64,000 nucleotides of DNA from Rhodothermales bacterium (GTDB taxonomy: Bacteria > Bacteroidota > Rhodothermia > Rhodothermales > BA12): positions 588,455-652,454 of the forward strand of contig CAWJEJ010000004.1 of the NCBI GenBank assembly GCA_963841855.1. The letters run 5' to 3'. A model generated the notes under the pieces. The model had not been told where the DNA came from and did no database searches. It worked only from the letters and a program-made list of their open reading frames with translations. Of the stretch, positions 1-64,000 are shown one piece after another. How positions within the stretch are numbered: position 1 is the stretch's first letter; each line of letters begins with the position of its first letter. A program made the position numbers and the translations under genes.

Positions 1-163
1 GCAGGTCCCAGAACGGGCGCCCCACCACTTCGTCGAGCGAGAAGCCGGTCAGTTCCTGGCACGCGGCGTTGAAGAACTGCGTCACGCCGTCTCTGTCCAC
101 GACCAGGATGAGCGCCGCCGTTCGGCTCAGGGCAGCTTCGTAGAGGCGTAGGGTTTTCTGCAT
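1..163 (-). CDS. PAS-domain sensor protein, N-terminal fragment (runs off the window)
   Basis: Minus-strand ATG at 163-161 opens MQKTLRLYEAALSRTAALILVVDRDGVTQFFNAACQELTGFSLDEVVGRPFWDL, a typical PAS-fold start. The frame stays open to position 1. It is absent from the ORF track because it is truncated. Confidence 0.6.
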   Translation of the reverse strand, partial: MQKTLRLYEAALSRTAALILVVDRDGVTQFFNAACQELTGFSLDEVVGRPFWDL

Positions 164-451
164 CGTTCGGGGTGGGCGAGGAGACGAGGCAAGGTACTGC
201 GCGCGCCATGTGACGACGCGGCGACGCCCGCCCGCTTGGGGGCGGGCGCATTCTACTTTTCGCAGTTCGCTCCCCACCCATTCAACCGTCTCTCCTGCGA
301 AGGCAGGGATCCACAACGGCCATGAAAGCCAGAACCCGCTTGTGATCTGCCCCTGACCGAGACTCAACATCAGTCGCCAGCGAGAATGCGCCCGCCCTGC
401 CGCCCGCTTGGAGTCGTTCGGCGTTACTTTGCCGCTCCTCCCAACGCGTTC

Positions 452-916
452 ATGCCTTCGATTCTCGTCCTCAACGGCCCCAACCTCAACCTGCTCGGCG
501 CGCGCGAGCCGGACGTGTACGGCCACGCCACGCTGGCCGACATCGAGGCTCGCCTGGACTCCTCGTTTTCGGACGTCGACCTGTCGTTCTTTCAGTCCAA
601 CCACGAAGGCGAACTGGTCGACCGTTTGCAGCAGGCCGCGGCCGATGCCCTGGACGGCGTCGTCTTCAACCCCGGCGCCTACGGCCACACGTCGATCGCG
701 CTGCGCGACGCCATCGCCGGGACAGGACTGCGCGTCGTCGAAGTCCACATCAGCAACGTCCACGCGCGCGAGCCTTTTCGGCATATGCTGATGCTGGCTC
801 CCGTATGCAGCGGCACCATTTCGGGCCTGGGCATCGAAGGGTACGCGCTAGCCGTGCTGGCGCTCGTCGGTCAGATCGCGCGGGCGGGCGAGGCGGCAGC
901 GCAGGCAGAGGGTTAG
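452..916 (+). CDS. aroQ: type II 3-dehydroquinate dehydratase
   Basis: MPSILVLNGPNLNLLGAREPDVYG...HISNVHAREPFRH are hallmark AroQ motifs. The internal ATG at 452 is preferred over the track start at 386, whose N-terminal extension is Arg/Pro-rich junk. Confidence 0.95.
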   Translation: MPSILVLNGPNLNLLGAREPDVYGHATLADIEARLDSSFSDVDLSFFQSNHEGELVDRLQQAAADALDGVVFNPGAYGHTSIALRDAIAGTGLRVVEVHISNVHAREPFRHMLMLAPVCSGTISGLGIEGYALAVLALVGQIARAGEAAAQAEG

Positions 917-919
917 GCG

Positions 920-1426
920 GTGCCGGGATACAAAGGCCATTTGGCAGGCGGTTTTTTCGCCTACGGGATTTTCCTAGCCCTCCTGATCGCCGCGTTCACC
1001 GTCGACGCGGCCTACGCGCAGTTCGGACTGGTCGAACTGGTCGCCTACCCCATCGGCCTGCTGGGCATCTGCCTGATGTTCGCGCTCTGGCCCGACGTGG
1101 ACACTAACTCCAAGGGGCAGGACCTCTTCTACGTCATCTTTTTCGTCGCCGACCTGGTCTTGATAGGCGCGCGGCACTTCGAGGAGGCGGCGTATCTGGG
1201 CCTGTTCGCCATCCTGCCGATTCTGGGTAAACACCGCGGCTGGACGCACACGTGGTGGGCAATGCTGCTCGTGCCGCTGCCGCTGCTCGCGCTGCCCTAC
1301 TTTCTGGTCCCCGCGCGCCCGCTGGCCGGACTGCCGTTCTACGGAGCCGCCGTCGCCGGGTACGCCTCTCACCTGCTGCTCGACGGTTACCGCCTGCGCC
1401 CCAAGCGCCGCAAGGCTCGCCGCTAA
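920..1426 (+). CDS. membrane-bound metal-dependent hydrolase, YdjM/DUF457-like
   Basis: GTG start 4 nt after the aroQ stop. Multi-TM protein with KGHLAGG, WPDVD, HRGWTHTWW and SHLLLDG motifs typical of the family. Confidence 0.6.
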   Translation: MPGYKGHLAGGFFAYGIFLALLIAAFTVDAAYAQFGLVELVAYPIGLLGICLMFALWPDVDTNSKGQDLFYVIFFVADLVLIGARHFEEAAYLGLFAILPILGKHRGWTHTWWAMLLVPLPLLALPYFLVPARPLAGLPFYGAAVAGYASHLLLDGYRLRPKRRKARR

Positions 1427-1439
1427 CTCTTCGCTCTGA

Positions 1440-3035
1440 ATGGGCTTTGCCTCCCGCCTGAAAAAACTCGCGTCCGAGACGGCCATCTACGGTCTCTCGT
1501 CGATCGTCGGGCGGATGGTCAACTTCCTGCTCGTGCCGTTCTACACGAACGTGTTCGACCCGGACCGCTACGGCGTCGTGATCGCCATTTTTACGGCGTT
1601 CGTGTTCTTCAACATCGCGTACACGTACGGCATGGAGTCGGCGTACTTGAAGTACGCGTCGGGGTCAAAGGGCAGGCCGCAAGCCGGGAATGCGTTTTCG
1701 TCGGCGATGCTGGCGCTGCTGGCGTCGTCGGCCGTGCTCTCGTCGCTGTTCCTGCTGCTGCCCGAGCAGATCGGCTACGTGATCGGGATGCATAGCGAGT
1801 ACGAGTTGCTCTACTACGCGGCGGGAATTCTTGCGCTCGACGCGCTGACGGTCGTGCCGTTCGCCGAGCTCAGGCTGGCCAACCGCCCGTGGGTGTTCGC
1901 CGCCATCAAGATGACGAACATCGGCGTCAACGTGGGTCTGAACGTGTGGCTGATCAAGGGATTGGGCTGGGGCATCGAGGCCATCTTCGTCGCCAACATA
2001 GCCGCGTCGGGCGTGGCGCTGCTGCTGCTGCTGCCGGTCATCTGGACGCGCTGGGCGTCGCCGTCCAAAGCGATCATGCGCAAGATGCTGATCTTCGGCC
2101 TGCCGTTCGTACCGGGCGGGCTGGGCTACGCTCTGGCCGACCGCCTGAACATCTTTTTCCTCGCTAACCTGGACGAGTCGACCGTCCGCAGGCTCTACGG
2201 CGACCAACTCGACGCCGAGGCGCTTATCGCCAAGGGGCAACAGGCGGCGGCGCTGGCGACTGAGCAGGGCAAGACCGCAGCCGAAATCGCCGAGGCTGCG
2301 ACGGGCGTCTGGGGCGACTACGTCGTCGGCATCTTTGGGACGGGTTGGAAGCTGGGCATCTTCTTGGTGCTCGTCGTGCAGATGTTTCGCTTCGCGTGGC
2401 AGCCGTTCTTTCTACAGCACGCCGAAGACCCCGACGCTAAGCCCCTCTTCGCGCGCATCTTCACCCTTCTCACGGCGGGACTGGTGCTGTCCGTCCTCGC
2501 GATCTCATTCCTGGCCGACGACCTGGTGCGCATCCCGATTCCGGGCGGCGATGGCGAGCGGTTCTTGATCGGACGGTCGTACTGGTTCAGCATCACCATC
2601 GTGCCGCTCGCTCTGGTCGCCTACTTTTTCCAGGGCTGGTACTACCTGTTCTCGGCGGGCCTCTACCTGACCGAGAAGACCAAATACCTCGTCCACGCGA
2701 CGTTCGCCGGAAGCGCCGCCTCGGTCGTGCTCAACCTGCTCTTGACGCCCCAACTCGGCATGGTCGGCGCAGCCTGGGCGACGACCGGAGCCTACGCCGT
2801 GATGGCAGGCGTGCTCTACTTCATCACCCAACGCTTCTACCCGATGACCTACGACTGGAAGCGCGTCTGGACCGTCTGCGCGCTGGGCCTGGGCCTGTTC
2901 GCGCTCTGGGCGTTCGTGCCCGTCCTCAACGCGTGGTACATCGAGATCGGGCTGGTGCTGCTCTTCGGCGCCGCCCTCGTGCCCATCGGCATCATCCCTC
3001 CGCGCCTGATCAAGCGGCTGTTGAAGCGGGCGTAG
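1440..3035 (+). CDS. oligosaccharide flippase / polysaccharide biosynthesis protein (MOP superfamily)
   Basis: 531 aa polytopic membrane protein. N-terminus LKKLASETAIYGLSSIVGRMVNFLLVPFYTNVF is typical of Wzx-like flippases. Confidence 0.8.
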   Translation: MGFASRLKKLASETAIYGLSSIVGRMVNFLLVPFYTNVFDPDRYGVVIAIFTAFVFFNIAYTYGMESAYLKYASGSKGRPQAGNAFSSAMLALLASSAVLSSLFLLLPEQIGYVIGMHSEYELLYYAAGILALDALTVVPFAELRLANRPWVFAAIKMTNIGVNVGLNVWLIKGLGWGIEAIFVANIAASGVALLLLLPVIWTRWASPSKAIMRKMLIFGLPFVPGGLGYALADRLNIFFLANLDESTVRRLYGDQLDAEALIAKGQQAAALATEQGKTAAEIAEAATGVWGDYVVGIFGTGWKLGIFLVLVVQMFRFAWQPFFLQHAEDPDAKPLFARIFTLLTAGLVLSVLAISFLADDLVRIPIPGGDGERFLIGRSYWFSITIVPLALVAYFFQGWYYLFSAGLYLTEKTKYLVHATFAGSAASVVLNLLLTPQLGMVGAAWATTGAYAVMAGVLYFITQRFYPMTYDWKRVWTVCALGLGLFALWAFVPVLNAWYIEIGLVLLFGAALVPIGIIPPRLIKRLLKRA

Positions 3036-3077
3036 CCGACCTGCGTATCTTGCCCAAACAGCATCCAGCCGGTATCT

Positions 3078-3503
3078 ATGGGACGCATCGTAGGCAACGT
3101 CGACACGCCCGCCAAGCGCCGCAACGCGCACCTGCGCTCGTGCGCCGAAGTCGTCCGCCTGCTCGCCCAGCGCGCCGAGATGGGATCCGAAGAGCGCGAC
3201 ATGGCGGCGTTTCTCGTCTTCAGCTTGAGAGGCATCTGGACGACGATCGACGAGAGCGCCCAGGTCTGGGACGAGCGCGACTATTGGAAAAAGTCCGAAG
3301 CGCTCCGCCACAAATGGCGCTGGACCCGGACGCAAGCCGACACCATCGAGCAGATCCTCCGCGCCGACACGCTCAGCGCCCTGCCCGTCCCCCTGATCGA
3401 ACTCGTCGGCCATCTGGGCGACGTGACCGTGACCCAAATCACGCGCGACTCGGACTGGTGGGTCGGCGCCTACCGCGCGCTGATGAAGCAGCAGGCGGCG
3501 TGA
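3078..3503 (+). CDS. hypothetical protein
   Basis: 141 aa ORF with balanced, non-shadow composition (WDERDYWKKSEALRHKWRW). No family recognised. Confidence 0.5.
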   Translation: MGRIVGNVDTPAKRRNAHLRSCAEVVRLLAQRAEMGSEERDMAAFLVFSLRGIWTTIDESAQVWDERDYWKKSEALRHKWRWTRTQADTIEQILRADTLSALPVPLIELVGHLGDVTVTQITRDSDWWVGAYRALMKQQAA

Positions 3504-3537
3504 AGTGAGCGTGCTTGGCGTCCTGAAACGAGCGGGT

Positions 3538-4317
3538 TTACTCGCTGCTGAACCCGATGCCGAAGCCGAAGCCGCTGAACGTGCCTTCGAAGTCGCCGGT
3601 CGGGTCGGTGCGGTGGTCGTAGAAGTAGCGCGCGACGAGGGCAGGGCGCAGCCAGCCTGCGATGGCTTTCTCTCCGCTGAGGCGCAGCGACAGGTCGCTC
3701 ATGATTTTGAGCGAGGTGGCATCGAAATTTTCTCCATCGAACGTGCGCGCCTGGGTGACGGTCGTGAGGATGCCAAGGCGCAGCGCAGGAATTTCCAGAG
3801 CGTGGGCGGCCTGTATGCCCATGTCGATGCCGCCCACCGGAGAACCCTGCTGCTCGCTGTTCGCCCCGGCCCCGCTGATGAGCCCACCGATGCCGATGGC
3901 ACCAAGGACAGGGAGCCCCACCATCAGCCCGCCCTCGGCACGAGGTAGGATTGCACCGTCCAAGTAAAGCCATCCCTTACCGTTTTCGCGGCCGTTGAGA
4001 AACTCGGTTCCCGTATCGCAGTCGACTATCGCACACCACGCCTGTTGCAGCGTGCCCGTCACATCGATGCGGACGTACTGGTAGATTTGGTCACCTCCGA
4101 CACCCATCACATAGCCGCCGAGCGTATACGGCGCGTTCGTTCCGCTGCTCGTAATGGCCTGACCGGGAGTGGTGTAGGTAACGTCGTGCGAGATGAACTC
4201 GAACGGAAGGCCAACGAGGACGAGCGACTGGGGAGCACGCGGCATGAACCCGCCGCTCTGGGCGGACGCGACGGCGGGAAGGAGGACGAACAGAATCGAG
4301 GCGAGGAGAGCGCGCAT
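3538..4317 (-). CDS. secreted / outer-membrane hypothetical protein
   Basis: Signal peptide MRALLASILFVLLPAVASAQ followed by Gly-rich beta-type sequence. Lies 27 nt downstream of the giant T9SS protein gene on the same strand. Confidence 0.6.
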   Translation of the reverse strand: MRALLASILFVLLPAVASAQSGGFMPRAPQSLVLVGLPFEFISHDVTYTTPGQAITSSGTNAPYTLGGYVMGVGGDQIYQYVRIDVTGTLQQAWCAIVDCDTGTEFLNGRENGKGWLYLDGAILPRAEGGLMVGLPVLGAIGIGGLISGAGANSEQQGSPVGGIDMGIQAAHALEIPALRLGILTTVTQARTFDGENFDATSLKIMSDLSLRLSGEKAIAGWLRPALVARYFYDHRTDPTGDFEGTFSGFGFGIGFSSE

Positions 4318-4343
4318 GTGCTGGAGAGGTGAGGATGAGAGAT

Positions 4344-7300
4344 TCAGCGGCCCAGCACGACGACGGTCTTGGCGACGCGCGATCCGTCGTGTTCGAGCAC
4401 GAGCAGGTACGTTCCCGCTGCCAGCGACCCGGCGTCAAGGCTCGCGTGCTGCGGTCCGGCGGCCAGCGTCCGGTCCGCGAGCAGGGCGACGCGGCGGCCC
4501 ATCAGGTCGTAGAGCGTCAGGCGTGCGTGTCCGGCCGTCGGCAGGGCGAAGGGGACAGACGAGACTCCAGTCGCCGGGTGCGGCCACGTACCGCCGAGCG
4601 TCAGGGCGAGAGTCGACACGTCGGCTTCAGTGGACGTGGCGACGGTCGACAGGTCGAGGCGGGCCAGTCCATAGGTGAAGCCTTCCTGCTGGAACGTGGA
4701 CGAATAGAGTTCTACCTGTCCGTCGGCGTCGAGGTCGGTGGCAAACGCGAGGTCGGCGTTGAGGAAGCGCGTCTGAGCGCCCAGTCCGCCGGTCCCGCCA
4801 CGGAAGATCATCAGGTCGGTGCCGCCGGTGTTGGAATCGCGAATCGTGCCGGCGAGATCGAGGACGCCGTCGCCGTTGAGGTCGACCAACTGCAGGCCGC
4901 GCAGGTCGGACGAGACGACGGTCTGCCGCTCGGGTGCGCCGAACGATCCGGCTCCGAGCGATCCCGCCGTCGACGTGTTGCGCAGCACGACCAGTTCCTG
5001 CTGGGTGAAGTCGTCGCTCGTGTATGCGCCCTTGCCGACCAGGTCGGCCTTGCCGTCGCCGTCCACGTCGCCCACGGCATCGAGAAAGAGCGAGCCGGTG
5101 AACTGGACGCTGTCGACGGCGAACGACGACGCGGACAGATCGGACGCTCCGGCGTTGCGCATTGTGACGACCAGCGGGCCAGCGGAGTTGAAGCGCGAGT
5201 AAGCCAAGTCGACTTTACCATCGCCGTCGAAATCGGCGTCCCACAACGCGACGTCGCTCTGGCTGAACAGGCGGCTGTTGTAGGGCCACGACGCCCGTTT
5301 GCCGAAGCGCAGCGCGCCCGGTCCGCTCAGGTTTTCCATCGCGACGATCTCGCCCTTGCGCAGGACGACGATCAACTCGTCGCGCCCGTCGCCGTTGAGG
5401 TCGACGGCGTTCATGCCTGCCGGTGCGGATTCGAACTCCAACTGGACGCCCGGCGCGAACGCGAGCGTGTCGCCGCTGCTGCGGTTGAGCGAGATGGTGA
5501 TCAGGCCCGACTCGTCGCGGCGGAACAGCGCAATGGCGATGTCTAAGCGTCCGTCGCCGTCGAAGTCGTGGCGCATCGTCGACTGGAGGAAGTCGCTCTG
5601 GTAGTTTGCCGCCACGTAGCCTTGCGCCGTCGCCGGTTGGCCCCAGCCGTTTCCGTTCGCAAGCGCCGGGAAGACGAGCACGTTGGTGATCTGGTCGAGC
5701 CGCATCAGGTCGACTTTGCCGTCGCCGTTCATGTCGGCCACGTCCCAGCGATTGTTGCGATTGGTGTTGCGCGTCGAGAAGAGCGTGTCGCGCCCGGTGA
5801 TGCCGTCGGGGTTGAACGGATACGTCTGCGTCCGGCTGACGCGCACGAGCGGGCCGTCCGCTGCACTCCCGCCACTCGCCACGCGCACGCGCCCGGCGAT
5901 GACCCCGCGCGGCACGCGGACGGTGAGTTGCGTCGCGGACTGCGCGGTTATTTCGCCCTCGACTAATCCGACGAACGCTTTGGCATCAGCCGCGAAGCCC
6001 GTTCCATCGACCGTAATCGACTCCCCGGCGACGACCGAACTCGGCGACACCGCAGAGATGGTCACGCCAGCGTCAGCCGCTCCGGTGGAGAACGGAACGC
6101 CCGATGACCACGGACCGGCCATCAGCCCCGCCGTCGCTCGGACGCGGGCGAACAGCGACGCGCCAGCAGGCAATCGCCGCAGCGTCAGGCTGCCGTCCCC
6201 TGTCCCGCCGACGCGCACGATGCTGGTCGAATCGAACGCCGCCGACGTGTTGACTTCGATGTGGTAGCGGAACGCCTCGGCGACGTTGGTCCACGAGAAG
6301 GTGGCGGACGCGCCGGTCACCGCAGCGGTCAGCGCGGGAGCGGTCAGAGTCGGCGTGCCCGCGATCCAGTCGACCGTTGCGGCCTCACCTTCCTGTCCCC
6401 GGTTATTGATCGCGCGGACCGACAGATGCACGCGGTTGTTGGGGCGCGTCTGGACGGGCGGAACGACGAAACTGGTATCGGACGTGACGTAGCGGGCGGC
6501 GTAATCGGCGGCGAAGCTGTTCCGCGTCTCGACGGTGACCGAGTAACGCTGAGCGGATCGGACGCTCGTCCACAGCGCAGCGATGGGACCGCTGCGCGTT
6601 GGGCTGCCTGCCGTAGGCGTGAGGATCGTCGGCTTGGGCAGATTGGCGTCGTCGAACGTGGCGAAGCGCACGAACGAGGCGCGCGCTCCTTCGCGTCCGC
6701 CCTGCGTCGAGAACATGCGCAGCTGGTAGGTCGTCGCTCCGGTGATGAGCGGCGAGGTGAGAACAGTACTGGTCACGCTGCCGCCGCGGACCGTGTCGGA
6801 GAGAATCGGGAAGAAGTCGAACACGCCGACGCTGTTCGGAACGGGGATTCCGCGCTCGAGCAGGAGCGTGTAGCCGTCGGCTCCGGCTACGGCGTTCCAC
6901 TCGACGCGGATGCCCGGGTCGAACGCGATGCCCGTTTGCCCTTGGGTCGGCGAGGTGATCGTCGGCGCGGCGATGTTGGGCGGCTCGGGCTGGGTCGTAA
7001 TCGCGATGCCCGGCGTCTCGGCCCCGGCGATCACGCCCACGCGCGCCCGGACACTCCACGTGTAGGTGCGGCTGCCTTGCAGGTTGGTGACCTTGAACGT
7101 GTCTGCGAGCGAAAAGCGCTGCGTGAAACTCTGGGGCGACGAGGCAATCGTCACGTCGTAGCCCGTCGCCCCGGCGACTGGCGTCCAAGAGAAGCGAACA
7201 CCTCGGTACGGAACGTCGGTGCCCGCCATCGGGCGGATCTGCGTCGGCGCGGCCGGCGGAGTGACGGGACTGAGCCCGCCCAACGCCAAGTCCGACGTGT

Positions 7301-8609
7301 TGAACGGCACGATGACGCCCTGCGGATAGCCCGGCGGCAGTGCGAGGAACGACTGCGATCCGTTGCGCGGCGAATCCACAAACGCAACCGCCCGAGCACC
7401 GCGCGCATCGCCTGCCCGCAGCAGCGGGTTGCCGACCGAAGCGGGCGTCGAAACCGTCAGGGTGCCGTCCGTCGACGCGTACTTGCGGACACCGACCGAG
7501 AACGTGTAGACACTTCCGGCGTCGGCCGAAAGGGCGAGGGTGTTGAAGCCATTTTCTTCGCCCGTGTTGCTCGCCCAGCGAAAAGCGCCTTGGGCCGAGA
7601 TCGATCCGAGGAATGCTTTGCTGCTATTGGTGCGACGCAGCGTGACTTCCGTCGGTTTGGATGGATCGAGCGCAACGCCCCAGAAGTCGTTGGACGAGGT
7701 CAAGCCGCCGCCCAGATATACGTCCCCGGCGGCATCGACCGTCATCGCATCCGGCGTGTCGCCGCCGACGGTCGGAGCGAAGCGCCACGTTTCGCTACCA
7801 TTCGAGGCATCGTGCCGGGCCAGCGTGTAGCCCCTGCGCCCCGTAATGTCGAGCGCGCTGAGCACGTAGATGCTGCCGCCTCCGGCCGCTAGCTGCGTGG
7901 CCCGAACCGCAGGCACGACGTATTCGACCGATCCGTCGGCGATACTCAGCGCCACGAGAGACGGCTGGTTGACCGCGACGCTGTCCGCCGTCAGGTCGAC
8001 GTCCTGCGCGCCCAGAATAGAGAGGTAGAGTCGCTGTCCATCCGAGGCGAACGGTTGCCCGATGACGAGCAGTTGCGAGTCGCTGGTGAGCGCCTGCTGA
8101 CCACCCCACTCGAGCGCGCCCGTCGCCCCGTCGAAGCGCGCCGTGAAGCCCGCCGCTCCCGCATTCGGCCCTGCCAAGCCGCGCCCGACCATCAGCGTCG
8201 CCGCCGACGGGTCGAGGTCCATCGTAGCGCCGGTCGAGAGTAACCCCTGAATCGCCACGTCGCCGTCCGGCAGGACTGCGATCAGCGTTTTGGGCGCGCC
8301 GGACTCGGCTCCGACGAAACTGAGCGCCACAAACTTGTGCGCCCACGTCAGCGCGCCCGACGCGTCGTAGCGCGCCACGAACGTCGCTCCGTTGGGCGAA
8401 GTCGTTTTGAGCGCTGCCAGCGCCGCCGTAGCGCTGAGCGCGAGCGAGTCGTCGAATACGCCAGTGACGTAGAAGCTGCCGTCGGCGGCGAGCCGGATGT
8501 CGGTAATCTCGACGCCTCCCCCCTCAAGTGCAGCGACGGGGACGGGGTATTGGGCGTAGGCAGGCGTGGCGAGAATGAGCAGGCCGAAGAGGACGGAGAG
8601 GCGGCGCAT
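4344..8609 (-). CDS. giant secreted FG-GAP/VCBS-repeat, FN3-like and IPT-domain protein with T9SS C-terminal sorting domain
   Basis: 1421 aa uninterrupted ORF with signal peptide MRRLSVLFGLLILATPAYAQ. Repeated DxNGDGxxDL / DFDGDGxxD motifs (FG-GAP/VCBS) and an IPT-like segment ISAVSPSSVVAGESITVDGTGF. C-terminus LTLYDLMGRRVALLADRTLAAGPQHASLDAGSLAAGTYLLVLEHDG is typical of the T9SS type-A CTD. Confidence 0.85.
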   Translation of the reverse strand: MRRLSVLFGLLILATPAYAQYPVPVAALEGGGVEITDIRLAADGSFYVTGVFDDSLALSATAALAALKTTSPNGATFVARYDASGALTWAHKFVALSFVGAESGAPKTLIAVLPDGDVAIQGLLSTGATMDLDPSAATLMVGRGLAGPNAGAAGFTARFDGATGALEWGGQQALTSDSQLLVIGQPFASDGQRLYLSILGAQDVDLTADSVAVNQPSLVALSIADGSVEYVVPAVRATQLAAGGGSIYVLSALDITGRRGYTLARHDASNGSETWRFAPTVGGDTPDAMTVDAAGDVYLGGGLTSSNDFWGVALDPSKPTEVTLRRTNSSKAFLGSISAQGAFRWASNTGEENGFNTLALSADAGSVYTFSVGVRKYASTDGTLTVSTPASVGNPLLRAGDARGARAVAFVDSPRNGSQSFLALPPGYPQGVIVPFNTSDLALGGLSPVTPPAAPTQIRPMAGTDVPYRGVRFSWTPVAGATGYDVTIASSPQSFTQRFSLADTFKVTNLQGSRTYTWSVRARVGVIAGAETPGIAITTQPEPPNIAAPTITSPTQGQTGIAFDPGIRVEWNAVAGADGYTLLLERGIPVPNSVGVFDFFPILSDTVRGGSVTSTVLTSPLITGATTYQLRMFSTQGGREGARASFVRFATFDDANLPKPTILTPTAGSPTRSGPIAALWTSVRSAQRYSVTVETRNSFAADYAARYVTSDTSFVVPPVQTRPNNRVHLSVRAINNRGQEGEAATVDWIAGTPTLTAPALTAAVTGASATFSWTNVAEAFRYHIEVNTSAAFDSTSIVRVGGTGDGSLTLRRLPAGASLFARVRATAGLMAGPWSSGVPFSTGAADAGVTISAVSPSSVVAGESITVDGTGFAADAKAFVGLVEGEITAQSATQLTVRVPRGVIAGRVRVASGGSAADGPLVRVSRTQTYPFNPDGITGRDTLFSTRNTNRNNRWDVADMNGDGKVDLMRLDQITNVLVFPALANGNGWGQPATAQGYVAANYQSDFLQSTMRHDFDGDGRLDIAIALFRRDESGLITISLNRSSGDTLAFAPGVQLEFESAPAGMNAVDLNGDGRDELIVVLRKGEIVAMENLSGPGALRFGKRASWPYNSRLFSQSDVALWDADFDGDGKVDLAYSRFNSAGPLVVTMRNAGASDLSASSFAVDSVQFTGSLFLDAVGDVDGDGKADLVGKGAYTSDDFTQQELVVLRNTSTAGSLGAGSFGAPERQTVVSSDLRGLQLVDLNGDGVLDLAGTIRDSNTGGTDLMIFRGGTGGLGAQTRFLNADLAFATDLDADGQVELYSSTFQQEGFTYGLARLDLSTVATSTEADVSTLALTLGGTWPHPATGVSSVPFALPTAGHARLTLYDLMGRRVALLADRTLAAGPQHASLDAGSLAAGTYLLVLEHDGSRVAKTVVVLGR

Positions 8610-8730
8610 GGGCGTGGCGGAAAGATTCGCCTGTACGCTACCTCAGCGCCTGCCTGCCGCGCGTCCCCGGATTCGGGTATTTGCGGCGCTTCGATCTCTT
8701 GCGCTATCCGATGCCCTGGCGTTTGCCTCC

Positions 8731-8778
8731 GTCGCGATGATCGCGACGCTACTCGTGGGATGTATCGCGACGCTACTC
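8731..8778. promoter_or_regulatory. cluster of three ATCGCGAC half-sites (one palindrome plus a 15-bp direct repeat), candidate regulator binding site
   Basis: GTCGCGAT-G-ATCGCGAC palindrome at 8731-8747. ATCGCGACGCTACTC occurs twice (8740-8754 and 8764-8778, 24-nt period). Located about 120-170 nt upstream of the 4344..8609 gene start. Confidence 0.35.
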
Positions 8779-8794
8779 CGTTCGGTCGGGCTTT

Positions 8795-9166
8795 TTATCC
8801 ATCCGTTCGAAACGTGACTTCGGCCCTATCGGTCGTGCCGCCGACGGGCGGGTTGGGCTTGCGAACCGTCACTTCGGCCCAGAGCGCGTCGGGATAGAGT
8901 TCGTGCGCGCCGGTCGCGATCAGGTAGGCGAGGCGTTCGATCAGGTAGAAGCGGTTCTCCATTACCGTGCGCTTGGCCAAGGCGTACAGCTTTTCGTAGT
9001 CGACGGTTCGGCTCAGGTCGTCGTTCCGCGCGGCTTCGGCAAACCGGCTGGAGGGCAGACCGACGGCCACGTCGACCTCGAAGCGGCCACCGATGGCGTG
9101 TTCTTCCTTCATGACGCCGTGGTGGGCGTAGAAGGCGGCGTTGACCAGGCGAACGGTAGCGGGCAT
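8795..9166 (-). CDS. folB: dihydroneopterin aldolase
   Basis: MPATVRLVNAAFYAHHGVMKEEHAIGGRFEVDVAV...DYEKLY...LIERLAYLIA matches the FolB pattern. ATG at 9166 is preferred; alternative ATGs at 9187 and 9268 add an Arg-rich extension. Confidence 0.85.
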   Translation of the reverse strand: MPATVRLVNAAFYAHHGVMKEEHAIGGRFEVDVAVGLPSSRFAEAARNDDLSRTVDYEKLYALAKRTVMENRFYLIERLAYLIATGAHELYPDALWAEVTVRKPNPPVGGTTDRAEVTFRTDG

Positions 9167-9469
9167 GACGAGTGGGGTTGGGTCCATGGAGGCGCTGCGC
9201 CTCTGGGGCGCCGAACGCTCGCGGCCGGTGCGGCGTGCGTAGGTAAGCAGCTTGAAAAGTAGCGCCAAGGCTGGGCAGAACGGGCGTCACGCCTGAGTGC
9301 TCGTCGGATCGGGCGGGCGAGCCGCGAAGCGAGCGGAGTGCGGTGCGAGCCGGTCGGCAACGGCAAGATAATTGGATCCCAGTCCGTGCGTGGCAATCGC
9401 ATTTTCACAGCGTAGAGCGGTTCGTTCCGTTATCTACGACTCTGCCTTCCGACCCGCCACAGTTCCACC

Positions 9470-10519
9470 GTGTCCCTCGTTTCCCACCTCCGCGCGATCC
9501 CGTCCGCTGCCGGCTACTATGGCAAAGGGATTCTCAAGGAGATCGAGACCAAAGACATCTTCGTCTTCAGCCAGGCGATCGCGTTCAAGGTGCTCGTCAC
9601 CATCGTGCCGCTGCTCGTGCTCGCGACGGGTATCATCGGCCGCTTCCTCAAGCAAGACGAGCCGTTCGAGGTCGTCGAGGGGGTCGTGCGCGACTTGCTG
9701 CCGGGCGGGCAGAGCGAGCAGATCCTGTCGTTTCTGCGCGATTTGCAGAGCGCCTCGGGCACGATCACCATCGTCGGCATCTTGGGCACGCTCGTCGCCG
9801 TGATCACGCTGATGACGACGCTGAGAGCCGTCGTGCGGGGCATCTTCGCCGAAGCCTACCGCGACGCGCGCAGCCTTCTGGGCGGCTACGCCTTCGACGC
9901 GCGGATGGTGGTGCAGGTCGGCGCGCTGTTTCTGCTCTCGATCTCGATCACAGTCGCCTCGCAGTGGCTGAGCGGAACGGGTGAGGACGTGATCCGCTGG
10001 TACGCGCTCGACTGGGAGTGGCTGTTTCAAGGGTGGAGCGTGCTCTTCACCGTCGTCGGGCTGGTCCTGCCGCTATTCGTGACGACGGCCATGTTCGGCC
10101 AGTTGTACTACTTCGTGCCGCGCCCGCGCCCGCCCAAACGCAGCGTCGTGCGGGGCGCGCTGGTGGCCGCCACGCTATGGGAAGCCGCCAAATACGCATT
10201 CGCTCTCTACGCGACGCACGTCGCCGGCTTCGACCTGGGCAGCACGTTCGGACTGATCCTGGCCTTCGGATTCTGGATCTACTACTCCGGCCTAGTGCTG
10301 TGCATCGGCGCGCTGATCGCCCTGATCGACGAGAAGCGGCTCCGCGCCGAGCAGAGCGACCGAGCGCAGGCCGAAGAGCAAGGCGCCGACTCGCTCACGC
10401 CGGACGGTAAAAAACTCGCGCATACGCCGATGCCCGTCCTTCCCGGCGACGACTCGGACGTTGCTCCTGCCACGCCGGACGATCCGTCTACCGGTCAGCC
10501 CTCTCGCACCAACGTTTAG
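9470..10519 (+). CDS. YihY/BrkB (virulence factor BrkB) family inner-membrane protein
   Basis: GTG start. FSQAIAFKVLVTIVPLLVL plus multiple TM helices is characteristic of the YihY family. Acidic and Pro-rich C-terminal tail. Confidence 0.85.
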   Translation: MSLVSHLRAIPSAAGYYGKGILKEIETKDIFVFSQAIAFKVLVTIVPLLVLATGIIGRFLKQDEPFEVVEGVVRDLLPGGQSEQILSFLRDLQSASGTITIVGILGTLVAVITLMTTLRAVVRGIFAEAYRDARSLLGGYAFDARMVVQVGALFLLSISITVASQWLSGTGEDVIRWYALDWEWLFQGWSVLFTVVGLVLPLFVTTAMFGQLYYFVPRPRPPKRSVVRGALVAATLWEAAKYAFALYATHVAGFDLGSTFGLILAFGFWIYYSGLVLCIGALIALIDEKRLRAEQSDRAQAEEQGADSLTPDGKKLAHTPMPVLPGDDSDVAPATPDDPSTGQPSRTNV

Positions 10520-12665
10520 CGCTCTCTTGTCCGCTCCCCGCGCGCTCGCCTGCTGCCTGCTCCTCTTCCTCGCGCCTCGCGTGTGGGCGCAAAACCCTGC
10601 GCCCGAGCGCGAAGGGCCGCCGCTGTTCCTGATCGACAAGAAGACAGAGATCGACCGGCTTTCGTTCACTTTCGAGGGGAGTGAGACGTTCAGCGAGAGC
10701 GAACTGGTCGAAGGCGCGCTGCTCGCCACGACCGAACCCACGTTTTTGGATCGCCTGACGAGCACGCTGCTCTTTTGGAAGTCGCTCGACCGGGCGCTGC
10801 TCGTCCCCATCGAAGTGCAGAAAGACGTGGCTCGCCTGCGCGAATTCTACAAGCAGCGCGGATTTCCCCAGGCGCGCATCGACTATGGCGGCAGCACGCT
10901 GGACACGGCGTCCAACCGCATCCACATCGTCTTCGACATCGCCGAAGGGCCGCCGACGAACGTGCGCAGCCTGCGCTACCAGAACAAGGACGGCGTCACG
11001 CTGGACAGCCTGTTCAACAGAGCCATCGTCGGCGCCCAGTCGGCGGATCGGTGGCGCCGGTTTCGAAACGAACTGCCGACGCGCCCCGGCGAGCGCTTCA
11101 GCACGTTCGACTTCTCGGTCACCAAGGGGCAGGTGCTCGACTTCACGCGCGACCGAGGTTTCGCTTTCGCCTCCATCCAAGCCGACTCGACGATTTCGTC
11201 CGACCAGCGGCTGATCGACCTCACGGTGACCGTCAACTTGGGGCCGCGCGCGACCGTCGACTCGGTCTTGATCAGAGGGAACGAGTCGGTCGCCGACCGG
11301 GTGGCGCGGCGCGAGGTGCCGTTGCAAGTCGGAGACCGCTTCAGCCAGAGCCGCCTGATCAACGGGCAGCGCAACCTGTTCGCCCTGCCGATCTTCCGCA
11401 TCGCCGTGGGCCTGGTACCCGACCAGCCAGCCGACTCGACCGTCACGATCCTCTACGAAGTGCGCGAGGCCGACCTGCGCCTGTTTCGCGCCCAGACGGG
11501 CTACTCGCGCGAGGAGGGCATCGTGCTCCAACCCTCGATCGAGCACCGCAACTTCATGGGCAGCGCGCGCTCGCTGGCCCTGGCCGCCGAGTGGCGCACG
11601 ACGATCCTCGCCACGACGGCCGGAGATTTCAAGCCGGTCCGCCGGCTCGATGTGCAGGCGACGCTGACGCAGCCGTTCGTCTACCGCCGCGACCTCTCGG
11701 CCATCGTGGCGCCGTTCTACCGCTTCGAGGACAACGACAACCTGGGCATCGGCTACCGCGAGGTGGGGCTGAACACGACGCTGATCTACGAGATCATGCC
11801 GTTTCGCACAGCCAACCTGCGCTATACGTTTGCCAAGACCTTTCCGCTGAGCGTGCGCGACGCCGTCTCTCGGAGCGCCTTCAACCGAAGCATCTTTGGA
11901 GGCAGCGCCACGCTCGGCAAGGTCGACGACTTCTTCCAGCCCACCGACGGCACGCTCTACCGCCCCGGCTTCGAGTTGGCGGCGGGCCTGCTGGGATCGG
12001 GCGTCGAGTACGCCAAGGCCGAGTTGAACGTCGCCCACTATAGGCCCCTGAGCAGGCGCGTGCAGGGCGGCGTTCGGCTCTATGGCGGCTACATCAAGCC
12101 GTTCGGAGCGAGCGCCGATCAGTTCGACCCGGTCGTCGAGTACCGCTTCGACCTGATACGCTTCTATGCTGGCGGCTCGTCGGACGTGCGCGGGTGGGGA
12201 CTACAACAGCTGGGCCCCAAACTCATCATCGCCGACACCGTCGCGCTGGCCGCTGGGCCGACAGGCACCGATCCGGCTCAGCCCACGCAGGTTCAGAACT
12301 TTCTCTACGAGGCCGTCGGCGGCACGTCCAAGGTGGCGACCAACGTCGAGATACGCACGCCCTTTCCCGGACTGAGCGACAACTGGCGCGCCGCGTTCTT
12401 CCTGGATGGCGCCTACCTCAACGCCGCCGAGGGCGGCAGAGGCTTGTACGATGCCAGCCAGTTGCGCGTCGGCACGGGCGCAGGCATCCGCTACCTGACG
12501 CCGATCGGCTTTCTGCGGCTCGACGTGGGCTTCAAAGTCAACCCCGCCGAGTCGGACGTGCACTCGGCCGAGGATCTCTACCGCAAACGCTTTCTGGGCG
12601 AGGATGTCAAAGCCAGCACGTGGCGCCGGTTCGCGCTCCACCTGAGCATCGGGCAGGCGTTCTGA
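10461..12665 (+). CDS. Omp85-family outer-membrane protein (BamA/TamA-like, POTRA domains plus beta-barrel)
   Basis: POTRA-like N-terminal modules (IHIVFDIAEGPPTNVRSLRYQ, LTVTVNLGPRATVDSVLIRGNE) and a surface-antigen barrel ending GFLRLDVGFKVNP...ALHLSIGQAF. The true start may be the TTG at 10527, just after the yihY stop, giving signal peptide SAPRALACCLLLFLAPRVWAQ. Confidence 0.85.
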   Translation: MLLPRRTIRLPVSPLAPTFSALLSAPRALACCLLLFLAPRVWAQNPAPEREGPPLFLIDKKTEIDRLSFTFEGSETFSESELVEGALLATTEPTFLDRLTSTLLFWKSLDRALLVPIEVQKDVARLREFYKQRGFPQARIDYGGSTLDTASNRIHIVFDIAEGPPTNVRSLRYQNKDGVTLDSLFNRAIVGAQSADRWRRFRNELPTRPGERFSTFDFSVTKGQVLDFTRDRGFAFASIQADSTISSDQRLIDLTVTVNLGPRATVDSVLIRGNESVADRVARREVPLQVGDRFSQSRLINGQRNLFALPIFRIAVGLVPDQPADSTVTILYEVREADLRLFRAQTGYSREEGIVLQPSIEHRNFMGSARSLALAAEWRTTILATTAGDFKPVRRLDVQATLTQPFVYRRDLSAIVAPFYRFEDNDNLGIGYREVGLNTTLIYEIMPFRTANLRYTFAKTFPLSVRDAVSRSAFNRSIFGGSATLGKVDDFFQPTDGTLYRPGFELAAGLLGSGVEYAKAELNVAHYRPLSRRVQGGVRLYGGYIKPFGASADQFDPVVEYRFDLIRFYAGGSSDVRGWGLQQLGPKLIIADTVALAAGPTGTDPAQPTQVQNFLYEAVGGTSKVATNVEIRTPFPGLSDNWRAAFFLDGAYLNAAEGGRGLYDASQLRVGTGAGIRYLTPIGFLRLDVGFKVNPAESDVHSAEDLYRKRFLGEDVKASTWRRFALHLSIGQAF

Positions 12666-12799
12666 GCCGCACTTCGCCGGCGCGCGGGCTTCGCTCGATC
12701 TGCGCGTAACCATCTGTCTCTTAACGTCTACGGCACAACGCGGCATACCGGGCCAACCGATCTTGCCGTTCTCACCTGCCCCACCGCTTCCCACTCCCA

Positions 12800-15700
12800 A
12801 TGGAGCCTGACCGCCCCATCCTGCCTCCCGACGCCGACGCTCTCTCGGCGGACGCGCCGCACACCAGATCCAGGCGCTCGGTCTTGGGATGGATCGGACG
12901 CATCGTGGGCGGGCTGCTGCTACTGATTCTGCTCGTCGTGGGCGGCCTGCTGCTGTGGTTGCAGACGCCGACCGGAGCCGAGAAGACGCTCAACTACCTC
13001 GCCGACCAGTTCAACCCGTACGAAGACGCGACGCTGAACGTCGAGAGCGTGAGCGGCAACTGGCTCTCCAACCTGTCGCTCTACGGACTGAGCCTGACGC
13101 GCGCCGATGGATCGTCGATGGCGCAGATCGACTCGCTCGAACTGGCCTACAACCTGCTGGCTGTTCCTGGAGGCCGGCTGCACCTGCGCGACGTAGTCTT
13201 GAGCGGCGCCCTGCTCGATATCCGCGAGGGCGCCGAAGGCGTTCGACATCGCTCTGCCGTTTCTGCCCGATACGCTCGCCGCCGACACGACCCAGGGCGG
13301 CCTGATCATCCAGGTCGACCACGCCGAACGTGCGCCGCACACGCGCCGACATCAGGTTCTACACGCCGCCGCCATCGGCCGACTCGACGCTGACGATCTC
13401 GGACGTGACCTTATCGGCTCACGACTTCTTTCTGGGCGAAGAACTGGCGTTCGAGGTCGACACGCTGGCCCTGGCCTATGCCCTTCCGCGCGGCCAGGGC
13501 GCCGGTCAGATCGACGCCGGAGCGAGCCTGGACGACAACCTGCTCGCGCTGCGCAGTTTCCGCCTGGCTTCGGACGATTCGGACCTGTTCGCCGAAGGCA
13601 CCGTCCGCCTCCCCGACCCGGCGGCGCCGACGCGGGCGACGGCGACGAGGACGCCGACATCCTGCGCGACCTCGACTTCACCGTCCGCGCCCAGCCGCTG
13701 GCGTTCAGCGACCTGTCGCTCTTCCTGCCCGACCTGGATCCGTCGCGCTCGGTCTCGGTCGTTGCCGACGTGCAGGGCAACCTCAACGAGTTGATCGTCG
13801 ACGTGGACGGCGAGTTGTCGGACGGCGCGACGTTCGATGGAGGGCACGGTCGCTCCGCCCAATCAGGGCACGCCGGTGGCGTTCGATTTGGACGGACGCG
13901 TGCGCCGGTTGGATCTGGGCTTCTTCGGCAAGGCGGGCGAGCCGTCGCCGGGCGTTCTGAGCGGAACGTTCTCGACCGACTTGCAGGGCGCCGACCTCGA
14001 GACGATCGGCGGTACGGCTCAGGTGCGGTTCGTCGACACGCGCGTTGCCGATTTCGATCTGGACCGCACGCGTTTGGACGTGAGGGCCAGCCAGGGCACG
14101 TTCCGGCTCGACCTGCAGTCCGGCACGCGCGGCGCGACGCTCGCCACCACGGGTACCATCCGCCCCTTCGCCGACACGCCGAGCTATGACCTCACGGGGT
14201 CGTTTTCGGACCTCGACTTGGCCGCATTCACCGACGGCGAGCAGTCGAGCGATCTCAACGGCACGTTCCGGCTCGACGGCAGCGGCTTCGATCCAGAGAC
14301 GATCCGGGCCGATGTGGGTCTGACACTGGCCGACGCGCGCGTCAACGCCTACACCATCCGCAGCGCCGACCTGGACCTGAACGTGCGGGGCCAGCAGATC
14401 AGCGGACTGGTCGCCGCCAGCCTTCCCGAAGGCAGCCTGCGCGCCGATCTCTCGGCCGACCTGAGAGGCGACGTACCGTCGTACCGCGTCACGGATGGCG
14501 TGTTGACCGGCCTCGACGTAGCCGCGCTGATCGGCGACACGACCAACAGTCGCATCAACGCGCGCTTCCGACTGGCTGGCAGAGGAACGGACGTGCAGAC
14601 GATGACGCTCGACGCGACCGCGCGCCTGGACGACACTGTCTGGGGCACCTATGTCGTCCAGTCCGCCGACGTGACCGCCGCGCTGCGCAGAGGCCGTCTG
14701 GACGCCGACGTGGACGCCGACCTGGAAGGCGGCAGCTTCGATCTGGCGCTCTCGGCCCGTCCGTTCGGCGAGCCGCTCACGTATCAGGTCGACAGCGGCT
14801 CGTTCGCCAACGTGAACCTGGCGCGCCTACTCAACAACCCCAGTCTCACGTCCGACCTGACAGGCACGATCTCGGCGAGCGGGACGGGCGTCGACCCCGA
14901 AACGCTGTCGCTCGACGCGCGCGTCACGCTGGCCGACTCGCGCCTGAACGGGCAGCAGATCGACGCGGCCAACGGCGTCATCGCAGCGCGAAGCGGCGAC
15001 TTCGACTACGACTTGGGACTGGAGACGCCCGAAGGCCGGACCCAACTGGCAGGCACACTGAGTCTGAGGGCGACGAGCTGGCCCTCGAACTGCGCCAGGG
15101 CACGTTCGCGGGCCTCAACGTCGGAGCGCTGCTGGGCATCGACTTCCCGACCAACCTCAACGGGACCGGCACGCTGTCGCTCAGAGGCACCGATCCGCAG
15201 ACGATGTCGCTCATCGCCGACCTGCAACTGACGCGCTCGCGCGTCAACACGCTCGACTCATTCCGGTCGGCTCGCTTGATGCCACGCTGCGCGACGGATT
15301 CGCAGACGTGAGCGCTCGGCTCGGATTGGTGCAGGGCGTGATCGCTGTCAACGCCGAGGGACGCTTTTTCGACGCCGTGCCCACGTACCGCGCCGACGGC
15401 ATCGTCTCCAACGTCAACGTGACCCAATTGGCCGGACTGGACTCGGTCGACGCCGCGCTCGATTTGCGCTTCGACGTCGAGGGCCAGGGCATCGACCCCG
15501 AAACGATGACGGCGCGCCTGACGGTCGTCGGCGACACGTCGCGCTACGAAACCATCGACATCTATGGCATCGACGCTCGGGCGCGCATCGCCGGAGGCGT
15601 GGTGACGGTCGACGCGCTCGAATTGCAGTCCAACGCCGCCGATCTGGCGGGCGAGGGCACGATCGCGGCGTTCGACACGATGGGCGCCGTTTCAGACTTC

Positions 15701-18052
15701 GAACTGGCCGCCCAGTTGCGCAGCGTCGACCCGGTCCGCCCGTTCTTGCCCGACGTGCCGCTGAGCGTCGAGAGCGGACAGGTGACGGCCAGCATCACCG
15801 GTCCGCGCGGCGCGCTTCTGGTCGAAGCGCAAGGGTCAGTCGCGAGCGCGGTCTACGACGCCTACCGCGCGGGGGCGTCAGCGGACAGTTCGCGGTCGTG
15901 CTCGACAGCGAGTTCGCCGTCCAGAGCGCCAACGCCGACGCCGACATCGGCTACTTCTCGATGCCCAACGCTCATCCTGCGAAGCACCGACCTCGAGGTC
16001 GACTACGACGGATCAGGAATTGGTCTTCGACGCCCGAGTCGAGGCCGACGATCGCCGCGACGCGCGTCTGGCAGGCGTGTTCGACTTGCGGCCCGAAGCT
16101 CAGGTCGTCCGGTTCGACTCGCTCAACCTGCGGCTCGACGGCGAGCGCTTCCGCCTGCTGCTGCCCGCCACGGTCAGCTACGCCGACGGCTATCGCGTAA
16201 GCAACTTTCTGCTCGTGAGCGACGATCAGCAGATCGCCATCGACGGCGTCGTCGACCCACGCGGCGAGCAGAACTTGGTCGCCACGTTCGACGGGCTGCG
16301 GCTCGACGGCTTCACCGACCTGTTGGGCTACGGTCGGTCGGCGGAACGCTCGACGGCTCGGTCGACCTGACGGGTCCGGCGTTTGCGCCCGTTCTGCAGC
16401 AGCACGCTGAATCTGGACCTGGTGTCGCGCGGCGATGCCGTCGGCACGCTTGACTTCGAGGTGAACTACGACGACCTGCGCCTGGATACGGACGCCACGT
16501 TTACCCACGCCGACGGCTCGACGCTGCTGCTGACCGGTTACGCGCCAATCGACCTGAGCCTCGACACGCCCGAGCGCGACCGAAGCGACGACGGGCGCTC
16601 CCGAAGGCGTGCGCTTGCAGGCAGCCGCCGGGCCCGATGCCGGCGGCGTCGACTTCCAGATCATCGCCGACTCGTTCTCGGTCGGCTGGATCACGCCGTT
16701 TCTGCCGGACCGCGTCGTGACCGACTTCGGCGGCAAACTGACCACACCCGAGGAGATCACGATCACAGGCACGTTCGCCGACCCGATCCTGGGCGGCGGC
16801 GCGACGTTGAGCAACGGACGGCTCGGACTCGTCGCGACCAACCTGACGTACCGCGACATCACCGCCGCGCTGGAACTCGAAGGCAACCGCATCAATGTGC
16901 GCGATCTGTCGCTGCGCTCGGGCAGTGGACGAGCCGATGCCGAGGGAACGCTCCAATTCGAGAAGTTGAGCGTCGGCGATCTCGACTTGCGCGTCAACGG
17001 CCGACGACTTTCTGGCCATCGACAACCAGCAGTTTCGCTTCGTCGCCGACGCGGCGATGAGCGTGAAAGGCACCACCAACGCGCCTACTATCGAGGGCCG
17101 AGCGCGCGTGCTATCGGGTGACGTTTACCTCGACGGTGCCACGCAGTTCGAAGCCATCGCACTGACCGACGAAGACATCCTCAACGTCGAGTCGACGTTC
17201 GGCATTCGGGTCGAGGCCGCCGACACGACGACCAACAAAGTCATCGACCGACTGACGCTCGACATGGACATCACGCTCGAGCGCGACAACTGGATTCGGC
17301 AAGAGTCCAGCCCCCAGATCGACATTCAGTTCAGCGGCGACATTCAGGCCATCAAGAACCCCGGCTCCGAGTTCAACTTGTTCGGCAACATCGGCATCAT
17401 ACCCGAGCGCTCGCGCATCGTCCAGTTCGGGCGCAAGTTTCAGATCACCGACGGCACGCTCGACTTCAACGGGCTGATCCTGGAAACCAGCCTTAACCTG
17501 AACGCCGAGTTCGTCGTCTTCAAACCGAGCACGCGCGAGCAGGTCGCCGTTATCACGCTGGGCGTGCGCGGACGTCTGAACGCGCTCAACGAGCAGAACG
17601 CGATCACGCTCGGCAGCGAGCCGCAGATGGAAACCGCCGACATCGTCAGCTACATCGCTACCGGCCGCCCGGCCAGCCAGAGCCTGGCGCTGGGTAGCGA
17701 CGGCGGCGGCGGAGGCGGGTTAGCCAACCAGGGCCTGGGAATCGCGGCGGGCCAACTCGCGGGCCTGATCCAGGGCGCGGCGGGCAACGGACTGGGACTG
17801 GACGTGATCGAAATCGAGCAGGACGGTACGCGCGGCACGCGACTGACGGCGGGCAAGTATCTTAACCGTCGCTTCTTCGCCAGTTACTCTCAGCCGATTA
17901 CCTACGGCAATACCAACGAAGAGGGCAACTCGGGCGCTTCGCAGCAGCCCACCATCACCATCGAGTACGAACTGGCCGACTGGCTTCTCGCCCGCCTGCT
18001 CTACGACCGCGCCATCTTCCGCCTCAACTTCCAGACGGAAACCTCTTTCTAG
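12800..18052 (+). pseudogene. tamB: TamB-like translocation and assembly module protein (AsmA-like/DUF490), disrupted by about 13 frameshifts
   Basis: N-terminal anchor GGLLLLILLVVGGLLLWLQTP. Long repetitive beta-rich body (GTFRLDGSGFDPETI, RFRLAGRGTDVQTM, ISASGTGVDPETL, LSLRGTDPQTM, FDVEGQGIDPETM). DUF490-type C-terminus (FFASYSQPITYG...IEYELADWLLARLLYD). Continuity requires frame switches near 13240, 13328, 13620, 13840, 15066, 15258, 15872, 15968, 16012, 16335, 16393, 16572 and 17003. The track fragments 12800.., 13330.., 13770.., 13837.., 15308.., 15898.., 16020.., 16383.., 16609.. and 17057.. are its pieces. Confidence 0.8.
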
Positions 18053-18058
18053 ACGCCC

Positions 18059-18862
18059 ATGGGATTCCGCTCGACGCCTGGCGCCACCAACTCGTTCTTC
18101 AACCAGCTGCTCATCCGCACGGGTGATCTGGCGATGTTCGCAGGGCGCTTCTTCAACCGCTTTTGGCGGCGCCGTTTCGAGTGGCGCGAACTGCTCCGGC
18201 AGATGGACGAGGCGGGCACCAAAAGCTTTTTGCTGACAGCCGTTACGGGCTTCGCCATTGGCATCGTGCTGGCGCTTCAGAGTAGGGGCACGCTGGCGCG
18301 TTTCGGCGCTGAGGCCGTTCTGCCCAACATGCTCGTGCTCTCGATCTTCAAGGAGATCGGACCCATCATCACGAGTCTGGTGCTGGCCGGGCGGTTGGGC
18401 GCGGGCTTTGGCGCCGAAGTGGGATCGATGAAGGTCACCGAGCAGATCGAAGCGCTCGAAGTGGCCGCCCTCAAGCCGTTCAACTACTTGGTCGTGACGC
18501 GCGTGCTGGCGTGCGTCATCATGTTTCCGGTGTTGACGATCTGGACTGACTGCATCGCCATCTTCGGCGGCTACCTCGAAAGCGTGCTATCCGTCGACGT
18601 GGACTACCGCGTGTTCCTGTTCACCGCGTTCGAGACCATCCGCCTCACCGACCTGATCGTCGACACGATGAAAACGAGCGTGTTCGGATTCATCGTCGGA
18701 TTGGTGTCGTGCTACCTGGGCTACACGGTCAGAGGCGGCACGCGAGAGGTCGGCCAGGCGGCGATGCAGTCGGTCGTCATCTCGTCGCTGCTCATCCTGA
18801 TCGCCAACGTTCTGATCGTGCAGCTTTCGATCACGCTCTTCGGCGACATCTCCGGTAACTGA
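18059..18862 (+). CDS. mlaE: MlaE-family ABC transporter permease
   Basis: GxxSFLLTAVTGFAIGIVLALQS...KVTEQIEALEVAALKPFNYLVVTRVLA matches the MlaE/Ttg2B family. Confidence 0.9.
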   Translation: MGFRSTPGATNSFFNQLLIRTGDLAMFAGRFFNRFWRRRFEWRELLRQMDEAGTKSFLLTAVTGFAIGIVLALQSRGTLARFGAEAVLPNMLVLSIFKEIGPIITSLVLAGRLGAGFGAEVGSMKVTEQIEALEVAALKPFNYLVVTRVLACVIMFPVLTIWTDCIAIFGGYLESVLSVDVDYRVFLFTAFETIRLTDLIVDTMKTSVFGFIVGLVSCYLGYTVRGGTREVGQAAMQSVVISSLLILIANVLIVQLSITLFGDISGN

Positions 18863-18863
18863 C

Positions 18864-19724
18864 ATGACCGAATCGCTCAACCATACCGCTTACGACGGCT
18901 CTCCTCCGCCCGTCGACACGCCCGACGGACGCCCGCCCGCGTTCGCTCTGGGTAGTGGCCCGCCGCCCGACGACATCGTGGTAGAGCTGCGCGATGTGTA
19001 CAAAGGTTTTGGCGAAAAAGAGATCTTGAAAGGCGTCTCGTTCGACGTGCCGCGCGGCCAGAGCGTGCTCGTGATGGGCGGATCGGGAACGGGAAAGAGC
19101 GTCACGATCAAGCACGTCGTCCAGCTACTCGATCCTGACGCGGGCGAAGTCTGGGTGCTGGGCAAACGAGCCGACCAGCTAGAGCAGGACGCGATGGACG
19201 AGTTGCGCCTCAAAATCGGCTATCTGTTTCAGAGCGGCGCCCTGTTCGATTCGATGACGGTTTACGAGAACCTCGACTTCATTCTAGGGCGCCACACCAA
19301 GCAGCCTGCCGGCGAGCGGCGCGAGCGCATCGAAGAGACGCTGAACTGGGTCAACCTGATCGACTCCGCTGCGCAGTACCCGTCCGAGCTGTCGGGCGGG
19401 CAGCGCAAGCGCATCGGACTGGCCCGCTCGATCATCCTCGAACCCGAGATCATGCTCTACGACGAGCCGACGACCGGGCTGGACCCGATCAGCGTGCGCG
19501 TCGTGAGCGACCTGATCACGCGCCTGCGCGACGAGCGCGGCATCTCGTCCATCGCGATCACGCACGACATGCTCTGCGCCGAACTCATCGCCGACCGCAT
19601 CTACTTTATCCAGGACGGCGTCATCGGCGCCGCCGGAACGCTCGACGAGGTCCGCGAAAGCAGCGTTCCCGACATCCGTACGTTCTTCCAGGCGAACGAT
19701 CCATCCATCGCCGTCTCCTTCTGA
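18864..19724 (+). CDS. mlaF: ABC transporter ATP-binding protein (MlaF-like)
   Basis: Walker A GGSGTGKS, signature LSGGQRKRIGLAR, Walker B MLYDEPTTGLD. Starts 1 nt after mlaE. Confidence 0.9.
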   Translation: MTESLNHTAYDGSPPPVDTPDGRPPAFALGSGPPPDDIVVELRDVYKGFGEKEILKGVSFDVPRGQSVLVMGGSGTGKSVTIKHVVQLLDPDAGEVWVLGKRADQLEQDAMDELRLKIGYLFQSGALFDSMTVYENLDFILGRHTKQPAGERRERIEETLNWVNLIDSAAQYPSELSGGQRKRIGLARSIILEPEIMLYDEPTTGLDPISVRVVSDLITRLRDERGISSIAITHDMLCAELIADRIYFIQDGVIGAAGTLDEVRESSVPDIRTFFQANDPSIAVSF

Positions 19725-19761
19725 CGCCGCGCCCAAGCGCCTCCCACTTCCCCTCTGACCT

Positions 19762-20973
19762 ATGCCTCGTCAAGCCCGCGTCGGCCTTCTCGTACTCGCA
19801 GGAGCCGGCCTGTTCATGGTAGCGCTCTTCACGATTGCGCAGCGCTCGTTTCTGCTGAGCAACACGTTCAGCGTCGAGACCTCGTTCTACAACGTCGCCG
19901 GACTGGTGCCGGGAGCGCCGGTGCAGTACCAGGGCGTCAACGTCGGGCGCGTCGAGGGCGTGATCCTGCCTGCTCAGCCGGGCGGTAAGATCCGTGTCGA
20001 GATGCAGCTCGAGGAGGACGTGCAGCACTTGATTCGCTCGAACACGCAGGCCCAGGTGCAGTCGGACGGGCTAGTCGGCAACATGATCATCGTGCTGCTC
20101 GCCAACACGGCTCAGGCGCCGCCGATCGAGCCCGATGGCGCCATTCCAGGTCTCGAGCCCTTCTCGCTGACCGACGTGACCGACCGGGCGCTCACGAGCG
20201 TGCAGGCGTTCAACGAGATCGCCGAGACGTTCCAGCTCATCCTGTCCGACGTGCGCAACGCCGAGGGCACGATCGGCAGCCTGATCTACGATCCGGCGCT
20301 CTACAACAGCCTCGTCGCCACGACGACCGAGACCGAAGCTCTGCTGGGCCGACTGGGGCAGAGCGCCGAAAACATCGTTCAGAGCGCCGAAAACACGACG
20401 GCTGGGCTGGACGAGATGCTCAACAAGATCAACAACGGCGACGGCTCGCTGGCGCTGATGCTCAACGACCCGGCGTTCTACAACCAACTCGTCGCAGCGT
20501 CGGACACGCTGCTCGCCGTCACGCGCGACGTGAGCTTCGTCACGTCCAACCTGGAGGAGGCGACTGCGTGGGGATCGGTCGCCGCCTTCCGCGCGGCCGA
20601 ACTGACCGAAGCGCTCCAGCAAAACTTCCTGTTCAAGCGCTACTTCGAGGAGCGCGGCTATACCAACCAGGCGCCGTTCGAGGTGCGCGAGCGCGCCATC
20701 CGCAGCAGCCAGCGCGAGATCGAGGAGCAGCGCCGCGCCCTCTACGAGTGGCAACTGCGCGTCCAGGAACTCATCGACCGGCTCGAAGCCCAGGGCATCC
20801 AGGCCCCGCCGCCGCCCGAAAAGCTGCCCAACTCGCTGCCGACGCCCGCGGGCCAGACTCGGCCGGTCGATACGAGCGGCGCATCGTCCGCCGTGCCTAC
20901 CATGCGCACGCCCGACGCGGCGGGTGATCTCACCTGGATTCCGCAGTCTCCGTCCTTGGGGCAGCGCCGGTGA
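19762..20973 (+). CDS. mlaD: MCE/MlaD-family substrate-binding protein with long coiled C-terminal region
   Basis: N-terminal TM helix then MCE domain (YNVAGLVPGAPVQYQGVNVGRVEGV...SDGLVGNMIIVL). Third gene of the mla-like operon. Confidence 0.85.
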   Translation: MPRQARVGLLVLAGAGLFMVALFTIAQRSFLLSNTFSVETSFYNVAGLVPGAPVQYQGVNVGRVEGVILPAQPGGKIRVEMQLEEDVQHLIRSNTQAQVQSDGLVGNMIIVLLANTAQAPPIEPDGAIPGLEPFSLTDVTDRALTSVQAFNEIAETFQLILSDVRNAEGTIGSLIYDPALYNSLVATTTETEALLGRLGQSAENIVQSAENTTAGLDEMLNKINNGDGSLALMLNDPAFYNQLVAASDTLLAVTRDVSFVTSNLEEATAWGSVAAFRAAELTEALQQNFLFKRYFEERGYTNQAPFEVRERAIRSSQREIEEQRRALYEWQLRVQELIDRLEAQGIQAPPPPEKLPNSLPTPAGQTRPVDTSGASSAVPTMRTPDAAGDLTWIPQSPSLGQRR

Positions 20974-22361
20974 ACGGAGAGCCGCAGATCCCCAGCAGAG
21001 GCGGGCGCCGCTCGGCATTCGAGACGGTCGCGTTTGGCGGCGCGATGCTGCTGTTTCTGTTTCTGATCTATGACCTGCACGCCTTCGACGGGAAGCAGAG
21101 TTATCTGATCGTTCCGCTCGTGGCCGTCTCGGGCGGTATTCTCGCATGGCCGATGCGCGACCACCAGGCCGTGCGTGCGCTGCTGATGGCGGGCGGATTA
21201 GTGGTGCTGTTGTGGCTCGGACAGCAACTCTTTAGCGTCCTGCTGCCCTTCGCGATCGTCTATCTGCTGGCGTTTTTGTTCGAACCGTTGGTGGCCCGCC
21301 TGCACGACAAACGCAAGGTGCCCCGGTGGGTGAGCGCGCTGGGCATCGTGGCGCTCCTGCTCGGCGCCTTCGGCGGACTGCTGACGTTCGTCGTGCCGAC
21401 GCTGCTGGACGAAACGCAGAACCTGATCAGCCGCCTCGTCGGCGTCGTGGGCGACCTGCGGCAATGGGCGCTCACCTCGCCCGCGCTCGACCGCATTACC
21501 GAAAGCGGACTGATCGACCGCGAGGTGCTGGTCAACGAGGTATCTCAGGCCGTCCAGAGTACGCTGATCGGAGCCGGTGGTGATATTCCGCGCGCCGTCA
21601 ACGGTGTCGTGTCGCGCATCGGGAGTCTGCTGAGCGCCTTCACCATCCTGTCGATCATGCCGGTCGCTCTCTTCTACCTGCTCAAAGACTACCCCTTTAT
21701 CACACGGCGCGTACGCGAGCTGTTTCCGACGTTCGGGGGCAAGCGCGACTACCTCGTCACCGCGAGCGTCGTAGTGGGCGATTACCTGCGCGGCCAACTC
21801 ATCATCTCGTCGATCGCAGCGTTCAACGTCGGCCTGCTGCTGCTGCTGTTCGGCTTTCCCTACGCGATCCTGATGGGGCTGATCGCCGGAGTGCTCAACC
21901 TGATCCCCAACATCGGCGCTCTCCTGACGATGGCGCTGGGGGTCGTGGTAGCGCTGATCTTCGGCGACCCGATGACCAAAGACCTGCTCATCGTCGTGGG
22001 CGTGCTGGCGGGGCAGGCGCTCTTGGAGGGCAGCATCCTCTCGCCGACGATCCTGAGCCAGCAGGTCGGCCTGCACCCGGTCCTGATCCTGATCTCGCTG
22101 TTCGTGTTCGGCTTCTTCATGGGCATCATCGGCCTGTTCGTCGCCGTACCGATCACGGCCATCGTGATGACGCTCTACAAGTCGTACCGCGACCAGATGC
22201 ACCTGGATCTGCTCGACTACGCCGACGGGGCGAGCACGTCGACTTCGCATTCGCCGCGTAGTTTCTCGTTCTCCACGACCCGGCCCGATTCCGCCACGGA
22301 CGCATCTGACGCAGTCATCGCCTCCGACCCACCTCCGATCGATGACGAACCTGCAGGCTGA
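20970..22361 (+). CDS. AI-2E family transporter (PerM/UPF0118)
   Basis: GTGA overlap with mlaD. Polytopic membrane protein with NLIPNIGALL and GLFVAVPITA motifs typical of the AI-2E family. Confidence 0.85.
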   Translation: MNGEPQIPSRGGRRSAFETVAFGGAMLLFLFLIYDLHAFDGKQSYLIVPLVAVSGGILAWPMRDHQAVRALLMAGGLVVLLWLGQQLFSVLLPFAIVYLLAFLFEPLVARLHDKRKVPRWVSALGIVALLLGAFGGLLTFVVPTLLDETQNLISRLVGVVGDLRQWALTSPALDRITESGLIDREVLVNEVSQAVQSTLIGAGGDIPRAVNGVVSRIGSLLSAFTILSIMPVALFYLLKDYPFITRRVRELFPTFGGKRDYLVTASVVVGDYLRGQLIISSIAAFNVGLLLLLFGFPYAILMGLIAGVLNLIPNIGALLTMALGVVVALIFGDPMTKDLLIVVGVLAGQALLEGSILSPTILSQQVGLHPVLILISLFVFGFFMGIIGLFVAVPITAIVMTLYKSYRDQMHLDLLDYADGASTSTSHSPRSFSFSTTRPDSATDASDAVIASDPPPIDDEPAG

Positions 22362-22947
22362 CGCGCCTCTCAATCAGACGATTCTGGCTAGGTGGGCAGT
22401 GATGGGACGTCTCCATGCATCGGGAAGCGTGGCCGCGCGCGTGCTGCGCCGATGGACCGGCGATCCGCTCCAAGCCGAAGCGCTTCACCTGCTCGCCGGA
22501 ACGCTCTTCGCGCTAGTGTGCGTCGGTGCCTATCTGCTCTCGGGCAGTCTCCCGGCCAGCACTTCCGCACTCGCCGCCACCTGGTCGATCTGGATTGGTA
22601 TCGCAGGCTGCTTGCTGGGTCTGTTCGGCTGGAGGTCTGGCATGGATGTGCTGCTGAGCGGCGCGGACCTGCTCGTCCGGCAGGGCGGCGAGGAGGCTCG
22701 CATTCCGTTCGATACGATCGTCAGCTGCGGCGCTCTGAGCGCCCGGACGTTTCACCGCGTCCATCGCCGCTACGCAGGCGTTCGCACGTTCATCCCCCGC
22801 ACCGACGCGCTGCTGCTGATCGAAACGACGGATGGTCCCATCGTCCTCGGCTTGGCCGACCGCGCCGACCGCGACGCGCTCCACGACGCGCTCAGTGCTC
22901 ACCCGTCGCCCACGTGCGCCAGCGTTCGACTCGCCCTCGCCGCCTGA
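22342..22947 (+). CDS. hypothetical membrane protein
   Basis: Two predicted TM helices then a soluble domain. No family recognised. Start uncertain (alternative ATG at 22402). Confidence 0.45.
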   Translation: MTNLQADAPLNQTILARWAVMGRLHASGSVAARVLRRWTGDPLQAEALHLLAGTLFALVCVGAYLLSGSLPASTSALAATWSIWIGIAGCLLGLFGWRSGMDVLLSGADLLVRQGGEEARIPFDTIVSCGALSARTFHRVHRRYAGVRTFIPRTDALLLIETTDGPIVLGLADRADRDALHDALSAHPSPTCASVRLALAA

Positions 22948-22986
22948 CCAGACCGCCTGTTTCTTACCGGCGCCCCTCCCCTTCGC

Positions 22987-24117
22987 ATGACGTTCGAACA
23001 CCTCCACACCGACGCAGGCAGCGACGCACGCGCCGGGCTGCTCACGACCGATCACGGCGCGATTCAAACGCCGCGTTTCATGCCCGTGGGCACGCTGGGC
23101 AGCGTCAAAGGCATCTCGCCGCTCGAACTCAAGAAAGAGGTCCGCGCCGAGATCATCCTGGGTAACACCTATCACCTGTTTCTGCGCCCCGGCCTCGATG
23201 TGCTCCGCAGCGCGGGCGGGCTGCACCGCTTCATGGGTTGGGACCGTCCGATCCTGACCGATAGCGGCGGCTACCAGGTGTTCTCACTCGCCGAAAACCG
23301 CAAGATCACCGAACAAGGCGTCACGTTTCAGAGCCACATCGACGGAAGCCGCCACCTGCTCACGCCCGAGTCCGTCGTCGACGCACAGCGCGCCATCGGC
23401 TCGAACGTCATGATGGTGCTTGACGAGTGCCCACCCGGCGACGCCCCAGAATCCTACGCCCGCACGTCGAACGAACTCACGCTCCGCTGGGCCGAACGCG
23501 CGATCACACACTGGCGCGCTACCGAACCCGTCTACGGCCACAGCCAGGCCCTGTGGGGCATCGTTCAAGGCGTCGTCTATCCCGAGATCCGCAGGCAATC
23601 GGCGCGCTCTCTGGTCGAGATGGAGTTTCCCGGCTACGCCATCGGCGGGCTGAGCGTCGGCGAACCGGCGCCCGACATGTACGCGATGGTCGAGGTCGTC
23701 GCACCGCTTCTGCCCAAGACCAAGCCGCGCTACCTGATGGGCGTCGGCACGCCCGCCAATCTGATCGAAAACGTCGCGCGCGGCGTCGACCTGTTCGACT
23801 GCGTCCTACCCACGCGCAACGGGCGCAACGGGACGGTCTACACGACCGAGGGTATCATCAACCTCAAAAACAAGAAGTGGGAGCACCACCAGGGTCCGCT
23901 AGACCCCGGCCTGGACACCTACTCGGCGCAGACGTTCAGCCGCTCGTACCTGCGCCACCTAATCCGCAGCAAAGAACTGCTGGGCATGCGCATCGGAAGC
24001 CTGCAGAACCTGTCGTTCTTCCTGTGGCTGATGCGCGAAATGCGATCGGCGATTCTCGAAGACCGCTTCGTCGCGTGGAAGAGCGAGTGGCTACCGCGCG
24101 TGAGCCAAAAGGCATAG
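22987..24117 (+). CDS. tgt: queuine tRNA-ribosyltransferase (tRNA-guanine transglycosylase)
   Basis: TPRFMPVGTLGSVKG, ILTDSGGYQVFSL, GYAIGGLSVGE, RYLMGVGTP and DCVLPTRNGRNG are canonical Tgt motifs. Confidence 0.97.
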   Translation: MTFEHLHTDAGSDARAGLLTTDHGAIQTPRFMPVGTLGSVKGISPLELKKEVRAEIILGNTYHLFLRPGLDVLRSAGGLHRFMGWDRPILTDSGGYQVFSLAENRKITEQGVTFQSHIDGSRHLLTPESVVDAQRAIGSNVMMVLDECPPGDAPESYARTSNELTLRWAERAITHWRATEPVYGHSQALWGIVQGVVYPEIRRQSARSLVEMEFPGYAIGGLSVGEPAPDMYAMVEVVAPLLPKTKPRYLMGVGTPANLIENVARGVDLFDCVLPTRNGRNGTVYTTEGIINLKNKKWEHHQGPLDPGLDTYSAQTFSRSYLRHLIRSKELLGMRIGSLQNLSFFLWLMREMRSAILEDRFVAWKSEWLPRVSQKA

Positions 24118-24133
24118 CTACCTGATGGTTAGA

Positions 24134-24177
24134 AAACACCGCGGCCTCATCTCCGAAGAGACGAGGCCGCGGTGTTT
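24134..24177. terminator. bidirectional intrinsic terminator hairpin between convergent tgt and csbD
   Basis: AAACACCGCGGCCTCATCTC-CGAA-GAGACGAGGCCGCGGTGTTT gives a 20-bp stem with one mismatch, flanked by A/T runs on both sides. Confidence 0.85.
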
Positions 24178-24192
24178 AGAACGCAGTTCGAA

Positions 24193-24438
24193 TCAGTCGA
24201 GTGCGCGCTTGGCCGTTCCGGCGGCATCGGCGTGGGCGTCGCCAACGCTTTTCTGCACCTTGCCTTTGACCTGGTCAGCGGCACCTTCGGCTTGGAGATT
24301 GGCATCGCCGAGCGCATCGCCGACGGCGCTTTTGACTTTGCCTTTGATCTCGGTGAAGGCGCCTTTGGCCTGCTCGGTGCGGCCCTCGGCCTCTTGGTCG
24401 CGGAGGCCGTCTTGTACGTCTTTCTTGATGCTGCTCAT
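24193..24438 (-). CDS. csbD: CsbD-family general stress protein
   Basis: 81 aa with GKVKSAVGDALGD...QAEGAADQVKGKVQKSVGD repeats, typical of CsbD. Confidence 0.85.
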   Translation of the reverse strand: MSSIKKDVQDGLRDQEAEGRTEQAKGAFTEIKGKVKSAVGDALGDANLQAEGAADQVKGKVQKSVGDAHADAAGTAKRALD

Positions 24439-24618
24439 GGTTGTGTCGGTTTGGTGTGTGTTGGTGGTCCTACCACTGCCTAGCTTCTCCGCAGATTCTT
24501 GTGGCCGACAACGTCACGGGTGACGCGCGCTCGTTACGCCGCCGCCGCGCTGTCCCATCTATCCACGAACACGCCCTTCTGCCGGGCGTACGCGGCAGAC
24601 GCTCTCCTCATCGTTCTC

Positions 24619-25854
24619 ATGCGCACGTTCGACGTCCCCACGTTCTACAAAAGCCCCATCATCGGGCAGGTCAAGGCGCACCGCCGAGCGTTCGACCCGC
24701 GCAAGCGCGACTTGGCGCCTTCGGTGATCGACTTCGGACCCGTCCGGTTTCTGCTGGCGCGCCACTTCGGCTTTTGCTACGGCGTCGAGAACGCTATCGA
24801 CATCGCCTACCGCGCGCTCGACGAACATCCGGATCAGCGCATCTTTTTGCTGTCCGAGATGATCCACAATCCGCACGTCAACGACGACTTGCAGGCGCGC
24901 GGCATGCGGTTTCTGCGGACGACGAGCGGCGAGCAGCTCATCCCGTTCAGCGAGCTGACACCCGACGACGTGGTGATCGTGCCTGCGTTCGGCGCGACGC
25001 GCGAGGTGATGGCCAAGATCGAGGCGATCGGCATCGACCCGCTGAGTTGGAACACGACGTGCCCGTTCGTCGAGAAGGTGTGGAAGAAGAGCGAGCAGAT
25101 CGGGCGCAAGGACTACACGATCGTGGTGCACGGTAAGCGGCTGCATGAGGAAACGCGGGCGACGTTTTCGCAGGCGCAGCAGCACGCGCCGGTCGTCGTC
25201 GTGCGCGATCTGGAGGAGGCCGAGCGGCTGGGGCGCGTCGTCGCGGGGCACGAGGACGCGGAGTTCTTCTTTTCGCATTTCGGCGGACGCTTCAGCGAGG
25301 GCTTCGACCCCGAGCGCGACCTGAAGAGCATTGGAGTAGTCAATCAGACGACGATGCTGGCGAGCGAGACGCAGGCCATCGCCGATCATCTGCGCGAGCT
25401 GATGCGCGCGCGCTACGGCGAGCCCGACCTCAAAGCGCACTTCGCCGATACGTCGGACACGCTCTGCTATGCTACCAACGAGAATCAGAACGCGACGCTG
25501 GCTCTGATCGAACACGGAGGCGATGTGGCCTTGGTCGTCGGCGGCTACAACTCGTCGAACACGAGCCACTTGGTCGAACTCTGCGCCCAGGCGATGCCGT
25601 CCTACTTCATCCACTCGAACGCCGAGATTCTCGATCACGACCTGATTCAGCACTTCGACCCGCACCACGAGGAAGTCGTCTGCACGCCCGACTGGCTGCC
25701 CTGCACGCGTCCGCTCGACGTGGTCTTGACGGCGGGCGCGAGTTGCCCCGATGCACTTCTGGAAGGCGTCCTTCGCCGCGTGCTCGACTTCTTTCCCGAC
25801 GCGGCGCCCATCGAAGCGGCTCTGCTGCCCTTTGCCGACGCCGAACCTGCGTGA
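24619..25854 (+). CDS. ispH: 4-hydroxy-3-methylbut-2-enyl diphosphate reductase (long-form IspH/LytB)
   Basis: ARHFGFCYGVENAI, SEMIHNPHVN, TTCPFVEKVW, VVHGKRLHEET, NQTTML and GGYNSSNTSHL motifs. ATG at 24619 preferred over the track start at 24499. Confidence 0.93.
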   Translation: MRTFDVPTFYKSPIIGQVKAHRRAFDPRKRDLAPSVIDFGPVRFLLARHFGFCYGVENAIDIAYRALDEHPDQRIFLLSEMIHNPHVNDDLQARGMRFLRTTSGEQLIPFSELTPDDVVIVPAFGATREVMAKIEAIGIDPLSWNTTCPFVEKVWKKSEQIGRKDYTIVVHGKRLHEETRATFSQAQQHAPVVVVRDLEEAERLGRVVAGHEDAEFFFSHFGGRFSEGFDPERDLKSIGVVNQTTMLASETQAIADHLRELMRARYGEPDLKAHFADTSDTLCYATNENQNATLALIEHGGDVALVVGGYNSSNTSHLVELCAQAMPSYFIHSNAEILDHDLIQHFDPHHEEVVCTPDWLPCTRPLDVVLTAGASCPDALLEGVLRRVLDFFPDAAPIEAALLPFADAEPA

Positions 25855-26330
25855 CGCGCACCTCGCCGCCGCGTCCCGATTGGTCGAGCGCCGAGTCGTT
25901 CGAGCGTTTTCTGCACGCGCACCTTCCGCCAGCCCGGGCGCTCGGCGTCCGCGTCGGCCTGCTGGGCGAAGACCGCGTCCGACTGATCGCACCGCTCGCG
26001 TCGAACAGCAACCATAGAGGCGTCGGCTTTGGCGGTAGCGCGTCGGCACTGGCTCTTCTGGGGGCGTGGGCTGCTCTCCAGCGCGCGCTCGACGCAGAGT
26101 TCGGCGATGTCGAAGCCGTCGGCGGCTACGCGTCGATCCGCTTCCTCAAACCGATGCGCAGCGATCTGATCGTCGAGGCGAGAGCGCCCACTGGATGGCG
26201 AGAGGCGGCGCAGTATGCTCAGGCTGTCGGCAAGACCGAGATCCAGGCGTCGTGCATTGTGACGAGTGGAGAGCGCCAGGGTGCCGCCGCCGACGCTACC
26301 TTTGTCCTGCTCGCCCCGTTTCGCTGGTAG
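25851..26330 (+). CDS. YiiD_C-like thioesterase-fold protein
   Basis: GTG start forming a GTGA overlap with the ispH stop. FLHAHLPPARALGVRV...NHRGVGFGGSASALALLGAWA resembles hotdog-fold thioesterase-domain proteins. Upstream track extension (from 25743) rejected. Confidence 0.6.
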   Translation: MTRTSPPRPDWSSAESFERFLHAHLPPARALGVRVGLLGEDRVRLIAPLASNSNHRGVGFGGSASALALLGAWAALQRALDAEFGDVEAVGGYASIRFLKPMRSDLIVEARAPTGWREAAQYAQAVGKTEIQASCIVTSGERQGAAADATFVLLAPFRW

Positions 26331-26349
26331 CGACCGCCTCCCTCCGCCC

Positions 26350-26901
26350 ATGCTCCGTCCGATTCTACTCGCTCTGCTCTTCGTCTGGGGCTGCGACGCG
26401 CTGGCGACGCGCTCGCCCGAAGCGCCTGCCGGAGCGGCCACGTTCGTGCAGCCCGACACGCCCGAGACGGTTCTGGCCAACTTGGTCGCCAGTTTGCGCG
26501 AGCGCAGTCCGAGCACCTACCGCCGCTCGCTCGACCCCAACTTGACCTACAGGCCATCGCGCGAGGCGGCTTCGCGCGATGGTTTCTGGCAGGCGTGGAG
26601 CGCGCCTGAAGAGGAAGCCTACTTTCGCACGCTGACGTCGGCCGCCCAACCCGGTGCGGCGTTCTCTCTGAGCCTTGCCACAACGACACCGTCCGAGGTC
26701 ACAGCCGACGCGTTCGTGCTCGACACCGACTACGTCCTCATCACGCCGCACAACCGCGCCGAAGCTCCCACGACCGTTCGCGGCCGCCTGCGCTGGCGCA
26801 TCGAACGCGCGCCCGACGGCCTGTGGCGCCTCGTCGACTGGACGGACGAAGCGACGGACGGCCCAACGTGGAGCGATCTCAAAGCCGCGTTCTTCCAATA
26901 G
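26350..26901 (+). CDS. lipoprotein, uncharacterised
   Basis: Lipobox MLRPILLALLFVWGC. Ends ...GLWRLVDWTDEA.... Track start at 26266 rejected. Confidence 0.6.
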   Translation: MLRPILLALLFVWGCDALATRSPEAPAGAATFVQPDTPETVLANLVASLRERSPSTYRRSLDPNLTYRPSREAASRDGFWQAWSAPEEEAYFRTLTSAAQPGAAFSLSLATTTPSEVTADAFVLDTDYVLITPHNRAEAPTTVRGRLRWRIERAPDGLWRLVDWTDEATDGPTWSDLKAAFFQ

Positions 26902-26903
26902 CG

Positions 26904-27464
26904 ATGGAGACCGGCGCTCACATTTCGACCTCGTCCTCTCTGCGAGCGCGCCCGCTGGCACAGTCGGTTTGCCTGGCCTGCGCGACGCTCGCGCTGCTCC
27001 TGCTCGCTGCGTGCAACCCGTTCGCCCCCGCCGTCGAGCAGGGCGACGCGCTGAGCCTGGGCGACCCGACGACGATCGAAGGCTTCTTCACCGCATTCCA
27101 GACCTCCTATGAACTGCGTGACATCGCGCTGTACGAGCCTCTCCTCGACTCGGCGTTCACGTTCGTGTTCTACGACTTCGACGCTCAGGTGGAGCAGCGC
27201 TACGGCTTCGAGCAAGACCTGCGCACGACGCGCGGCCTGTTCACGCAGAGCAATCTGATCCAACTCCAGTGGAATCAGGTCCTCCAGCAGACCGTCGACG
27301 ATCCGCCGCTGCGCGCTCAGATCGTGCGTCCGTTCAACCTGACAGTGTCTCTGGACGGCGGATCGGTTTTCAGGGGCAGCGGCAACGTCAACTTTCTCCT
27401 CGTGCGAGGCGACACGACGGCGGCCTGGCGTCTGCTCCGCTGGCGAGACGAGAGCGAACTGTAG
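26904..27464 (+). CDS. lipoprotein, uncharacterised (same architecture as preceding gene)
   Basis: Lipobox LALLLLAAC. Ends ...AAWRLLRWRDESEL, which parallels the upstream neighbour. Starts 2 nt after its stop. Confidence 0.6.
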   Translation: METGAHISTSSSLRARPLAQSVCLACATLALLLLAACNPFAPAVEQGDALSLGDPTTIEGFFTAFQTSYELRDIALYEPLLDSAFTFVFYDFDAQVEQRYGFEQDLRTTRGLFTQSNLIQLQWNQVLQQTVDDPPLRAQIVRPFNLTVSLDGGSVFRGSGNVNFLLVRGDTTAAWRLLRWRDESEL

Positions 27465-27527
27465 CGCCCCGGCTCACCACGCATGTGCAATCGGCGGACC
27501 GGAGCCATCGGCGCCACCCGTCCCACG

Positions 27528-28295
27528 TCACTCAACCATTTCCAGCGGGGCCGGTGGGGGCGCAGCGAGGTGAGGCAAGAGCAAGCCGTGCGTCCTCGTC
27601 AGCAGGCGGATGGCGGCTGAGTCGGGCGGCAGCGACGCGTCGGGGATCAGCGCCTGCCACGTCGTCGTCGGCCGCAGCGCGGCGGGTCTGCTGGACGTGG
27701 TGCCGCCCAGGCGGACGACGGCTTCGGTCGCGCTCAGCGGCCATGCCGGATTGCGGAAGTAAGCGCGCATGCCCTCATCTCCGTCGACGAAAGCGATCAC
27801 GAGCGTCCGCGCTGGATAGCGATAGAAGCGCGTCGTTTGGGCTAGCGTGCGCGCCAGTTCGAGCCCCACGGCAGTCGACACGTTGCGCCCACCCACACCG
27901 GCATCGAAGGGAGCGATCAGCACGACGGCGGTATCGCGAAGCGACGGATCGTCTCCGGCGAGATAACCGACGAGATTGAGCGACGTGTCGGGCGGCAGTC
28001 CCCACGGCTGCACGTAGTTGGGCTGCGCGGGCTGGATGCCGATGGCACGTAGCCGGTCGGATAGATAGAGGTGAGCGAGGCGATGGGCCACGGCGCCGGG
28101 CACGCGGTTGCGTCCAATTTGGCTCAGCGTCGACAGGTCGGTCTGGACCGATGGCACGCTCCAGACGGGAAATCCGGGCACGCTCTTGGGCGCACGGTCT
28201 CGGTCCGACGAGCCCGTGCAGCCAGCGATCGCCGCGGTCAGGAGGAGCGCCAGGCCTATCGAAAACAGGGAGATGCGTAGGGAAAGCGGGGACAT
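27528..28295 (-). CDS. M28-peptidase-like lipoprotein with apparently degenerate active site
   Basis: Lipobox LLLTAAIAGC. NLVGYLAGDDP...VVLIAPFDAGVGGRNVSTAVGLELARTL...LVIAFVDGDEG aligns to the M28 layout, but the expected His/Asp/Glu metal ligands appear replaced. ATG at 28295 chosen (alternative 28340). Confidence 0.55.
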   Translation of the reverse strand: MSPLSLRISLFSIGLALLLTAAIAGCTGSSDRDRAPKSVPGFPVWSVPSVQTDLSTLSQIGRNRVPGAVAHRLAHLYLSDRLRAIGIQPAQPNYVQPWGLPPDTSLNLVGYLAGDDPSLRDTAVVLIAPFDAGVGGRNVSTAVGLELARTLAQTTRFYRYPARTLVIAFVDGDEGMRAYFRNPAWPLSATEAVVRLGGTTSSRPAALRPTTTWQALIPDASLPPDSAAIRLLTRTHGLLLPHLAAPPPAPLEMVE

Positions 28296-28350
28296 CAAGC
28301 GTCGTACTTTGAGAGACTGCCCCGTAAAGTAGCGCTGCATTCCCCACCTC

Positions 28351-29076
28351 GTGCTCTGGCTGATCCTGACTCCGCTGATTCGCGTGCGCCGCGTGCTCGA
28401 CCGGCTGCTCGGCTTGGTGCTGGCGCGCGCTTTGGCAGGAGCCCTGCTGGCCGTCGTGCTGCTGGTGCTGCCCAGCCTGCGAGTCGGCCTGACCGTCGTT
28501 CCCGGCCTCATCGCCGCGACCTATGCGCTGGCGGCGCTGGCGTGGCTTCCGTTCACGCTGGAGCGCGTGCGCGCGGCGCGCCTCGAAGCTCGCCTGGCTC
28601 GCCAAGGCTTCACCGACGACGCACTGGTGCTCTGCCTGGGACCCGACGTAAACCTGTGGTCGAAGAGTATCGTCGTCGACACGGTGCGGCGTGTGCGCGC
28701 GCTGCCGACACCTGGCGCGCTCCGCACATCGGTGTGGGAGCGGCGCGTCGCGCTGATGGCACATGAACAGTTCGCCGTTCTCCGCCCCACCCGGATCGAT
28801 CCGACCGGGCTCATACTGATCGGCCTAGCGCTCGCGTGGCAGACGACCGGATGGGGCACGATCACGCTGGGCATCGCGTTCGCCCTAGAGGCCGCCACGC
28901 AGGTGACGCGCGCGCAAGCGGTGCGGCGGCTGTACGCCCTCGAGCGCGCACTGGCCAGCGCGCTTTCGGGCGCGGACACGGCGCTGGCTTCGTCGCTAAT
29001 CCGCTCGGCTCACCCAATGGGCTACGATCACCGCAGGCTCTATCGTACGGGGGGGCTGCGCCCGCGCGCGTTGTAG
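28351..29076 (+). CDS. hypothetical membrane protein
   Basis: GTG start. Several hydrophobic helices (LLAVVLLVLPSL, LILIGLALAW). No family recognised. Confidence 0.45.
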   Translation: MLWLILTPLIRVRRVLDRLLGLVLARALAGALLAVVLLVLPSLRVGLTVVPGLIAATYALAALAWLPFTLERVRAARLEARLARQGFTDDALVLCLGPDVNLWSKSIVVDTVRRVRALPTPGALRTSVWERRVALMAHEQFAVLRPTRIDPTGLILIGLALAWQTTGWGTITLGIAFALEAATQVTRAQAVRRLYALERALASALSGADTALASSLIRSAHPMGYDHRRLYRTGGLRPRAL

Positions 29077-29127
29077 CCTGGGTTGCGAACACTGTGCGTG
29101 CAGCACGCTCGGTCCCACGTCGGCGGG

Positions 29128-29613
29128 CTACTTGCGTCCCCGCCCGCTTCCACCGCGACTTCCTGCCGACCGTCCGCTAGAACCGATCCGGCTGCTACCC
29201 GCACTCCGCGAGGGACCGTTGCGCTTCTTGGGGTCCGACTTCTGGCCTCGCACCGGCTTTCTGCGCGGCTTGAGTTTGGAGCCATTCTGCTCGGCTCGCA
29301 CCTCGTCCGCCGTCGGGCGCGGCTTCTCGGGCATCTCGCGGTAGAGCGTCACGATGCGGCCCATGGTCTGCACGACGTGGGCCCCGTCGATGCGACTGGC
29401 GAGCATCGGAGCGGCTTCCTTGGCGGACTGCGGCGCCGTTTCCAAAAACTTGACTTTGAGCAAGTCGGCCGTCGTGAACGCCTGCTCGAGCGTGCGCGCG
29501 ACGGCGTCGGTCACGCCCTCCTTGCCGACCTGGACAGTCGCTTTCAGGCCGTTGGCGCGGCTGCGCAGGGCGGCGCGCTGGCTAGAGGGGAGACGATCGG
29601 TATCGTTGGACAT
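29128..29613 (-). CDS. yhbY: YhbY-like CRM-domain RNA-binding protein with long basic C-terminal tail
   Basis: LRSRANGLKATVQVGKEGVTDAV...LLKVKF...VQTMGRIVTLYR matches the YhbY/CRS1 domain. About 60 aa of Lys/Arg/Gly/Ser-rich tail follows. Confidence 0.8.
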   Translation of the reverse strand: MSNDTDRLPSSQRAALRSRANGLKATVQVGKEGVTDAVARTLEQAFTTADLLKVKFLETAPQSAKEAAPMLASRIDGAHVVQTMGRIVTLYREMPEKPRPTADEVRAEQNGSKLKPRRKPVRGQKSDPKKRNGPSRSAGSSRIGSSGRSAGSRGGSGRGRK

Positions 29614-29728
29614 AGTCGAAAGTAGAAGAGACGCGCGCCTAAACGCGGAGGGGCGTGGGAAGTTGAATCGGGGTGCGCGCCGTAGCGCCGAATCATGCTG
29701 CGCCGCCGCGGCAGCAACTCATCCCACC

Positions 29729-31024
29729 TCACCCCAACCCGACACGCTCGAAAATCTCGTCGACGCGGCGCGTGTGGTAGGTGGGATCGAAGAGCGCGTC
29801 GATTTGCTCTTCGGTCAAGTGTTCGCGGATGTCGTCCGCTGCCAGGACGAGTGGCTGGAACGGCTCGCCATTGGTCCACGCTTGCATGGCGCGCGGCTGG
29901 ACGCGGTCGTAGGCGTCCTCCCTACTCAGCCCGGCCTCGACCAGGGCGAGCATCACGCGTTGGCTGTTGTGCAGACCGTACGTGCGGTCCATGTTGGCGC
30001 GCATGGCGTCGGGGAAGACCGTCAGGTTGTCCAGGATGCTCGTCATCCGCGTCAGCGCGTAGTGGCAGACGGTCGTGGCGTCGGGCAGGATGACGCGCTC
30101 GACCGACGAGTGGCTGATGTCGCGCTCGTGCCACAGCGCCACGTTCTCGTACGCGCTCACCATGTAGCCCCGCAGCAGTCGGCTCATGCCGGTCACGTTT
30201 TCGCTTCCGATCGGGTTGCGCTTGTGCGGCATCGCCGACGATCCCTTTTGCCCCGCCCGAAATGCCTCTTCGGCCTCGCGCACTTCGGACCGCTGCAAGT
30301 GACGCACCTCGACGGCCATCTTTTCCAAACTCGCTCCGATGCCCGCCAGCGTCGACATGTAGAAGGCGTGACGATCGCGCTGCAGTGTCTGGGTCGAGAT
30401 CGGCGCGGCGGCGAGGCCCAGGCGTTCGCACGTCAGGCGTTCCACCTCGGGCGGCGTGTGGGCGAACGTGCCGACGGCTCCGCTCAGCTTACCCACTTCG
30501 ACGCCCTTGGCCGCCAGTTCGAAGCGTTCGATTTGGCGTTCGATTTCGGCGTAGTAGAGCGCCAGCACCAGCCCAAACGTCGTCGGTTCGGCGTGGACGC
30601 CGTGCGTTCTTCCCATCATCAGCGTCGTCTTGTGCTCGACTGCACGCCGGGCCAGCACGCCCCGCATAGCGTGCAGCGCCTCGCGGATCAAGCCGTTGGC
30701 CTTCTTGAGCCGGACGCCCCACGCCGTATCGACCACATCCGTCGAGGTCAAACCGTAGTGAATCCACTTGCGCTCGTCGCCCAGCGTTTCGCTGACGGCG
30801 CGCGTAAAGGCGACCACGTCGTGCCGCGTCTCCCGCTCAATCTCGGCGATGCGCTCCATGCTGAACGACGCCTTTTCGTACAACGCGTCGATATCGGCAG
30901 CCGGAATCGCGCCGATCTGCGACCATCCCCAGCAAGCCGCCAGTTCCACGTCGAGCCACGCGTCGAACTGCCCCTTCTCACTCCACAGATCGGTCATTTC
31001 GGGACGGGAGTAGCGGTCGATCAT
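29729..31024 (-). CDS. purB: adenylosuccinate lyase
   Basis: 431 aa with MIDRYSRPEMTDLWSEKGQFDAWLDVELA, GLTSTDVVDTA and GSSAMPHKRNPIGSEN (fumarate-lyase signature). Confidence 0.97.
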   Translation of the reverse strand: MIDRYSRPEMTDLWSEKGQFDAWLDVELAACWGWSQIGAIPAADIDALYEKASFSMERIAEIERETRHDVVAFTRAVSETLGDERKWIHYGLTSTDVVDTAWGVRLKKANGLIREALHAMRGVLARRAVEHKTTLMMGRTHGVHAEPTTFGLVLALYYAEIERQIERFELAAKGVEVGKLSGAVGTFAHTPPEVERLTCERLGLAAAPISTQTLQRDRHAFYMSTLAGIGASLEKMAVEVRHLQRSEVREAEEAFRAGQKGSSAMPHKRNPIGSENVTGMSRLLRGYMVSAYENVALWHERDISHSSVERVILPDATTVCHYALTRMTSILDNLTVFPDAMRANMDRTYGLHNSQRVMLALVEAGLSREDAYDRVQPRAMQAWTNGEPFQPLVLAADDIREHLTEEQIDALFDPTYHTRRVDEIFERVGLG

Positions 31025-31068
31025 GGCGCGTCGGCGGTTGGGTGAAGAGGAAAGGTACCGGCGAGCAA
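30905..31068. repeat. direct repeat copy A (functional purB codons 1-40 plus ~45 bp upstream)
   Basis: Aligns with 31859-32022. About 110 of the first 120 positions are identical by manual alignment. Homology continues more weakly through TTGGGTGAA...AAAGGTACCGG. Confidence 0.8.
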
Positions 31069-31185
31069 GGCATCCGATAGCGAAAGGCTGTGGGATTCAT
31101 GCGCCCCCGCGACACGGCACACGATGGGAACCTGGTAGCACACACCTCGTGCTATGCAGGCGTCGCCACGCATACACATATTCTC

Positions 31186-31479
31186 ATGATTCGAACGTTT
31201 GCCGATACGGCGACGCTTGACCTGTTCAACGGAGCGCCCACCAAAGCCGCTCGCAAACGCCTTCCTGTCTCACTTCATGTCCAGACGAGCCGGAAGCTTG
31301 ATCTCCTCAACGCTGCTGCTTCGGTCGAAGACTTGCGAACTCCGCCGGGCAATCGGCTGGAAGTGCTAAAGGGCGACCGGGCCGGCCAACACTCCATCCG
31401 TATCAACCAGCAATACCGTATCTGCTTCGAGTGGACGCGTGAAGGTCCGTGCCAAGTTGAAGTCGTCGATTACCACTAA
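31186..31479 (+). CDS. higB: HigB-family type II toxin (RelE superfamily)
   Basis: MIRTFADTATLDLFNG...DLRTPPGNRLEVLKGDRAGQHSIRINQQYRICFEWTREGPCQVEVVDYH is a near-consensus HigB sequence. Toxin-first order is typical of higBA. Confidence 0.9.
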   Translation: MIRTFADTATLDLFNGAPTKAARKRLPVSLHVQTSRKLDLLNAAASVEDLRTPPGNRLEVLKGDRAGQHSIRINQQYRICFEWTREGPCQVEVVDYH

Positions 31480-31788
31480 ATGATGATTCGTCTACCTACC
31501 CACCGTCCTCCCACGCTTCCCGGCGAGATGCTCCGAGCCGAGTTTCTCGATCCGATGAGGCTGTCGCAAGCCGAGGCTGCGCGCGCGATGGGCATGCCGT
31601 TTCAGCGGCTCAACGCTGTCGTTCAGGGCCGCAGATCCGTCACGCCGTCGACGGCCTTACGGCTGGCGCGCTACCTGGGTACGACACCAGAGTTGTGGCT
31701 CAATCTGCAACGCAACGTCGACCTGTATCATGCGATAAGGGAAGAGGGTGCGGCACTCGAATCCATCGTGCCAGTCGAGCACAAGTAG
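31480..31788 (+). CDS. higA: HigA-family antitoxin (XRE-type HTH)
   Basis: PGEMLRAEFLDPMRLSQAEAARAMGMPFQRLNAVVQGRRSVTPSTALRLARYLGTTPELWLNLQ matches the HigA HTH. ATG directly abuts the higB stop. Confidence 0.9.
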   Translation: MMIRLPTHRPPTLPGEMLRAEFLDPMRLSQAEAARAMGMPFQRLNAVVQGRRSVTPSTALRLARYLGTTPELWLNLQRNVDLYHAIREEGAALESIVPVEHK

Positions 31789-31849
31789 AGATTCTGCTCG
31801 CCCATTGGCTCAACGAGTGCGCCACTCGTGCGGAGAGACTTGCCGCATG

Positions 31850-31978
31850 TTACTCTGAAATCGCGCCGATCTGCGACCAACCCCAGCACGCCGCCAGTTC
31901 CACGTCGAGCCACGCGTCGAACTGCCCGCGCTCGCTCCACAAGTCGGTCATTTCGGGGCGAGAGTAGCGGTCGATCAT
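31850..31978 (-). pseudogene. orphan duplicate of the purB 5' end (42 codons then stop)
   Basis: Minus-strand ATG at 31978 gives MIDRYSRPEMTDLWSERGQFDAWLDVELAACWGWSQIGAISE*, nearly identical to the purB N-terminus. Similarity stops abruptly at 31858. Confidence 0.85.
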
Positions 31979-32022
31979 CGGTTCAGCAGCTTGGGTGAAC
32001 CGCAAAGGTACCGGAAACCCAG
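31859..32022. repeat. direct repeat copy B (truncated purB 5' end plus upstream sequence)
   Basis: Partner of 30905-31068. See the pseudogene entry. Confidence 0.8.
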
Positions 32023-32174
32023 GTGAGCAAAACGCAAAAACCGGACAGATCGAAGAGGTCTGATCGGTCGGAATTGTTCAAGCGGTGAGCTGAGAGCAGT
32101 GTTGGGATCCAAGGGAATCGATCGAGCCGAGACTGCTTGCCAGCGCGCCGGAAGTCGATCAGACCCTGCCGGTG

Positions 32175-33098
32175 TCATCCGCGCTGTGCCTTGAACCAGT
32201 CGACGGTTGTGCGCAGGCCGTCGGCGATCGAGACCTGCGGCTGCCAGCCCAGCGCCTGCTGCGTGTGGGCGTAGCTGAGGACGCTGCGCATTTGCTCGCC
32301 CGGCTTGGCGGCGACGTGCCGCTCGTCGGTGTGGCCGCCGGTATAGTCGTTGATGGTGCGGAAGAGCGTCACCACGTCGGTCTCGACGCCCGTCCCGACG
32401 TTGAAGATGCCGCTCTGCTCGTGCTCCAGCACAGCCAAGTTGGCGCGCACTACGTCACCGACGAACACGTAGTCGCGCGTCTGCGAGCCGTCGCCGTTGA
32501 CGACGGGCTGCTCGCGGTCGAGCATCTTTTCGGCGAAAATGGCGATCACGCCCGCCTCTCCGTGCGGATTCTGGCGCGGACCGTAGATGTTGCCGTAGCG
32601 CAGGATGGCGAAGCGGATACCGTGCGTCTGCTCGTAGAAGTAGAGGTATTTCTCGGTCACCAGTTTGGTGATGCCGTAGGGCGAGAGCGGCCGGAGCGGA
32701 TGCGATTCGTCTTGAGGCACGTACTCGGGATCACCGTAGATGGCCCCGCCGGTCGACGCGAAGACGACCTTCTGCAACCCACCTTCGCGTCCGGCTTCCA
32801 TCAGGTTGAGAAAGCCGTCGACGTTGATGCTCGCGTCCAGGCGCGGGTCGGCTACGCTGCGGCGCACGTCCATCTGCGCGGCGTGGTGCACCAGAACCTG
32901 GGGACGATGCGCGCGGATCAGATCGGCCGCTTGGGTGCTGCGGATGTCGGCGCGGTGGAAGGTGGCACCGGCGGGCACATTGCGCTCGAAGCCGCTGCTC
33001 AAGTCGTCCATCACGTGCACGTCGTGCCCCAGCCCGATCAACGCGTCGGCAACGTGCGAGCCGATGAACCCGGCGCCGCCGGTAACGAGGATGCGCAT
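32175..33098 (-). CDS. NAD-dependent epimerase/dehydratase (UDP-glucose 4-epimerase-like)
   Basis: MRILVTGGAGFIGSH Rossmann start and YGITKLVTE (YxxxK) catalytic motif. ATG at 33098 preferred over the track start at 33212. Confidence 0.85.
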   Translation of the reverse strand: MRILVTGGAGFIGSHVADALIGLGHDVHVMDDLSSGFERNVPAGATFHRADIRSTQAADLIRAHRPQVLVHHAAQMDVRRSVADPRLDASINVDGFLNLMEAGREGGLQKVVFASTGGAIYGDPEYVPQDESHPLRPLSPYGITKLVTEKYLYFYEQTHGIRFAILRYGNIYGPRQNPHGEAGVIAIFAEKMLDREQPVVNGDGSQTRDYVFVGDVVRANLAVLEHEQSGIFNVGTGVETDVVTLFRTINDYTGGHTDERHVAAKPGEQMRSVLSYAHTQQALGWQPQVSIADGLRTTVDWFKAQRG

Positions 33099-33225
33099 GA
33101 CGAAGGGGCGAAAGGAGAACGGTCGAGCGCGCAAGATAACCGCGTGAGCAGACGGAGACGCGCGCCAATCCACTCTGACGCGAAGGGCGAGGCGCCCTAT
33201 CTTGAAGCGCATTCATTCCGCTCCC

Positions 33226-33726
33226 ATGACCGATACTCTGTTCACTCACCTGTCGTCGTCCGAGGGCGGTGCTCGCATAGCCGACGTAGCCGACAGGGGC
33301 CGCGCCACGCGCACCGCCGTCGCCGCAGGTCGTGTGCAGGTCGGCCCCGAAGCGGCGCGCCTGATCGCCGAGGGCAGCGTCCGCAAGGGCGATGTCTTCT
33401 CGGTCGCGCAGATCGCGGGCATCTTGGGCGCCAAGCAGACGAGCCGCCTGATCCCGCTGTGCCACGACGTGCAGGTCAAAGGCGTCGAAGTCACGCTCGA
33501 ACTCGACGAGGAAGGCGACGCCGTCGACGTGCGCGCGTTCGTCAAGACAGTCGGCGAAACCGGCGTCGAAATGGAGGCGCTGACGGCCGTCTCGGTCGCA
33601 TCGCTGACGGTCTACGACATGTGTAAGTCGATCAACAAGGAGATCGAGATCTCCAGCATCCGCCTGCTCGCCAAGACCGGAGGCCAGAGCGGCGACTACC
33701 TCCGCCCCGCTTCGGACGACCGCTGA
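33226..33726 (+). CDS. moaC: cyclic pyranopterin monophosphate synthase accessory protein MoaC
   Basis: [49 protein letters not shown] and [12 protein letters not shown] are canonical MoaC motifs. Confidence 0.93.
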
Positions 33727-33837
33727 CTCACGGCCTCGCGCCAAGCGCAGGCGCGTGTTTCTGCGGCTCGAATCGTCGTCTTGCGAGTTTGAGGTGACGA
33801 TGCCGCAGACGCGTCGCTCGCTCTCGAATTCAGCTCA

Positions 33838-33848
33838 CCCCCCCCCCC
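33838..33848 (+). repeat. C11 homopolymer 15 nt upstream of the floA start codon
   Basis: cagctcaCCCCCCCCCCCtctacctcgctctcATG, counted directly across lines 33781 and 33841. Confidence 0.9.
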
Positions 33849-33862
33849 TCTACCTCGCTCTC

Positions 33863-34840
33863 ATGGAAATCTTTGGCGCTACCGCAGGCGTGTTCATCGT
33901 CGCCGCCGTCATCGTCGGCATCTTCGTGCTGTTCTACTTCGTGCCGATCCGGCTGTGGATTGAGGCGACCACGAGCGGCGTCCGCGTGCCGATCTCGACG
34001 CTGATCGGGATGCGCCTGCGTGGCGTCTCACCCGTTTCGATCGTGCGCCCGCTGATCATCGCACACAAGGCAGGCATTCCGGTCACGCCCAACCAGCTGG
34101 AGACGCACCACCTGGCGGGCGGCAACGTGCGCCGCGTCGTCAACGCCCTCGTCTCGGCCGACAAGGCGCGCATCGACCTGCCCTTCGATCAAGCGACGGC
34201 CATCGACCTGGCCGGGCGTGATGTGCTCGAAGCGGTTCAGGTGTCGGTCAATCCGCGCGTGATCGAGACGCCGCCGATCTCGGCCATCGCCAAGGACGGC
34301 ATCCAGCTGCGCGCCATCGCACGCGTGACCGTGCGCGCTAACATCAAGCGGCTCGTCGGCGGCGCCGGAGAGGACACCATCATCGCCCGCGTCGGCGAAG
34401 GCATCGTCTCGACGATCGGCTCGGCCCAGTCGCACGCCGCGGTTCTCGAAAACCCGGACGCCATCTCCAAGACGGTTCTGGCCAAGGGGCTGGACAGTGG
34501 AACGGCGTTCGAGATCCTATCGATCGACATCGCCGACGTGGACGTGGGCGAGAACATCGGCGCCAAGCTCCAGACGGATCAGGCCGAGGCCGACCTGCAC
34601 GTCGCCCGGGCCAAAGCCGAAGAGCGGCGCGCTACGGCCGTCGCTCAGGAGCAGGAGGAGCGCGCCAACTTGGTCGCTGCCGAAGGCGAGGTCCCCAAAG
34701 CCATCGCCGACGCGTTTCGCAGCGGTAACCTGGGCGTGATGGACTACTACAACCTGCGCAACATACAGGCCGACACCAAGATGCGCGAGTCGCTAGGCAA
34801 GTCGGACGAGGAAGGCGGCGGCATGGGTCGGTCGCTGTAA
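33863..34840 (+). CDS. floA: flotillin-like protein FloA (UPF0365)
   Basis: [32 protein letters not shown]...[23 protein letters not shown]...[18 protein letters not shown] matches the FloA family. ATG at 33863 chosen. Confidence 0.9.
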
Positions 34841-34847
34841 GAGACTT

Positions 34848-34891
34848 CGCCCGCTCACCCACTGGTGACCGCTCACCAGCGAGACTGTGTT
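34848..34891 (+). repeat. partial (3'-half) copy of the attC-like repeat at the left edge of the cassette array
   Basis: GCCCGCTCACCC (12/12), CACCAG and CTGTGTT occur in the same order and similar spacing as in the 3' halves of the full repeats. Confidence 0.4.
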
Positions 34892-34910
34892 CGACCCCTT
34901 GCTCACGAAT

Positions 34911-35261
34911 ATGTATTGGGTGCTCGTCTCCGCTCCCATCTTGGTCGGTCTCGTAGGCGCTGTATTTGCCCAAAGGGCTTACGTACGTGGCGCATTTGAC
35001 GCCGCTGCCTTCCGCCTGCTGCTTGCGGCAGTGACCGCGGCGGTCGTGGGAGTGAGCGGCATTTGGTACAACGGCGTCAGTTCGCTTGGCGACACGGATG
35101 AGGTCGGTTTCATAATGGGCCATGGTTCACCTGCCCTTCTCGCTGAGGGGTGGCACGTCGGTATGCGTTTCTCACCTGTCGGCGCTTCCGTCGCAATCGT
35201 GCTCGCCGTAGCTGGAATGATGATTTGGACCAAGCACACTTCTTCACTCCGCGCGGTGTAA
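34911..35261 (+). CDS. cassette ORF: small 3-TM membrane protein, hypothetical
   Basis: MYWVLVSAPILVGLVGAVF... with three hydrophobic helices. The stop TAA is the TAA of the repeat core gtgTAAc. A GTG at 34887 is an alternative start. Confidence 0.45.
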   Translation: MYWVLVSAPILVGLVGAVFAQRAYVRGAFDAAAFRLLLAAVTAAVVGVSGIWYNGVSSLGDTDEVGFIMGHGSPALLAEGWHVGMRFSPVGASVAIVLAVAGMMIWTKHTSSLRAV

Positions 35262-35376
35262 CCCACGGCTGCGGGCGACGCAAAGGCGGGCGGTTTTGCT
35301 CTGCGTCAGGTGCGGCGATCACATTGCCCGCTCACCCTTCGGCGCGGTTTGCGCACCAGAGTTTTATCTGTAATGC
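35255..35376 (+). repeat. attC-like structured repeat, copy 1
   Basis: GGTGTAACCCACGGCTGCGGGCGACGCAAAGG...TTTGCGCACCAGAGTTTTATCTGTAATGC. Alignable over its full length with copies 2 and 3. Confidence 0.6.
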
Positions 35377-35436
35377 GGCTTGCCGAACCGTGTCGGCAAG
35401 ACAGAGTTGGGAGGAGCTCAACCAGTCGCCAAACCA

Positions 35437-35637
35437 ATGAGCGTCCAGCAACTAGAAACGGCTGTCGTAGAACTCAGCGAAAACGAACTGTCTCGGTTCG
35501 GCCAGTGGTTTGATGAGTACCGCGCCGAAGCATGGGATCGTCAGATTGAGCGTGACGCACAGTCAGGCCGACTCGACGCCCTCATCTCCGAGGCGCAGGC
35601 TGACATTGCCGCCGGTCGCGTCCGCGAGACTCCGTGA
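35437..35637 (+). CDS. type II antitoxin (partner of the RelE/ParE-like toxin)
   Basis: 66 aa with LSENELSRFGQWFDEYRAEAWDRQIERDAQSGRLDALISEA, a pattern I recall from antitoxins paired with this toxin type. GTGA overlap with the toxin gene. Confidence 0.6.
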   Translation: MSVQQLETAVVELSENELSRFGQWFDEYRAEAWDRQIERDAQSGRLDALISEAQADIAAGRVRETP

Positions 35638-35900
35638 GGCACCAAACAACTGCTGCCTTCTGGTCGCGCTTTGACAAACTGGACTCTTCGGTTCAGCGAC
35701 TCGCACGCAAGAACTATGCGCTGCTCGAAGCGGACGAGCGTCATCCATCGCTGCATTTCAAGAAGCTCGCCGGTACATCTCCGCGGTTGTGGTCAGTTCG
35801 AGTAGGAATAGATCATCGTGCTCTCGGCATTGAGGAGGGCGATGCCATCTTCTGGTTCTGGATCGGTCCGCATGACGAATACGACCGTCTCACGGATTGA
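35634..35900 (+). CDS. RelE/ParE-superfamily type II toxin
   Basis: FWSRFDKL...HPSLHFKKLAGTSPRLWSVRVGIDHRALGIEEGDAIFWFWIGPHDEYDRL fits the RelE/ParE-like toxin pattern (HPSLxFKKL...SVRI...YRA...WFWIGxHxxYD). Confidence 0.75.
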   Translation: MRHQTTAAFWSRFDKLDSSVQRLARKNYALLEADERHPSLHFKKLAGTSPRLWSVRVGIDHRALGIEEGDAIFWFWIGPHDEYDRLTD

Positions 35901-35904
35901 AGAC

Positions 35905-36025
35905 GGCATAACCCACGGTTGCGGGCGACGCAAAGGCGGGCTGTCTTGCTCTGCGTCAGATGCGGCGATTACATTGCTCGCTCACCCTTCGGCGTGATTG
36001 CGCGCCAGATCCTCGTCTGTTATGC
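35905..36025 (+). repeat. attC-like structured repeat, copy 2
   Basis: GGCATAACCCACGGTTGCGGGCGACGCAAAGG...ATTGCGCGCCAGATCCTCGTCTGTTATGC. Terminal 7-mers GCATAAC / GTTATGC are perfect inverted repeats. Confidence 0.65.
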
Positions 36026-36432
36026 CGCTTAGCGAGGCTGAGGTACACGAGCGCGCCTTCGTCAAGGCTTTCGCTGCTCCTAATCGCCGCGAACGATACC
36101 TCGGGCTGCTCAGCACCAGTAAAGGACGGCGCAAGTTCGTGGCGGGACTCCATCATAACCTCGACCTTGACTCCCGCTATGCCGAGCGCTTGGATGCCGG
36201 ACACAACCGAGAGGAAATCGAAGCAATCATAACACGCGCGCTGGGCGCAGATTCAGAGTGTTGGCTCATCTCAGATTACCCGGAGTTGGACGGAAAGCGG
36301 CTTCTTCTCGGTGAGGCGCTTCGAGCTATTTCTGGCTACGGCGGAGGTACAATCATCTCCTGCGTGGCGGGCAAGTCGGCGTATTACGAGGGCGAGGATC
36401 GCGGAGCGAGGCTCATCTGTCGTAGGAAGTAG
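36022..36432 (+). CDS. cassette ORF: hypothetical protein (136 aa)
   Basis: The ATG lies inside the distal repeat core GTTATGC. MPLSEAEVHERAFVKAFAAPNRRERYLGLLSTSKGRRKF... has balanced composition. No family recognised. Confidence 0.5.
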   Translation: MPLSEAEVHERAFVKAFAAPNRRERYLGLLSTSKGRRKFVAGLHHNLDLDSRYAERLDAGHNREEIEAIITRALGADSECWLISDYPELDGKRLLLGEALRAISGYGGGTIISCVAGKSAYYEGEDRGARLICRRK

Positions 36433-36435
36433 AGC

Positions 36436-36554
36436 GGTGTAACCCAGGGTTGCGGGCGACGCAAAGCTGGGCGGTTTCCGCTATTCGAGTGCGGTGCTAC
36501 ATTGCCCGCTCACACGTCGGCGTGCTTTGCGCGCCAGAGCCTCGTCTGTTCTGC
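36436..36554 (+). repeat. attC-like structured repeat, copy 3
   Basis: GGTGTAACCCAGGGTTGCGGGCGACGCAAAGC...CTTTGCGCGCCAGAGCCTCGTCTGTTCTGC. Starts 4 nt after the preceding stop codon. Confidence 0.6.
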
Positions 36555-36579
36555 AGCGCTACCATCTGACCGCTCAAAT

Positions 36580-37101
36580 ATGGACGACACAATCGGCACG
36601 TGGGCACTAAACGCTTACCGCATGGTCGAGAGTGAGATGGTCCCAACGCTTCCAAGCGAGAAGCGGGCGGCTATCGGCACGTTCCTCGTCGGCGACGACT
36701 TCGACTGTCTAGACGAGTTGGAGTTGGCGCGCGGTCTCCAACTCCGCGTTCTACCCAGCGGCCGGTTCGAGCAGACTGCCGAGCCCGCCTTCGACCGAAC
36801 GATGATCGACTTCGAGGGTGCTACCACGTCCCTCGGTTCTCCGGACTTCGTGGTGGCATTCGACGGGCGGCTGATCCGCGTTGGGTCTCGACTGTACCTC
36901 CATCCCGATGACGCCCCAGCACGGAGCACCTCGGAAGGGCGGTGGGTCGAAGCGCAGCTGCTGAGGTACGACGATGGCGACACGGTTGTGTGCGAGTGGA
37001 TCGAGAAGCGAGGGACATCGCTGTTTCGCACCGCGTCAATGGTGACGGACGAAGCCTACCTGAGTCGCCTGACGCTCCGGTACGAGAGGAAACGAGCGTG
37101 A
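36580..37101 (+). CDS. cassette ORF: hypothetical protein (173 aa)
   Basis: MDDTIGTWALNAYRMVESEMVPTLPSEKRAAIGTFLVGDDFDCLDELELARGL... has acidic, balanced composition. No family recognised. Track start at 36502 lies inside the repeat and is rejected. Confidence 0.5.
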   Translation: MDDTIGTWALNAYRMVESEMVPTLPSEKRAAIGTFLVGDDFDCLDELELARGLQLRVLPSGRFEQTAEPAFDRTMIDFEGATTSLGSPDFVVAFDGRLIRVGSRLYLHPDDAPARSTSEGRWVEAQLLRYDDGDTVVCEWIEKRGTSLFRTASMVTDEAYLSRLTLRYERKRA

Positions 37102-37260
37102 GGCATGGCCCGGCGCCGCAGAACCCGGCGCCGCAGGCCGACCCAGAGCGTCAGCGTTCGTGGCTCGCGCAGGCTTTGGCATATTCTGCCTCTCGTCCCA
37201 CACACCAGTCCTCAATTCTGGGAGCCAGAGCCTCTTCTGCCAGGCGCCTCGTCTTGCTGC
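37102..37260 (+). repeat. degenerate copy of the attC-like repeat
   Basis: Starts GGCATGGCCCGG (compare GGCATAACCCACGG) directly after the stop at 37101. Ends CCAGAGCCTCTTCTGCCAGGCGCCTCGTCTTGCTGC (compare CCAGAGCCTCGTCTGTTCTGC). The core TAAC/GTT positions are mutated. Confidence 0.3.
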
Positions 37261-37297
37261 TCTTCTTGTCATTCGGAGTGGATTGTGAGCAAGTCTA

Positions 37298-37522
37298 ATG
37301 ATCAGCCAGTCAGCGTTCCCGAGGTTTCGACCCGAACGCGAGCCGGAGCTTGAACCAGATACTATCCCCGAGTCTGCGTCAGCAGTCGAGCGCCAAGAAC
37401 CTGTGACCCGAGCGCTCACGTCGGACGCGGTAGCCGTGCCTGACGCTGTCCTGCTTCGCTCGATGCCGACCACGCTTTCTGAGTGGCACGAGCAGTACGG
37501 CGCGTTCGCCGCCAACCCATGA
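37298..37522 (+). CDS. possible small cassette ORF, hypothetical
   Basis: 74 aa acidic ORF (EPELEPDTIPESASAVERQEP...LSEWHEQYGAFAANP) on the same strand as the cassettes. No homology recognised. Confidence 0.25.
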   Translation: MISQSAFPRFRPEREPELEPDTIPESASAVERQEPVTRALTSDAVAVPDAVLLRSMPTTLSEWHEQYGAFAANP

Positions 37523-37683
37523 TACCACGCTCAGCTTCGCGCACTGGGGCAGGCGGCGGCTGGCAATTCGGAGAGAGGATGCCGGTAATGCTGAATTCGA
37601 GCTGGGTGCTGCTCTACGGCACGTTCGTCAACGGAGAGGAGGCTAAAGCCTAATTCTGCTGCGATGACGACAACGACGCCAAT

Positions 37684-37799
37684 CCGTAACCCAGCGCGTC
37701 CCGACTGAGGAGCCGACTGCGAGCGGCCCGCAACGCACTGCGCGGCGTACCGCGAATTGGAGAGCGAGCCGGACGTCGAGGCGGTGGTGCGCTGTTCGA
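37684..37799 (+). repeat. possible sequence-divergent attC-like site
   Basis: CCGTAACCCAGCGC...GCGCTGTTCGAA. TAAC-to-GTT spacing is about 110 nt versus 111-114 nt in copies 1-3. Termini can pair (AACcCAGCGC / GCGCTGTT). Otherwise little sequence identity. Confidence 0.3.
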
Positions 37800-37938
37800 A
37801 TCGTGCGAGGTATACCCGGTAAATGCGGACGGTGCTAGGACTGGCGGTCCGCGCTGATCGGGTGCGGCACTTTTGCTTCAGGCTCGCACCCTGCGCGCTT
37901 ACGTCGAAGCGACGATCACAGATGGCGTCCGCTGATCC

Positions 37939-40464
37939 CTACTGCGCTACCACCACGCGCTGCACCGCTCGAACGTCGCCTGCGGTCATCACGACGAGGT
38001 AGGCTCCGTTTGGCAGGCGGCTCGTGTCGAGCGTCAGTCGGTGCGATCCTGCTGCGGCGATGCCATCGGCTAGAACGGCGACTTCTCTGCCCAGCAGGTC
38101 GTAGACGCGGACCGAAAGGGGTCCCGTTCGGGCGAGTAGGGCGTCGAACGAAGAGAAGCCAGCGGCGGGGTTGGGATGCGGCGCTCCCAGACCAGACGTG
38201 CCAAGTGCCACCGCGCCCTCGCTACCTGTCGGGCGGGCGAACGTGGCGGTGAGCGATGAGGCAGCGCTGAGAACGACCGAGATCGAATCGGACGACGACT
38301 CAGTCTGCCCGGACCAGCCAGCGAAGACATAGCCTTCGTCGGGACGAGCGGTCATCTGCAGCGGCACGTTTCGGAAGAACGGCTCAGAAAACGGCGTACC
38401 ATCGGGCGCGCGCATTAGCTCGACGCCTTCGGCAAACACGCGCCCGCCGTCCGTCGCGCTGACCGTGAGGCGTACCGATCCGCTCACCTCGTCAAACTGC
38501 TGCGCGACGAACGTGCGCATTCTGCTGGGCCGATCGCGCGCGAAGGTGCGCATCACGTTTACCTGGGACTCCCAGCTGGAGCCGAACGAAGCCGACTGCG
38601 TCCACCGCGTCGTGTGGCGCGGCATTTCAGCGGCAATGTTTGCTTGCAGACTGTCGATCACGCTCTCGACGCGTAAGGGCTCGAATGTCGTGCCTATGTG
38701 CGCGGCCATGCGCTGGATAAAGGTGTGGCGAAAGCCGTCGTTTTCGAGCAGTTTGCGAAAGAGGAACGTCGACCACGGCGGGTTGGGCCATGAGGGACCA
38801 TTCGTCGCGGTAGCGAGGGCGAGCGTGTTGCTCGTCGCCAGGCCGCTGCCGTTGCCGCCGAATCCAAAATCCGTGTCGAAGAGCATCCACCGCCAGCGCG
38901 CGCCGTCGGTTAGAGAGCGCCAGAGCTTGAGGTTGTTGCCCGGCCAGTCGGCGTTGGCGCTATAGATCTCGGCGATGAGGTAGGTGATGTACTGGTCCAC
39001 GTCTATCATCCGGCCGACCTGCTCCATGACCGCGGGATCGGCCGGACTGCCGGAGTCCAGCAGATCGAGCAGGCGATCGTAGTGGACGGAGCGCCCACGC
39101 AGCGGCTCTTTCTCGGCGTCGAGAAGCTCGATGTCAGCCTTCTCGACGCCGTAATGGCCTACCACCCAGTCTTCGTTGAGCTTCTCGCGCAAATTGTGGA
39201 TGCCCCAATAGGCGCCGTTGAGAAAGACGATCGTCGGGCGGTAAGCTTGGCCGTCCAGGTCCATGTGGCGGGTGAGCGTTTGGATCATGCCGTCGCGAAA
39301 CATCGTCCGGTACCAGTCTTGGGCCGAGCTTCGGAGCACCAAGTCATCGAAAATGGCCAGATCCAGATCGGCGAAGAAGCGGTGCTCAAACTTCGACGCG
39401 CCATAGACGCTGCGCGCGTGCAGGGCCAGCGACTTCTGCGGATACAGACGGCTGCATCCGCCAAAGATCTTCGCGCCCGCGCCCTGATCGACAGCGAGGT
39501 CGAAGCCTCCATTGCCGTCGGGTTCGAGGAAGCTGAACTGCACCTCGCGCTCCCAATCGCGATTCCAGTTGACCGGGCTGCTGGAACAGCGTCCCGTTTC
39601 TCCGTTCGTACCTCGGACGTAGATGCCCGACGTGTCGCTGAAAAAGCCCGCCGGATCGGTGACGAGCGAGACGACCGGCAGCGTGCTCTGCTCGTCGACG
39701 AAAAACGTGCGCGTCGCGATGGGGCTGGGTGCTCGGTCCGGAGCGAATGCAGCGGCGCGCAGGACCGTCGTCGCCCCGAACGTCAGCGCGGACGAGTAGA
39801 GCGGAGAGGTGGCACTGGGCGGCGATCCGTCGCGTGTGAAGCGAATCGCCGCACCTGCCTCGGCCTGCATCTCGACGGTCACGGACCCGGCGTAGAAGCC
39901 TGTCGCTCGGTCTATCGTCGGAAGCGTCAGCGGAGCGCCCACTCCATCGGACGCGTTGGGTGCGCCGGGCGTCGGGGCCGAGAAGAACGCCCAGGTATCG
40001 GCTCCGTCGGGCGAGCGTCCGTACGAAACGTCGGTCGTCTGCTCGCCATAGGTCAGCGTGTCGACGGGTGCACCGCTGGCGTCGAACAGTCCGACCTGCT
40101 CGCCGCTGCCCGAGAGCTTGAACCCGGTGTGCAGCGCCGTCGCAGCTGGCGGACCGGTGTCCTCGTCGTCGGCCCAGACGATCAGAAAGCCGCGCGCGGG
40201 CACGGTCGTGCCGTCGGGAAACGACCACTTGGCAGGTTTGGAGAGGTTGTCCGTAATCATGAACCCACTCAGATCGGCGTCGGCATCGGACATGTTATAG
40301 AGCTCGATCCAGTCGCCGAAGCCTGCGAAGTCGGGATCAGCGAGCGTGGCCGAGTTGGAAGCCAGAATCTCGTTGATGACGACGCGCTGCGCCTGGACGA
40401 GAGGGGCGGCTATCAGCGAGGCCCAGAGCGCTAAAGTGAGGGCGAACGAACGGTTCATGCGCAA
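37939..40464 (-). CDS. secreted CotH-kinase-family protein with N-terminal lamin-tail domain and T9SS C-terminal sorting domain
   Basis: Signal peptide. LTD (VVINEILASNSATLADPDFAGFGDWIELYN...GFMITDN...GFLIVWAD). CotH core (RPTIVFLNGAYWGIHNLREKLNEDWV, YITYLIAEIYSANADWPGNNLKLWR). CTD LSVRVYDLLGREVAVLADG...LPNGAYLVVM. Confidence 0.85.
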   Translation of the reverse strand: MRMNRSFALTLALWASLIAAPLVQAQRVVINEILASNSATLADPDFAGFGDWIELYNMSDADADLSGFMITDNLSKPAKWSFPDGTTVPARGFLIVWADDEDTGPPAATALHTGFKLSGSGEQVGLFDASGAPVDTLTYGEQTTDVSYGRSPDGADTWAFFSAPTPGAPNASDGVGAPLTLPTIDRATGFYAGSVTVEMQAEAGAAIRFTRDGSPPSATSPLYSSALTFGATTVLRAAAFAPDRAPSPIATRTFFVDEQSTLPVVSLVTDPAGFFSDTSGIYVRGTNGETGRCSSSPVNWNRDWEREVQFSFLEPDGNGGFDLAVDQGAGAKIFGGCSRLYPQKSLALHARSVYGASKFEHRFFADLDLAIFDDLVLRSSAQDWYRTMFRDGMIQTLTRHMDLDGQAYRPTIVFLNGAYWGIHNLREKLNEDWVVGHYGVEKADIELLDAEKEPLRGRSVHYDRLLDLLDSGSPADPAVMEQVGRMIDVDQYITYLIAEIYSANADWPGNNLKLWRSLTDGARWRWMLFDTDFGFGGNGSGLATSNTLALATATNGPSWPNPPWSTFLFRKLLENDGFRHTFIQRMAAHIGTTFEPLRVESVIDSLQANIAAEMPRHTTRWTQSASFGSSWESQVNVMRTFARDRPSRMRTFVAQQFDEVSGSVRLTVSATDGGRVFAEGVELMRAPDGTPFSEPFFRNVPLQMTARPDEGYVFAGWSGQTESSSDSISVVLSAASSLTATFARPTGSEGAVALGTSGLGAPHPNPAAGFSSFDALLARTGPLSVRVYDLLGREVAVLADGIAAAGSHRLTLDTSRLPNGAYLVVMTAGDVRAVQRVVVAQ

Positions 40465-40577
40465 GAGTAGCGACGGCGAGAGGAGAGCGGTAGATACGAT
40501 ACACTCAAATCTGCGATCTGCCGAGCAAAAGTCGGTGCGAAGCGTTGTCTCTGGCCTGCTCTATTTTCCTCCCCGAT

Positions 40578-41150
40578 ATGATCGACCGCACGGCCCGCCT
40601 CACCGCTTTCGCTTCGATGGGCGCTCTGAGCCTCATGCAGGACCTGTCGCGCCAGGTGATGCAGTCGATCCCGACGGCCGACCCCGAAGTCGTCGCCGAG
40701 GAGACGCTGGCTCTGGTCGCCGTCTCCACGGCACGGGCGGCTGGCGTGGGCTTGCAGGCGCTTCCCGACGCGGCGCAGGCGGCAGCGGGCGCACTTTCGG
40801 CCCTGCCCTACCTCTACCGCGATTACCTGATCGGCGGCGCGGTCTTGGCGCAGAACGACCCTGAACTGGTGCAGGCCGCCCAGGAGACGCAGGCGCGGCT
40901 CGAACGCAAGATGGCGTTCTACAGCCTGCATCTGCCCGACGGACAGTTTCCCGGTCCGCGCGCGCTGGCCGACAAGCTTCCGCTGTGGATGGGGCGCGTC
41001 AGCGGACCCGGCTTGCCGACGACGCCTGACGAGCGGCTTGCCCAGCTGGGTGTGGCGGATCTGGTCCTGACGCACCTCAAACTCGTGCTCGGCATGGCGC
41101 GGCAGGAAGCGTCCGACGCCGTCGCCGCATCCGGCCTCTCCGATGCGTGA
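40578..41150 (+). CDS. hypothetical protein
   Basis: 190 aa Ala/Leu-rich helical ORF. Overlaps the next gene start by 8 nt. No family recognised. Confidence 0.4.
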   Translation: MIDRTARLTAFASMGALSLMQDLSRQVMQSIPTADPEVVAEETLALVAVSTARAAGVGLQALPDAAQAAAGALSALPYLYRDYLIGGAVLAQNDPELVQAAQETQARLERKMAFYSLHLPDGQFPGPRALADKLPLWMGRVSGPGLPTTPDERLAQLGVADLVLTHLKLVLGMARQEASDAVAASGLSDA

Positions 41151-42183
41151 CCTGATCGGCTACGCGCTCCTTGCCCTGCTTGCACTCGCGGCGACGGAAT
41201 GCGGCGCGCAAACGACGGCATCCGGGCTTCCGAATGGTCTCGTCGTGGCGTCCCAGGACAAACTGCGCGGCGTCGTGCTTGACGCGTCGCGCGATCCGGG
41301 CGTCGGCAAACTCACGCGCTTTTCGGACCTGGGCGCAGGCGTGATCTGCGTCGTCCCCTACAGCTTCATGCCGGACGCGCGGCAACCCGGCGTGCGCTGG
41401 CGACGCGACGCGCGGTGGTTCTCGGAAAACGCCAACGGTATTGCGCGCATGGCCGACGAAGCGCGCGCGTTGGGCGTTCGGCTGGCGATAAAACCACAGG
41501 TCTGGCTGCGCGGCGGCGCGTGGCCCGGCAACGTCGAAATGTCCACCGAGGCCGACTGGAACGCGTGGGAGGCGGCCTACCGTGAGTACGTACTGTTTTG
41601 GGCAGGCGTCGCCGCCAGCGTGGACGCTCAGGTGTTCGTGATGGGCAGTGAACTGGACCAGGCCGCGACGCTGCGCCCTGCCTTTTGGCGCCGCCTCGCC
41701 AGCGACGTGCGCGCGGTCTACGACGGGACGATCACCTACGCCGCCAACTGGGACCGGCTCGCCGAGATCGGTTTCTGGGAGTCGGTCGACGCTATCGGCG
41801 TGCAGGCCTACTTTCCCTTGTCGGCCAAGCCTGCTCCTAGCACTGACGACCTGCGAGCGGGATGGGAGCCGCATCTGGACGTGCTGCGCGGCGTCTCCCG
41901 CCTCACCGGCCGCCCCGTTCTGTTCACCGAAATCGGCTACCGCAGCGCGACGACGGCGGCGGCGCAGCCCTGGCTGTGGCCCGAGAACGACACGTCGCCC
42001 GCCGACGACGCGCTGCAGGCCCGGCTCTACGACGCGTTCTTCGCCGAGGCATGGCCCCAACCGTGGATGATGGGCGCGTTCATCTGGAAAGTCCACGTCG
42101 ACGATGAGCCCCGGCCGACCGGCTTCACTCCACTGGGCAAAGCTGCCGAAGCTGTCCTGCGCCGAGGCTACACCGCCCGCTGA
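41143..42183 (+). CDS. secreted TIM-barrel glycoside hydrolase-like protein
   Basis: Signal peptide MRDLIGYALLALLALAATECGAQ. VFVMGSELD, ITYAANW and PVLFTEIGYRS are consistent with clan GH-A acid/base and nucleophile Glu motifs. Family not assigned. Confidence 0.6.
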   Translation: MRDLIGYALLALLALAATECGAQTTASGLPNGLVVASQDKLRGVVLDASRDPGVGKLTRFSDLGAGVICVVPYSFMPDARQPGVRWRRDARWFSENANGIARMADEARALGVRLAIKPQVWLRGGAWPGNVEMSTEADWNAWEAAYREYVLFWAGVAASVDAQVFVMGSELDQAATLRPAFWRRLASDVRAVYDGTITYAANWDRLAEIGFWESVDAIGVQAYFPLSAKPAPSTDDLRAGWEPHLDVLRGVSRLTGRPVLFTEIGYRSATTAAAQPWLWPENDTSPADDALQARLYDAFFAEAWPQPWMMGAFIWKVHVDDEPRPTGFTPLGKAAEAVLRRGYTAR

Positions 42184-42201
42184 CCCTTTTCCCCCTCGCC
42201 G

Positions 42202-43224
42202 ATGTCCGACCGACGCCGCTTTCTCCGCCATTTGGGTGCCGCCGGGGTGGCCTCCACGCTCGCCCCACTGACGCTCTCTGCGGCGAGCCCGCCTCCACCC
42301 CGCACGCCCGCACTCGTCCGGCCGCCCGCACTGCGACAGGGTGGCACGATCGGGCTGGCGAGTCCGGCTGGGGCCTCGTATACGGATAAAGGATTGCGCG
42401 AGGTCGAAGCGCTGCTCGCCGAGCGCGGATATCGCACCAAGCGCGCGCCTAACCTGCTGGCCACCTATGGCTACCTAGGCGGGACCGATGCCGAGCGCGC
42501 GTCCGACCTGCACACCCTGTTCGCCGACGACGAGGTCGATGCCATCCTCCCGCTGCGCGGCGGCTGGGGCTGCGCGCGCCTGCTCGGGCTGCTCGACTAC
42601 GAACTGATCCGGGCCCATCCCAAAGTCGTCTGCGGCTACTCGGACATCACGAGCCTGCTGTCGGGACTGTACGCTCAAACCGGGTTAGTTGGCTTTCACG
42701 GCCCCGTCGCCACGTCGACGTGGAATCCGATCACGCTGCGCTACTGGCTGCCCGCCGTCGCCGGAGGCACGTTCGAGGCGGTCGAACCGAGCGAGGATCT
42801 GACAACGATCACGCCGGGTGTCGCCGAAGGGCCGCTATTCGGCGGCAACCTGACGGTCCTCTCGGCGCTGGTCGGCACGCCCTACTTCCCCGACACGACG
42901 GGCCACGTGCTGTTTCTCGAAGACGTAGGCGAGGAGCCCTACCGCATCGACCGGATGCTGACGCACCTGGCGCTGGCGGGCGCACTGGGCAGCGCGGCCG
43001 CCGTCTACTTCGGCGATTGCCGCAACTGCGAGGCAACCCAGGGTTTTGTGTCGCTCTCGCTCGACCGCGTGTTGCGCGACCACCTCGCCCCGCTGGGCGT
43101 GCCCGTCTGGAAAGGCCGCATGGTCGGCCACGTCGCCGACAAGCTGACGCTGCCCATCGGAGTCCACGCCCGCGTCGACGCGTCGGCCGGTACGATCCAG
43201 ACGCTCGAGTCGGCGACAGCGTAG
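42202..43224 (+). CDS. ldcA: LD-carboxypeptidase (peptidase S66) with Tat-type signal
   Basis: MSDRRRFLRHLGAAGVAS twin-arginine leader. GYLGGTDAERASDLH, LRGGWGCARLL, GYSDITSLL and C-terminal GHV motifs match S66. Confidence 0.85.
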   Translation: MSDRRRFLRHLGAAGVASTLAPLTLSAASPPPPRTPALVRPPALRQGGTIGLASPAGASYTDKGLREVEALLAERGYRTKRAPNLLATYGYLGGTDAERASDLHTLFADDEVDAILPLRGGWGCARLLGLLDYELIRAHPKVVCGYSDITSLLSGLYAQTGLVGFHGPVATSTWNPITLRYWLPAVAGGTFEAVEPSEDLTTITPGVAEGPLFGGNLTVLSALVGTPYFPDTTGHVLFLEDVGEEPYRIDRMLTHLALAGALGSAAAVYFGDCRNCEATQGFVSLSLDRVLRDHLAPLGVPVWKGRMVGHVADKLTLPIGVHARVDASAGTIQTLESATA

Positions 43225-43326
43225 CGCGGTCGTGAGTCAGCCACAGTCTGGGTGAAGAACGGCGGCGCTCCGAACAACGCCGTGCGCGCTGGGCTTCAAG
43301 GCGCTCTCCCAACCGACTTTTTCGCT

Positions 43327-44487
43327 ATGGCTCACGTCCCCGACACCGCTCGCTTCGGCACCCTCGCCGTCCACGCCGGGCAGACGCCCGACCCGTCGAC
43401 AGGCGCGATCATGACGCCGATCTACCAGACCTCGACGTTCGTGCAGGCCGGGCCGGGTGATCATCAGGGGCACGAGTACGCGCGCGTCACCAACCCGACG
43501 CGGTCAGCGCTCGAAGGCAACCTGGCAGCGCTGGAAGGTGCCACGGACAGCATCGTGTTCTCGTCGGGCGTAGCGGCGATGGACTCGATCCTGCGCCGGC
43601 TGCGCTCGGGCGACCACGTGATCTCGACCAATGATCTCTACGGCGGCACCTATCGCCTGATGCGGACGCAGTTCGAGCACCTGGGCATCGGGTTCTCGTT
43701 CGTCGACATGACCGACCTCGACGCCGTCCAAGCCGCCGTTCGCGACGAGACGACGATGATCTGGGCCGAGACGCCGACCAACCCGCTGATGAAAGTCGCC
43801 GACATTGCCGGGCTAGCCGCCATTGCACGCGATGCGGGCGCCGACCTGGTCGTCGACAACACGTTCGCGACGCCCTACCTCCAGAAGCCGCTCGCCCTGG
43901 GCGCCGATCTGGTCATTCACAGCGCGACCAAGTACCTCGGCGGCCACTCGGACGTGATCCTGGGAGCCGTCTGCACGAGCGACGAGAAGTGGATCGAGCA
44001 CCTGCGCTTCCAGGTCAAATGCGTCGGCGCCGTGCCGGGGCCGATGGATTGTTTCTTGGTCCTGAGGGGCACCAAGACGCTCCACCTGCGCGTCGAGCGG
44101 AGCCAGCAGAACGCCCACGCCGTCGCTGCGATGCTGGTCGATCACCGCGCCGTCGCCCAAGTCCACTATCCCGGCCTCGCCTCGCATCCGCAGCACGCAC
44201 TTGCGTCTCGTCAGATGAGCGGGATGGGCGGCATGCTGTCATTCACGCTCGCTGACGACACCGAGGCGGCAGCGACGCGCGTCTTGCAGTCGACGCAGAT
44301 TTTCCAGCTGGCCGAATCGCTGGGCGGCGTCGAAAGTCTGATCGAGCATCCGGCGACGATGACGCACGGCTCGATTCCTGCCGAGGAGCGCCGCAAAGCA
44401 GGATTCGTCGACAGCCTGATCCGCCTGAGCGTCGGTGTCGAGGACGAAGCGGACTTGATCGCCGACCTGGCGCGCGCGCTGGGCTGA
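43327..44487 (+). CDS. PLP-dependent cystathionine gamma-synthase/lyase family enzyme
   Basis: GAIMTPIYQTSTF, YARVTNPTRSALE, VVDNTFATPYLQKPL and HSATKYLGGHSD (PLP lysine) identify the Cys/Met metabolism family. ATG at 43327 chosen. Confidence 0.9.
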   Translation: MAHVPDTARFGTLAVHAGQTPDPSTGAIMTPIYQTSTFVQAGPGDHQGHEYARVTNPTRSALEGNLAALEGATDSIVFSSGVAAMDSILRRLRSGDHVISTNDLYGGTYRLMRTQFEHLGIGFSFVDMTDLDAVQAAVRDETTMIWAETPTNPLMKVADIAGLAAIARDAGADLVVDNTFATPYLQKPLALGADLVIHSATKYLGGHSDVILGAVCTSDEKWIEHLRFQVKCVGAVPGPMDCFLVLRGTKTLHLRVERSQQNAHAVAAMLVDHRAVAQVHYPGLASHPQHALASRQMSGMGGMLSFTLADDTEAAATRVLQSTQIFQLAESLGGVESLIEHPATMTHGSIPAEERRKAGFVDSLIRLSVGVEDEADLIADLARALG

Positions 44488-44560
44488 CCGATTGGCTCAC
44501 GCATCTCTTCGCCAGCCGACGCCACCGAGATCCGAGCAGGATGGGGACGACGGTGGCTGA

Positions 44561-44605
44561 AACCCCAAGCCCCAATCCGCACGCGCAGATCGAGGCTTGG
44601 GGTTG
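44561..44605. terminator. hairpin between convergent genes (candidate bidirectional terminator)
   Basis: AACCCCAAGCC ... GGCTTGGGGTT gives an 11-bp perfect stem with a ~23-nt loop. Confidence 0.45.
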
Positions 44606-44615
44606 GCAAAGGCGG

Positions 44616-46136
44616 CTACTGGACGCGGCGCAACTTGACCTGGCGGCGCAGTTCGACGGATTCGCCGCCGGGGAGCGTCACGGTCTCGACGCGCTCCTGG
44701 GACAGCGACGGAAGAGCGAAGGCTTCCTCGTCCGACGGATTGGCGGCGTTCGAGCGAGCGTCCCACTCTCTTTCGTTCGTCAGATATGGATCGTCGGCCG
44801 CGCGGCCGCGCCCGTCGTTCGAGCGCCGATCGTTGGAGCCGTATCCGTACGAGTGATCGTATTCGAAGTAGCGATCGTCGTTACCGTTCGAGCCATAGTA
44901 GAATCCCTCGTCGTAGCCATAGTCGTCGTAGCGATCACGCTCGTAGGGAAACGCGCTGACCGAGTAGTCGCCGTAGTCGAGGAGCCACGACGGATCGTCG
45001 GGCAGCAGCGAGATGGGAATCAGGCGGCTGTAGCGTCCGCGGCCGAGCAGGCGGCTGCCGCGCGCTTCTCGGACGCTTCCCCGGCGCAGATCGACGCGGC
45101 CTACGCGCACGTCGTCGCGGCCGTAGTAGGCATCGTGCCAGGCGCCGCGCCCGCGCGTGACGATCAGTTCGAAGCCGGTCCGCCGCGTGCCGACGAGCAT
45201 CACGTCGCGGTCGACGCGCACGTCGCCTCTACGCGAAACCGTCGCGCGCATCCGGCTCAGCGAGTGGGGAATGCGGTCGATGCGGCCCAGGTAACGACCG
45301 TTCTCGTAGATCTGGAACGACTCGACGTCGAGTTCGACTTCGGACCTATTGCCCCCCGCGCTAACGACGCGCTGGCGATACTCGGCGACCAGTTCGAGCC
45401 GCGTTTCGCGCCCTCGCCCGTCGGGCACGAACGCCGTCTGCTCGTAGACGTAGCGCGGACTCCACCCGCTCGAATAGCGACGCTCCCACGGCCACGCCAA
45501 GTCGAGGAAAAAGACGGGTTGCGGGCGGTAGTAGTGCGCGTTGGGATAGACGGGCGCGTGCAGCACAGGCCCGCTCGAAACGTGGCCTCGCACGGGCGGC
45601 ACGTAAACGACGCGCCCCGGACGGTCTCGGTTGACGCTCCCCGTCGAGCCGCGGCCTCCCTGGTATCGAGGCGTCTGTTCGTTGCGGCGCACCCAGTCGC
45701 TCTGCGAAACCGGGCCGTCGATCGGTCGGCCTACCGACGTGCCCGTGCGTCCGCTTCCAGTAGTCTGCCGGGCCGGCGAGCGCGCGGTCGTATCGGGATC
45801 GCCCGAGCGGCCCCGCGTAGTCCGACCCTTCGACTCGCGCGTGGAGCGCTGCGGCGCGCTGCGTTCGGTGCGCTGCGTGGGGGTACGCTCGGTTCTGGTC
45901 GGCGCGTTTCGCGTCGGTGTCGTGCGTTCGGTGCGCTTCGGCGGCGTGCGCTCGGCGCGAGGCGCAGGAGCAGGCTCGGCTTCCTTTTCCGGTTCGGCAG
46001 GCTTGGATTCGGTGGGAGCCGGAGCCGGGCGCCCAGTCGTACGTCCGCGCTGAGCGTCAGCGGTGGCGGCGAAGGCGAGTAGCAAGGCCAGCACGAGGGC
46101 TAGGCGCAGAGTGAGCCAGTAGTAGCGTGACGGCAT
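44616..46136 (-). CDS. secreted low-complexity protein (RTERT-type repeats, Tyr/Asp/Gly-rich C-terminal half)
   Basis: ATG at 46136 gives signal peptide MPSRYYWLTLRLALVLALLLAFAATADAQ. Then PKRTERTTPTRNAPTRTERTPTQRTERSAPQRSTRE, a globular middle, and YDDYGYDEGFYYGSNGNDDRYFEYDHSYGYGSND. Track start at 46397 rejected. Confidence 0.6.
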   Translation of the reverse strand: MPSRYYWLTLRLALVLALLLAFAATADAQRGRTTGRPAPAPTESKPAEPEKEAEPAPAPRAERTPPKRTERTTPTRNAPTRTERTPTQRTERSAPQRSTRESKGRTTRGRSGDPDTTARSPARQTTGSGRTGTSVGRPIDGPVSQSDWVRRNEQTPRYQGGRGSTGSVNRDRPGRVVYVPPVRGHVSSGPVLHAPVYPNAHYYRPQPVFFLDLAWPWERRYSSGWSPRYVYEQTAFVPDGRGRETRLELVAEYRQRVVSAGGNRSEVELDVESFQIYENGRYLGRIDRIPHSLSRMRATVSRRGDVRVDRDVMLVGTRRTGFELIVTRGRGAWHDAYYGRDDVRVGRVDLRRGSVREARGSRLLGRGRYSRLIPISLLPDDPSWLLDYGDYSVSAFPYERDRYDDYGYDEGFYYGSNGNDDRYFEYDHSYGYGSNDRRSNDGRGRAADDPYLTNEREWDARSNAANPSDEEAFALPSLSQERVETVTLPGGESVELRRQVKLRRVQ

Positions 46137-46486
46137 GACGGCGCGGAGTTTGGTTGGCGGAAACGATGGCTCGTTCTCCCTGCCACTTCCATTCCGACAC
46201 GCTTTGCAGCCACCTGTGCCCGTTCGCACTGCGTAAGCGTCCACGCCTCGGGACACGTTGTGCGTCAACGGACAGACACGCTCCATCTGAAACGCGCTGT
46301 GCCACCAGCTCGCACGGGCAGCGCCGCATGCCGCACTCGGGCCAAAACCGACGGTCCCGCCGCAAGCAGAAACTCGGCCGAAAAGCGGATCTCGCAAACG
46401 CGCCTGCGTGGAATCGTGCAGTCTACGTGCAGAGGTCGAAAGAGGCGAACGCGTAACTTACCGCTCTCATTCTCGTCTCCCGATCC

Positions 46487-48301
46487 ATGCGCTTCTTCTC
46501 CACTCTCGTCGCCGCGACGCTCGGCACGCTGATCGCCTTGGGCGTGATCTTCTTCGTCCTTTTCCTGTTCGTGATCGCGATCGCCTCGACGGCAGGCAGC
46601 GGCGGCGATGCGGTCCCACGAGTCGCCGCCGGATCGATAGTCGAGTTGGAACTGGGCGGCGGTCTGCCCGAAGTGACGGCCGAGCCCGACGCGTTCGCTG
46701 CCGCGCTGGGCGAGGGCAAAGACCTCGATCTGCTGACGGTCCGCCGCGTCCTCAAGATGGCGGCTGCCGACGAACGCGTCGACGTGCTGTGGCTGCGCAT
46801 CAACCCGATGTCGGCGCCGTGGGCAACGCTCGAAGAAGTGCGCGAGGCTCTCGTGGCCTACAAGGCGACGGGCAAGACGCTCTACGCTACAAGCGAAGGC
46901 CCCTACCTCGACGAGTCCGGCTATTTCCTCGCCTCGGTCGCCGACAGCGTCTTCGCGGCTCCGCTGACGTTCTTCGAGTTCAACGGATTTCAGATCACGC
47001 CCACATTCTACAAGGGCATGCTCGACCGGCTGGATGTCGAAGTCGACGTCGTCCGCGCGGGCACGTTCAAGGCGGCCGTCGAGCCGTTCACGCGGACCGA
47101 CCTGTCCGAGCCGAACCGCGAGCAGCTGTCGGCGCTTCTCGGCGCGCAGTATGAGATCTTCTCGCAGGCCATCGCCGATGGGCGCGGCATGACCGTCGGC
47201 CAGGTCAAGGCGCTGATGGAGGAGCAAGGCATCATCACCTCGGAAGCGGCTCTCGAAGCCGGGCTGCTCGACGGACTGGTCTTCCACGACCAGATCGAAG
47301 CCTTGCTGCGCACGCGCCTGGGACTGGAAGACGACGCCGATTACGACGTGCTCAGCGCGCTCGACTATGCGGCAACCGACTCCGAAGACGCTGGCCTCAC
47401 GACAGGCGACAGCGACGAGGGCGAAATCGCGGTCGTCTACGCCGTTGGCACGATCATCGACGGCAAGGGCGAACTGGGATCGGGCACGATCGGCGACGAA
47501 ACGTTTCGCGAAGCCATGACGCGCGCACGCGAGAGCGACCGAGTCAAAGCCGTCGTTCTGCGCATCAACTCACCCGGCGGATCGGCGTCGGCGAGCGAGA
47601 AGATGCGGCGACAGGTGATCCTGACGCGTGCCGAGAAGCCCGTCATCGTCTCGATGGGCGATTATGCGGCGTCGGGCGGCTACTGGATTGCAAGCGGCGC
47701 CGACACATTGGTCGCCGATCCGCTGACCATTACGGGTTCGATCGGCGTGTTTAGTCTGCAATTCGTCGTCGGCGACGCGCTCACTGAGAACCTGGGCCTG
47801 ACGTTCGGCCAGGTTCAGACCGGCCCGTTCGCTGACATGATCTCGCTGCTCGAACCGCTGGGCGACGCCGAGCGCGCACGCTTCCAGGCCAGCATCGACA
47901 ACACGTACCAGGCGTTCTTACAGCGCGTCACCGAGACCACCAACCTGACCACGTCGCAAGTCGACTCGGTCGCTCAGGGCCGCGTCTGGACCGGCACTCA
48001 AGCACTCGAACTCGGGCTGATCGACCGCCTGGGAACGCTCGGCGATGCGCTCGACATCGCCGCGCGCCAAGCCGAATTTGCGCCCAGCGACTTGTACCGC
48101 GTCCGCCTGCTGCCCCGCCCTCAGACGCTCGCCGACCGCTTGGCCGAGCAGTTCGGCGGCGTGTTCTCGGGCAAGACCTCCAAAGCAGCCGCAGCCTTCC
48201 TCCCCGCTCCGGCGCGCGAAGCCATGACCCGGCTCGAATACCTGTTCGAGACCAACGGCCAAGTCAAGGCGCTCATGCCGATGGAGTTCACGATCCGATG
48301 A
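46487..48301 (+). CDS. sppA: signal peptide peptidase SppA, 67K type
   Basis: 604 aa with an N-terminal TM helix and two S49 domains (VLRINSPGGSASASE, GDYAASGGYWIA). Confidence 0.9.
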   Translation: MRFFSTLVAATLGTLIALGVIFFVLFLFVIAIASTAGSGGDAVPRVAAGSIVELELGGGLPEVTAEPDAFAAALGEGKDLDLLTVRRVLKMAAADERVDVLWLRINPMSAPWATLEEVREALVAYKATGKTLYATSEGPYLDESGYFLASVADSVFAAPLTFFEFNGFQITPTFYKGMLDRLDVEVDVVRAGTFKAAVEPFTRTDLSEPNREQLSALLGAQYEIFSQAIADGRGMTVGQVKALMEEQGIITSEAALEAGLLDGLVFHDQIEALLRTRLGLEDDADYDVLSALDYAATDSEDAGLTTGDSDEGEIAVVYAVGTIIDGKGELGSGTIGDETFREAMTRARESDRVKAVVLRINSPGGSASASEKMRRQVILTRAEKPVIVSMGDYAASGGYWIASGADTLVADPLTITGSIGVFSLQFVVGDALTENLGLTFGQVQTGPFADMISLLEPLGDAERARFQASIDNTYQAFLQRVTETTNLTTSQVDSVAQGRVWTGTQALELGLIDRLGTLGDALDIAARQAEFAPSDLYRVRLLPRPQTLADRLAEQFGGVFSGKTSKAAAAFLPAPAREAMTRLEYLFETNGQVKALMPMEFTIR

Positions 48302-48600
48302 AAAGCGTACTGCTCCTCGTCCTCTTTATGCTCGCTGGCTGCTCTTCCACTAGAGAGAGCGTGCTTACTACCGAGAGAGAGCCTGCTATCGCAACCATCA
48401 TCGTCAATCCAGACGGAAGTATTGGTCACATGGGGACGATAGATCCTGATTGGGTCCAGCCGCCGCGTTTGTCGCAAGGCCCGCTGGCTGGTGAATACCT
48501 GATCGCTGGTCCCCAAGAGGAAGGTGGTGCTACACGCGACAGCACACATCTGTGTACCTCATACTTGAAGGAGAAGCGGCGGCGCACCTCTACCGACTGA
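48298..48600 (+). CDS. small lipoprotein, hypothetical
   Basis: ATGA overlap with the sppA stop. Lipobox LLVLFMLAGC. Region is visibly less GC-rich than its flanks. Confidence 0.45.
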   Translation: MKSVLLLVLFMLAGCSSTRESVLTTEREPAIATIIVNPDGSIGHMGTIDPDWVQPPRLSQGPLAGEYLIAGPQEEGGATRDSTHLCTSYLKEKRRRTSTD

Positions 48601-48761
48601 TGCCAGAAGAAGCAGAACCAGATATATGCGAGACTCGCTATGCGTGGTTCAAAATGGGGCGCACCGTTCACTGCCGCGCAACCGAAGACTTCTCCGAGTA
48701 CCGGTGCGTCGTGAACGTCAACATTGCTGACGAAACACTGGACGAGAGTTCGATCTGCTGA
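48552..48761 (+). CDS. small Cys-containing hypothetical ORF (may be a frameshifted continuation of the previous ORF)
   Basis: 69 aa with a GTG start. Overlaps the 3' end of 48298..48600 in another frame. Confidence 0.3.
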   Translation: MYLILEGEAAAHLYRLMPEEAEPDICETRYAWFKMGRTVHCRATEDFSEYRCVVNVNIADETLDESSIC

Positions 48762-48770
48762 CAATTACCC

Positions 48771-49091
48771 ATGCGCAAAATCTACAGCCATCCTGACCTG
48801 GGCATCGTCCATCTGCTCAAGAACGCACTCGAAAATCAGGGCATTCTGGCGACGATCCGAGGCGAACACGGCGTGGCGATGATCGGCGCGGCGACAGGCA
48901 TCGACGCGTGGAACGAGTTGTGGATCGCCGACGACAGCCGCGTCACCGAGGCCATTCGCATCGTGCAGACGCAGACCGATGACGGCGAGGCTGTGCGCGG
49001 GGAGTCGTGGACGTGTCCGAGTTGTGGCGAAGTGTTGGAAGCTCAATTTGCGGCGTGCTGGAACTGCGGCGAGCCCAAACCGCGTCGGTAA
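48771..49091 (+). CDS. DUF2007-like small signal-transduction-fold protein with C-terminal zinc ribbon
   Basis: MRKIYSHPDLGIVHLLKNALENQGI... then WTCPSCGEVLEAQFAACWNCG (CxxC...CxxC). Confidence 0.6.
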   Translation: MRKIYSHPDLGIVHLLKNALENQGILATIRGEHGVAMIGAATGIDAWNELWIADDSRVTEAIRIVQTQTDDGEAVRGESWTCPSCGEVLEAQFAACWNCGEPKPRR

Positions 49092-49192
49092 ACAGACAGG
49101 CTTGGCCCCTCCTCCTGACTCTTCCTCTGGTCATCGCAAGCGGAGCGTGGCGATCTCCACGCTTCGCCGAGACGGAAGAGTCGTCCTTCCTG

Positions 49193-50707
49193 CTATACCA
49201 GCACGTCGCCGGTCATCTTCGCGGGGATGGGTAGGCCGAGCAGGTGCAGGATCGTCGGGGCGACATCGCCGAGTTTGCCTGCGCGCGGTGCTTGGGCGAC
49301 GCCGTCGGCGACGACCAAGTGCGGGACGAGGGCGGTCGTGTGAGCGGTGTGCGGCGAGCCGTCGGGGTTGCGCATCTTGTCGGCGTTGCCATGGTCGGCG
49401 AGGATCGTGACACCGTAGCCCTTCTCCAGCGCGGCTTCGACGACGACGCGCGCCGCCTGATCGCACGCTTCGATGGCGGCGACGGCGGCTTCGAAGACGC
49501 CGGTGTGACCCACCATGTCCGGGTTGGCGAAGTTGACGACGGCCAGCGCGTAGTCGTTCGCGCGGATGGCAGCAGCGACCTGATCGGCGAGCGGGCCGAC
49601 GCTCATCTCGGGCTGCAAGTCGTACGTGGCGACCTTGGGCGATGGCACCATGATGCGGTCTTCGCCAGCGAACGGCTCCTCGCGCCCGCCCGAAAAGAAG
49701 TACGTCACGTGCGGGTACTTCTCGGTCTCGGCAGCGCGCAGTTGCGCTAACCCGGCTTGGGCGACGACTTCGCCGAGCGTGTCGACCAGGTTGTCTTTGG
49801 GAAACGCGACGGGAAGGCCAAACTCGGCGTCGTACGTGGCGAACGTGGCGACGTAGAGGTTCTGGAGCAGTTCGCCCCGCTCGAAGCCGTCGAATTCAGG
49901 CGAGATCAGCGCGCGCGTCAGCTCCCTGGCGCGGTCGGTGCGGAAGTTGTACCAGATCACGGCGTCGCCGCTCTGGATCGTACCGTCGACCTGGGCGACT
50001 CTACGCGGCGTGATGAACTCGTCGGTCAGGCCGTCGCGGTAGGCTGCGTCGACGGCGTTCTGCGCGGACGGAAACGCGTCGCCTTCGCCATAGACCAGTA
50101 GGCGGTACGCACGCTCGACGCGTTCCCAGCGCTCGTCGCGGTCCATCGCGTAGTAGCGGCCCACGATGCCGGCGATCTGCCCAGCCTCGATCGCCTGCAT
50201 CTGCGCCTGCGCCTCGCGGACGTAGCGGCTTCCGGCCCCGTCGGGTGCGGTGTCGCGCCCGTCGGTGAAGGCGTGCACCATCGTTCGGCCGCCCAGTCCG
50301 TTGCGCTCGGCCATGCGGAGGAGCGCGTAGAGGTGGTCCAGGTGGCTGTGCACGCCGCCGTCTGAGAACAGCCCCAACAGGTGCAGCTTTCCGCCCGTCT
50401 GCTTGACGTGCCCGGCCGCTTCGACCAAGGCCGAGTTGGTGTAGAACGATTCGTCTTCGATCGACACGTCGATGCGCACGATGTCCTGATGCACGACGCG
50501 CCCGGCGCCCAAGTTGGTGTGCCCAACTTCCGAATTGCCCATCTGCCCGACCGGTAGCCCGACCGCGCGCTCGCTGGCCTCTAGCGTGCCGTGCGGGTGA
50601 TCGGCGAAGAGTGAGTCGAGGTACGGCGTATCGGCCGCGTCGACGGCGCTGACGGCGGAGTCAACGGCGATTCCGTAACCGTCGAGGATGAGCAGGAGAT
50701 GGGGCAT
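49193..50707 (-). CDS. gpmI: 2,3-bisphosphoglycerate-independent phosphoglycerate mutase
   Basis: MPHLLLILDGYG, GQMGNSEVGHTNLGAGR, SDGGVHSH and ADHGNA motifs. ATG at 50707 preferred over the track start at 50890. Confidence 0.95.
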   Translation of the reverse strand: MPHLLLILDGYGIAVDSAVSAVDAADTPYLDSLFADHPHGTLEASERAVGLPVGQMGNSEVGHTNLGAGRVVHQDIVRIDVSIEDESFYTNSALVEAAGHVKQTGGKLHLLGLFSDGGVHSHLDHLYALLRMAERNGLGGRTMVHAFTDGRDTAPDGAGSRYVREAQAQMQAIEAGQIAGIVGRYYAMDRDERWERVERAYRLLVYGEGDAFPSAQNAVDAAYRDGLTDEFITPRRVAQVDGTIQSGDAVIWYNFRTDRARELTRALISPEFDGFERGELLQNLYVATFATYDAEFGLPVAFPKDNLVDTLGEVVAQAGLAQLRAAETEKYPHVTYFFSGGREEPFAGEDRIMVPSPKVATYDLQPEMSVGPLADQVAAAIRANDYALAVVNFANPDMVGHTGVFEAAVAAIEACDQAARVVVEAALEKGYGVTILADHGNADKMRNPDGSPHTAHTTALVPHLVVADGVAQAPRAGKLGDVAPTILHLLGLPIPAKMTGDVLV

Positions 50708-51029
50708 GGATCGTCGTTTGGGGGAAATAGAGGGACGGACCGCACGCGCCGATTGTTCGCGGAGAGACGGGCGAATCGCTGGAAGCGCATCCGGGGGAGC
50801 GAAACACAACTCTCCAACCAGCGCTGTCATTGCGAGGCCGAAGGCCGTGGCACTCTCCAAGAGGCGACGGCACGGTTCGGCGACTGCCACGTCGCTTTGC
50901 TCCTCGCAGTGACAGAGGGAGGAGTGGGAGGCAGCCTCGGCCTGCTCAAAGTTGTCAATTCTCGAACCTCAGTAGCTTGGCCTGGAGGCGGGAGCGTTAG
51001 TAGAGTTGACAACTTTCCATCTCCGCGCG

Positions 51030-51869
51030 TCACACTCGGAAGTCGCGGACTTTCTTGGTCGTACGGCCGGTTTTGGTGTCGTAAACCGTCATCGAGCCGG
51101 TTCGGGGATGGGTGATCTGCTCCACTCCATAGCGGTCGGTGACGAGGGTGGGCTCGTCGAAGTAGCCGCCGGTTGGCGCGAAGTAGCGGCCTCGCTTGCG
51201 GTCGAGGTCGACCATCGGCGCGGGCAGCGATTGCAAGCGGGCGAAGTAATCGCAGACCGATGTGACCGGGCAGACTTCGCACTTGGGCGAGCGCGCCAGG
51301 CACGTGTAGCGGCCGTGCAAGATGAGCAGGTGGTGCGCCTCGCTCCACTCGTCGCGCGGGATCACGCGGCCCAGCGAGCGCTCGACTTTGAACGGCGTAT
51401 CGGCCGAGGGTGGCACCAGCCCGATGCGGTTCGAGACGCGAAATACGTGCGTATCGACGGCGACGGCGTCGGCTCCAAACGCGACCGACGTGACGACGAG
51501 CGCCGTCTTCCGCCCGACGCCCGGCAGTTTGATCAGTTCGGGGATGGTCTGGGGCACTTGGCCCCCAAAGTCATCGACGAGCATCGACCCCAATCCGGCC
51601 AGGTGTTTGGCTTTGTTGTTGGGATACGAGACCGAGCGGATGAACGGAAACACGTCGTCCGGTGTTGCGGCGGCCAGGGCTTGGGGGTCGGGAAACGCTT
51701 CGAAAAGAGCGGGCGTGACCTTGTTGACGCGGGCGTCGGTGCACTGCGCCGACAACACGACGGCGACTAGCAGTTCGAACGGGCCCGAGTAGGCGAGTTC
51801 GGTCTCAGGTTCGGGCGTGCGCTCGCGCAGAGCATCGAGGGTGAAGCGGGCGCGCTGGGTTCGGGACAT
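51030..51869 (-). CDS. nth: endonuclease III with ~65 aa C-terminal extension
   Basis: LVAVVLSAQCTDARVN, LPGVGRKTALVV, VDTHVFRVSNRIG and the 4Fe-4S cluster CLARSPKCEVCPVTSVC. About 65 extra residues follow the cluster. Confidence 0.93.
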   Translation of the reverse strand: MSRTQRARFTLDALRERTPEPETELAYSGPFELLVAVVLSAQCTDARVNKVTPALFEAFPDPQALAAATPDDVFPFIRSVSYPNNKAKHLAGLGSMLVDDFGGQVPQTIPELIKLPGVGRKTALVVTSVAFGADAVAVDTHVFRVSNRIGLVPPSADTPFKVERSLGRVIPRDEWSEAHHLLILHGRYTCLARSPKCEVCPVTSVCDYFARLQSLPAPMVDLDRKRGRYFAPTGGYFDEPTLVTDRYGVEQITHPRTGSMTVYDTKTGRTTKKVRDFRV

Positions 51870-51969
51870 CGGGCGGGCGGCGGTTCAGTGCGTGGTTTTG
51901 GACACCGAGGAATGGGGCGATGTTCGATGGTCACCAATGCAGCTTCGTGATTAGACCGGGGCGTTCTAT

Positions 51970-52002
51970 CCGGAGTGGAAAGCTGTCAGGTTTTCAAAAC
52001 CT
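51970..52002 (-). terminator. intrinsic terminator hairpin downstream of the DUF2959 gene
   Basis: AAAGCTGTCAGGTTTT-C-AAAACCTGACAGCTTT is a perfect 33-nt palindrome. Confidence 0.75.
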
Positions 52003-52061
52003 GACAGCTTTGAGGCGTGCGAGTTGGGGGTGACGCGTCGCGATGCAGCGCGGAAGCTGGC

Positions 52062-52712
52062 TCACGCCTTCATGCCGTCGAGGAAGTCGTCGGCCTCGCG
52101 GATGGCGCGTTCCATCTCGCGGATCAGACTGGCGGTCTCGCCCTGAAGAACGGCGACTTCGCCTTCGAGCGATGCGATGGCGCGCGCGTTGAGGTTGTGC
52201 TTGAGAAACAGCGTCTGATCTTCCAGGCGTTCGAGAACTGGGTCCATAGTCGCCTCGGCTCTACGCATCGCAGCGAGCAGTCCGTCGAAGCGGCGCTCCG
52301 TCTCGCGCAGTTGCTCCTGACTGCGGCGGCGCAGGTCGGCACTCTCGTAATCGCCCAATTCGTCGTTCCACTCGGCGAACAGGTCAGTAGCGACGCGCTC
52401 CACGTCGTCGATGCGTTCAGTCACGTCGCTAGCCCGGGCGGCGCTGCGATCGTAGGCCGACTTCACGTCGTCGTAGGCGTTTTCCAATTCGCCACCATCG
52501 AACGCGACGACGCTGCGAAACTGTTCGAGTGCGTTTTCGAACTGCTCCTTGGCCTCTTCCTGACTCTCGCGCGCCTCCTCGACGCGATCCGAGAGCAGGT
52601 CGCGCTTGTCCTTGCCCAGTTTCTCCCACGCATTGTAGTACGCCTGCTGGCACGCGGGCAGCGCGAGGGCGAAGAGGAGGACGAGGGCGATTCGGAAAGA
52701 GGCAGAGCGCAT
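52062..52712 (-). CDS. DUF2959-like coiled-coil lipoprotein
   Basis: Lipobox LLFALALPAC, then YYNAWEKLGKDKRDLLSDRVEEARESQEEAKEQF..., typical of DUF2959. ATG at 52712 chosen. Confidence 0.7.
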   Translation of the reverse strand: MRSASFRIALVLLFALALPACQQAYYNAWEKLGKDKRDLLSDRVEEARESQEEAKEQFENALEQFRSVVAFDGGELENAYDDVKSAYDRSAARASDVTERIDDVERVATDLFAEWNDELGDYESADLRRRSQEQLRETERRFDGLLAAMRRAEATMDPVLERLEDQTLFLKHNLNARAIASLEGEVAVLQGETASLIREMERAIREADDFLDGMKA

Positions 52713-52845
52713 GACGGGCGGAATGGTGAACGCCAGACACAAACGCTGCGGGTGCGGCTGTGATCGGACCGTGCGCTACCGGTTGGTAACCCTTCGCCCA
52801 CGCGACCGGCGTATCTAGGCATATTCCGATGCCAACCGCTTTCTC

Positions 52846-53655
52846 ATGCCCGCACCGCTCTCTGACTCATCCGTCGTCCTCATCACCGGCGCGTCGTCGG
52901 GCATCGGCAAGTCGATCGCGCTCCAGTTGGCCGAGCGCGGATGCCGGCTGGCGCTAGCGGCGCGCGGGCGAGATGGGTTGACCTCCGTCGCCGAAGCGTG
53001 CCAAGCGCAGGGTGCCGAGGTGCTGGTCGTTTCGACCGACGTGTCCGACGAAGAGCAGTGCCGCGCGTTCGTCGCTCAGTCTGCGGAGCGGTTTGGGAAG
53101 GTCGATGCGCTCGTCAACAACGCGGGCATCTCGATGTGGGCCAGACTCGACGAACTCGACGACCTAGAGCCGATCCGCCGCATCATGGCCGTCAACTACC
53201 TGGGCGCTGTCTACTGCACGCACGCGGCTCTCCCCCATCTCAAAGCGTCGCGCGGGCGCATCGTCAACGTGGCGAGCCTGACCGGAAAGACGGGCGTGCC
53301 GACGCGGACGGGTTATGCGGCGAGCAAACACGCGATGGCGGGCTTCTTCGACAGCTTGCGCATCGAACTGCGCGAGACGGGCGTCAGCGTGACGACAGTG
53401 TTTCCGGGCTTCGTGTCGACGGGCGTGCGGCGCCACGCCTACGGTCCGGACGGTAAGCCGCTGGGCGACAGTCCAGTCGACGAGGGCAACGCGATGTCGC
53501 CCGATACGTGCGCGCGTCTGATTCTGGCAGCGGCCGACAAGCGCAAACGCGAGATCGTGATGACGCCGCGCGGCAAAGTCGGCATGTGGATGAAGCTGAT
53601 CGCGCCGGGCCTGGTGGACCGTATCGCGGCGCGCGCTATCGAGCGAGGTCGGTGA
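52846..53655 (+). CDS. short-chain dehydrogenase/reductase (SDR)
   Basis: ITGASSGIGKS cofactor motif, NNAG, and YAASKHA catalytic YxxxK. Confidence 0.9.
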   Translation: MPAPLSDSSVVLITGASSGIGKSIALQLAERGCRLALAARGRDGLTSVAEACQAQGAEVLVVSTDVSDEEQCRAFVAQSAERFGKVDALVNNAGISMWARLDELDDLEPIRRIMAVNYLGAVYCTHAALPHLKASRGRIVNVASLTGKTGVPTRTGYAASKHAMAGFFDSLRIELRETGVSVTTVFPGFVSTGVRRHAYGPDGKPLGDSPVDEGNAMSPDTCARLILAAADKRKREIVMTPRGKVGMWMKLIAPGLVDRIAARAIERGR

Positions 53656-53660
53656 TCAGG

Positions 53661-54152
53661 CTAGTGACCAGGGATGCCCGTCGCCGTTTCCAGATCGGCG
53701 GCTTGCCAGATGCCTTTCTTGGTGTTGGCCGCGCGAACGGCGGCGACTTCGCTGGGCGTGACGGCGCTCGACGCGTTGCCGTAGCTGGTGCGGACGTGCG
53801 TCAGCACGGCGGCGATCTGGTCGTCGCTCAGGTGCCCATGCGGCGTCATGATATTGTTGTACTCGACTCCGGCAACGACTATGGGCCCGCGCATGCCGTT
53901 GAGCAGCAGGCGGACCAGTCGGCCTTTGTCGCCCGTCGTCCACTGGGTTTCGGCGAGAGGTGGGTAGACGCCTTCGCGGCCCAATCCGTCCGCCTGGTGG
54001 CACGTCTGACAGTTGCTCGTGTAGGTGCGAACGCCCAGCGCGGCGAAGCGCTGCTCGGGTGTAGCATCGGCGGGAAGATCGTCGCCCCCACATGCGGCGA
54101 GGCCCGTCAGGACGAGAGCGAGCAGAGAGAAGGCGAGGAAGAGGCGGAGCAT
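53661..54152 (-). CDS. c-type cytochrome lipoprotein
   Basis: Lipobox VLTGLAAC, heme motif CQTCH and a distal Met region (NNIMTPHG). Confidence 0.85.
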   Translation of the reverse strand: MLRLFLAFSLLALVLTGLAACGGDDLPADATPEQRFAALGVRTYTSNCQTCHQADGLGREGVYPPLAETQWTTGDKGRLVRLLLNGMRGPIVVAGVEYNNIMTPHGHLSDDQIAAVLTHVRTSYGNASSAVTPSEVAAVRAANTKKGIWQAADLETATGIPGH

Positions 54153-54336
54153 AGCGCGAGGAGGTACGGGTACGAATCGGGAGAACCTACGGCGTTACCG
54201 GTTTGCGTGCCACGCGACGGGACGGTAAGAGTCCCGCGCGCGAGGCAACCGGCAGAGCGGCAGAGGATTAACTCTTACGCAACAGGCCCAATCGCAGTCA
54301 CGCGGTGCGGCCGTTTCCACATACCCTTCGCCGACC

Positions 54337-54555
54337 ATGACTACGACCCCCAACTCCGACGCTTCGCTGTCGCGCTCCATGCGCATCGCTGGACTGCTCC
54401 TGACGCTTAGCGCCTCGTTCCTTCTTTGGGCCGATGTGTCCGGAACAGGCATGATCGTCGCCTGCCTCGTTATCGGAATCGCCACGCTGGGCGCTAGCCT
54501 GGTACCAACGCGCACTCTAGAGCCCAAGCCGGTCCGCGTCCGCACGCGGAGCTGA
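54337..54555 (+). CDS. small two-TM membrane protein, hypothetical
   Basis: 72 aa with two hydrophobic helices. Followed by a strong terminator. Confidence 0.4.
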   Translation: MTTTPNSDASLSRSMRIAGLLLTLSASFLLWADVSGTGMIVACLVIGIATLGASLVPTRTLEPKPVRVRTRS

Positions 54556-54565
54556 GCCGACCTCT

Positions 54566-54613
54566 AACGCAAATCGCCCCGCCCGGCTTTGTTCGGGTGG
54601 GGCGATTTGCGTT
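54566..54613 (+). terminator. intrinsic terminator hairpin
   Basis: AACGCAAATCGCCCC-GCCCGGCTTTGTTCGGGT-GGGGCGATTTGCGTT gives a 15-bp outer stem with a nested inner stem. Confidence 0.7.
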
Positions 54614-54749
54614 GATGCAGACGCGGCAGCGAGATAGAGCGGAAAGTGGGTAACAGGATCGGTCTGTGATAACGGCACGGAGCATGCGGCCGGGGACCTG
54701 GCGCACCTATCTTCCGACACGTCCCACCCCCCATCGACCTGACCCATCC

Positions 54750-55397
54750 ATGGCTGAGATCCTCTCGTCGACTCGCAAATACGTCGCCATCGCGGGCAAT
54801 ATTGGAGCGGGCAAGAGTACGCTGACCGCCATGCTGAGCAGTACATTCGGCTGGGAGCCGTTCTATGAGCAGGTCGACGAAAATCCGTATCTGGCGGATT
54901 TTTATGGTGAGATGGAGCGGTGGTCGTTCAACTTGCAGGTCTACTTCTTGTCGAGTCGCTTTCGCCACCAGCAGGCTATCGAGCGCGCGACGGGATCCGT
55001 CGTTCAAGACCGGTCGATCTACGAGGACGCCGAGATTTTTGCGCGCAACCTGCACGAGATGGGTCTGATGGACGAGCGCGACTGGGTCAACTACGGCGAT
55101 CTGTTCGCCACGATGACATCGTACTTGCGGCCTCCGGATCTGCTGATCTACCTGCGCGCGAGCGTACCGACTCTGGTGCGCCACATCCAGGCGCGCGGCC
55201 GCGAGTTCGAGTCGTCGATCAAGCTCGACTATCTCGAACGCCTCAACCAGCACTACGAGCACTGGGTGAGCAGATACGACCTGGGGCCGCGCATGATAAT
55301 CGACGTAGACGAGACCGATTTCGTCGGCAACGCGTCGCATCGCGCTTCGCTGCTGCAGCAGATCGACAGCCGCCTGTTCGGCCTCTTCCCGGGATGA
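54750..55397 (+). CDS. deoxynucleoside kinase
   Basis: IAGNIGAGKSTL P-loop, EPFYEQVDENPYLADFY, QDRSIYEDAEIFA and LLIYLRAS match the dNK family. ATG at 54750 chosen. Confidence 0.9.
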   Translation: MAEILSSTRKYVAIAGNIGAGKSTLTAMLSSTFGWEPFYEQVDENPYLADFYGEMERWSFNLQVYFLSSRFRHQQAIERATGSVVQDRSIYEDAEIFARNLHEMGLMDERDWVNYGDLFATMTSYLRPPDLLIYLRASVPTLVRHIQARGREFESSIKLDYLERLNQHYEHWVSRYDLGPRMIIDVDETDFVGNASHRASLLQQIDSRLFGLFPG

Positions 55398-57226
55398 CGG
55401 AGCGGCTGTCCTACTGGTGTGCCGTCATGCTGCTGCTTTCGGGACCGCTCGCGCTCTGCGTTCGGGCGCAAACCAGCGGCTGGCACTCGGCACGCACACC
55501 GGCTGCGACGATTGCTGATCTCATCGCCGCGCCCGCTGCCACGCGCGATACGACCGGTGGCATCGCGCTCTCTCTGGCCAACAGGCAACCCGGCGTGTGG
55601 CGGTTTCGCGCTGGACCGTATGGATGGCCCGAAGCGCTGAGCCTCAATGGAGCGCCGCCGCACGTGACCCGTCTCGACTGGGGCAGCGTCGACCTGCGCG
55701 ACCTGCTCGGCGGCGACGTTCAGCTCCACGTTTTGCCCGTCGGATGGACTCCGGCTCCGGCTGCGCGGGGCCGCACGATTCACGCTGCTCTCGACTCGTT
55801 CGACGCGCCGCAACCGCTCACTCATCTGCGCTACCTGGCGGGCGACGAAGGGCTGCAACGGGTCGAGTTGATCCATGCTCAGGCGCGACAGCGGACGCTG
55901 ATGGGACGCTCGGGTTTACTGCGCGTGCGAGGAGGATATATGGGTGCTACTGCGAACAACGCGTTCGAGAACAGCGATCTGCGGCGAGGGCGAGCGCTCA
56001 TGGGCTGGACCGACTTCGCGTCGGGCGATCTCCACGCGAGTCTGCGGGCGCTCCACCTGCGGCACAGCATCGGCGCGCCGGGCGGACTCGTGCCCGTCGA
56101 CCCGACTAACTACCAGTCGATCTACTTTAGGCAGGACGGAATCCCACTTTCCGGGCCGCGCCTGGCAACGGCCGATCGCCGCAGCATCCGCACGGATCTA
56201 ACTGCCACTGTCGGTTGGCGCGGCACGACGCTGACGGCCACCCGCTCCTATCTCCGGCGCCAGTTCGACGCGACGGACACGTCGCTCGTGGGCCGAGCCA
56301 AGCGTCTCGACATCCGAGCCGAACGCGGGGCATTGTACGCGGCCGTCTCCCGCACGTCGCCCGGCGACGCCAACGCATGGCGCAACGCTCCGGCGCAGCA
56401 CATCGCCGAGATTGGGGCACGATTCAGCTGGCGCGGATGGGCGCTGCGCGGTGGCGCATGGTTTGCCGATGCCGCAGTTTCGCCCGTCGCCGAGGCCTCG
56501 TTCGACTATGGCCCGCTTCGCCTGGAAACCGAGTTGGGAGCGACTGAGACGCCGCTGCTGGCCCGCTCGGGGTGGGCCTCCTTCGTGACACCTGTGGAGA
56601 GCGAGGCGACGCGGTGGCTGCGCGCATCGGCATCGGTCCGCAGCGCACGCGGCGATGTAGGCGGATGGGCGAGGGTGTTTGGCTGGGCGACGCCCGCCGG
56701 TCACGACTGGCGCGAATCGAGGCGCGATACGCTGCGCTACGCTTCTACCGGCAGCACTTCTCGCGCGGGCGTCTCGCTGGGCGGCGGATGGCGAATGGAC
56801 GCGCCGCTCGGCCTCTACGCGTGGACAGAAGCGACAGCGTCGCACGCTCTGGGCGACGCCGGTTGGGTGGATGCGCAGCCGCTACTCCGCGCTACGGCGC
56901 GCGTCGGCGCGCGCTTGGTCCTCTTTCGCCGTGACCTGCTTCTCGACCTCCACGCCGACCTCAGAGGATGGAGCGCTCACGCAGGCCGCACCCTGCACGC
57001 CCCGACTGGACTCTACGCTCTCCCCTACCCAGGCGCACGCCGCATTCCAGCGTCGGGAACAGTCGACGTGTGGCTTCGGGCGCGCGTCCGCACGGCGACG
57101 CTATTCTATGGCGCCGAAAATGTGCTCAGCCAGACGCAGGTGATGCTGGGCAACATGGCAGTCCCCGACCAGCCGCTGCACGCCGGACGCGTTCGGTTCG
57201 GCGTCTTCTGGCCGATCGACGGCTGA
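55394..57226 (+). CDS. outer-membrane beta-barrel-like hypothetical protein
   Basis: ATGA overlap with the kinase stop. Signal peptide MTERLSYWCAVMLLLSGPLALCVRAQ. Arg/Gly/Ala-rich with alternating beta-type segments. The track ORF start at 54920 is a shadow extension. Confidence 0.5.
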   Translation: MTERLSYWCAVMLLLSGPLALCVRAQTSGWHSARTPAATIADLIAAPAATRDTTGGIALSLANRQPGVWRFRAGPYGWPEALSLNGAPPHVTRLDWGSVDLRDLLGGDVQLHVLPVGWTPAPAARGRTIHAALDSFDAPQPLTHLRYLAGDEGLQRVELIHAQARQRTLMGRSGLLRVRGGYMGATANNAFENSDLRRGRALMGWTDFASGDLHASLRALHLRHSIGAPGGLVPVDPTNYQSIYFRQDGIPLSGPRLATADRRSIRTDLTATVGWRGTTLTATRSYLRRQFDATDTSLVGRAKRLDIRAERGALYAAVSRTSPGDANAWRNAPAQHIAEIGARFSWRGWALRGGAWFADAAVSPVAEASFDYGPLRLETELGATETPLLARSGWASFVTPVESEATRWLRASASVRSARGDVGGWARVFGWATPAGHDWRESRRDTLRYASTGSTSRAGVSLGGGWRMDAPLGLYAWTEATASHALGDAGWVDAQPLLRATARVGARLVLFRRDLLLDLHADLRGWSAHAGRTLHAPTGLYALPYPGARRIPASGTVDVWLRARVRTATLFYGAENVLSQTQVMLGNMAVPDQPLHAGRVRFGVFWPIDG

Positions 57227-57230
57227 AGTA

Positions 57231-57752
57231 CTATCCGGCTGCCGCTCGCACGAGCGCTACGATAGCGCGCGCTACCTCATCCGGCGATCCCGAAGCGGCG
57301 TCGACGCTGGGCACACCCGACGCATCGAGCGTGTCGAACTGGCTCTGGAGCAAGTCGGCAGGAAAAAAGTGATCTGAGCGCTCGGAGAGGCGACTGGCGA
57401 TCACGTCGGCGTCGGCGGTGAGGTGGACGAAGCGGACGCGGTTCGAGGCCAGCGACAGCACATCCCGGTAGGCAGGCGTCAGCGCTGAGCAGGCGAGCAC
57501 GCCTCCGCTACCCGAAGCGTGCCACGAGGCGAGCAGATGAGCCAGCCGATCCAGCCACGGCGCGCGGTCGGCATCGGTCAGAGGCGTTCCGTCTGCCATC
57601 AGCGCGCGAGCGGCGCCTGAATGATACTCGTCGGCGTCGGCGAAGGGAACGCCGAGAAGCCGGGCCGCGATCTGCCCCACAGTCGTCTTGCCGACGCCCG
57701 AAACGCCCGCTACGACGACAATGGGAGGAGCGAGTTGGGTAGCGTGCGGCAT
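57231..57752 (-). CDS. gntK: gluconokinase (GntK/IdnK family)
   Basis: VVVAGVSGVGKTTVG P-loop, FADADEYH, PLTDADRAPWL and ACSAL motifs. Confidence 0.85.
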   Translation of the reverse strand: MPHATQLAPPIVVVAGVSGVGKTTVGQIAARLLGVPFADADEYHSGAARALMADGTPLTDADRAPWLDRLAHLLASWHASGSGGVLACSALTPAYRDVLSLASNRVRFVHLTADADVIASRLSERSDHFFPADLLQSQFDTLDASGVPSVDAASGSPDEVARAIVALVRAAAG

Positions 57753-57812
57753 GGTATCCTAATTTCCCTTCGGACCGATGCCTCGCTCTCTCCGTTCCCC
57801 ATCTACCTCGCC

Positions 57813-58283
57813 ATGCGCCTGCTCCTCGCCGCCGTCCTGCTCTTCTCCTCTGCCGCTTGCGGATCCGACACGGCCGACGCTCCCCCGTCCGTGCCCGAGT
57901 TTCGAGTTGACGGAGTGCTCGACTTCGTCGCTTCGGATGGCACGCCAGTCAAACGCATCGCCATCGAAATCGCCGACACCGACAGTTCGCGCGAGATGGG
58001 CCTCATGAACCGCCCCAGTATGGCTGAGCAGGCCGGAATGCTGTTCATCATGGAACGAGAGGAACCGCAAGGGTTCTGGATGCGCAACACGCTGATGCCG
58101 CTCGACCTGTTCTTCGCCGACGACAGTCTGAACATCGTCGCCATTCGCCCGGACAACCGTTCCGTTTCCGACGCAAGGATCGAGAGCGGCGTTCCGGCTC
58201 GCTACGTCGTCGAGACGCGCGCAGGGTTTGCGGCGCGGCACGGCATCACAGAGGGCTACCGCATCCGGTGGCGGCGGCAGTAG
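57813..58283 (+). CDS. DUF192 family lipoprotein
   Basis: Lipobox LLFSSAAC. GLMNRPSMAEQAGMLFI...FWMRNTLMPLDLFF matches DUF192. ATG at 57813 chosen. Confidence 0.8.
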   Translation: MRLLLAAVLLFSSAACGSDTADAPPSVPEFRVDGVLDFVASDGTPVKRIAIEIADTDSSREMGLMNRPSMAEQAGMLFIMEREEPQGFWMRNTLMPLDLFFADDSLNIVAIRPDNRSVSDARIESGVPARYVVETRAGFAARHGITEGYRIRWRRQ

Positions 58284-58287
58284 AGGA

Positions 58288-59337
58288 TCAAAGCGCGCCG
58301 GCAAATGCGTCCCATTCGTCGCGCAGCGTCTGTTTGTCGGGTTCGGGCAGAAAACTGGCTTCGAGCGTGTTGCGGTTGAGGCGCCACAGTTCGTCCCACG
58401 AAAAGCCCTGCCCGGCGAGCAGCAGATACTCGGCATTCAGATCAGTCGAGAACATGGGCGGATCGTCCGAATTGAGCGTCACATAGATGCCTGCGTCGGC
58501 CAACGTCCGAATTGGGTGTGGCTGATCGACCCGGGTGACACCCAGACGGTAGTTGCTCGTCGGCGAGACTTCGAGCGGGATCTGCTCACGCGCGATGCGG
58601 CTCATCAACTCGGGATCGTCCACCAACCGGACACCATGCCCGATGCGCTCGGCTCTAAATCGATCTACAGCCTGGGCGATGCGGAATGCGCCGTCCGTTT
58701 CTCCGGCGTGAGCGACGACACGTAATCCCTCGGCGCGTGCTTGGGCGAAGATCGGCTCGTACGGCTCGGGGTCGAAGCCCTTTTCGAATCCGCCAACGCC
58801 CAATCCTACGAATAGGCCTCCGTGCTCGCGCCCGGCCAGTGCGAACGGAAGCACCTGATCCAGGTAGCCGTCGACGCCTCTGCCGATGTCGGCTATAAAG
58901 CGGACGCGCGTATTTGACTCGGCCGCTGCTCGGACCGAGCCGATCTCCAACGCTCGGACGATCTGATCCGCTGACAGCGCACGCCCCAGATGCAGTTGCG
59001 GGCTGAAGTAGGCTTCCGAATAGCGGATGTTCTGAGCCGCCTGATGAGCGCCGAAGTCGACGACCATCTGCTCGTAGTCTTCGGCCGTCTGCATCGCCGA
59101 GGACGCCAGCAGGTAGACGCGGACGAAATGGCCGAAGTCGCGGAAGGCGTAGAATGCACGCCATTCGTCAAGCGAAGCGGCAGGCAGATCGATGCCGTTG
59201 CGCTTAGCCATCTGCCACACCGTTTCAGGCCCCGTTGCCCCTTCCAGATGAACGTGGATTTCAGTCTTGGGCATGGACCGCAGTCGATCGACTAGATCGT
59301 CGGAGACCGCGTGAGACTGATAGATCGGATCGGACAT
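58288..59337 (-). CDS. add: adenosine deaminase
   Basis: MPKTEIHVHLEGA, HAGE and TLNSDDPPMFSTDLNAEY motifs. ATG at 59337 chosen. Confidence 0.9.
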   Translation of the reverse strand: MSDPIYQSHAVSDDLVDRLRSMPKTEIHVHLEGATGPETVWQMAKRNGIDLPAASLDEWRAFYAFRDFGHFVRVYLLASSAMQTAEDYEQMVVDFGAHQAAQNIRYSEAYFSPQLHLGRALSADQIVRALEIGSVRAAAESNTRVRFIADIGRGVDGYLDQVLPFALAGREHGGLFVGLGVGGFEKGFDPEPYEPIFAQARAEGLRVVAHAGETDGAFRIAQAVDRFRAERIGHGVRLVDDPELMSRIAREQIPLEVSPTSNYRLGVTRVDQPHPIRTLADAGIYVTLNSDDPPMFSTDLNAEYLLLAGQGFSWDELWRLNRNTLEASFLPEPDKQTLRDEWDAFAGAL

Positions 59338-59351
59338 AGCAGTCAGGCTGC

Positions 59352-59774
59352 TTACAGACGTGCACGGCGGGCGCAACACCAGCCGACGATGCTGCCCCAA
59401 ACGAGAGCATTCGAGACCAGTAGAACAATTGAAGCGAATGGTGGGAAAACCCCGAGCAGCGGACCGTCCGTAAACAGGATTGGAAGGAATCCCCAATTCC
59501 AGAGTGCCGGAATCAAGCCGAAGGCAATCGCCTTTCCGACCGTTGGATCAGGCACGAAGACAGCAAACGGAAGCGCCCATAACGCATCGGCGAGAGCGCA
59601 TAACACTACTCCAACAACGGCGGCGCCGACCCATTCCTCGCTCATAACGTAGAACGCAGTAGAGCCCGTCAGGGCGCCAATGGCGAGAAGTACCATCAGC
59701 GCCCCGGTGAAGATCGCCGAACCCAGCAGCCCACCGAAGAATGCGTCCCTGAGTTTCGTTCTCTTAGGCACCAA
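59352..59774 (-). CDS. hypothetical 4-TM membrane protein
   Basis: 140 aa hydrophobic ORF, less GC-rich than average. Lies 5 nt downstream of the TPR gene on the same strand. Confidence 0.5.
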   Translation of the reverse strand: MVPKRTKLRDAFFGGLLGSAIFTGALMVLLAIGALTGSTAFYVMSEEWVGAAVVGVVLCALADALWALPFAVFVPDPTVGKAIAFGLIPALWNWGFLPILFTDGPLLGVFPPFASIVLLVSNALVWGSIVGWCCARRARL

Positions 59775-59779
59775 GGGAG

Positions 59780-61084
59780 CTATACCGCAGCGCCGAGCAT
59801 TGCCTGGGCATCGCGGGCTGCCGTGGGGCTTTCGACGCCCAAGTTGCCGTCGAGGGCGATGCGGGCATGGCGGCGGGCTTCCGACGAGTTACCGGCGCCC
59901 TGGTAGATCTGCGCGGCTCGCCAGTGTACCATCGCGTCGCCGGTGTTGAGACGCATGGCGCGTTCGATGTACGGTACTCCTTCGGTCGAGCGTCCGTTGT
60001 GGTGGAGCGCCCACGCGTACGTCTCGTTGGCGTGCATGTGACCCGGACGGCGTTCGACCTGCCGCTTGGCCATCGTCAGCGCGCGCTCAAGCTCCTGGTT
60101 GCGGTCGAGCAGAAAATCTGCCTCCTCCATGTCGACGATCTCACCCATTTCGCGCGCGTCCTCCAGTCCCTCGTGAACGCGGTCCAGCGCGCGCTCCGAA
60201 GCGCGCTGATCGCCCTTCATGGCATAAACTTCAGCGAGGATTTCCAGAAAGCCGTCGTTCGGCATCAAGTCATACGCTTCGAGCAAAAGCGACTCGGCTT
60301 CGTCCAGATCACCGTTGACGAGCGCTACGTGTCCCAGTCCAGCGACGGCGGGCGCATAGTTGGGCTTCTCTTCCAAAAGACCTTCGTAGAGAAATTTGGC
60401 TGTGTCTGGTTTGGCGTCCGAGAGGTAGAGATTGGCCAGGTTATAGACGGCCCATGACCTATCCGACGCGCCGCGCATGCCTGCGTCGACGGCCATTCGC
60501 ATCGCATTGATGGCCCCCGGTCCGTCGCCATATAGTTCGCGGAGGTAGGAGGCACGCGTGTACGAAACGACACCTGGCTTGGTGGCGAGCATCGCGTCCA
60601 TCGCTTCGACGGCTTGCTCATACTCGCCTAGTTCGACGAGGGCGTCGACCAAGATGCCCTGCGCGTACGAATCGCGCGGATATTCTGTCAGTAAGCTGCG
60701 CGCTTGGTCGCGACTGTCCTCGAACCGGTGCAGCTTGTTGAGAAGCGTGCCATTGAGCAGGCGAAGGTGGTAATCGTTGGGCGTTCGGCTGAGCCCCTCT
60801 TCGATGACCTCCTGCGCTTGAGGAACGAACTCGGTTTCGCGGTGGGTATCGGTCGCCTGCTGCAACAGCACTTGAGCGAGCGCTGCATAGCTGGCCGTCT
60901 CATTCGGGTTGCGGCGGATGCGTTCGCGGTAGTAGCCGATTGAAGCTTCGGGATTGGCGAACTGGGATGCAGGCAGCACCTGACGAGGTCCCTCGGGGAG
61001 CGGTTCGTCTTCGCGCGAAAGTCCGTACCACACCGCGGCGCTCAAAGCTAGAACGACAGCGACGGTGGCTAGAATGGTCTTCAT
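59780..61084 (-). CDS. tetratricopeptide-repeat protein with N-terminal membrane anchor/signal
   Basis: MKTILATVAVVLALSAAVWY, then multiple TPR-like units (YAALAQVLL, YAQGILVDALVELGEYEQA, WAVYNLANLYLSDAKPDTA, ETYAWALHHNGRSTEG). Confidence 0.8.
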   Translation of the reverse strand: MKTILATVAVVLALSAAVWYGLSREDEPLPEGPRQVLPASQFANPEASIGYYRERIRRNPNETASYAALAQVLLQQATDTHRETEFVPQAQEVIEEGLSRTPNDYHLRLLNGTLLNKLHRFEDSRDQARSLLTEYPRDSYAQGILVDALVELGEYEQAVEAMDAMLATKPGVVSYTRASYLRELYGDGPGAINAMRMAVDAGMRGASDRSWAVYNLANLYLSDAKPDTAKFLYEGLLEEKPNYAPAVAGLGHVALVNGDLDEAESLLLEAYDLMPNDGFLEILAEVYAMKGDQRASERALDRVHEGLEDAREMGEIVDMEEADFLLDRNQELERALTMAKRQVERRPGHMHANETYAWALHHNGRSTEGVPYIERAMRLNTGDAMVHWRAAQIYQGAGNSSEARRHARIALDGNLGVESPTAARDAQAMLGAAV

Positions 61085-61127
61085 AGTGAGGTAAAGGTTC
61101 GAGAGATGGGTCTAGTATAAAACCAAT

Positions 61128-61160
61128 CCGCCGACCGACGCACAGGGCATCGGCCGACGG
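61128..61160 (-). terminator. possible intrinsic terminator after the DUF4331 gene
   Basis: Minus strand CCGTCGGCCGA-loop-TCGGTCGGCGG (11 bp including two G-U pairs), followed by ATTGGTTTTA. Confidence 0.4.
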
Positions 61161-61184
61161 ATGGAGTCGTTCGGCGTTGTAGGA

Positions 61185-63446
61185 TTACCGAACGAGGGTG
61201 GCGGTCTGCGTGCGAGCAGCCTTTCCGTCTACAACCAAGCGGAACAGGTAGGTACCGCTTGCAATCCCGTCAGCATCCCAGCGAACCGGGTGCGTACCGC
61301 TCTGCATCGGCGCGTCTACCAGCGTGCGCACCAGACGTCCCTGCATGTCGTAGACACTCAGTTCTACGTTGCCGGGACGCGACAGGTGATACTCGATCGT
61401 CGTCGAAGGCGTGAACGGGTTGGGATAGTTCTGGTTGAGGATGAACGACTCAGGCGCTCCGATTCCCAGTCCAAGCTGCGGTGCCGACGAAACGTTCGTC
61501 GGACGATCGGCCGTCACGTCGCGGACGTAGTCGTAGCCGCGGTGGGGGTTAGCGAGGTAAGGGAACGTGGTGCGCAGCGGGATGTCGTTCTGCGTCGGTC
61601 CGGCAACGAACGTCAGCTCGGCGACGAGCTGGGCCGAAGCGAGGTCCGAGTAGTCGGCTGCGACGGCGTCGTCTTCGGGCAGACCGACGGCGGCCAGCAC
61701 TAGACCACCTACGGCCTGAAGCTCGATCGTCGTCACGTCATCCTCAAGGCGGCGACCATTGGGGAAGCCGTCCATGTGAGGAATGGCCTGCAGGGTCGAG
61801 TTCGCGAAGTCGGGCACGGTCAGACCGATGGCTGCAGCGCGGATAAGACCTTGGAAGGCGTTGTTGCGAAACTCTTCCGTTCCACGATCGGTGACCGGGA
61901 CCGCCATGTTCAGGCGCAGCATGTCGCCGCCCCAGAACTGGGGAGCGTCGGCCGTGCCGGTGTTCGTGATGGGCAGGAAGTTGTTGATAAACGGCTTGCC
62001 TCGGTTGAAGTCGAGGTCTCCGTCGCCATCAACGTCCGAGACGAGTCCGCCTTTGCCAGCGGCGAGCTGGTAGGGGGCGAGGTTCGGCACGCCGAAGTAG
62101 AAGATCGGCAGGATGTCGACGCGGCGCGGCTGGCCAGGGGCGAGCAGAGCGGTCGGGCTTCCACCGGACGTAGGCATCGTCGGCACGGCGAACGCCGTTC
62201 CGGTCACATCGAGCGCGCCACTGACGACGAGCGGCAGGACGGCAGCGGCGCCGTCGGCACCGTTGGTGAAGTCAAGGCCCGATCCCGCGTTGGAGGGATC
62301 ACCGTCGCCGTCCAGGTCGAGGCCTGGGTACGAGTTCTGCTGGATCTTCAGATCGGTGCTGAGTCCGGGTACGGCTGCGCCAAACGCTCCACCGCCCATG
62401 TACAGAGCCAGTTCGGGGTTGACGAAGTACTTGGCGAATTCCTGCTCGGCAGCGCTGTACGGCGAGACTGCGTTCCAATAGTCCTTGTCACCGATCGGGA
62501 TGATCGCTTCGTTGGTCAGCGGCATGCCCAGGCGCGATACCTGGACCCACGGGCCTGAGTAGGAAGGTGCGTCTCCCGTCAGCGAGAGCGTCTTGATCTG
62601 CGGACGGCTCGCGCTCGCCCAAACGCCGATCACGAAGTCGCCATCGAGGATGCTTGTAGCCTGATCGACCGTCTTGCCGTCCTTCTGGAGCGACGAGATC
62701 GGGATGCTCATCACGATCGAGTGGGTGTTGAAGCCAGCGACTTCGTCACGCGCACAGTTGGCGTTGGCCGGATCGTCGCAAAACTCGTTGCGGAAGCCGC
62801 CCAAGTCGAAGATGCCACCCAGGTCGACGAAAAAGGGATCGTCGCGCGGTCCGGCGAATACGGTCTCGCCAGTCGACGCCTGCACGACGCCCTGCGTCGT
62901 TAGAGCTTCGTACGTCGTTCCCAGTCCGGCGTCTGCCGTGATGGAACGCGGTCCGACGTTGACCGGCGGGACGAAGCCGTTCGAGACGATCGTCGTGAAG
63001 CTCGATCCGCCATCGGTGCTCTTCTCAAGCGTATAGGTGGCTTTGAGGTTCTCCTTACCCAAACGGATCTTGAAGAAGGTCGTCGGGTCTTCGTTCGTCT
63101 GGTTGAACGTGAAGCGGTACGTGATGTCGTCGGTAGCCGAGCCCAGTTGGCCCGTCGAGGTCTGGTTCTTGACGTGGATCTCGTAGCGGACGTCTTCGCC
63201 GAACTGGTCGTAGTTCGGACCACCCGACGGAAGCTCGAGCGGGATGTAGTTGGCGACGAGGATGACGTTGGCAGGGTTGGCCGGATCGCGGTAGGCGTAA
63301 ACGTCTGTGTTGTCGGCGAGCGGATCGTTCAGGATCATTGGAGCTTCGCGGTGGCTTGAAGCCGTCACGAAGGTCGCATCGACCAGGAAGAATGCTCCAA
63401 TCAAGGCAATCGTGCCTAGTCCGAGCGTGTAGCGTAATGTTCGCAT
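61185..63446 (-). CDS. DUF4331-domain secreted protein with T9SS C-terminal sorting domain
   Basis: SSHREAPMILNDPLADNTDVYAY is the hallmark DUF4331 N-terminus. The C-terminus LNQNYPNPFTPSTTIEYHLSRPGNVELSVYDMQGRLVRTL...SGTYLFRL is a near-consensus type-A T9SS CTD. Confidence 0.85.
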   Translation of the reverse strand: MRTLRYTLGLGTIALIGAFFLVDATFVTASSHREAPMILNDPLADNTDVYAYRDPANPANVILVANYIPLELPSGGPNYDQFGEDVRYEIHVKNQTSTGQLGSATDDITYRFTFNQTNEDPTTFFKIRLGKENLKATYTLEKSTDGGSSFTTIVSNGFVPPVNVGPRSITADAGLGTTYEALTTQGVVQASTGETVFAGPRDDPFFVDLGGIFDLGGFRNEFCDDPANANCARDEVAGFNTHSIVMSIPISSLQKDGKTVDQATSILDGDFVIGVWASASRPQIKTLSLTGDAPSYSGPWVQVSRLGMPLTNEAIIPIGDKDYWNAVSPYSAAEQEFAKYFVNPELALYMGGGAFGAAVPGLSTDLKIQQNSYPGLDLDGDGDPSNAGSGLDFTNGADGAAAVLPLVVSGALDVTGTAFAVPTMPTSGGSPTALLAPGQPRRVDILPIFYFGVPNLAPYQLAAGKGGLVSDVDGDGDLDFNRGKPFINNFLPITNTGTADAPQFWGGDMLRLNMAVPVTDRGTEEFRNNAFQGLIRAAAIGLTVPDFANSTLQAIPHMDGFPNGRRLEDDVTTIELQAVGGLVLAAVGLPEDDAVAADYSDLASAQLVAELTFVAGPTQNDIPLRTTFPYLANPHRGYDYVRDVTADRPTNVSSAPQLGLGIGAPESFILNQNYPNPFTPSTTIEYHLSRPGNVELSVYDMQGRLVRTLVDAPMQSGTHPVRWDADGIASGTYLFRLVVDGKAARTQTATLVR

Positions 63447-63621
63447 GTATGGCGAGGTGGGTGGAGGTGTAATGGATATCGAGAGACGCAGTGCACAAAT
63501 ACGAGTGTCACAGAGGTCACAGAATGCTCACTCGGTGCTCATATTTTGATTTTCCGAAACCGTCATATTTGAACGGTTTTGATTCATGTCACTTTCGCGA
63601 TCCGCTACTTTTACTCCCTAC

Positions 63622-64000
63622 ATGCTACTCAGAGACCACGTCGTCCGTCATAGTCATCGTCTGTTCGTGGGGCGCGCCGAAGAGTGCGCTCTGTTTCGTG
63701 ATGCGCTCGAACGAGACGTGTGGCCCTGGCACCTACTCCACGTTCATGGGCCGGGCGGCATTGGCAAGACGGCGCTGCTCAACGAGTTTCGGTATTTCGC
63801 TCATGATGCGAAAGTCCCTGTTCTCGCGCTTGACGTGCGCGACATGGGAAGCACGCCCGAATCCTTTGCGCACGCTACCCACCCGGCACTGCACCGGGAC
63901 CAGCCCAGTGAGCGCTTCGTCCTGACGATCGACGGTGTGGAAATCGGCTCCGAGCTCAGCGACTGGCTGCGCCGCTCCCTCCTACCCTCCATCGACGACC
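63622..64000 (+). CDS. P-loop (AAA/STAND-type) ATPase, N-terminal fragment, probably a transcriptional regulator
   Basis: ATG at 63622. FVGRAEECALFRDAL...LLHVHGPGGIGKTALLNEF (Walker A). Open to the window end. Not in the ORF track. Confidence 0.6.
   Translation, partial: MLLRDHVVRHSHRLFVGRAEECALFRDALERDVWPWHLLHVHGPGGIGKTALLNEFRYFAHDAKVPVLALDVRDMGSTPESFAHATHPALHRDQPSERFVLTIDGVEIGSELSDWLRRSLLPSIDD

Follow-up and report, generated by a model that had tools for sequence, protein, structure and literature searches.

The window, by which we mean the whole stretch of 64,000 nucleotides analysed here, lies on a contig of 791 kb, a size that fits a long-read assembly. On its forward strand is a tamA-tamB-mlaEF locus in which tamB is broken into many frame segments and its neighbours are intact. 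The features of the locus are as follows.

10461-12665, + strand: tamA, 734 aa, intact; outer-membrane partner of the Omp85 family, with POTRA repeats and an Omp85 barrel
12800-18052, + strand: tamB orthologue, 5253 nt (1751 codons), in 14 frame segments as assembled
12881-12961, + strand: N-terminal hydrophobic stretch of TamB, a putative signal anchor, aa 28-54 (VLGWIGRIVGGLLLLILLVVGGLLLWL), from the translation read by eye
13236-16999, + strand: indel-bearing span, with all 13 indels in 3.76 kb, one per ~290-315 nt
14278-15545, + strand: five repeated modules of ~100 aa each, with the motif G-x-D-P/V-E/Q-T-M/I/L
16918-17989 (approximate), + strand: C-terminal TamB/DUF490 domain (PF04357), converted from aa 1370-1726 of the corrected protein
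18059-18862, + strand: mlaE-like permease, intact
18864-19724, + strand: ABC ATPase, intact

The tamA product matches PF01103 at 2.6e-34 and PF07244 at 2.6e-18, and is 85-86% identical over its full length to its orthologues in two related Rhodothermales MAGs, L001 and L002 (~83% DNA identity), against which it has no frame-breaking indel. The tamB start lies 134 nt downstream of the tamA end, and both MAGs share this arrangement. The two genes that follow tamB match PF02405 (permease, 2.9e-68) and PF00005 (ATPase, 1.1e-31), each reads in a single frame, and they are 92-95% identical to their orthologues; they give the tamAB pair an envelope-lipid context. The identification of the broken gene as a TamB is supported by the adjoining Omp85-family TamA partner with its Omp85 and POTRA domains. 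A first-pass annotation of this DNA, made from the letters alone, had already placed tamB beside an intact Omp85/TamA partner, and Pfam matches on both genes bear this out.

When the frame is corrected, the protein is similar in length to the TamB orthologues of L001 and L002, which are intact (1749 and 1755 aa). Its N-terminus gives weak matches to DUF748 and YhdP, which are both AsmA-like and both below the cut-off. In the middle of the protein the module motifs occur at aa 495, 595, 696, 798 and 896, and an off-diagonal tblastn match at 26-29% identity also indicates internal repetition; the repeat motifs quoted in the first-pass annotation can all be found in the corrected translation, ~100 aa apart. 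The DUF490-type C-terminus that it had described is the Pfam TamB/DUF490 domain. The C-terminal ORF alone matches PF04357 with 115.2 bits and the corrected protein with 138.6 bits (4.3e-40), both above the Pfam gathering threshold of 22.4 bits, and repair of a single frameshift (junction 13 below) extends the match from profile positions 55-360 to positions 8-360 of 381.

As assembled, none of the three forward frames is open throughout 12800-18052, the frames having 15, 26 and 28 stops, and translation from the ATG at 12800 ends after 197 aa at the stop at 13391-13393. In tblastn searches the intact TamB proteins of L001 and L002 nevertheless tile the entire gene in alternating frames. The breaks were placed in a three-way MAFFT alignment of the DNA of the window, L001 and L002, which gave 13 frame-breaking indels specific to the window, each of 1-2 nt and none longer. 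All are on the + strand.

13236-13237, + strand: junction 1, -2 nt; the site holds 3 nt in L001, 0 in L002 and 1 in the window
13327, + strand: junction 2, +1, an extra A (GAACG vs GA-G/GA-C)
13619-13620, + strand: junction 3, -1 (CCC-GG)
13836-13837, + strand: junction 4, -2 (TTCG--ATGG)
15068-15069, + strand: junction 5, -1 (GAG-GGC)
15254-15255, + strand: junction 6, +2
15871-15875, + strand: junction 7, -1 at 15873, a base lost between two G runs, giving GGGGG
15970, + strand: junction 8, +1
16013, + strand: junction 9, +1 (GGATCAGG vs GGG-CAGG)
16333-16334, + strand: junction 10, -1 (CGG-TCGG)
16397, + strand: junction 11, +1 (CTGCAGC vs CTC-AGC)
16576-16588, + strand: junction 12, +1, placement ambiguous within ~12 nt because L001 and L002 put the gap at different sites
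16999, + strand: junction 13, +1 (AACGGCC vs TAC-GCC), inside the Pfam TamB domain

Each of these indels lies within a few nucleotides of one of the 13 frame switches that the first-pass annotation had listed, and the frame order that it gave, 2-0-1-0-1-0-2-1-2-0-2-0-1-2, is reproduced from the indels by position mod 3. It had also proposed alignment to the tamB orthologues of relatives, which places every indel and assigns all 13 to the lineage of the window. Shifts of both signs are present, as it had stated, with seven insertions and six deletions (8 nt gained and 8 nt lost); the net length change of zero is too probable by itself to serve as evidence. Three of the indels are of 2 nt. The single homopolymer junction that it had named, GGGGG, is the event at 15873, and the other 12 of the 13 lie outside homopolymers. 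With 13 edits tamB reads through 1750 codons with no internal stop. The coding sequence between the junctions had been described as well preserved, and codon bias is indeed intact in every fragment: in a codon-usage frame plot the coding frame switches at the indel sites, and the fragments score 0.45-0.70, equal to intact genes.

Under a uniform distribution of indels over the ~57 kb of coding DNA, all 13 would fall in this 5.25 kb with a probability of ~3e-14. Within tamB they spread over 72% of the gene, and a range test against a uniform distribution over the gene gives p ~0.08, so that finding them only in 13236-16999 does not discriminate between the hypotheses discussed below. No correlation of the indels with local divergence was found across tamB, and no common motif, methylation-site context, slippery site or secondary-structure cue was visible at the 13 junctions, the motifs and methylation sites having been compared by eye. 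An Rfam scan found no structured RNA in the window. The other long genes of the window are uninterrupted and the neighbours of tamB intact, as had been claimed; the frame plot, the orthologue alignments and Pfam agree on this, and ~55 kb of other coding DNA contains no frameshift. Suspected frame switches at 22.2-24.1, 25.8-27.5, 33.1-34.8, 40.5-42.2 and 58.3-61.1 kb resolved into distinct genes, all intact, which have full-length matches in Pfam or signal peptides of their own.

The two sister MAGs are informative in a further way. Both are MFD-LR MAGs, assembled from Nanopore reads only with Flye (--meta --nano-hq) and one round of Medaka (PMC12313526). In L001 tamB is intact, while a different long gene is riddled with indels. 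This gene, at ~1.8-6.2 kb of the L001 locus on CAWFGU010000015.1, is the orthologue of the intact 4.3 kb T9SS-cargo gene of the window, and it has 16 L001-specific indels of 1-2 nt, 14 of them within 1.5 kb; after correction no stop remains. The Nanopore reads of L001, MFD03250, are public. The T9SS gene of L002 has one isolated 1-nt insertion, and the orthologue of an AI-2E transporter has isolated 1-nt insertions outside homopolymers in both L001 and L002. Searches of proteins, genomes, metagenomes and contigs yielded no independent assembly of this species in which the tamB ORF is intact. The genome scan returned two species-level relatives, L001 and L002, with the same species not among them; a metagenome scan with the corrected TamB turned up only a 29% relative; a 464 aa ORF of the window had as homologues in the protein database itself and one 37% match; and a search for contigs encoding three window proteins returned none.

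The indels of tamB do not come with an excess of substitutions. On the window branch tamB has a dN/dS of 0.20 and the intact tamA one of 0.18. Inside the indel span 119 of the 342 window-unique changes (34.8%) are at codon positions 1+2, against 59 of 171 (34.5%) in tamA, and over the whole gene the excess of such changes is not significant (odds ratio 1.24, p = 0.21). Of random substitutions, 2.3% would produce a nonsense codon, yet the corrected frame has none. Purifying selection on tamB is thus not relaxed in the lineage of the window, and the damage to the gene consists of indels only. The lack of a substitution excess in the span caps the number of neutral substitutions at ~30, as a rough estimate, against 13 indels.

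The first-pass annotation had left three options: recent pseudogenisation, a local assembly or consensus defect, and a process that targets this gene for indels. Our results favour the defect, make pseudogenisation the less favoured reading and lend no support to a targeting process. Damage by indels alone, together with the same pattern at another gene in a sister MAG built from Nanopore reads only, makes local consensus error the most likely source, and we consider it probable that the 13 frameshifts are a localised long-read consensus defect in the deposited sequence and that the tamB of the organism is intact. The organism would then carry an intact tamB of ~1750 codons within a tamA-tamB-mlaEF envelope cluster, and the errors would be confined to ~3.8 kb of the deposited consensus. 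The contig would be a long-read metagenome assembly, probably of Nanopore type, in which one segment may have been polished from too few reads or from mixed strain haplotypes, for example where a strain bubble collapsed in a variable envelope gene. The outcome would be random indels of 1-2 nt near the raw-read rate (~0.25-0.35%) in a contig that was otherwise polished cleanly. Junction 1, with 1 nt where the relatives have 3 and 0, has the look of a consensus built over alleles that differ by 3 nt in length. Indels left over in Nanopore consensus sequences have been documented to give frameshifted gene calls, and at Nanopore R10.4 coverage above ~40x there is little further gain from polishing with Illumina short reads (PMC9262707). 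Counting against a consensus defect are the position of most junctions outside homopolymers, the classic context of Nanopore error, the three 2-nt events, the clean state of the other coding DNA of the window, and the fact that the searches turned up no second assembly of the species with an intact ORF. Given this clean remainder the defect has to be sharply local, and a local cause of that kind is assumed.

A genuine and very recent pseudogenisation, in which tamB was inactivated and then collected the 13 small indels, with selection maintained on tamA and the neighbours, seems to us unlikely. It accounts well for the distribution of the damage, as a single dead gene would look just like this, with all 13 indels in one gene and the rest of the 64 kb intact, and their spread over the gene is compatible with uniformity; the deposited sequence, moreover, cannot encode TamB, which would stop at 197 aa. 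It is the quality of the damage that argues against decay. Constraint is not relaxed relative to tamA, codon positions 1+2 carry no excess of changes in the span, the corrected frame is free of nonsense codons, no indel exceeds 2 nt, there is no deletion bias and the length is kept to the nucleotide. The partner tamA is also intact and constrained. In mutation-accumulation work small indels occur at ~5-30% of the substitution rate and are concentrated in homopolymers. At such rates 13 neutral indels would be expected to come with ~40-130 or more substitutions, a number that is not seen, and decay would need far more indels per substitution than ordinary mutation spectra show. The indel-only cluster in a different gene of the Nanopore-only L001 adds to this, since two parallel real events would be required.

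That small indels cluster densely in one long envelope or surface gene of each of two related genomes, in tamB of the window and in the T9SS-cargo gene of L001, could also be taken as circumstantial evidence for a biological process in this Rhodothermales clade that makes or tolerates substitution-free small indels in long, repetitive envelope or surface genes. Such a process may be a locus-targeted error-prone synthesis, or a restoration of frame at the level of RNA or translation that keeps the genes functional, and the perfectly kept coding signal between the junctions of both genes is in its favour. Across the 13 junctions, however, no shared motif could be seen, nor a slippery site or secondary-structure cue, indels of both signs and both sizes occur, and isolated indels of the same kind are found in the unrelated transporter gene of L001 and L002. 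The affected gene differs between the sisters and each orthologue is intact elsewhere, as expected of random technical failures. We know of no bacterial system that repairs 13 mixed frameshifts, and regard this explanation as extremely improbable.

If the frameshifts are an artefact, the gene for a 1750 aa envelope-biogenesis protein would be mistaken for a pseudogene or cut up into at least seven hypothetical ORFs, and inference on the envelope or metabolism of this lineage would wrongly score TamB as lost. At least one of the tamB fragments, the ORF of 464 aa, has already entered public protein databases. The failure mode of long-read MAGs at issue is the dense, local cluster of non-homopolymer indels in a long variable gene, which quality checks focused on homopolymers miss. 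If instead the indels are real, this is ordinary gene loss, odd in that it leaves an intact TamA without its partner.

The locus resembles the known TamA/TamB module in the C-terminal TamB domain, the putative hydrophobic N-terminal anchor and the long repetitive middle of the protein, and in the position of tamB directly downstream of an Omp85/POTRA gene. The E. coli TamB, at ~1260 aa, is shorter than the ~1750 aa of the TamB described here. The intact TamB of known systems is one continuous ORF, whereas the copy in the window as deposited has none. Frameshift pseudogenes of decaying genomes, such as those of Mycobacterium leprae and host-restricted Salmonella, likewise have multiple frameshifts and intact neighbours. 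Real pseudogenes also show relaxed dN/dS, nonsense codons, varied indel sizes and a deletion bias, none of which is found in the tamB of the window. With Nanopore-only Flye and Medaka assemblies the window shares a signature of 1-2 nt indels without accompanying substitutions. The classic residual errors of Nanopore sequence occur in long homopolymers and genome-wide, whereas here 12 of the 13 events are outside homopolymers and all are within 3.8 kb. Such clustered, non-homopolymer indels point to coverage or haplotype resolution that failed locally and not to systematic basecalling error.

The window has a GC content of 65%, and tamB, at 12800-18052 on the plus strand, has no open forward frame, the three frames holding 15, 26 and 28 stops. 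An ORF listing gives overlapping plus-strand ORFs strung across different frames, the last of which (17057-18052) matches the Pfam TamB/DUF490 domain (5.4e-33). Directly upstream of tamB is:

10461-12665, plus strand: tamA, encoding an intact Omp85/POTRA protein

The order tamA, tamB, mlaE-like permease, ABC ATPase (10461-19724, plus strand) ties the TAM pair to a Mla-type lipid-transport module, and it is kept in both of the Rhodothermales MAGs that we obtained by a genome scan using TamA:

L001: CAWFGU010000015.1, MFD03250.bin.2.54, TamA identity 85-86% (range for both MAGs)
L002: CAWBZG010000005.1, MFD03250.bin.1.109, TamA identity 85-86% (range for both MAGs)

In both MAGs tamA is followed by a single uninterrupted ORF (1749 aa in L001, 1755 aa in L002), and in tblastn these TamB proteins cover the window gene end to end with the frames alternating. 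A protein homologue search and a metagenome scan with the corrected TamB found no second assembly of the window's species. In a three-way MAFFT alignment of window, L001 and L002, tamB pairwise DNA identity is 82.5-83.5%, and 13 window-specific indels with lengths not a multiple of three were placed in the gene:

13236: -2
13327: +1
13619: -1
13836: -2
15068: -1
15254: +2
15873: -1
15970: +1
16013: +1
16333: -1
16397: +1
~16576: +1
16999: +1

As 8 nt are gained and 8 nt lost, the length stays 5253 nt. Only the event at 15873 lies in a base run (GGGGG). In a codon-usage frame plot trained on the window's intact genes, the coding frame flips at the indel positions. The first-pass annotation had described tamB as readable only through 13 frame switches, and this observation is fully confirmed: the aligned indels agree with its junctions within a few nucleotides and reproduce its frame order, and all the repeat motifs it quoted were found, spaced by ~100 aa. 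The sole window-specific tamB indel with a length that is a multiple of three is an in-frame 3-nt GGC-repeat insertion at 17698-17706, which extends a stretch of glycines (GGGGGG) within the C-terminal domain of TamB.

With the 13 indels removed, tamB has 1750 codons and no internal stops. Against the TamB domain the repaired protein scores 138.6 bits over profile positions 8-360, compared with 115.2 bits over 55-360 for the C-terminal ORF alone; junction 13, the most 3' of the frame switches, therefore interrupts a conserved domain. Substitutions on the window branch were estimated by the Nei-Gojobori method with three taxa (window, L001 and L002):

tamB, window branch: dN 0.0495, dS 0.247, dN/dS 0.20
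tamA (intact), window branch: dN 0.0505, dS 0.285, dN/dS 0.18

Changes unique to one lineage at codon positions 1+2 number 164, 160 and 126 in tamB for window, L001 and L002, and 59, 63 and 49 in tamA. The window share of these changes is 34.8% (119/342) in the indel-bearing span (13236-16999) versus 34.5% in tamA, an excess of ~1 change with an estimated upper bound near 20. Essentially no extra substitutions thus accompany the 13 indels. The corrected tamB contains no nonsense codon, though 2.3% of random substitutions would yield one; its indels include none longer than 2 nt and show no deletion bias, and its codon bias is intact. Neutral bacterial decay that gave 13 small indels would be expected to leave several-fold more substitutions and varied indel sizes. 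The damage is unlike that of an aged pseudogene; for the lesion to be real, it must be extremely recent and oddly confined to indels.

The rest of the window is clean, as had been claimed for the neighbouring and other long genes. The frame plot revealed no same-strand frame switching within any of them, and three-way alignments of the syntenic flanks revealed no window-specific frame-breaking indel in well-aligned coding regions. Neighbouring suspects were rejected as frameshifted genes, since each proved to be a separate gene, either matching a Pfam family over its full length or carrying a signal peptide of its own. The 4.3 kb gene at 4344-8642 (minus strand) is intact; its FG-GAP, fn3 and TIG domains, with a weak Por_Secre_tail match below the cutoff, suggest a T9SS cargo protein. 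All 13 indels fall in 5.25 kb of ~57 kb of coding sequence, which excludes uniform scatter (~3e-14).

Other features were seen elsewhere in the window. A 298 aa ORF at 3538-4434 (minus strand), with a moderate coding signal and without a Pfam match, has many non-multiple-of-3 indels among the three genomes, including a window-specific +1 near 4198, in an alignment just 72-78% identical; these may reflect noise in the alignment, mistakes in one or more of the three assemblies, or a gene that is fast-evolving or spurious. The ~3 kb at 34900-37900 has lower GC (~0.60), a nearly absent codon-usage signal, only short ORFs, none with a Pfam match, and no Rfam match; the stretch may be of foreign origin, hold small genes with an atypical composition, or be non-coding. 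Two tandem lipoprotein-like genes on the plus strand (26266-26901 and 26823-27464) lie in different frames with a 79-nt overlap and share a similar C-terminal W-R-L-x-x-W-x-D-E motif; we rejected a single frameshifted gene here and read them as paralogues. In a 768 aa ORF at 54920-57226 (plus strand), with a weak codon signal and no Pfam match, a signal peptide (MTERLSYWCAVMLLLSGPLALCVRAQ) comes after an internal Met, which suggests that the gene begins near 55.39 kb; its predicted product may be an outer-membrane protein.

Indel damage is also present in the two MAGs. The L001 orthologue of the T9SS-cargo gene (L001:1800-6200) carries 16 L001-specific indels of 1-2 nt, 14 of them inside ~1.5 kb and mostly not in homopolymers, and with these removed it has 1430 codons and no stops. 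This damage parallels that of the window tamB in a different gene; tamB is intact in L001 and the T9SS-cargo gene is intact in the window. Isolated +1 insertions outside homopolymers disrupt otherwise conserved genes whose window copies are intact: the AI-2E transporter gene (window 20970-22361) in L001 (window position ~21255) and in L002 (~21562), and the T9SS-cargo gene in L002 (~4629). L001 and L002 come from the Microflora Danica long-read catalogue, whose assemblies use Nanopore reads only (Flye --meta --nano-hq, then one round of Medaka polishing; PMC12313526). Indels left in the consensus of such assemblies have been documented to cause frameshifted gene calls, and above ~40-fold Nanopore R10.4 coverage little is gained from Illumina short-read polishing (PMC9262707). 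Random local failures of the consensus predict this picture, in which sister long-read MAGs have indel-only clusters in different genes and every such gene is intact in the other genomes; lineage-specific gene death does not predict it.

We therefore consider the tamB frameshifts likely to be a localised consensus artefact, the one favoured among the three options raised by the first-pass annotation. Both tests that we ran agree with it: the damage is indel-only, and the same pattern occurs in assemblies of known platform. A genuine recent pseudogene is improbable, as neither relaxed selection nor a mixed lesion spectrum was found. Still further down the scale, a process in this clade that directs indels to long, repetitive envelope genes, or a tolerance of them there, is very improbable and has no positive support. 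A consensus artefact could have arisen if polishing over a ~3.8 kb stretch in tamB drew on very few reads or on a mixture of strain haplotypes, as might happen where an assembly bubble at a variable envelope gene is collapsed; this would leave indel noise near the raw-read level (~0.3%). Junction 1, the most 5' of the frame switches, is one hint of this, with 1 nt in the window versus 3 in one orthologue and 0 in the other; a 3-nt length polymorphism merged into one consensus would give a similar result. The window is part of a 791 kb contig, which fits a long-read assembly. The result is best taken as a warning about the quality of this assembly. By domain, synteny and full-length orthologues the window gene is a tamB orthologue, and it departs from TamB solely in its want of a continuous ORF, in the deposited sequence only.

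Follow-up and report, generated by a model that had tools for sequence, protein, structure and literature searches.

A HigBA toxin-antitoxin (TA) operon sits between two diverged direct repeats of the purB start in the window, the 64,000-nucleotide stretch of Rhodothermales DNA analysed here. The two repeats represent a resident and an incoming allele of the same chromosomal segment; the intact gene carries the incoming 5′ end, and the resident 5′ end is left beyond the operon as a stump. The arrangement was absent from the relatives, and bracketing by a duplicated gene end recurs at other loci with related higBA. On balance, we favour an origin in which the resident purB acquired a segment of about 0.95 kb from another Rhodothermales lineage, most likely by host recombination; a dedicated integrase is the less likely route.

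Results

A higBA operon lies between two copies of the purB start

The working purB (29729-31024, minus strand) encodes a full-length adenylosuccinate lyase of 431 aa (Pfam Lyase_1, 1e-61; ADSL_C, 5e-26). Repeat search and alignment delimited copy 1 of the repeat (30905-31070, minus strand), which is joined to the intact gene and comprises codons 1-40 with about 46 nt upstream, and copy 2 (31859-32023, minus strand), which comprises a displaced purB 5′ end, again with about 46 upstream nt. The copies share one orientation, lie 954 bp apart from start to start, and are the only two of this segment within the 64-kb window. Their coding parts (30905-31024 versus 31859-31978) are identical at 110 of 120 nt (92%, blastn E 3e-42), with a 38-nt block free of mismatches at CDS positions 52-89, and the repeat extends 5′ of the ATG at 79% identity (31038-31070 versus 31991-32023). 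The initial annotation had put a second purB start at 31859-32022 in the same orientation and had counted about 110 of 120 coding matches by eye; alignment and blastn placed every element as claimed and returned the same count.

A stump ORF of 42 codons (31978 down to 31850, minus strand) belongs to copy 2. Its product equals PurB over 40 codons except for K17R and then runs S-E-stop where the homology ends, as had been described for the distal copy. Homology between the copies stops at 31859, giving an abrupt non-homologous junction (31858|31859); on the opposite side it fades gradually. On the resident side, the next gene upstream is a galE-like NAD-dependent epimerase gene (32175-33098, minus strand; PF01370, 2e-63). 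In the segment between the copies (31071-31858, 788 bp), higB-higA was the sole gene content, which a Pfam search of the segment confirmed for the initial annotation, and a tail of 70 nt (31789-31858, plus strand) runs from the 3′ end of higA to the junction. The insert has a GC content of 0.57-0.61, compared with 0.65 for the window. No known RNA family was detected in 30500-37300, and a scan of 30800-32300 gave neither sigma-70 promoters nor intrinsic terminators; TTTG-N17-TACCTTTG might be read as a Bacteroidetes-type -33/-7 promoter.

By domains and gene order the inserted pair is a HigBA type II TA module, with toxicity, neutralisation and autoregulation putative. higB (31186-31479, plus strand) encodes a RelE/ParE-fold toxin of 97 aa (PF05015, 1e-16, covering profile positions 19-91 of 91), and higA (31480-31788, plus strand) an HTH (Xre-type) antitoxin of 102 aa (HTH_3, PF01381, 5e-10). 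The higB stop codon (31477-31479) abuts the higA ATG at 31480, and this toxin-first order is kept in all related loci. HigB has more than 2000 homologues; among the matches listed most are exactly 97 aa long, and the nearest non-self homologue is 71% identical. The 97-aa form has no exact match on record; the protein is recorded as P0001, a 126-aa version with a longer start, which led to the independent contig discussed below. About 30 nt upstream of higB, a palindrome TAGCAC-N7-GTGCTA was read in the sequence (31136-31154, plus strand). In L162, L169 and L175 the form TAGCAC/T-N7-GTGCTA likewise stands upstream of higB, L168 has related palindromes, and the element is likely the HigA operator within the higBA promoter. 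Searches for the same cassette yielded only distant coding-region matches on plasmids and no match in phages.

The flanking repeats are a resident and an incoming allele

Between the copies there are 7.5 synonymous and 2.5 non-synonymous changes (pN/pS 0.085, binomial P < 1e-3), in line with the earlier reading that the differences are mostly synonymous or conservative. Synonymous divergence between them (pS 0.31) falls in the range of between-species orthologues over the same 120 nt (0.29-0.42). Differences that are nearly all synonymous, together with a between-species pS, indicate two alleles rather than a duplication made in place, and the claim that one purB copy is foreign gains support from the same values.

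The stump proved to be the resident copy. Over 40 aa its protein is identical to PurB of the relative L001 and of P0244, and its upstream flank contains a GTTTTTGCGTTTTG...TTTCCGGTACCTT region that L001 and L176 likewise carry ahead of purB. The resident upstream region past the repeat (32024-32042, minus strand; GGTTTTTGCGTTTTGC...) occurs at equal spacing in L001 and L176, is absent upstream of copy 1 and is cut off from the working gene. Since this region is held in common with L001 and L176, the stump is assigned to the resident lineage, which agrees with the proposal that the distal copy is a displaced resident 5′ end. The segment 32024-32042 may have a promoter role.

Copy 1 was closest to a different relative. 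It is identical to L002 at 113 of 120 nt, and both it and L002 PurB carry K17 where the stump carries R17; about four changes are unique to each repeat copy. Past the repeat, the upstream region of the working gene (31077-31098, minus strand; GAATCCCACAGCCTTTCGCTAT) is homologous to the L002 purB upstream region, with 19 of 22 positions matching at equal distance from a CCGGTACCTTT motif, and none of 500 shuffles reached this score. Because its upstream flank is of the L002 type, the working copy is the foreign one, and the incoming allele covers at least the first 120 nt of the working purB. The target gene was thus rebuilt, as had been suggested, with an incoming 5′ end and an L002-type upstream region. 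At informative sites, the first ~335 nt of purB were L002-like at 25 of 32 positions versus 44 of 93 further on (permutation P ~0.04), and purB is also mosaic elsewhere, at its 3′ end; an L002-like 5′ tract reaching to about +335 might, tentatively, mark a crossover.

The relatives carry a single purB start

L001, L002 and L176 served as proxies for the empty site; each has a single purB start and no higBA. Relatives from the genome scan were 84-88% identical to the window in nucleotides, and the best match in a metagenome scan reached 72% protein identity. The window PurB shares 97% identity with the L001 and L002 proteins, and no exact match to it is on record. A second purB N-terminus occurred in 0 of 158 other purB loci, leaving the window alone among the 159 loci with an N-terminal match. 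An ancient conserved tandem, the case that the initial annotation had set against its own reading, was not seen in L001, L002, L176 or the 158 purB loci. Its proposed search for higBA tied to purB 5′ fragments in other genomes likewise drew a blank: no HigBA homologue was encoded at any further purB locus. Each relative had a different gene upstream of purB, so that purB alone offers homology at this site. No donor genome with higBA beside purB was found among the purB loci, which counts against a host-recombination route.

Gene-end bracketing recurs around related higBA operons

Three of the nine other loci with related higBA showed gene-end bracketing, so that the pattern fits 4 of 10 loci in the HigBA clade, window included. 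The duplicated ends are the 3′ ends of clpB (L162/L163; repeat 61 nt, 97%), fbp (L166; 87 nt, 97%) and adh (L169; 150 nt, 85%, pN/pS 0.24), so that the four cases involve four different target genes. Control loci totalling 1.75 Mb contained only seven comparable repeat pairs. Two further related loci (L172, L175) are integron cassettes with attC sites (AGATAAC...GTTATCT). L172/L173 and L175 had been considered as gene-end duplications and were left out of the count, their repeats being integron attC sites in several copies. With three related loci bracketed by gene ends and two more in integron cassettes, the remark in the initial annotation that a TA pair is unusual as sole cargo did not hold for this HigBA clade.

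The cassettes close around the TA operon, with 67-167 nt on each side. Such a tight fit is not predicted by random circularisation or fragment ends, and it counts against a host-recombination route. The same is true of the adh repeats of L169, which at 85% identity and with a longest identical run of ~19 nt are a poor RecA substrate. Nucleotide homology between the related cassettes is limited to the coding region and the operator; the insert tail showed no similarity to their tails, and no junction or end motif was shared among the four gene-end cases.

Proposed origin and its rivals

In the origin that we favour, the donor would have carried a higBA operon directly upstream of purB and pointing away from it. 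One junction would be homologous, inside the purB 5′ region, and the other non-homologous (31858|31859), joining the higA tail to resident codon 40/41. The outcome would be an intact purB with the incoming 5′ end and upstream region, the resident upstream region and first 40 codons being left as the stump. The most probable route is host (presumably RecA-type) recombination, in which either a small circle of non-replicating DNA would have integrated through one Campbell-type crossover or a linear fragment would have undergone homology-facilitated illegitimate recombination (HFIR); both intermediates are hypothetical. Experiments in E. coli provide a precedent: circular DNA that did not replicate and had homology on one side only integrated mostly by single crossover, giving duplications of 109-950 bp (PMC3240628). 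Recombination between the repeats would delete higBA; if HigB is the stable toxin of an addiction module, losers would be poisoned and the insert kept.

Neither the 788-bp insert nor the ~36 window ORFs scanned contained an integrase, a recombinase or a fragment of an integrase, no tRNA or tmRNA gene that could serve as target was found in the window, and no autonomous ICE/IME partner with a shared att sequence turned up in the collections searched. An attC-like array does lie in the window, 3.4 kb from higBA. The 70-nt tail, however, lacked complementary R″/R′ boxes and an end-to-end hairpin (z -0.9), and an integron cassette was rejected for the window higBA on these grounds and because its flanking repeats are purB sequence. 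A transposon or insertion sequence was also rejected: there was no transposase ORF, there were no inverted repeats at the insert ends, and the flanks are a diverged repeat of 165 bp.

The main rival, a decayed or trans-mobilised integrase element, is possible but rather doubtful. It holds that a site-specific element integrated at the purB 5′ end, with the repeats as attL and attR and the incoming copy as a surrogate gene end; the element would be either a decayed island cut down to its TA module, as in a CIME, or a mini-element mobilised by an integrase encoded elsewhere. Tyrosine-integrase elements, too, characteristically rebuild a gene and leave direct repeats of its end, and CIMEs by definition have kept attL and attR and lost the integration genes (PMC5704250). 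Among related higBA operons, that of L165 directly adjoins an integrase at tmRNA and those of L167 and L168 adjoin tRNA genes (once with a radC fragment), which favours such an element; together with the integron cassettes, these settings count against a host-recombination route. Around the higBA of L167 and L168, tRNA repeat remnants were not detected. A hicAB-only cassette (L135), which lies between perfect 45-nt repeats of the tRNA-Ile 3′ end, points the same way, and under this reading deletion bias together with addiction would explain the compact cassettes. The missing integrase speaks against it, as do the unoccupied purB 5′ ends of the 158 other loci, the different targets and lack of a common junction sequence in the four gene-end cases, and an incoming flank in which L002-type purB upstream DNA of the ordinary kind stands in place of element-specific sequence. 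The initial annotation had envisaged a small circular integrating element; the rebuilt gene and its foreign 5′ end stand, but a self-contained mobile element, for which no integrase, att-like motif or excised form was seen, is not established, since a one-off event of host recombination can give the same structure.

Duplication of the purB start in place, as a target or tandem duplication at the higBA insertion followed by decay of the spare copy, would account for two copies that directly flank the insert in the same orientation. We regard it as very improbable, because it is contradicted by the synonymous-site pattern: neutral decay of a stump predicts mostly non-synonymous changes, whereas 7-8 of the 10 are synonymous. 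Moreover, the stump protein is the consensus of the relatives, unique changes fall on both copies at about four each, the flanks match two different lineage-specific upstream regions, and neither terminal inverted repeats nor a transposase accompany the insert. We know of no transposon that makes a 165-bp target duplication. In a metagenome-assembled contig, where strain mixtures can yield false joins at shared sequence, the arrangement could be suspected of being an artefact of assembly or binning, for instance a chimera in which two strains meet at the purB start. We consider this very improbable: the non-homologous junction 31858|31859 excludes a repeat-mediated misjoin, and the assembly duplication that the initial annotation had feared is ruled against by the ten differences between the copies and by an independent Logan contig (L161, 908 bp) that is 100% identical to window positions 31003-31910 and spans both inner junctions.

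Discussion

Chromosomal TA islets are described, in the part of PMC7232551 that cites Hayes and Van Melderen, as patchy, horizontally transferred and usually without mobility genes, and their movement is presented there as an old open question. The purB locus offers a readable transfer scar, with two gene-end alleles, a non-homologous junction opposite a probably homologous one, and a severed resident upstream region. A tentative proposition, for which the odds are modest, is that TA operons spread between species without mobility genes by travelling with the end of a conserved neighbouring gene. Host recombination would place the gene end and the TA operon together into the recipient's orthologue, leaving a diverged gene-end duplication, and addiction would block repeat-mediated deletion of the insert. 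If this is true, TA islets bracketed by gene ends would be a distinct and recognisable class of integrase-free mobile unit. Should the pattern be general, TA transfers could be dated and counted from a signature that is simple to compute, and RecA versus integrase dependence as well as protection by addiction would become directly testable. At the locus itself, purB now stands behind an incoming upstream region, which may affect its expression, and antisense transcription into higBA would be expected should promoter activity persist in the resident upstream region.

To our knowledge, TA modules have not been reported to spread naturally and repeatedly by Campbell-type integration or HFIR. The products of these two processes pair a homologous with a non-homologous junction, as the window probably does, and resemble it in a duplicated part of the locus and the lack of an element-encoded recombinase; they differ in being laboratory outcomes of conjugation or transformation (PMC3240628). 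SXT/R391 elements in prfC and dusA-specific islands (PMC8409611) likewise hit and rebuild the 5′ end of a housekeeping gene and displace the native 5′ end to the far side. They are, however, 20-100 kb long, come with an integrase and an excision factor of their own as well as a defined att core, and sit at one and the same target across many genomes, whereas the window insert measures 0.8 kb, has no integrase and enters a target that is free in 158 other purB loci. CIMEs (PMC5704250) share with it the flanking repeats, the lack of integration and transfer genes and perhaps an origin as the remnant of a larger element; they are recognised by att sites in common with related autonomous ICE/IME, of which none was found for the window insert in the collections searched. 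Integron higBA cassettes are similar as compact TA-only units of ~0.8-1 kb, and the relatives in L172 and L175 are attC-bounded, but the window higBA is without attC and is flanked by purB sequence. The TA genomic islets and the minimal mobile elements of Neisseria (PMC7232551, PMC3787668) are alike in presenting a lone TA operon amid housekeeping genes, missing in close relatives, free of mobility genes and apparently exchanged by host recombination in conserved flanking genes. Those elements have homology on two flanks and no duplication, whereas the window has homology on one side and a duplicated gene end.

A higBA operon lies between two copies of the purB start

The purB gene (adenylosuccinate lyase; 29729-31024, minus strand; Pfam Lyase_1, 1e-61, and ADSL_C, 5e-26) has its first 120 nt (30905-31024) repeated at 31859-31978 (110/120 identical; blastn E 3e-42), and about 46 nt 5' of the ATG were also alike in both copies (31038-31070 versus 31991-32023, 79%). 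The 788 bp separating the copies (the insert) carried higB (31186-31479; PF05015, 1e-16) and higA (31480-31788; HTH_3, 5e-10) as sole genes, a HigBA module that is, by domains and gene order, of standard type. The distal copy forms a 42-codon ORF (the stump), in which 40 codons equal PurB except for K17R and which stops two codons past the end of homology; the next gene beyond it encodes a galE-like epimerase (32175-33098). The junction at 31858/31859 is sharp and non-homologous, and on the opposite side the similarity fades gradually, as with two diverged upstream regions. The purB-start segment occurred twice within the 64-kb window, and the GC content of the insert was 0.57-0.61 versus 0.65 for the window. 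The initial annotation had described a purB start recurring around higBA, a 42-codon stump and no other gene between the copies, and all these elements were in place exactly as claimed.

To place the arrangement, we compared it with other purB loci (L numbers denote fetched comparison loci). A second PurB N-terminus was found in the window alone (tblastn against all fetched purB loci, 159 with a match), and no HigBA homologue was detected in any other purB locus fetched. The Rhodothermales relatives L001, L002 and L176 each carried a single purB start without higBA, which speaks against the ancient conserved tandem raised in the initial annotation. Judged by these loci, the purB-higBA arrangement is neither ancient nor an insertion hot spot. 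The upstream neighbour of purB differed in each lineage (L001 and L176 have a secreted protein bearing a T9SS tail there, L002 has a histidine kinase and the window has galE), and therefore donor and recipient would have shared homology on the purB side only.

Related higBA operons occur at other gene ends and in integrons and islands

HigB had more than 2000 homologues, the nearest non-self one being 71% identical. Nine other independent loci of the HigB clade were recovered, and the higBA flanks were compared in each. Three of the nine showed the window-type architecture at other genes: the clpB 3' end in L162/L163 (61-nt repeat, 97%; higBA only; both differences synonymous; 39-codon stump), the fbp 3' end in L166 (87 nt, 97%; higBA plus DUF6602; frameshift in the stump) and the zinc-ADH 3' end in L169 (150 nt, 85%; higBA only; pN/pS 0.24, each copy reaching its own diverged stop codon). 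At L166 4620-5492, inside the repeat-bracketed fbp 3' cassette, the DUF6602 gene has a 4-nt overlap with the higA stop, and may be a third component or added cargo of the higBA unit. At the nucleotide level, the higBA loci were homologous only in the coding region and in a TAGCAC-N7-GTGCTA palindrome 5' of higB, and the loci compared shared no end motif. As a control, self-comparison of 160 purB-centred loci (1.75 Mb) yielded no more than seven comparable repeat pairs, among them one that brackets a hicAB-only cassette at a tRNA-Ile 3' end (L135). This cassette (3524-4572, minus strand; 64-aa HicA-like and 96-aa HicB-like ORFs) has on both sides perfect 45-nt direct repeats equal to the 3' end of the tRNA-Ile gene (4496-4572), with no integrase between them.

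Two of the nine loci (L171-173 and L175) held higBA as integron cassettes with attC bounds, and were rejected as gene-end cases because their repeats are attC sites (~150 nt, AGATAAC...GTTATCT, several copies per contig). Their HigB relatives were ~67% identical to the window HigB, and the L171 array also holds a DUF433/DUF5615 pair. In L165, higBA (5001-5629) lies beside a tyrosine integrase (3661-4959) at a tmRNA (3074-3442) on an island edge (3074-5629), which shows that members of the clade are also carried by ssrA islands, at the end near the integrase. Operons just 3' of tRNA genes were seen in L167 and L168, one with a radC fragment, and another within a defence island in L164.

The insert itself is too small for an integrase. 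No recombinase was found among ~36 coding-like ORFs scanned in the 64-kb window, no tRNA or tmRNA gene in the window, and no Rfam match in the purB-higBA region. A transposon was rejected since inverted repeats were not found at the insert ends, and an integron cassette was ruled out since the 70-nt insert tail held no attC-like structure; no integrase, recurrent target or common att core was found, which speaks against an integrative element. The main alternative, possible but less likely, is an origin from an integrase-type element of the CIME kind, which lacks integration genes and retains its att sites (PMC5704250). Integrase elements, too, are marked by gene-end repeats together with a rebuilt gene, related higBA operons are associated with integrase, tRNA genes and integrons, the hicAB cassette sits at tRNA-Ile, and the cassettes fit the operon tightly (67-167 nt on either side); however, the purB target is unoccupied elsewhere, the target differs in each case, no att core common to the cases was found, and the incoming flank is ordinary chromosomal DNA.

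Elsewhere in the window, the stretch 35253-37101 resembles an integron cassette array with attC sites. Three direct repeats of ~125 nt (35253-35379, 35903-36030 and 36434-36557; 80-91% identical) lie between small plus-strand ORFs, each starting with ..G(C/T)(A/G)TAAC and ending with ..GT(T/A)(A/C)TGC; in the second, GGCATAAC pairs end to end with GTTATGCC (DNA fold z -1.8). One cassette carries a plus-strand TA pair, in which an antitoxin-like ORF (35437-35637) precedes a ParE-like toxin (35634-35900; PF24732, 5e-8). The two other cassette ORFs had no Pfam match, and no integron integrase was found near the array.

The repeats are two purB alleles, one resident and one incoming

Ten differences separate the 120-nt copies, seven at third codon positions and the other three within one K/R codon. 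They amount to 7.5 synonymous and 2.5 non-synonymous changes (pN/pS 0.085, Nei-Gojobori; binomial P < 1e-3 versus neutral decay, which would give ~20% synonymous changes), with about four unique changes in each copy. The pS between copies was 0.31, and that of the same 120 nt among other-species orthologues 0.29-0.42. Because the differences are mostly synonymous and pS is at the between-species level, the repeats are, on this pattern, two purB alleles rather than a decayed duplicate. Duplication of the purB start in place is contradicted by the same synonymous-site pattern and is unlikely. An assembly artefact, considered in the initial annotation, is also unlikely, since an independently assembled Logan contig of the locus (L161, 908 bp) matched 31003-31910 at 100% and reproduced both inner junctions, the non-homologous one included.

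The closest relatives at hand were other Rhodothermales, with PurB protein identity of 90-97% and purB DNA identity of about 85-88% in the three loci compared at DNA level (L001, L002 and L176). Upstream of the stump, GGTTTTTGCGTTTTGC-N-TTTCCGGTACCTTTGCGGTTCACCCAA extends past the repeat, and it recurs with equal spacing upstream of the single purB in L001 and L176. Upstream of the working copy (the intact purB start), homology to this type ends at CCGGTACC, and the 22 nt at 31077-31098 (GAATCCCACAGCCTTTCGCTAT) matched the L002 purB upstream region at the equivalent position (19/22; 0/500 shuffles reached the score). The first 120 nt of the working copy were closest to L002 (113/120), and the stump protein was identical to the PurB N-terminus of L001 and of protein record P0244; at residue 17, R is the majority among relatives and K is common to the working copy and L002. 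Because the stump flank matches L001/L176 and the working flank matches L002, the stump and its flank are, by this comparison, the resident purB start, and the working 5' end is the incoming one, with ordinary purB upstream DNA of an L002-like lineage. The purB ATG to higB ATG distance, 161 nt, is normal divergent intergenic spacing, which implies that higBA lay directly beside purB in the donor.

A TTTCCGGTACCTTT-N5-TCACC(C)AA motif lies ~20-35 nt 5' of the purB ATG in L001 (region 2081-2145), L176 (220-283) and the stump (31979-32045); the working copy (31025-31098) retains it from CCGG onward only. One of two lineage-specific variants, GTTTTTGCGTTTTG or GAATCCC..CCTTTCGC, stands 5' of the motif. 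It may be a promoter or regulatory site; neither an Rfam match nor a sigma-70-type promoter was found for it. In L002 (motif region 5871-5940), an AT-rich insertion of ~55 nt (5941-5998; …AATGATTAAAATAGCAGAGATAAAATGAGGAATGGAGAAAAAAAAAAA…), absent from other relatives, moves the motif farther from the ATG, and because of it the PurB of protein record P0243 was called 8 codons longer (439 aa, one gene caller).

Host recombination as the proposed route of insertion

We propose that host recombination would have produced one homologous and one non-homologous junction, the incoming flank being a relative's ordinary chromosomal DNA. One route would be a single crossover of non-replicating circular DNA, which in E. 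coli prevailed for circular DNA with one-sided homology and duplicated 109-950 bp of the locus (PMC3240628); the other would be a linear fragment entering via homology-facilitated illegitimate recombination (HFIR), as defined in the same study. A 38-nt block perfectly identical in both repeats could support strand exchange, and the crossover would fall within the repeat for the circle and possibly beyond it for the linear route. Over its first ~335 nt, the working purB was L002-like at 25/32 informative sites versus 44/93 further on (single-breakpoint max-chi-square permutation, P only ~0.04), and the 3' end also looked mosaic, which suggests recurrent homologous exchange within purB in this group. 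Along the whole gene (29732-31024, compared with L001 and L002), the L002-like stretches were ~+1..+335 and ~+840..+1080, and the last ~80 nt were L001-like (11/13 informative sites).

The initial annotation had proposed that a foreign purB 5' segment rebuilt the gene and displaced the native 5' end as a pseudogene, and the L002-type and L001/L176-type flanks bear this out. It had left the choice between Campbell-type and site-specific integration; the junction anatomy fits a single crossover, and for the site-specific form no integrase or att core was found. Once in place, higBA would be open to deletion if the two repeats recombined. By analogy with TA modules on integrated elements (e.g. 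SXT mosAT), cells losing the operon would be inhibited by residual toxin, and such inhibition would explain retention of the insert.

The recurrent scar offers a way to test whether TA modules spread by hitching onto the ends of conserved genes beside them. The insert fits best among TA 'genomic islets', and how it arrived can still be read from it. It adds a variant to known kinds and does not call for a category of its own: it works like the products of Campbell integration and HFIR, and is similar in its consequences to 5'-end-targeting islands.

Follow-up and report, generated by a model that had tools for sequence, protein, structure and literature searches.

A small, partly decayed integron cassette array downstream of floA in a Rhodothermales chromosome

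A small, partly decayed integron cassette array with four attC sites is present in a Rhodothermales chromosome, within the 64-kb stretch of DNA analyzed here (from this point on, the window). Its four gene cassettes all lie on the plus strand, each closed by an attC of about 125 nt. Three strong attC sites and one degenerate site are clustered in 2 kb, and the window has no intI, which places the region among CALINs, defined by at least two clustered attC sites. As no integrase occurs in the window and the array sits in a 5.7-kb insertion, the element is treated as a CALIN, very probably one composed of a lineage-specific attC family from the sedentary chromosomal integrons of uncultured Rhodothermales. 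Family membership was judged by a family-specific covariance model built here together with genomic context. A preliminary description of this DNA had proposed an integron-like array with attC-like repeats, and the proposal is borne out by the occurrence of the same repeat family beside IntI genes in four related genomes and by a G|TT signature at cassette boundaries.

The upstream edge of the array lies 4 nt past the floA stop codon and begins with a truncated attC rather than an attI. This tentative feature (34844-34886, plus strand; ACTTCGCCCGCTCACCC...CACCAG...CTGTGTT), probably what is left of an attC's 3' portion, had been described as a 3' half-copy and is weakly confirmed. The window has just two occurrences of the 12-mer GCCCGCTCACCC, one in the remnant and one in attC copy 1, as against 0.02 expected; neither nhmmer nor the covariance model detects the remnant, and in local alignment it does not rise above background. 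Cassette 1 (34911-35261) encodes a hydrophobic protein of 116 aa from its ATG, or 124 aa from a GTG at 34887, with no family match, and its TAA stop lies inside the R'' box (GTGTAAC, 35256-35262) of attC 1. That site (35253-35380; covariance model 119.1 bits, nhmmer 107-135 bits) has L'' GGCG-A-CGCAAAG and R' GTAATGC (35370-35376). Cassette 2 had been read as a toxin-antitoxin pair, and the toxin half of that reading holds: the ORF at 35634-35900 encodes an 88 aa ParE-like protein (Pfam PF24732 ParE_like, E 4.7e-8, 33.4 bits versus a cutoff of 24.4). The 66 aa product of the ORF immediately upstream (35437-35637), which matches no family, is a putative antitoxin by virtue only of its size and the 4-nt overlap of its stop with the toxin start. 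The best-preserved site, attC 2 (35903-36029; 124.7 bits), follows with R'' GCATAAC (35906-35912) and R' GTTATGC (36019-36025); the ATG within this R' box is the start codon of cassette 3 (36022-36432, 136 aa, no family), as had been noted along with the stop codon inside GTGTAAC. The array continues with attC 3 (36434-36558; 105.8 bits; R'' GTGTAAC, 36437-36443, and R' GTTCTGC, 36548-36554), cassette 4 (36580-37101, 173 aa, no family) and the degenerate attC 4 (37115-37249), which retains the AAC of R'' (GCAGAAC) but has eroded L boxes and no longer has the GTT of R' (CTGCCAGG). The plus-strand tail of the region (37250-37938) has no recognizable attC and a single called ORF, a small one (37298-37522, 74 aa); it may represent a final cassette whose attC has been lost, or filler with no relation to the array. 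As first described, the ORFs are short and run in one direction, and GC content is 58-62% in the array as against 64-68% in the flanks.

The three full repeats of the preliminary description were recovered with slightly different limits, those given above for attC 1 to 3. Each of the two conserved motifs has exactly three exact matches in the window, against 0.00 and 0.03 expected by chance. A covariance model (R1) built from the family returned these three strong copies, for which its scores are circular, and one weak copy. The weak copy is attC 4, the degenerate copy anticipated earlier, and is visible by nhmmer (E 2.8e-4) and by local alignment (score 67 versus a background maximum of 55), with 20.6 bits and an E-value of about 0.006 under the covariance model. 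The model finds no further copies outside the array on either strand of the window. One candidate was dropped: the possible divergent copy at 37684-37799 scores only 31-33, which is below the background 95th percentile of 42, and has no covariance-model match. Rfam, which has no attC family, returned nothing relevant at gathering or permissive thresholds. A CRISPR-like reading fails on inspection, with repeats of ~125 nt and spacers that are whole ORFs.

The repeats have the architecture of attC sites. Their length, 123-128 nt, falls within the attC range of 57-141 nt, and conservation is lowest in the central 50-60 nt. The outer core boxes follow the R''/R' patterns RYYYAAC and GTTRRRY with AAC and GTT conserved, and the family consensus, GCATAAC ... 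GTTATGC, is identical to the outer cores already reported for copy 2. The AAC is invariant in 43/43 copies, and a structure count finds pairs involving the three GTT positions kept in 37-40 of 42 distinct rows. Within the window, both AAC and GTT are present in attC 2 and attC 3; attC 1 has AAC with GTA, and attC 4 has AAC without GTT. The inner pair, GGCG-A-CGCAAAG / CTTTGCG-CGCC, also forms the imperfect inverted repeat of L'' and L', with candidate extrahelical bases on the '' arm. Helix 3, which contains this stem, is 97.6% paired, and the unpaired A described for it (A26) is invariant across the family. In a 3-versus-2 internal loop the extra base is likewise on the 5' (top-strand) arm, a polarity that agrees with the direction of the ORFs. 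Across the family alignment 88% of cells are paired, compared with 25-47% when partners are slid. The conserved hairpin that the preliminary description had called for is thus present, with one clean compensatory pair, 31-105, which changes from A-T to G-C in 3 sequences and is broken in none. Covariation is otherwise sparse and not significant in a shuffle control, because the family is highly conserved. Single-copy folding is less informative: attC 2 folds as a closed hairpin on both strands, the folding energies of the window copies are unexceptional (z +0.7 to -1.8), and minimum-energy structures from single-sequence DNA folding differ between them. The structural case is therefore one of family-level conservation, not thermodynamics.

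Further copies and an intI gene had been suggested as things to look for in relatives, and both exist. An exact-pattern scan of 185,579 species genomes matched 8 stretches, all from Rhodothermales MAGs and all arrayed, in which nhmmer identifies 44 copies; a metagenome scan added a single extra copy. In these MAGs the copies form arrays of a single orientation, up to about 40 copies long, at a conserved chromosomal locus; mean mutual identity among the ~125-nt sites is about 79%, and one MAG array also holds a ParE cassette. In four of the genomes (L003, L009, L012 and L016) the array adjoins a divergently transcribed integron integrase, as in a complete integron, which is defined by an intI within about 4 kb of the attC array plus attI and Pc and which the window does not contain. 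To illustrate, the integrase at L003:2831-3871 scores 393.6 bits against TIGR02249 (cutoff 265), aligns end to end with VchIntIA (PDB 2A3V; E 5e-78), IntI-specific insertion included, and lies 590 nt from the first attC, facing away from it. The cognate integrases are 58-100% identical, and IntI relatives annotated as Salinivenus are among their homologues at 56% identity. The closest IntI homologues are from other samples, and exact-protein look-ups aimed at the source genome or its integrase returned only short Logan contigs of run ERR12040027, interrupted at the attC repeats; the ParE-like ORF with the limits used here has no record. Searches of the related arrays with the window's own cassette proteins gave no matches: the arrays have no cassette content in common with the window.

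The related arrays also retain a record of how their cassettes were joined. In the MAG arrays, the 6 nt located 5' of TAAC pair with the start of the same cassette, which lies in the preceding attC. Complementarity averages 5.36/6 for the cassette's own ends versus 3.82/6 for the site in place, and pairing is perfect for 21/33 own-cassette comparisons as opposed to 3/33 against the 3' end of the same site (p<1e-5; 0/100,000 permutations reached the observed value). This swapped complementarity is the footprint of crossover at G|TT. In the window, own-cassette complementarity is 4/6 each, for two or three cassettes only.

In two related genomes (L013 and L014), blastn shows the 5.7-kb segment to be absent: the gene directly after floA is homologous to the window gene at 40578-41150. 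The array, together with a minus-strand cotH/T9SS gene (37939-40464; CotH and FloA identified by Pfam), is accordingly a 5.7-kb insertion (34841-40577) between the core gene floA and its usual neighbor. One possible origin is an integrase-mediated cassette insertion at a non-att site, the attG or 5'-GWT-3' route of SALINs and small CALINs, followed by attC x attC insertions, instead of a decayed or translocated integron fragment. The array is small, occupies a core-gene intergenic spot with no transposase nearby and is absent from relatives, active-looking integrons in the lineage could supply IntI in trans, and the route has been shown experimentally in E. coli (bioRxiv 10.1101/2022.09.11.507474). 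Such an insertion, however, predicts a clean left junction (genome-G|TT-cassette). The left edge instead consists of about 40 nt of internal attC sequence (the variable and L' regions), which an IntI crossover could not produce. At the right edge the sequence is degenerate, the 2.5-kb opposite-strand cotH within the insertion has no attC, and the original insertion junctions are not recoverable, so that we regard this route as rather unlikely.

It is very improbable that the array forms the far end of a complete integron with an integrase lying outside the preliminary description's field of view, and for the 64-kb window this is already refuted. Complete integrons with this attC family do exist in related genomes, and integrons are often split in assemblies (PMC9024848). 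Nevertheless, no IntI-like protein is encoded in the 34.8 kb upstream or the 26 kb downstream, and the earlier remark that no integrase was in view holds for any IntI-like tyrosine recombinase across all 64 kb (best tblastn E 0.77 with the cognate IntI). The array moreover abuts floA with a truncated attC first, has cotH and a conserved gene as its downstream boundary, and lacks intI, attI and a Pc promoter; nothing in the window matches the sequences that flank the conserved integron locus in L007, L012 and L003. To read the repeats as elements unrelated to integrons, whether REP/MITE-like or of a regulatory intergenic kind (terminators or sRNA genes), is scarcely credible, for although they are GC-rich imperfect palindromes directly after stop codons with unremarkable folding energies, no single copies are scattered on either strand of the 64 kb, all public-genome matches lie in one-orientation arrays next to IntI genes, no Rfam family matches them and a REP/MITE model leaves the boundary-swap complementarity unexplained.

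For the CALIN reading, the established integron model offers a mechanism. The bottom strand of each attC would fold into a hairpin joining the R box (xxATAAC/GTTATxx) with the L box (GGCT..GGCG-A-CGCAAAG versus CTTTGCG-CGCC..AGCC), its extra bases all predicted on the '' arm. IntI would cut the bottom-strand AAC between A and C, equivalent to top-strand G|TT, and each cassette could be excised as a circle and then reinserted. The window attC sites are putative substrates, present or past, of an IntI acting in trans. The array is nonetheless eroding, as evidenced by the truncated upstream attC, the GTA for GTT in attC 1 and the degenerate attC 4. To judge from their core boxes, attC 1 is probably impaired, since its conserved GTT is mutated to GTA, and attC 4 is presumably inactive. 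Only attC 2 and attC 3 look competent, and only cassette 3 (36020-36548) is therefore plausibly still excisable. The ParE-type toxin-antitoxin cassette probably stabilizes the array. Promoter-like sites inside the array number only 0-1, with no plus-strand terminator-like site. The cassettes appear promoterless, and their expression would depend on floA read-through, as no terminator-like site separates floA from them. A bolder proposal, which we offer tentatively and consider doubtful, is that the array is not a dying integron; it would be an off-platform colony that a trans-acting IntI founded with cassettes from the lineage's large chromosomal integron, now fixed downstream of the housekeeping gene floA, expressed by read-through and locked in place by the ParE toxin-antitoxin cassette, since the attC upstream of that cassette no longer has its GTT. 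If true, integron cassettes would here have colonized a core-genome locus and become domesticated there, a natural example from outside the Proteobacteria.

Integrons are best known from Proteobacteria. The window array is a new example of an already known kind of element, and it leaves the current picture of integron biology unchanged. The preliminary description gave no earlier case of such arrays in a host of this type; integrons had in fact already been reported in the clade, namely the complete integron of Salinibacter ruber M1 (PMC9024848), and NCBI lists an 'integron integrase [Salinivenus sp.]'. In the IntegronFinder 2.0 survey of complete genomes, the S. ruber M1 element is the only complete integron singled out in Bacteroidetes proper, others being from Chlorobi and Ignavibacteriae (PMC9024848); it is likened to the present case by shared Rhodothermales/Salinibacter lineage within the Bacteroidota-Rhodothermota group, not by sequence. 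CALINs as described in the same work likewise have at least two co-oriented attC sites with cassette ORFs, no intI nearby and signs of degradation, with a mean of about 6 attC per CALIN as compared with 4 in the window array (PMC9024848). The present case differs in that its host is an uncultured, Rubricoccaceae-like member of the Rhodothermales and its origin is traceable to a specific attC family of large chromosomal integrons in sister genomes. SALINs and attG insertions also place cassettes away from any integron platform (bioRxiv 10.1101/2022.09.11.507474), but the window has several cassettes and, at its edge, a truncated attC that the attG mechanism does not predict. The related MAG arrays resemble the Vibrio cholerae superintegron with its VCR repeats, having at least 29-39 cassettes, toxin-antitoxin cassettes, a divergent intI and a conserved locus, whereas the window element lacks the platform (intI, attI and Pc), and the phylum is different. 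Unlike the textbook attC, the sites described here have a different R-L spacing and an L box with a bulged A (bottom-strand T) plus a 3x2 internal loop, not a single extra base.

In sum, this lineage has a well-defined attC family with cognate integrases, large arrays (about 30-40 cassettes) occupying a conserved locus and, elsewhere in a chromosome, a small satellite array; the window and the MAG loci show how CALINs arise. The swapped complementarity marks cassette boundaries directly, which also makes the family a clean natural dataset for work on attC evolution. Several of the MAGs have contig names resembling those of the Microflora Danica survey, and one was assembled from run ERR599365, which we take to be a marine (Tara Oceans) sample.

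The interpretation offered in the preliminary description, an integron cassette array, is supported, and its inventory of repeats is partly confirmed: three copies and a degenerate copy are real, a remnant is probable and one proposed copy is rejected. The full copies, each of about 125 nt, lie on the plus strand at 35253-35380, 35903-36029 and 36434-36558 (attC 1 to 3), and both conserved motifs have three exact matches each in the 64-kb window, against 0.00 and 0.03 in shuffled sequence. Searches with a profile HMM trained on 43 members of the family (nhmmer) and with a covariance model run with filters off both recover these three plus the degenerate fourth at 37115-37249 (attC 4; nhmmer E 2.8e-4; covariance model 20.6 bits, E about 0.006; local alignment score 67 versus a background maximum of 55), and neither finds any further copy in the window, whichever strand is searched. 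At the upstream edge of the array, the 3' half-copy is too short for either model; it is supported through the 12-mer GCCCGCTCACCC, which occurs twice in the whole window (in the half-copy and in copy 1) against 0.02 expected, and is a probable attC remnant. The 'divergent copy' at 37684-37799 scored at background level in local alignment and gave no covariance-model hit, and was discarded as an attC site because it could not be separated from background. As described, the ORFs of the array are short and co-oriented, GC content is 58-62% within the array versus 64-68% outside, the TAA stop of ORF 34911-35261 (cassette 1) sits within GTGTAAC (35256-35262), and the ATG of ORF 36022-36432 (cassette 3) sits within GTTATGC (36019-36025).

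An exact-pattern scan for TAAC-N7-TGCGGGCGACGCAAAG, covering one genome for each of 185,579 species, returned eight stretches, all eight from Rhodothermales MAGs, with up to 10 same-strand matches per 8 kb; nhmmer identifies 44 family copies in them. In the MAG CAWFGU01 (MFD03250.bin.2.54), copies occupy the first 18,243 positions of contig 1 (stretches L008, L010 and L003) and the final 12 kb of contig 15 (L007, L005 and L004). Since the two runs share a strand, they are probably a single array of about 40 cassettes, broken by assembly. Two Logan contigs from run ERR12040027 (L001 and L002) carry window cassettes 3 (36022-36432) and 4 (36580-37101) and have both their start and their end inside attC repeats; such breakpoints show how short-read assembly breaks up these arrays, so that they are easily overlooked.

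The CAWFGU01 array adjoins an integrase gene. An ORF at L003:2831-3871, 590 nt beyond the first attC and divergently transcribed, scores 393.6 bits on the NCBIfam model TIGR02249, 'integron integrase' (cutoff 265), and gives an end-to-end alignment with the integron integrase of Vibrio cholerae (PDB 2A3V, E 5e-78) that covers both the IntI-specific insertion (GV-LP-AL--KYP ... W--FPS ... DP ... RRHH) and the catalytic motifs HxLRH/GH/Y. IntI homologues adjoin the same attC family in three more genomes: a MAG assembled from run ERR599365 (L009, 58% identical to the L003 protein), ERZ25039505 (L012, 77%) and ERZ2772625 (L016, 77%). In L012, a gene for a replication initiator of the Rep3 family (PF01051/PF21205) is found at 8575-9651, 2 kb from intI on a 353-kb contig, and the integron of that genome may be carried by a megaplasmid or chromid. 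The L016 array (2120-8223) includes, between attC sites, an IS110-family transposase and a gene for a 1177-aa PAS/histidine-kinase/receiver protein, which is unusually large or foreign content for a cassette array.

The structure of the repeat was read from alignment A2, comprising 43 copies, whose consensus is GCGGCATAAC-CCTT-GGCT-GCG-GGCG-A-CGCAAAGG ... TTTGCG-CGCC-AG-AGCC-TTGTCT-GTTATGCCGC, in which a short spacer that stays unpaired separates an R box from an L-box stem. This stem has its extra bases, namely a bulged A that never varies and a 3-versus-2 internal loop, entirely on the coding-strand 5' arm. This agrees with the general architecture of known attC sites, in which the extra bases are likewise on the '' arm of the bottom strand, here the coding-strand 5' arm. 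A conserved hairpin is borne out, with 88% of cells paired versus 25-47% once the partners are shifted by 1-3 columns. In three copies pair 31-105 reads G-C in place of A-T, and no copy breaks it; conservation at the other positions is too high for covariation statistics, and the single-copy folding energies of the window repeats are unremarkable.

If the integrase crosses over at G|TT, the bases that follow the G of an R' box come with the next cassette. The resulting prediction, that the 6 nt 5' of TAAC are complementary to the preceding attC at its 3' end and not to their own, was tested on 33 adjacent pairs from two MAG arrays. On average, 5.36 of the 6 positions form Watson-Crick pairs with the preceding attC versus 3.82 with the own attC, and pairing is perfect in 21 of 33 cases versus 3 of 33; random pairs drawn from all 43 copies, those of the window included, average 4.10. 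The complementarity is spread over many hexamers (GATGCA/TGCATC, TACGTA/TACGTA and ACCGCA/TGCGGT, for example), and 100,000 permutations gave no value as high as the observed one. The cassettes of the MAG integrons have therefore been exchanged at exactly G|TT, the sole explanation for this swapped complementarity. The repeats make up the attC family of integrons that look functional. The R' consensus, GTTATGC, also contains an ATG, placed where each cassette has its first codon; the ORF of window cassette 3 begins at this ATG, and the frame so opened runs for at least 60 aa in 9 of 25 cassettes of the MAG arrays L003-L010. The attC may thus routinely supply the start codon.

No IntI-like protein is encoded in the 64-kb window (best tblastn E 0.77), and the array begins 4 nt past the floA stop codon (FloA in Pfam, E 4e-151). 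In L013, the closest available relative (floA 87% identical in DNA, with shared epimerase-moaC-floA synteny), and in the Rubricoccaceae MAG L014, the next gene after floA, within about 12-130 nt, is a homologue of window gene 40578-41150. Comparison with the corresponding intervals, L013:8981-9536 and L014:9100-9510, therefore defines window 34841-40577 as a 5.7-kb insertion, which holds the cassette array together with a CotH-family gene on the minus strand (37939-40464) that has a T9SS sorting tail. The MAG integrons are placed differently. Their terminal attC ends in ...TTGTAAGTTG rather than GTTATGC in L007 (7622-7749), L009 (41-165) and L012 (1367-1489). L007 and L012 share 75% identity across 389 nt of distal flank, and the last copy in L006 (1467-1583) is a 77-79% match to these attC-plus-flank junctions across some 160 nt. 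The common terminal attC and flanks place the MAG integron at a conserved chromosomal locus, and suggest that it is probably inherited vertically; L006 has three attC sites at this locus and no IntI within 5 kb. The flanks have no counterpart in the window, so the window array is a satellite at a different locus, and is a CALIN (an attC-site cluster without an integrase) as IntegronFinder defines that class (PMC9024848).

We infer that the window sites were generated by a trans-acting integron integrase like that of the relatives, and that some may still be usable by such an enzyme supplied in trans. That the left edge carries internal attC sequence favours an array fragment that was translocated or truncated, or an integron whose platform was lost, and speaks against the attG route, a clean integrase-mediated insertion of cassettes at a non-att 5'-GWT-3' genomic site (bioRxiv 10.1101/2022.09.11.507474), which we regard as unlikely. 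The insertion junctions are heavily eroded.

Judged from its sequence, the window array is degraded. The upstream attC is truncated, the R' box of attC 1 (35370-35376) reads GTAATGC instead of GTTATGC, which converts the essential GTT to GTA, attC 4 has lost GTT and most of its L boxes, and no attC follows the last small ORF. AAC and GTT are both kept solely in attC 2 and attC 3, which leaves cassette 3 as the one unit that is plausibly mobile. As attC 1 is the upstream bound of the toxin-antitoxin cassette (cassette 2), its GTA mutation would lock this cassette, and hence the array, in place. Cassette 2 encodes a ParE-like toxin (PF24732; 35634-35900) with a small overlapping ORF just upstream (35437-35637), and ParE cassettes are present in the MAG array too; the other window cassette proteins match no Pfam or NCBIfam family and are absent from related arrays. 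A promoter and terminator scan within the array returned one weak promoter-like site and no terminator-like site on the plus strand, so that transcription from floA could continue into the array.

Vibrio offers the classical case of sedentary chromosomal integrons whose attC families are homogeneous and whose cassettes include toxin-antitoxin pairs. CALINs are common, RefSeq containing 2,961 of them with a mean of about 6 attC sites, and Salinibacter ruber M1, of the same broad lineage, is reported to carry a complete integron (PMC9024848); integron integrases from Salinivenus are already named in public annotation. The kind of element is thus known and the attC family is a new example of it, a finding of modest significance. 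Full-text search returned no paper on integron and Rhodothermales together, and the attC family and its large Rhodothermales arrays therefore appear undescribed.

A second toxin-antitoxin module lies 3 kb upstream of the cassette array. A direct repeat of about 165 nt (30905-31070 and 31859-32023, 87-92% identical), which is the duplicated 5' end of the minus-strand adenylosuccinate lyase gene (29729-31024), encloses a HigB toxin (PF05015, E 2e-16) and HTH antitoxin (HTH_3, E 5e-10) pair at 31090-31788, and looks like an insertion of this module with target duplication.
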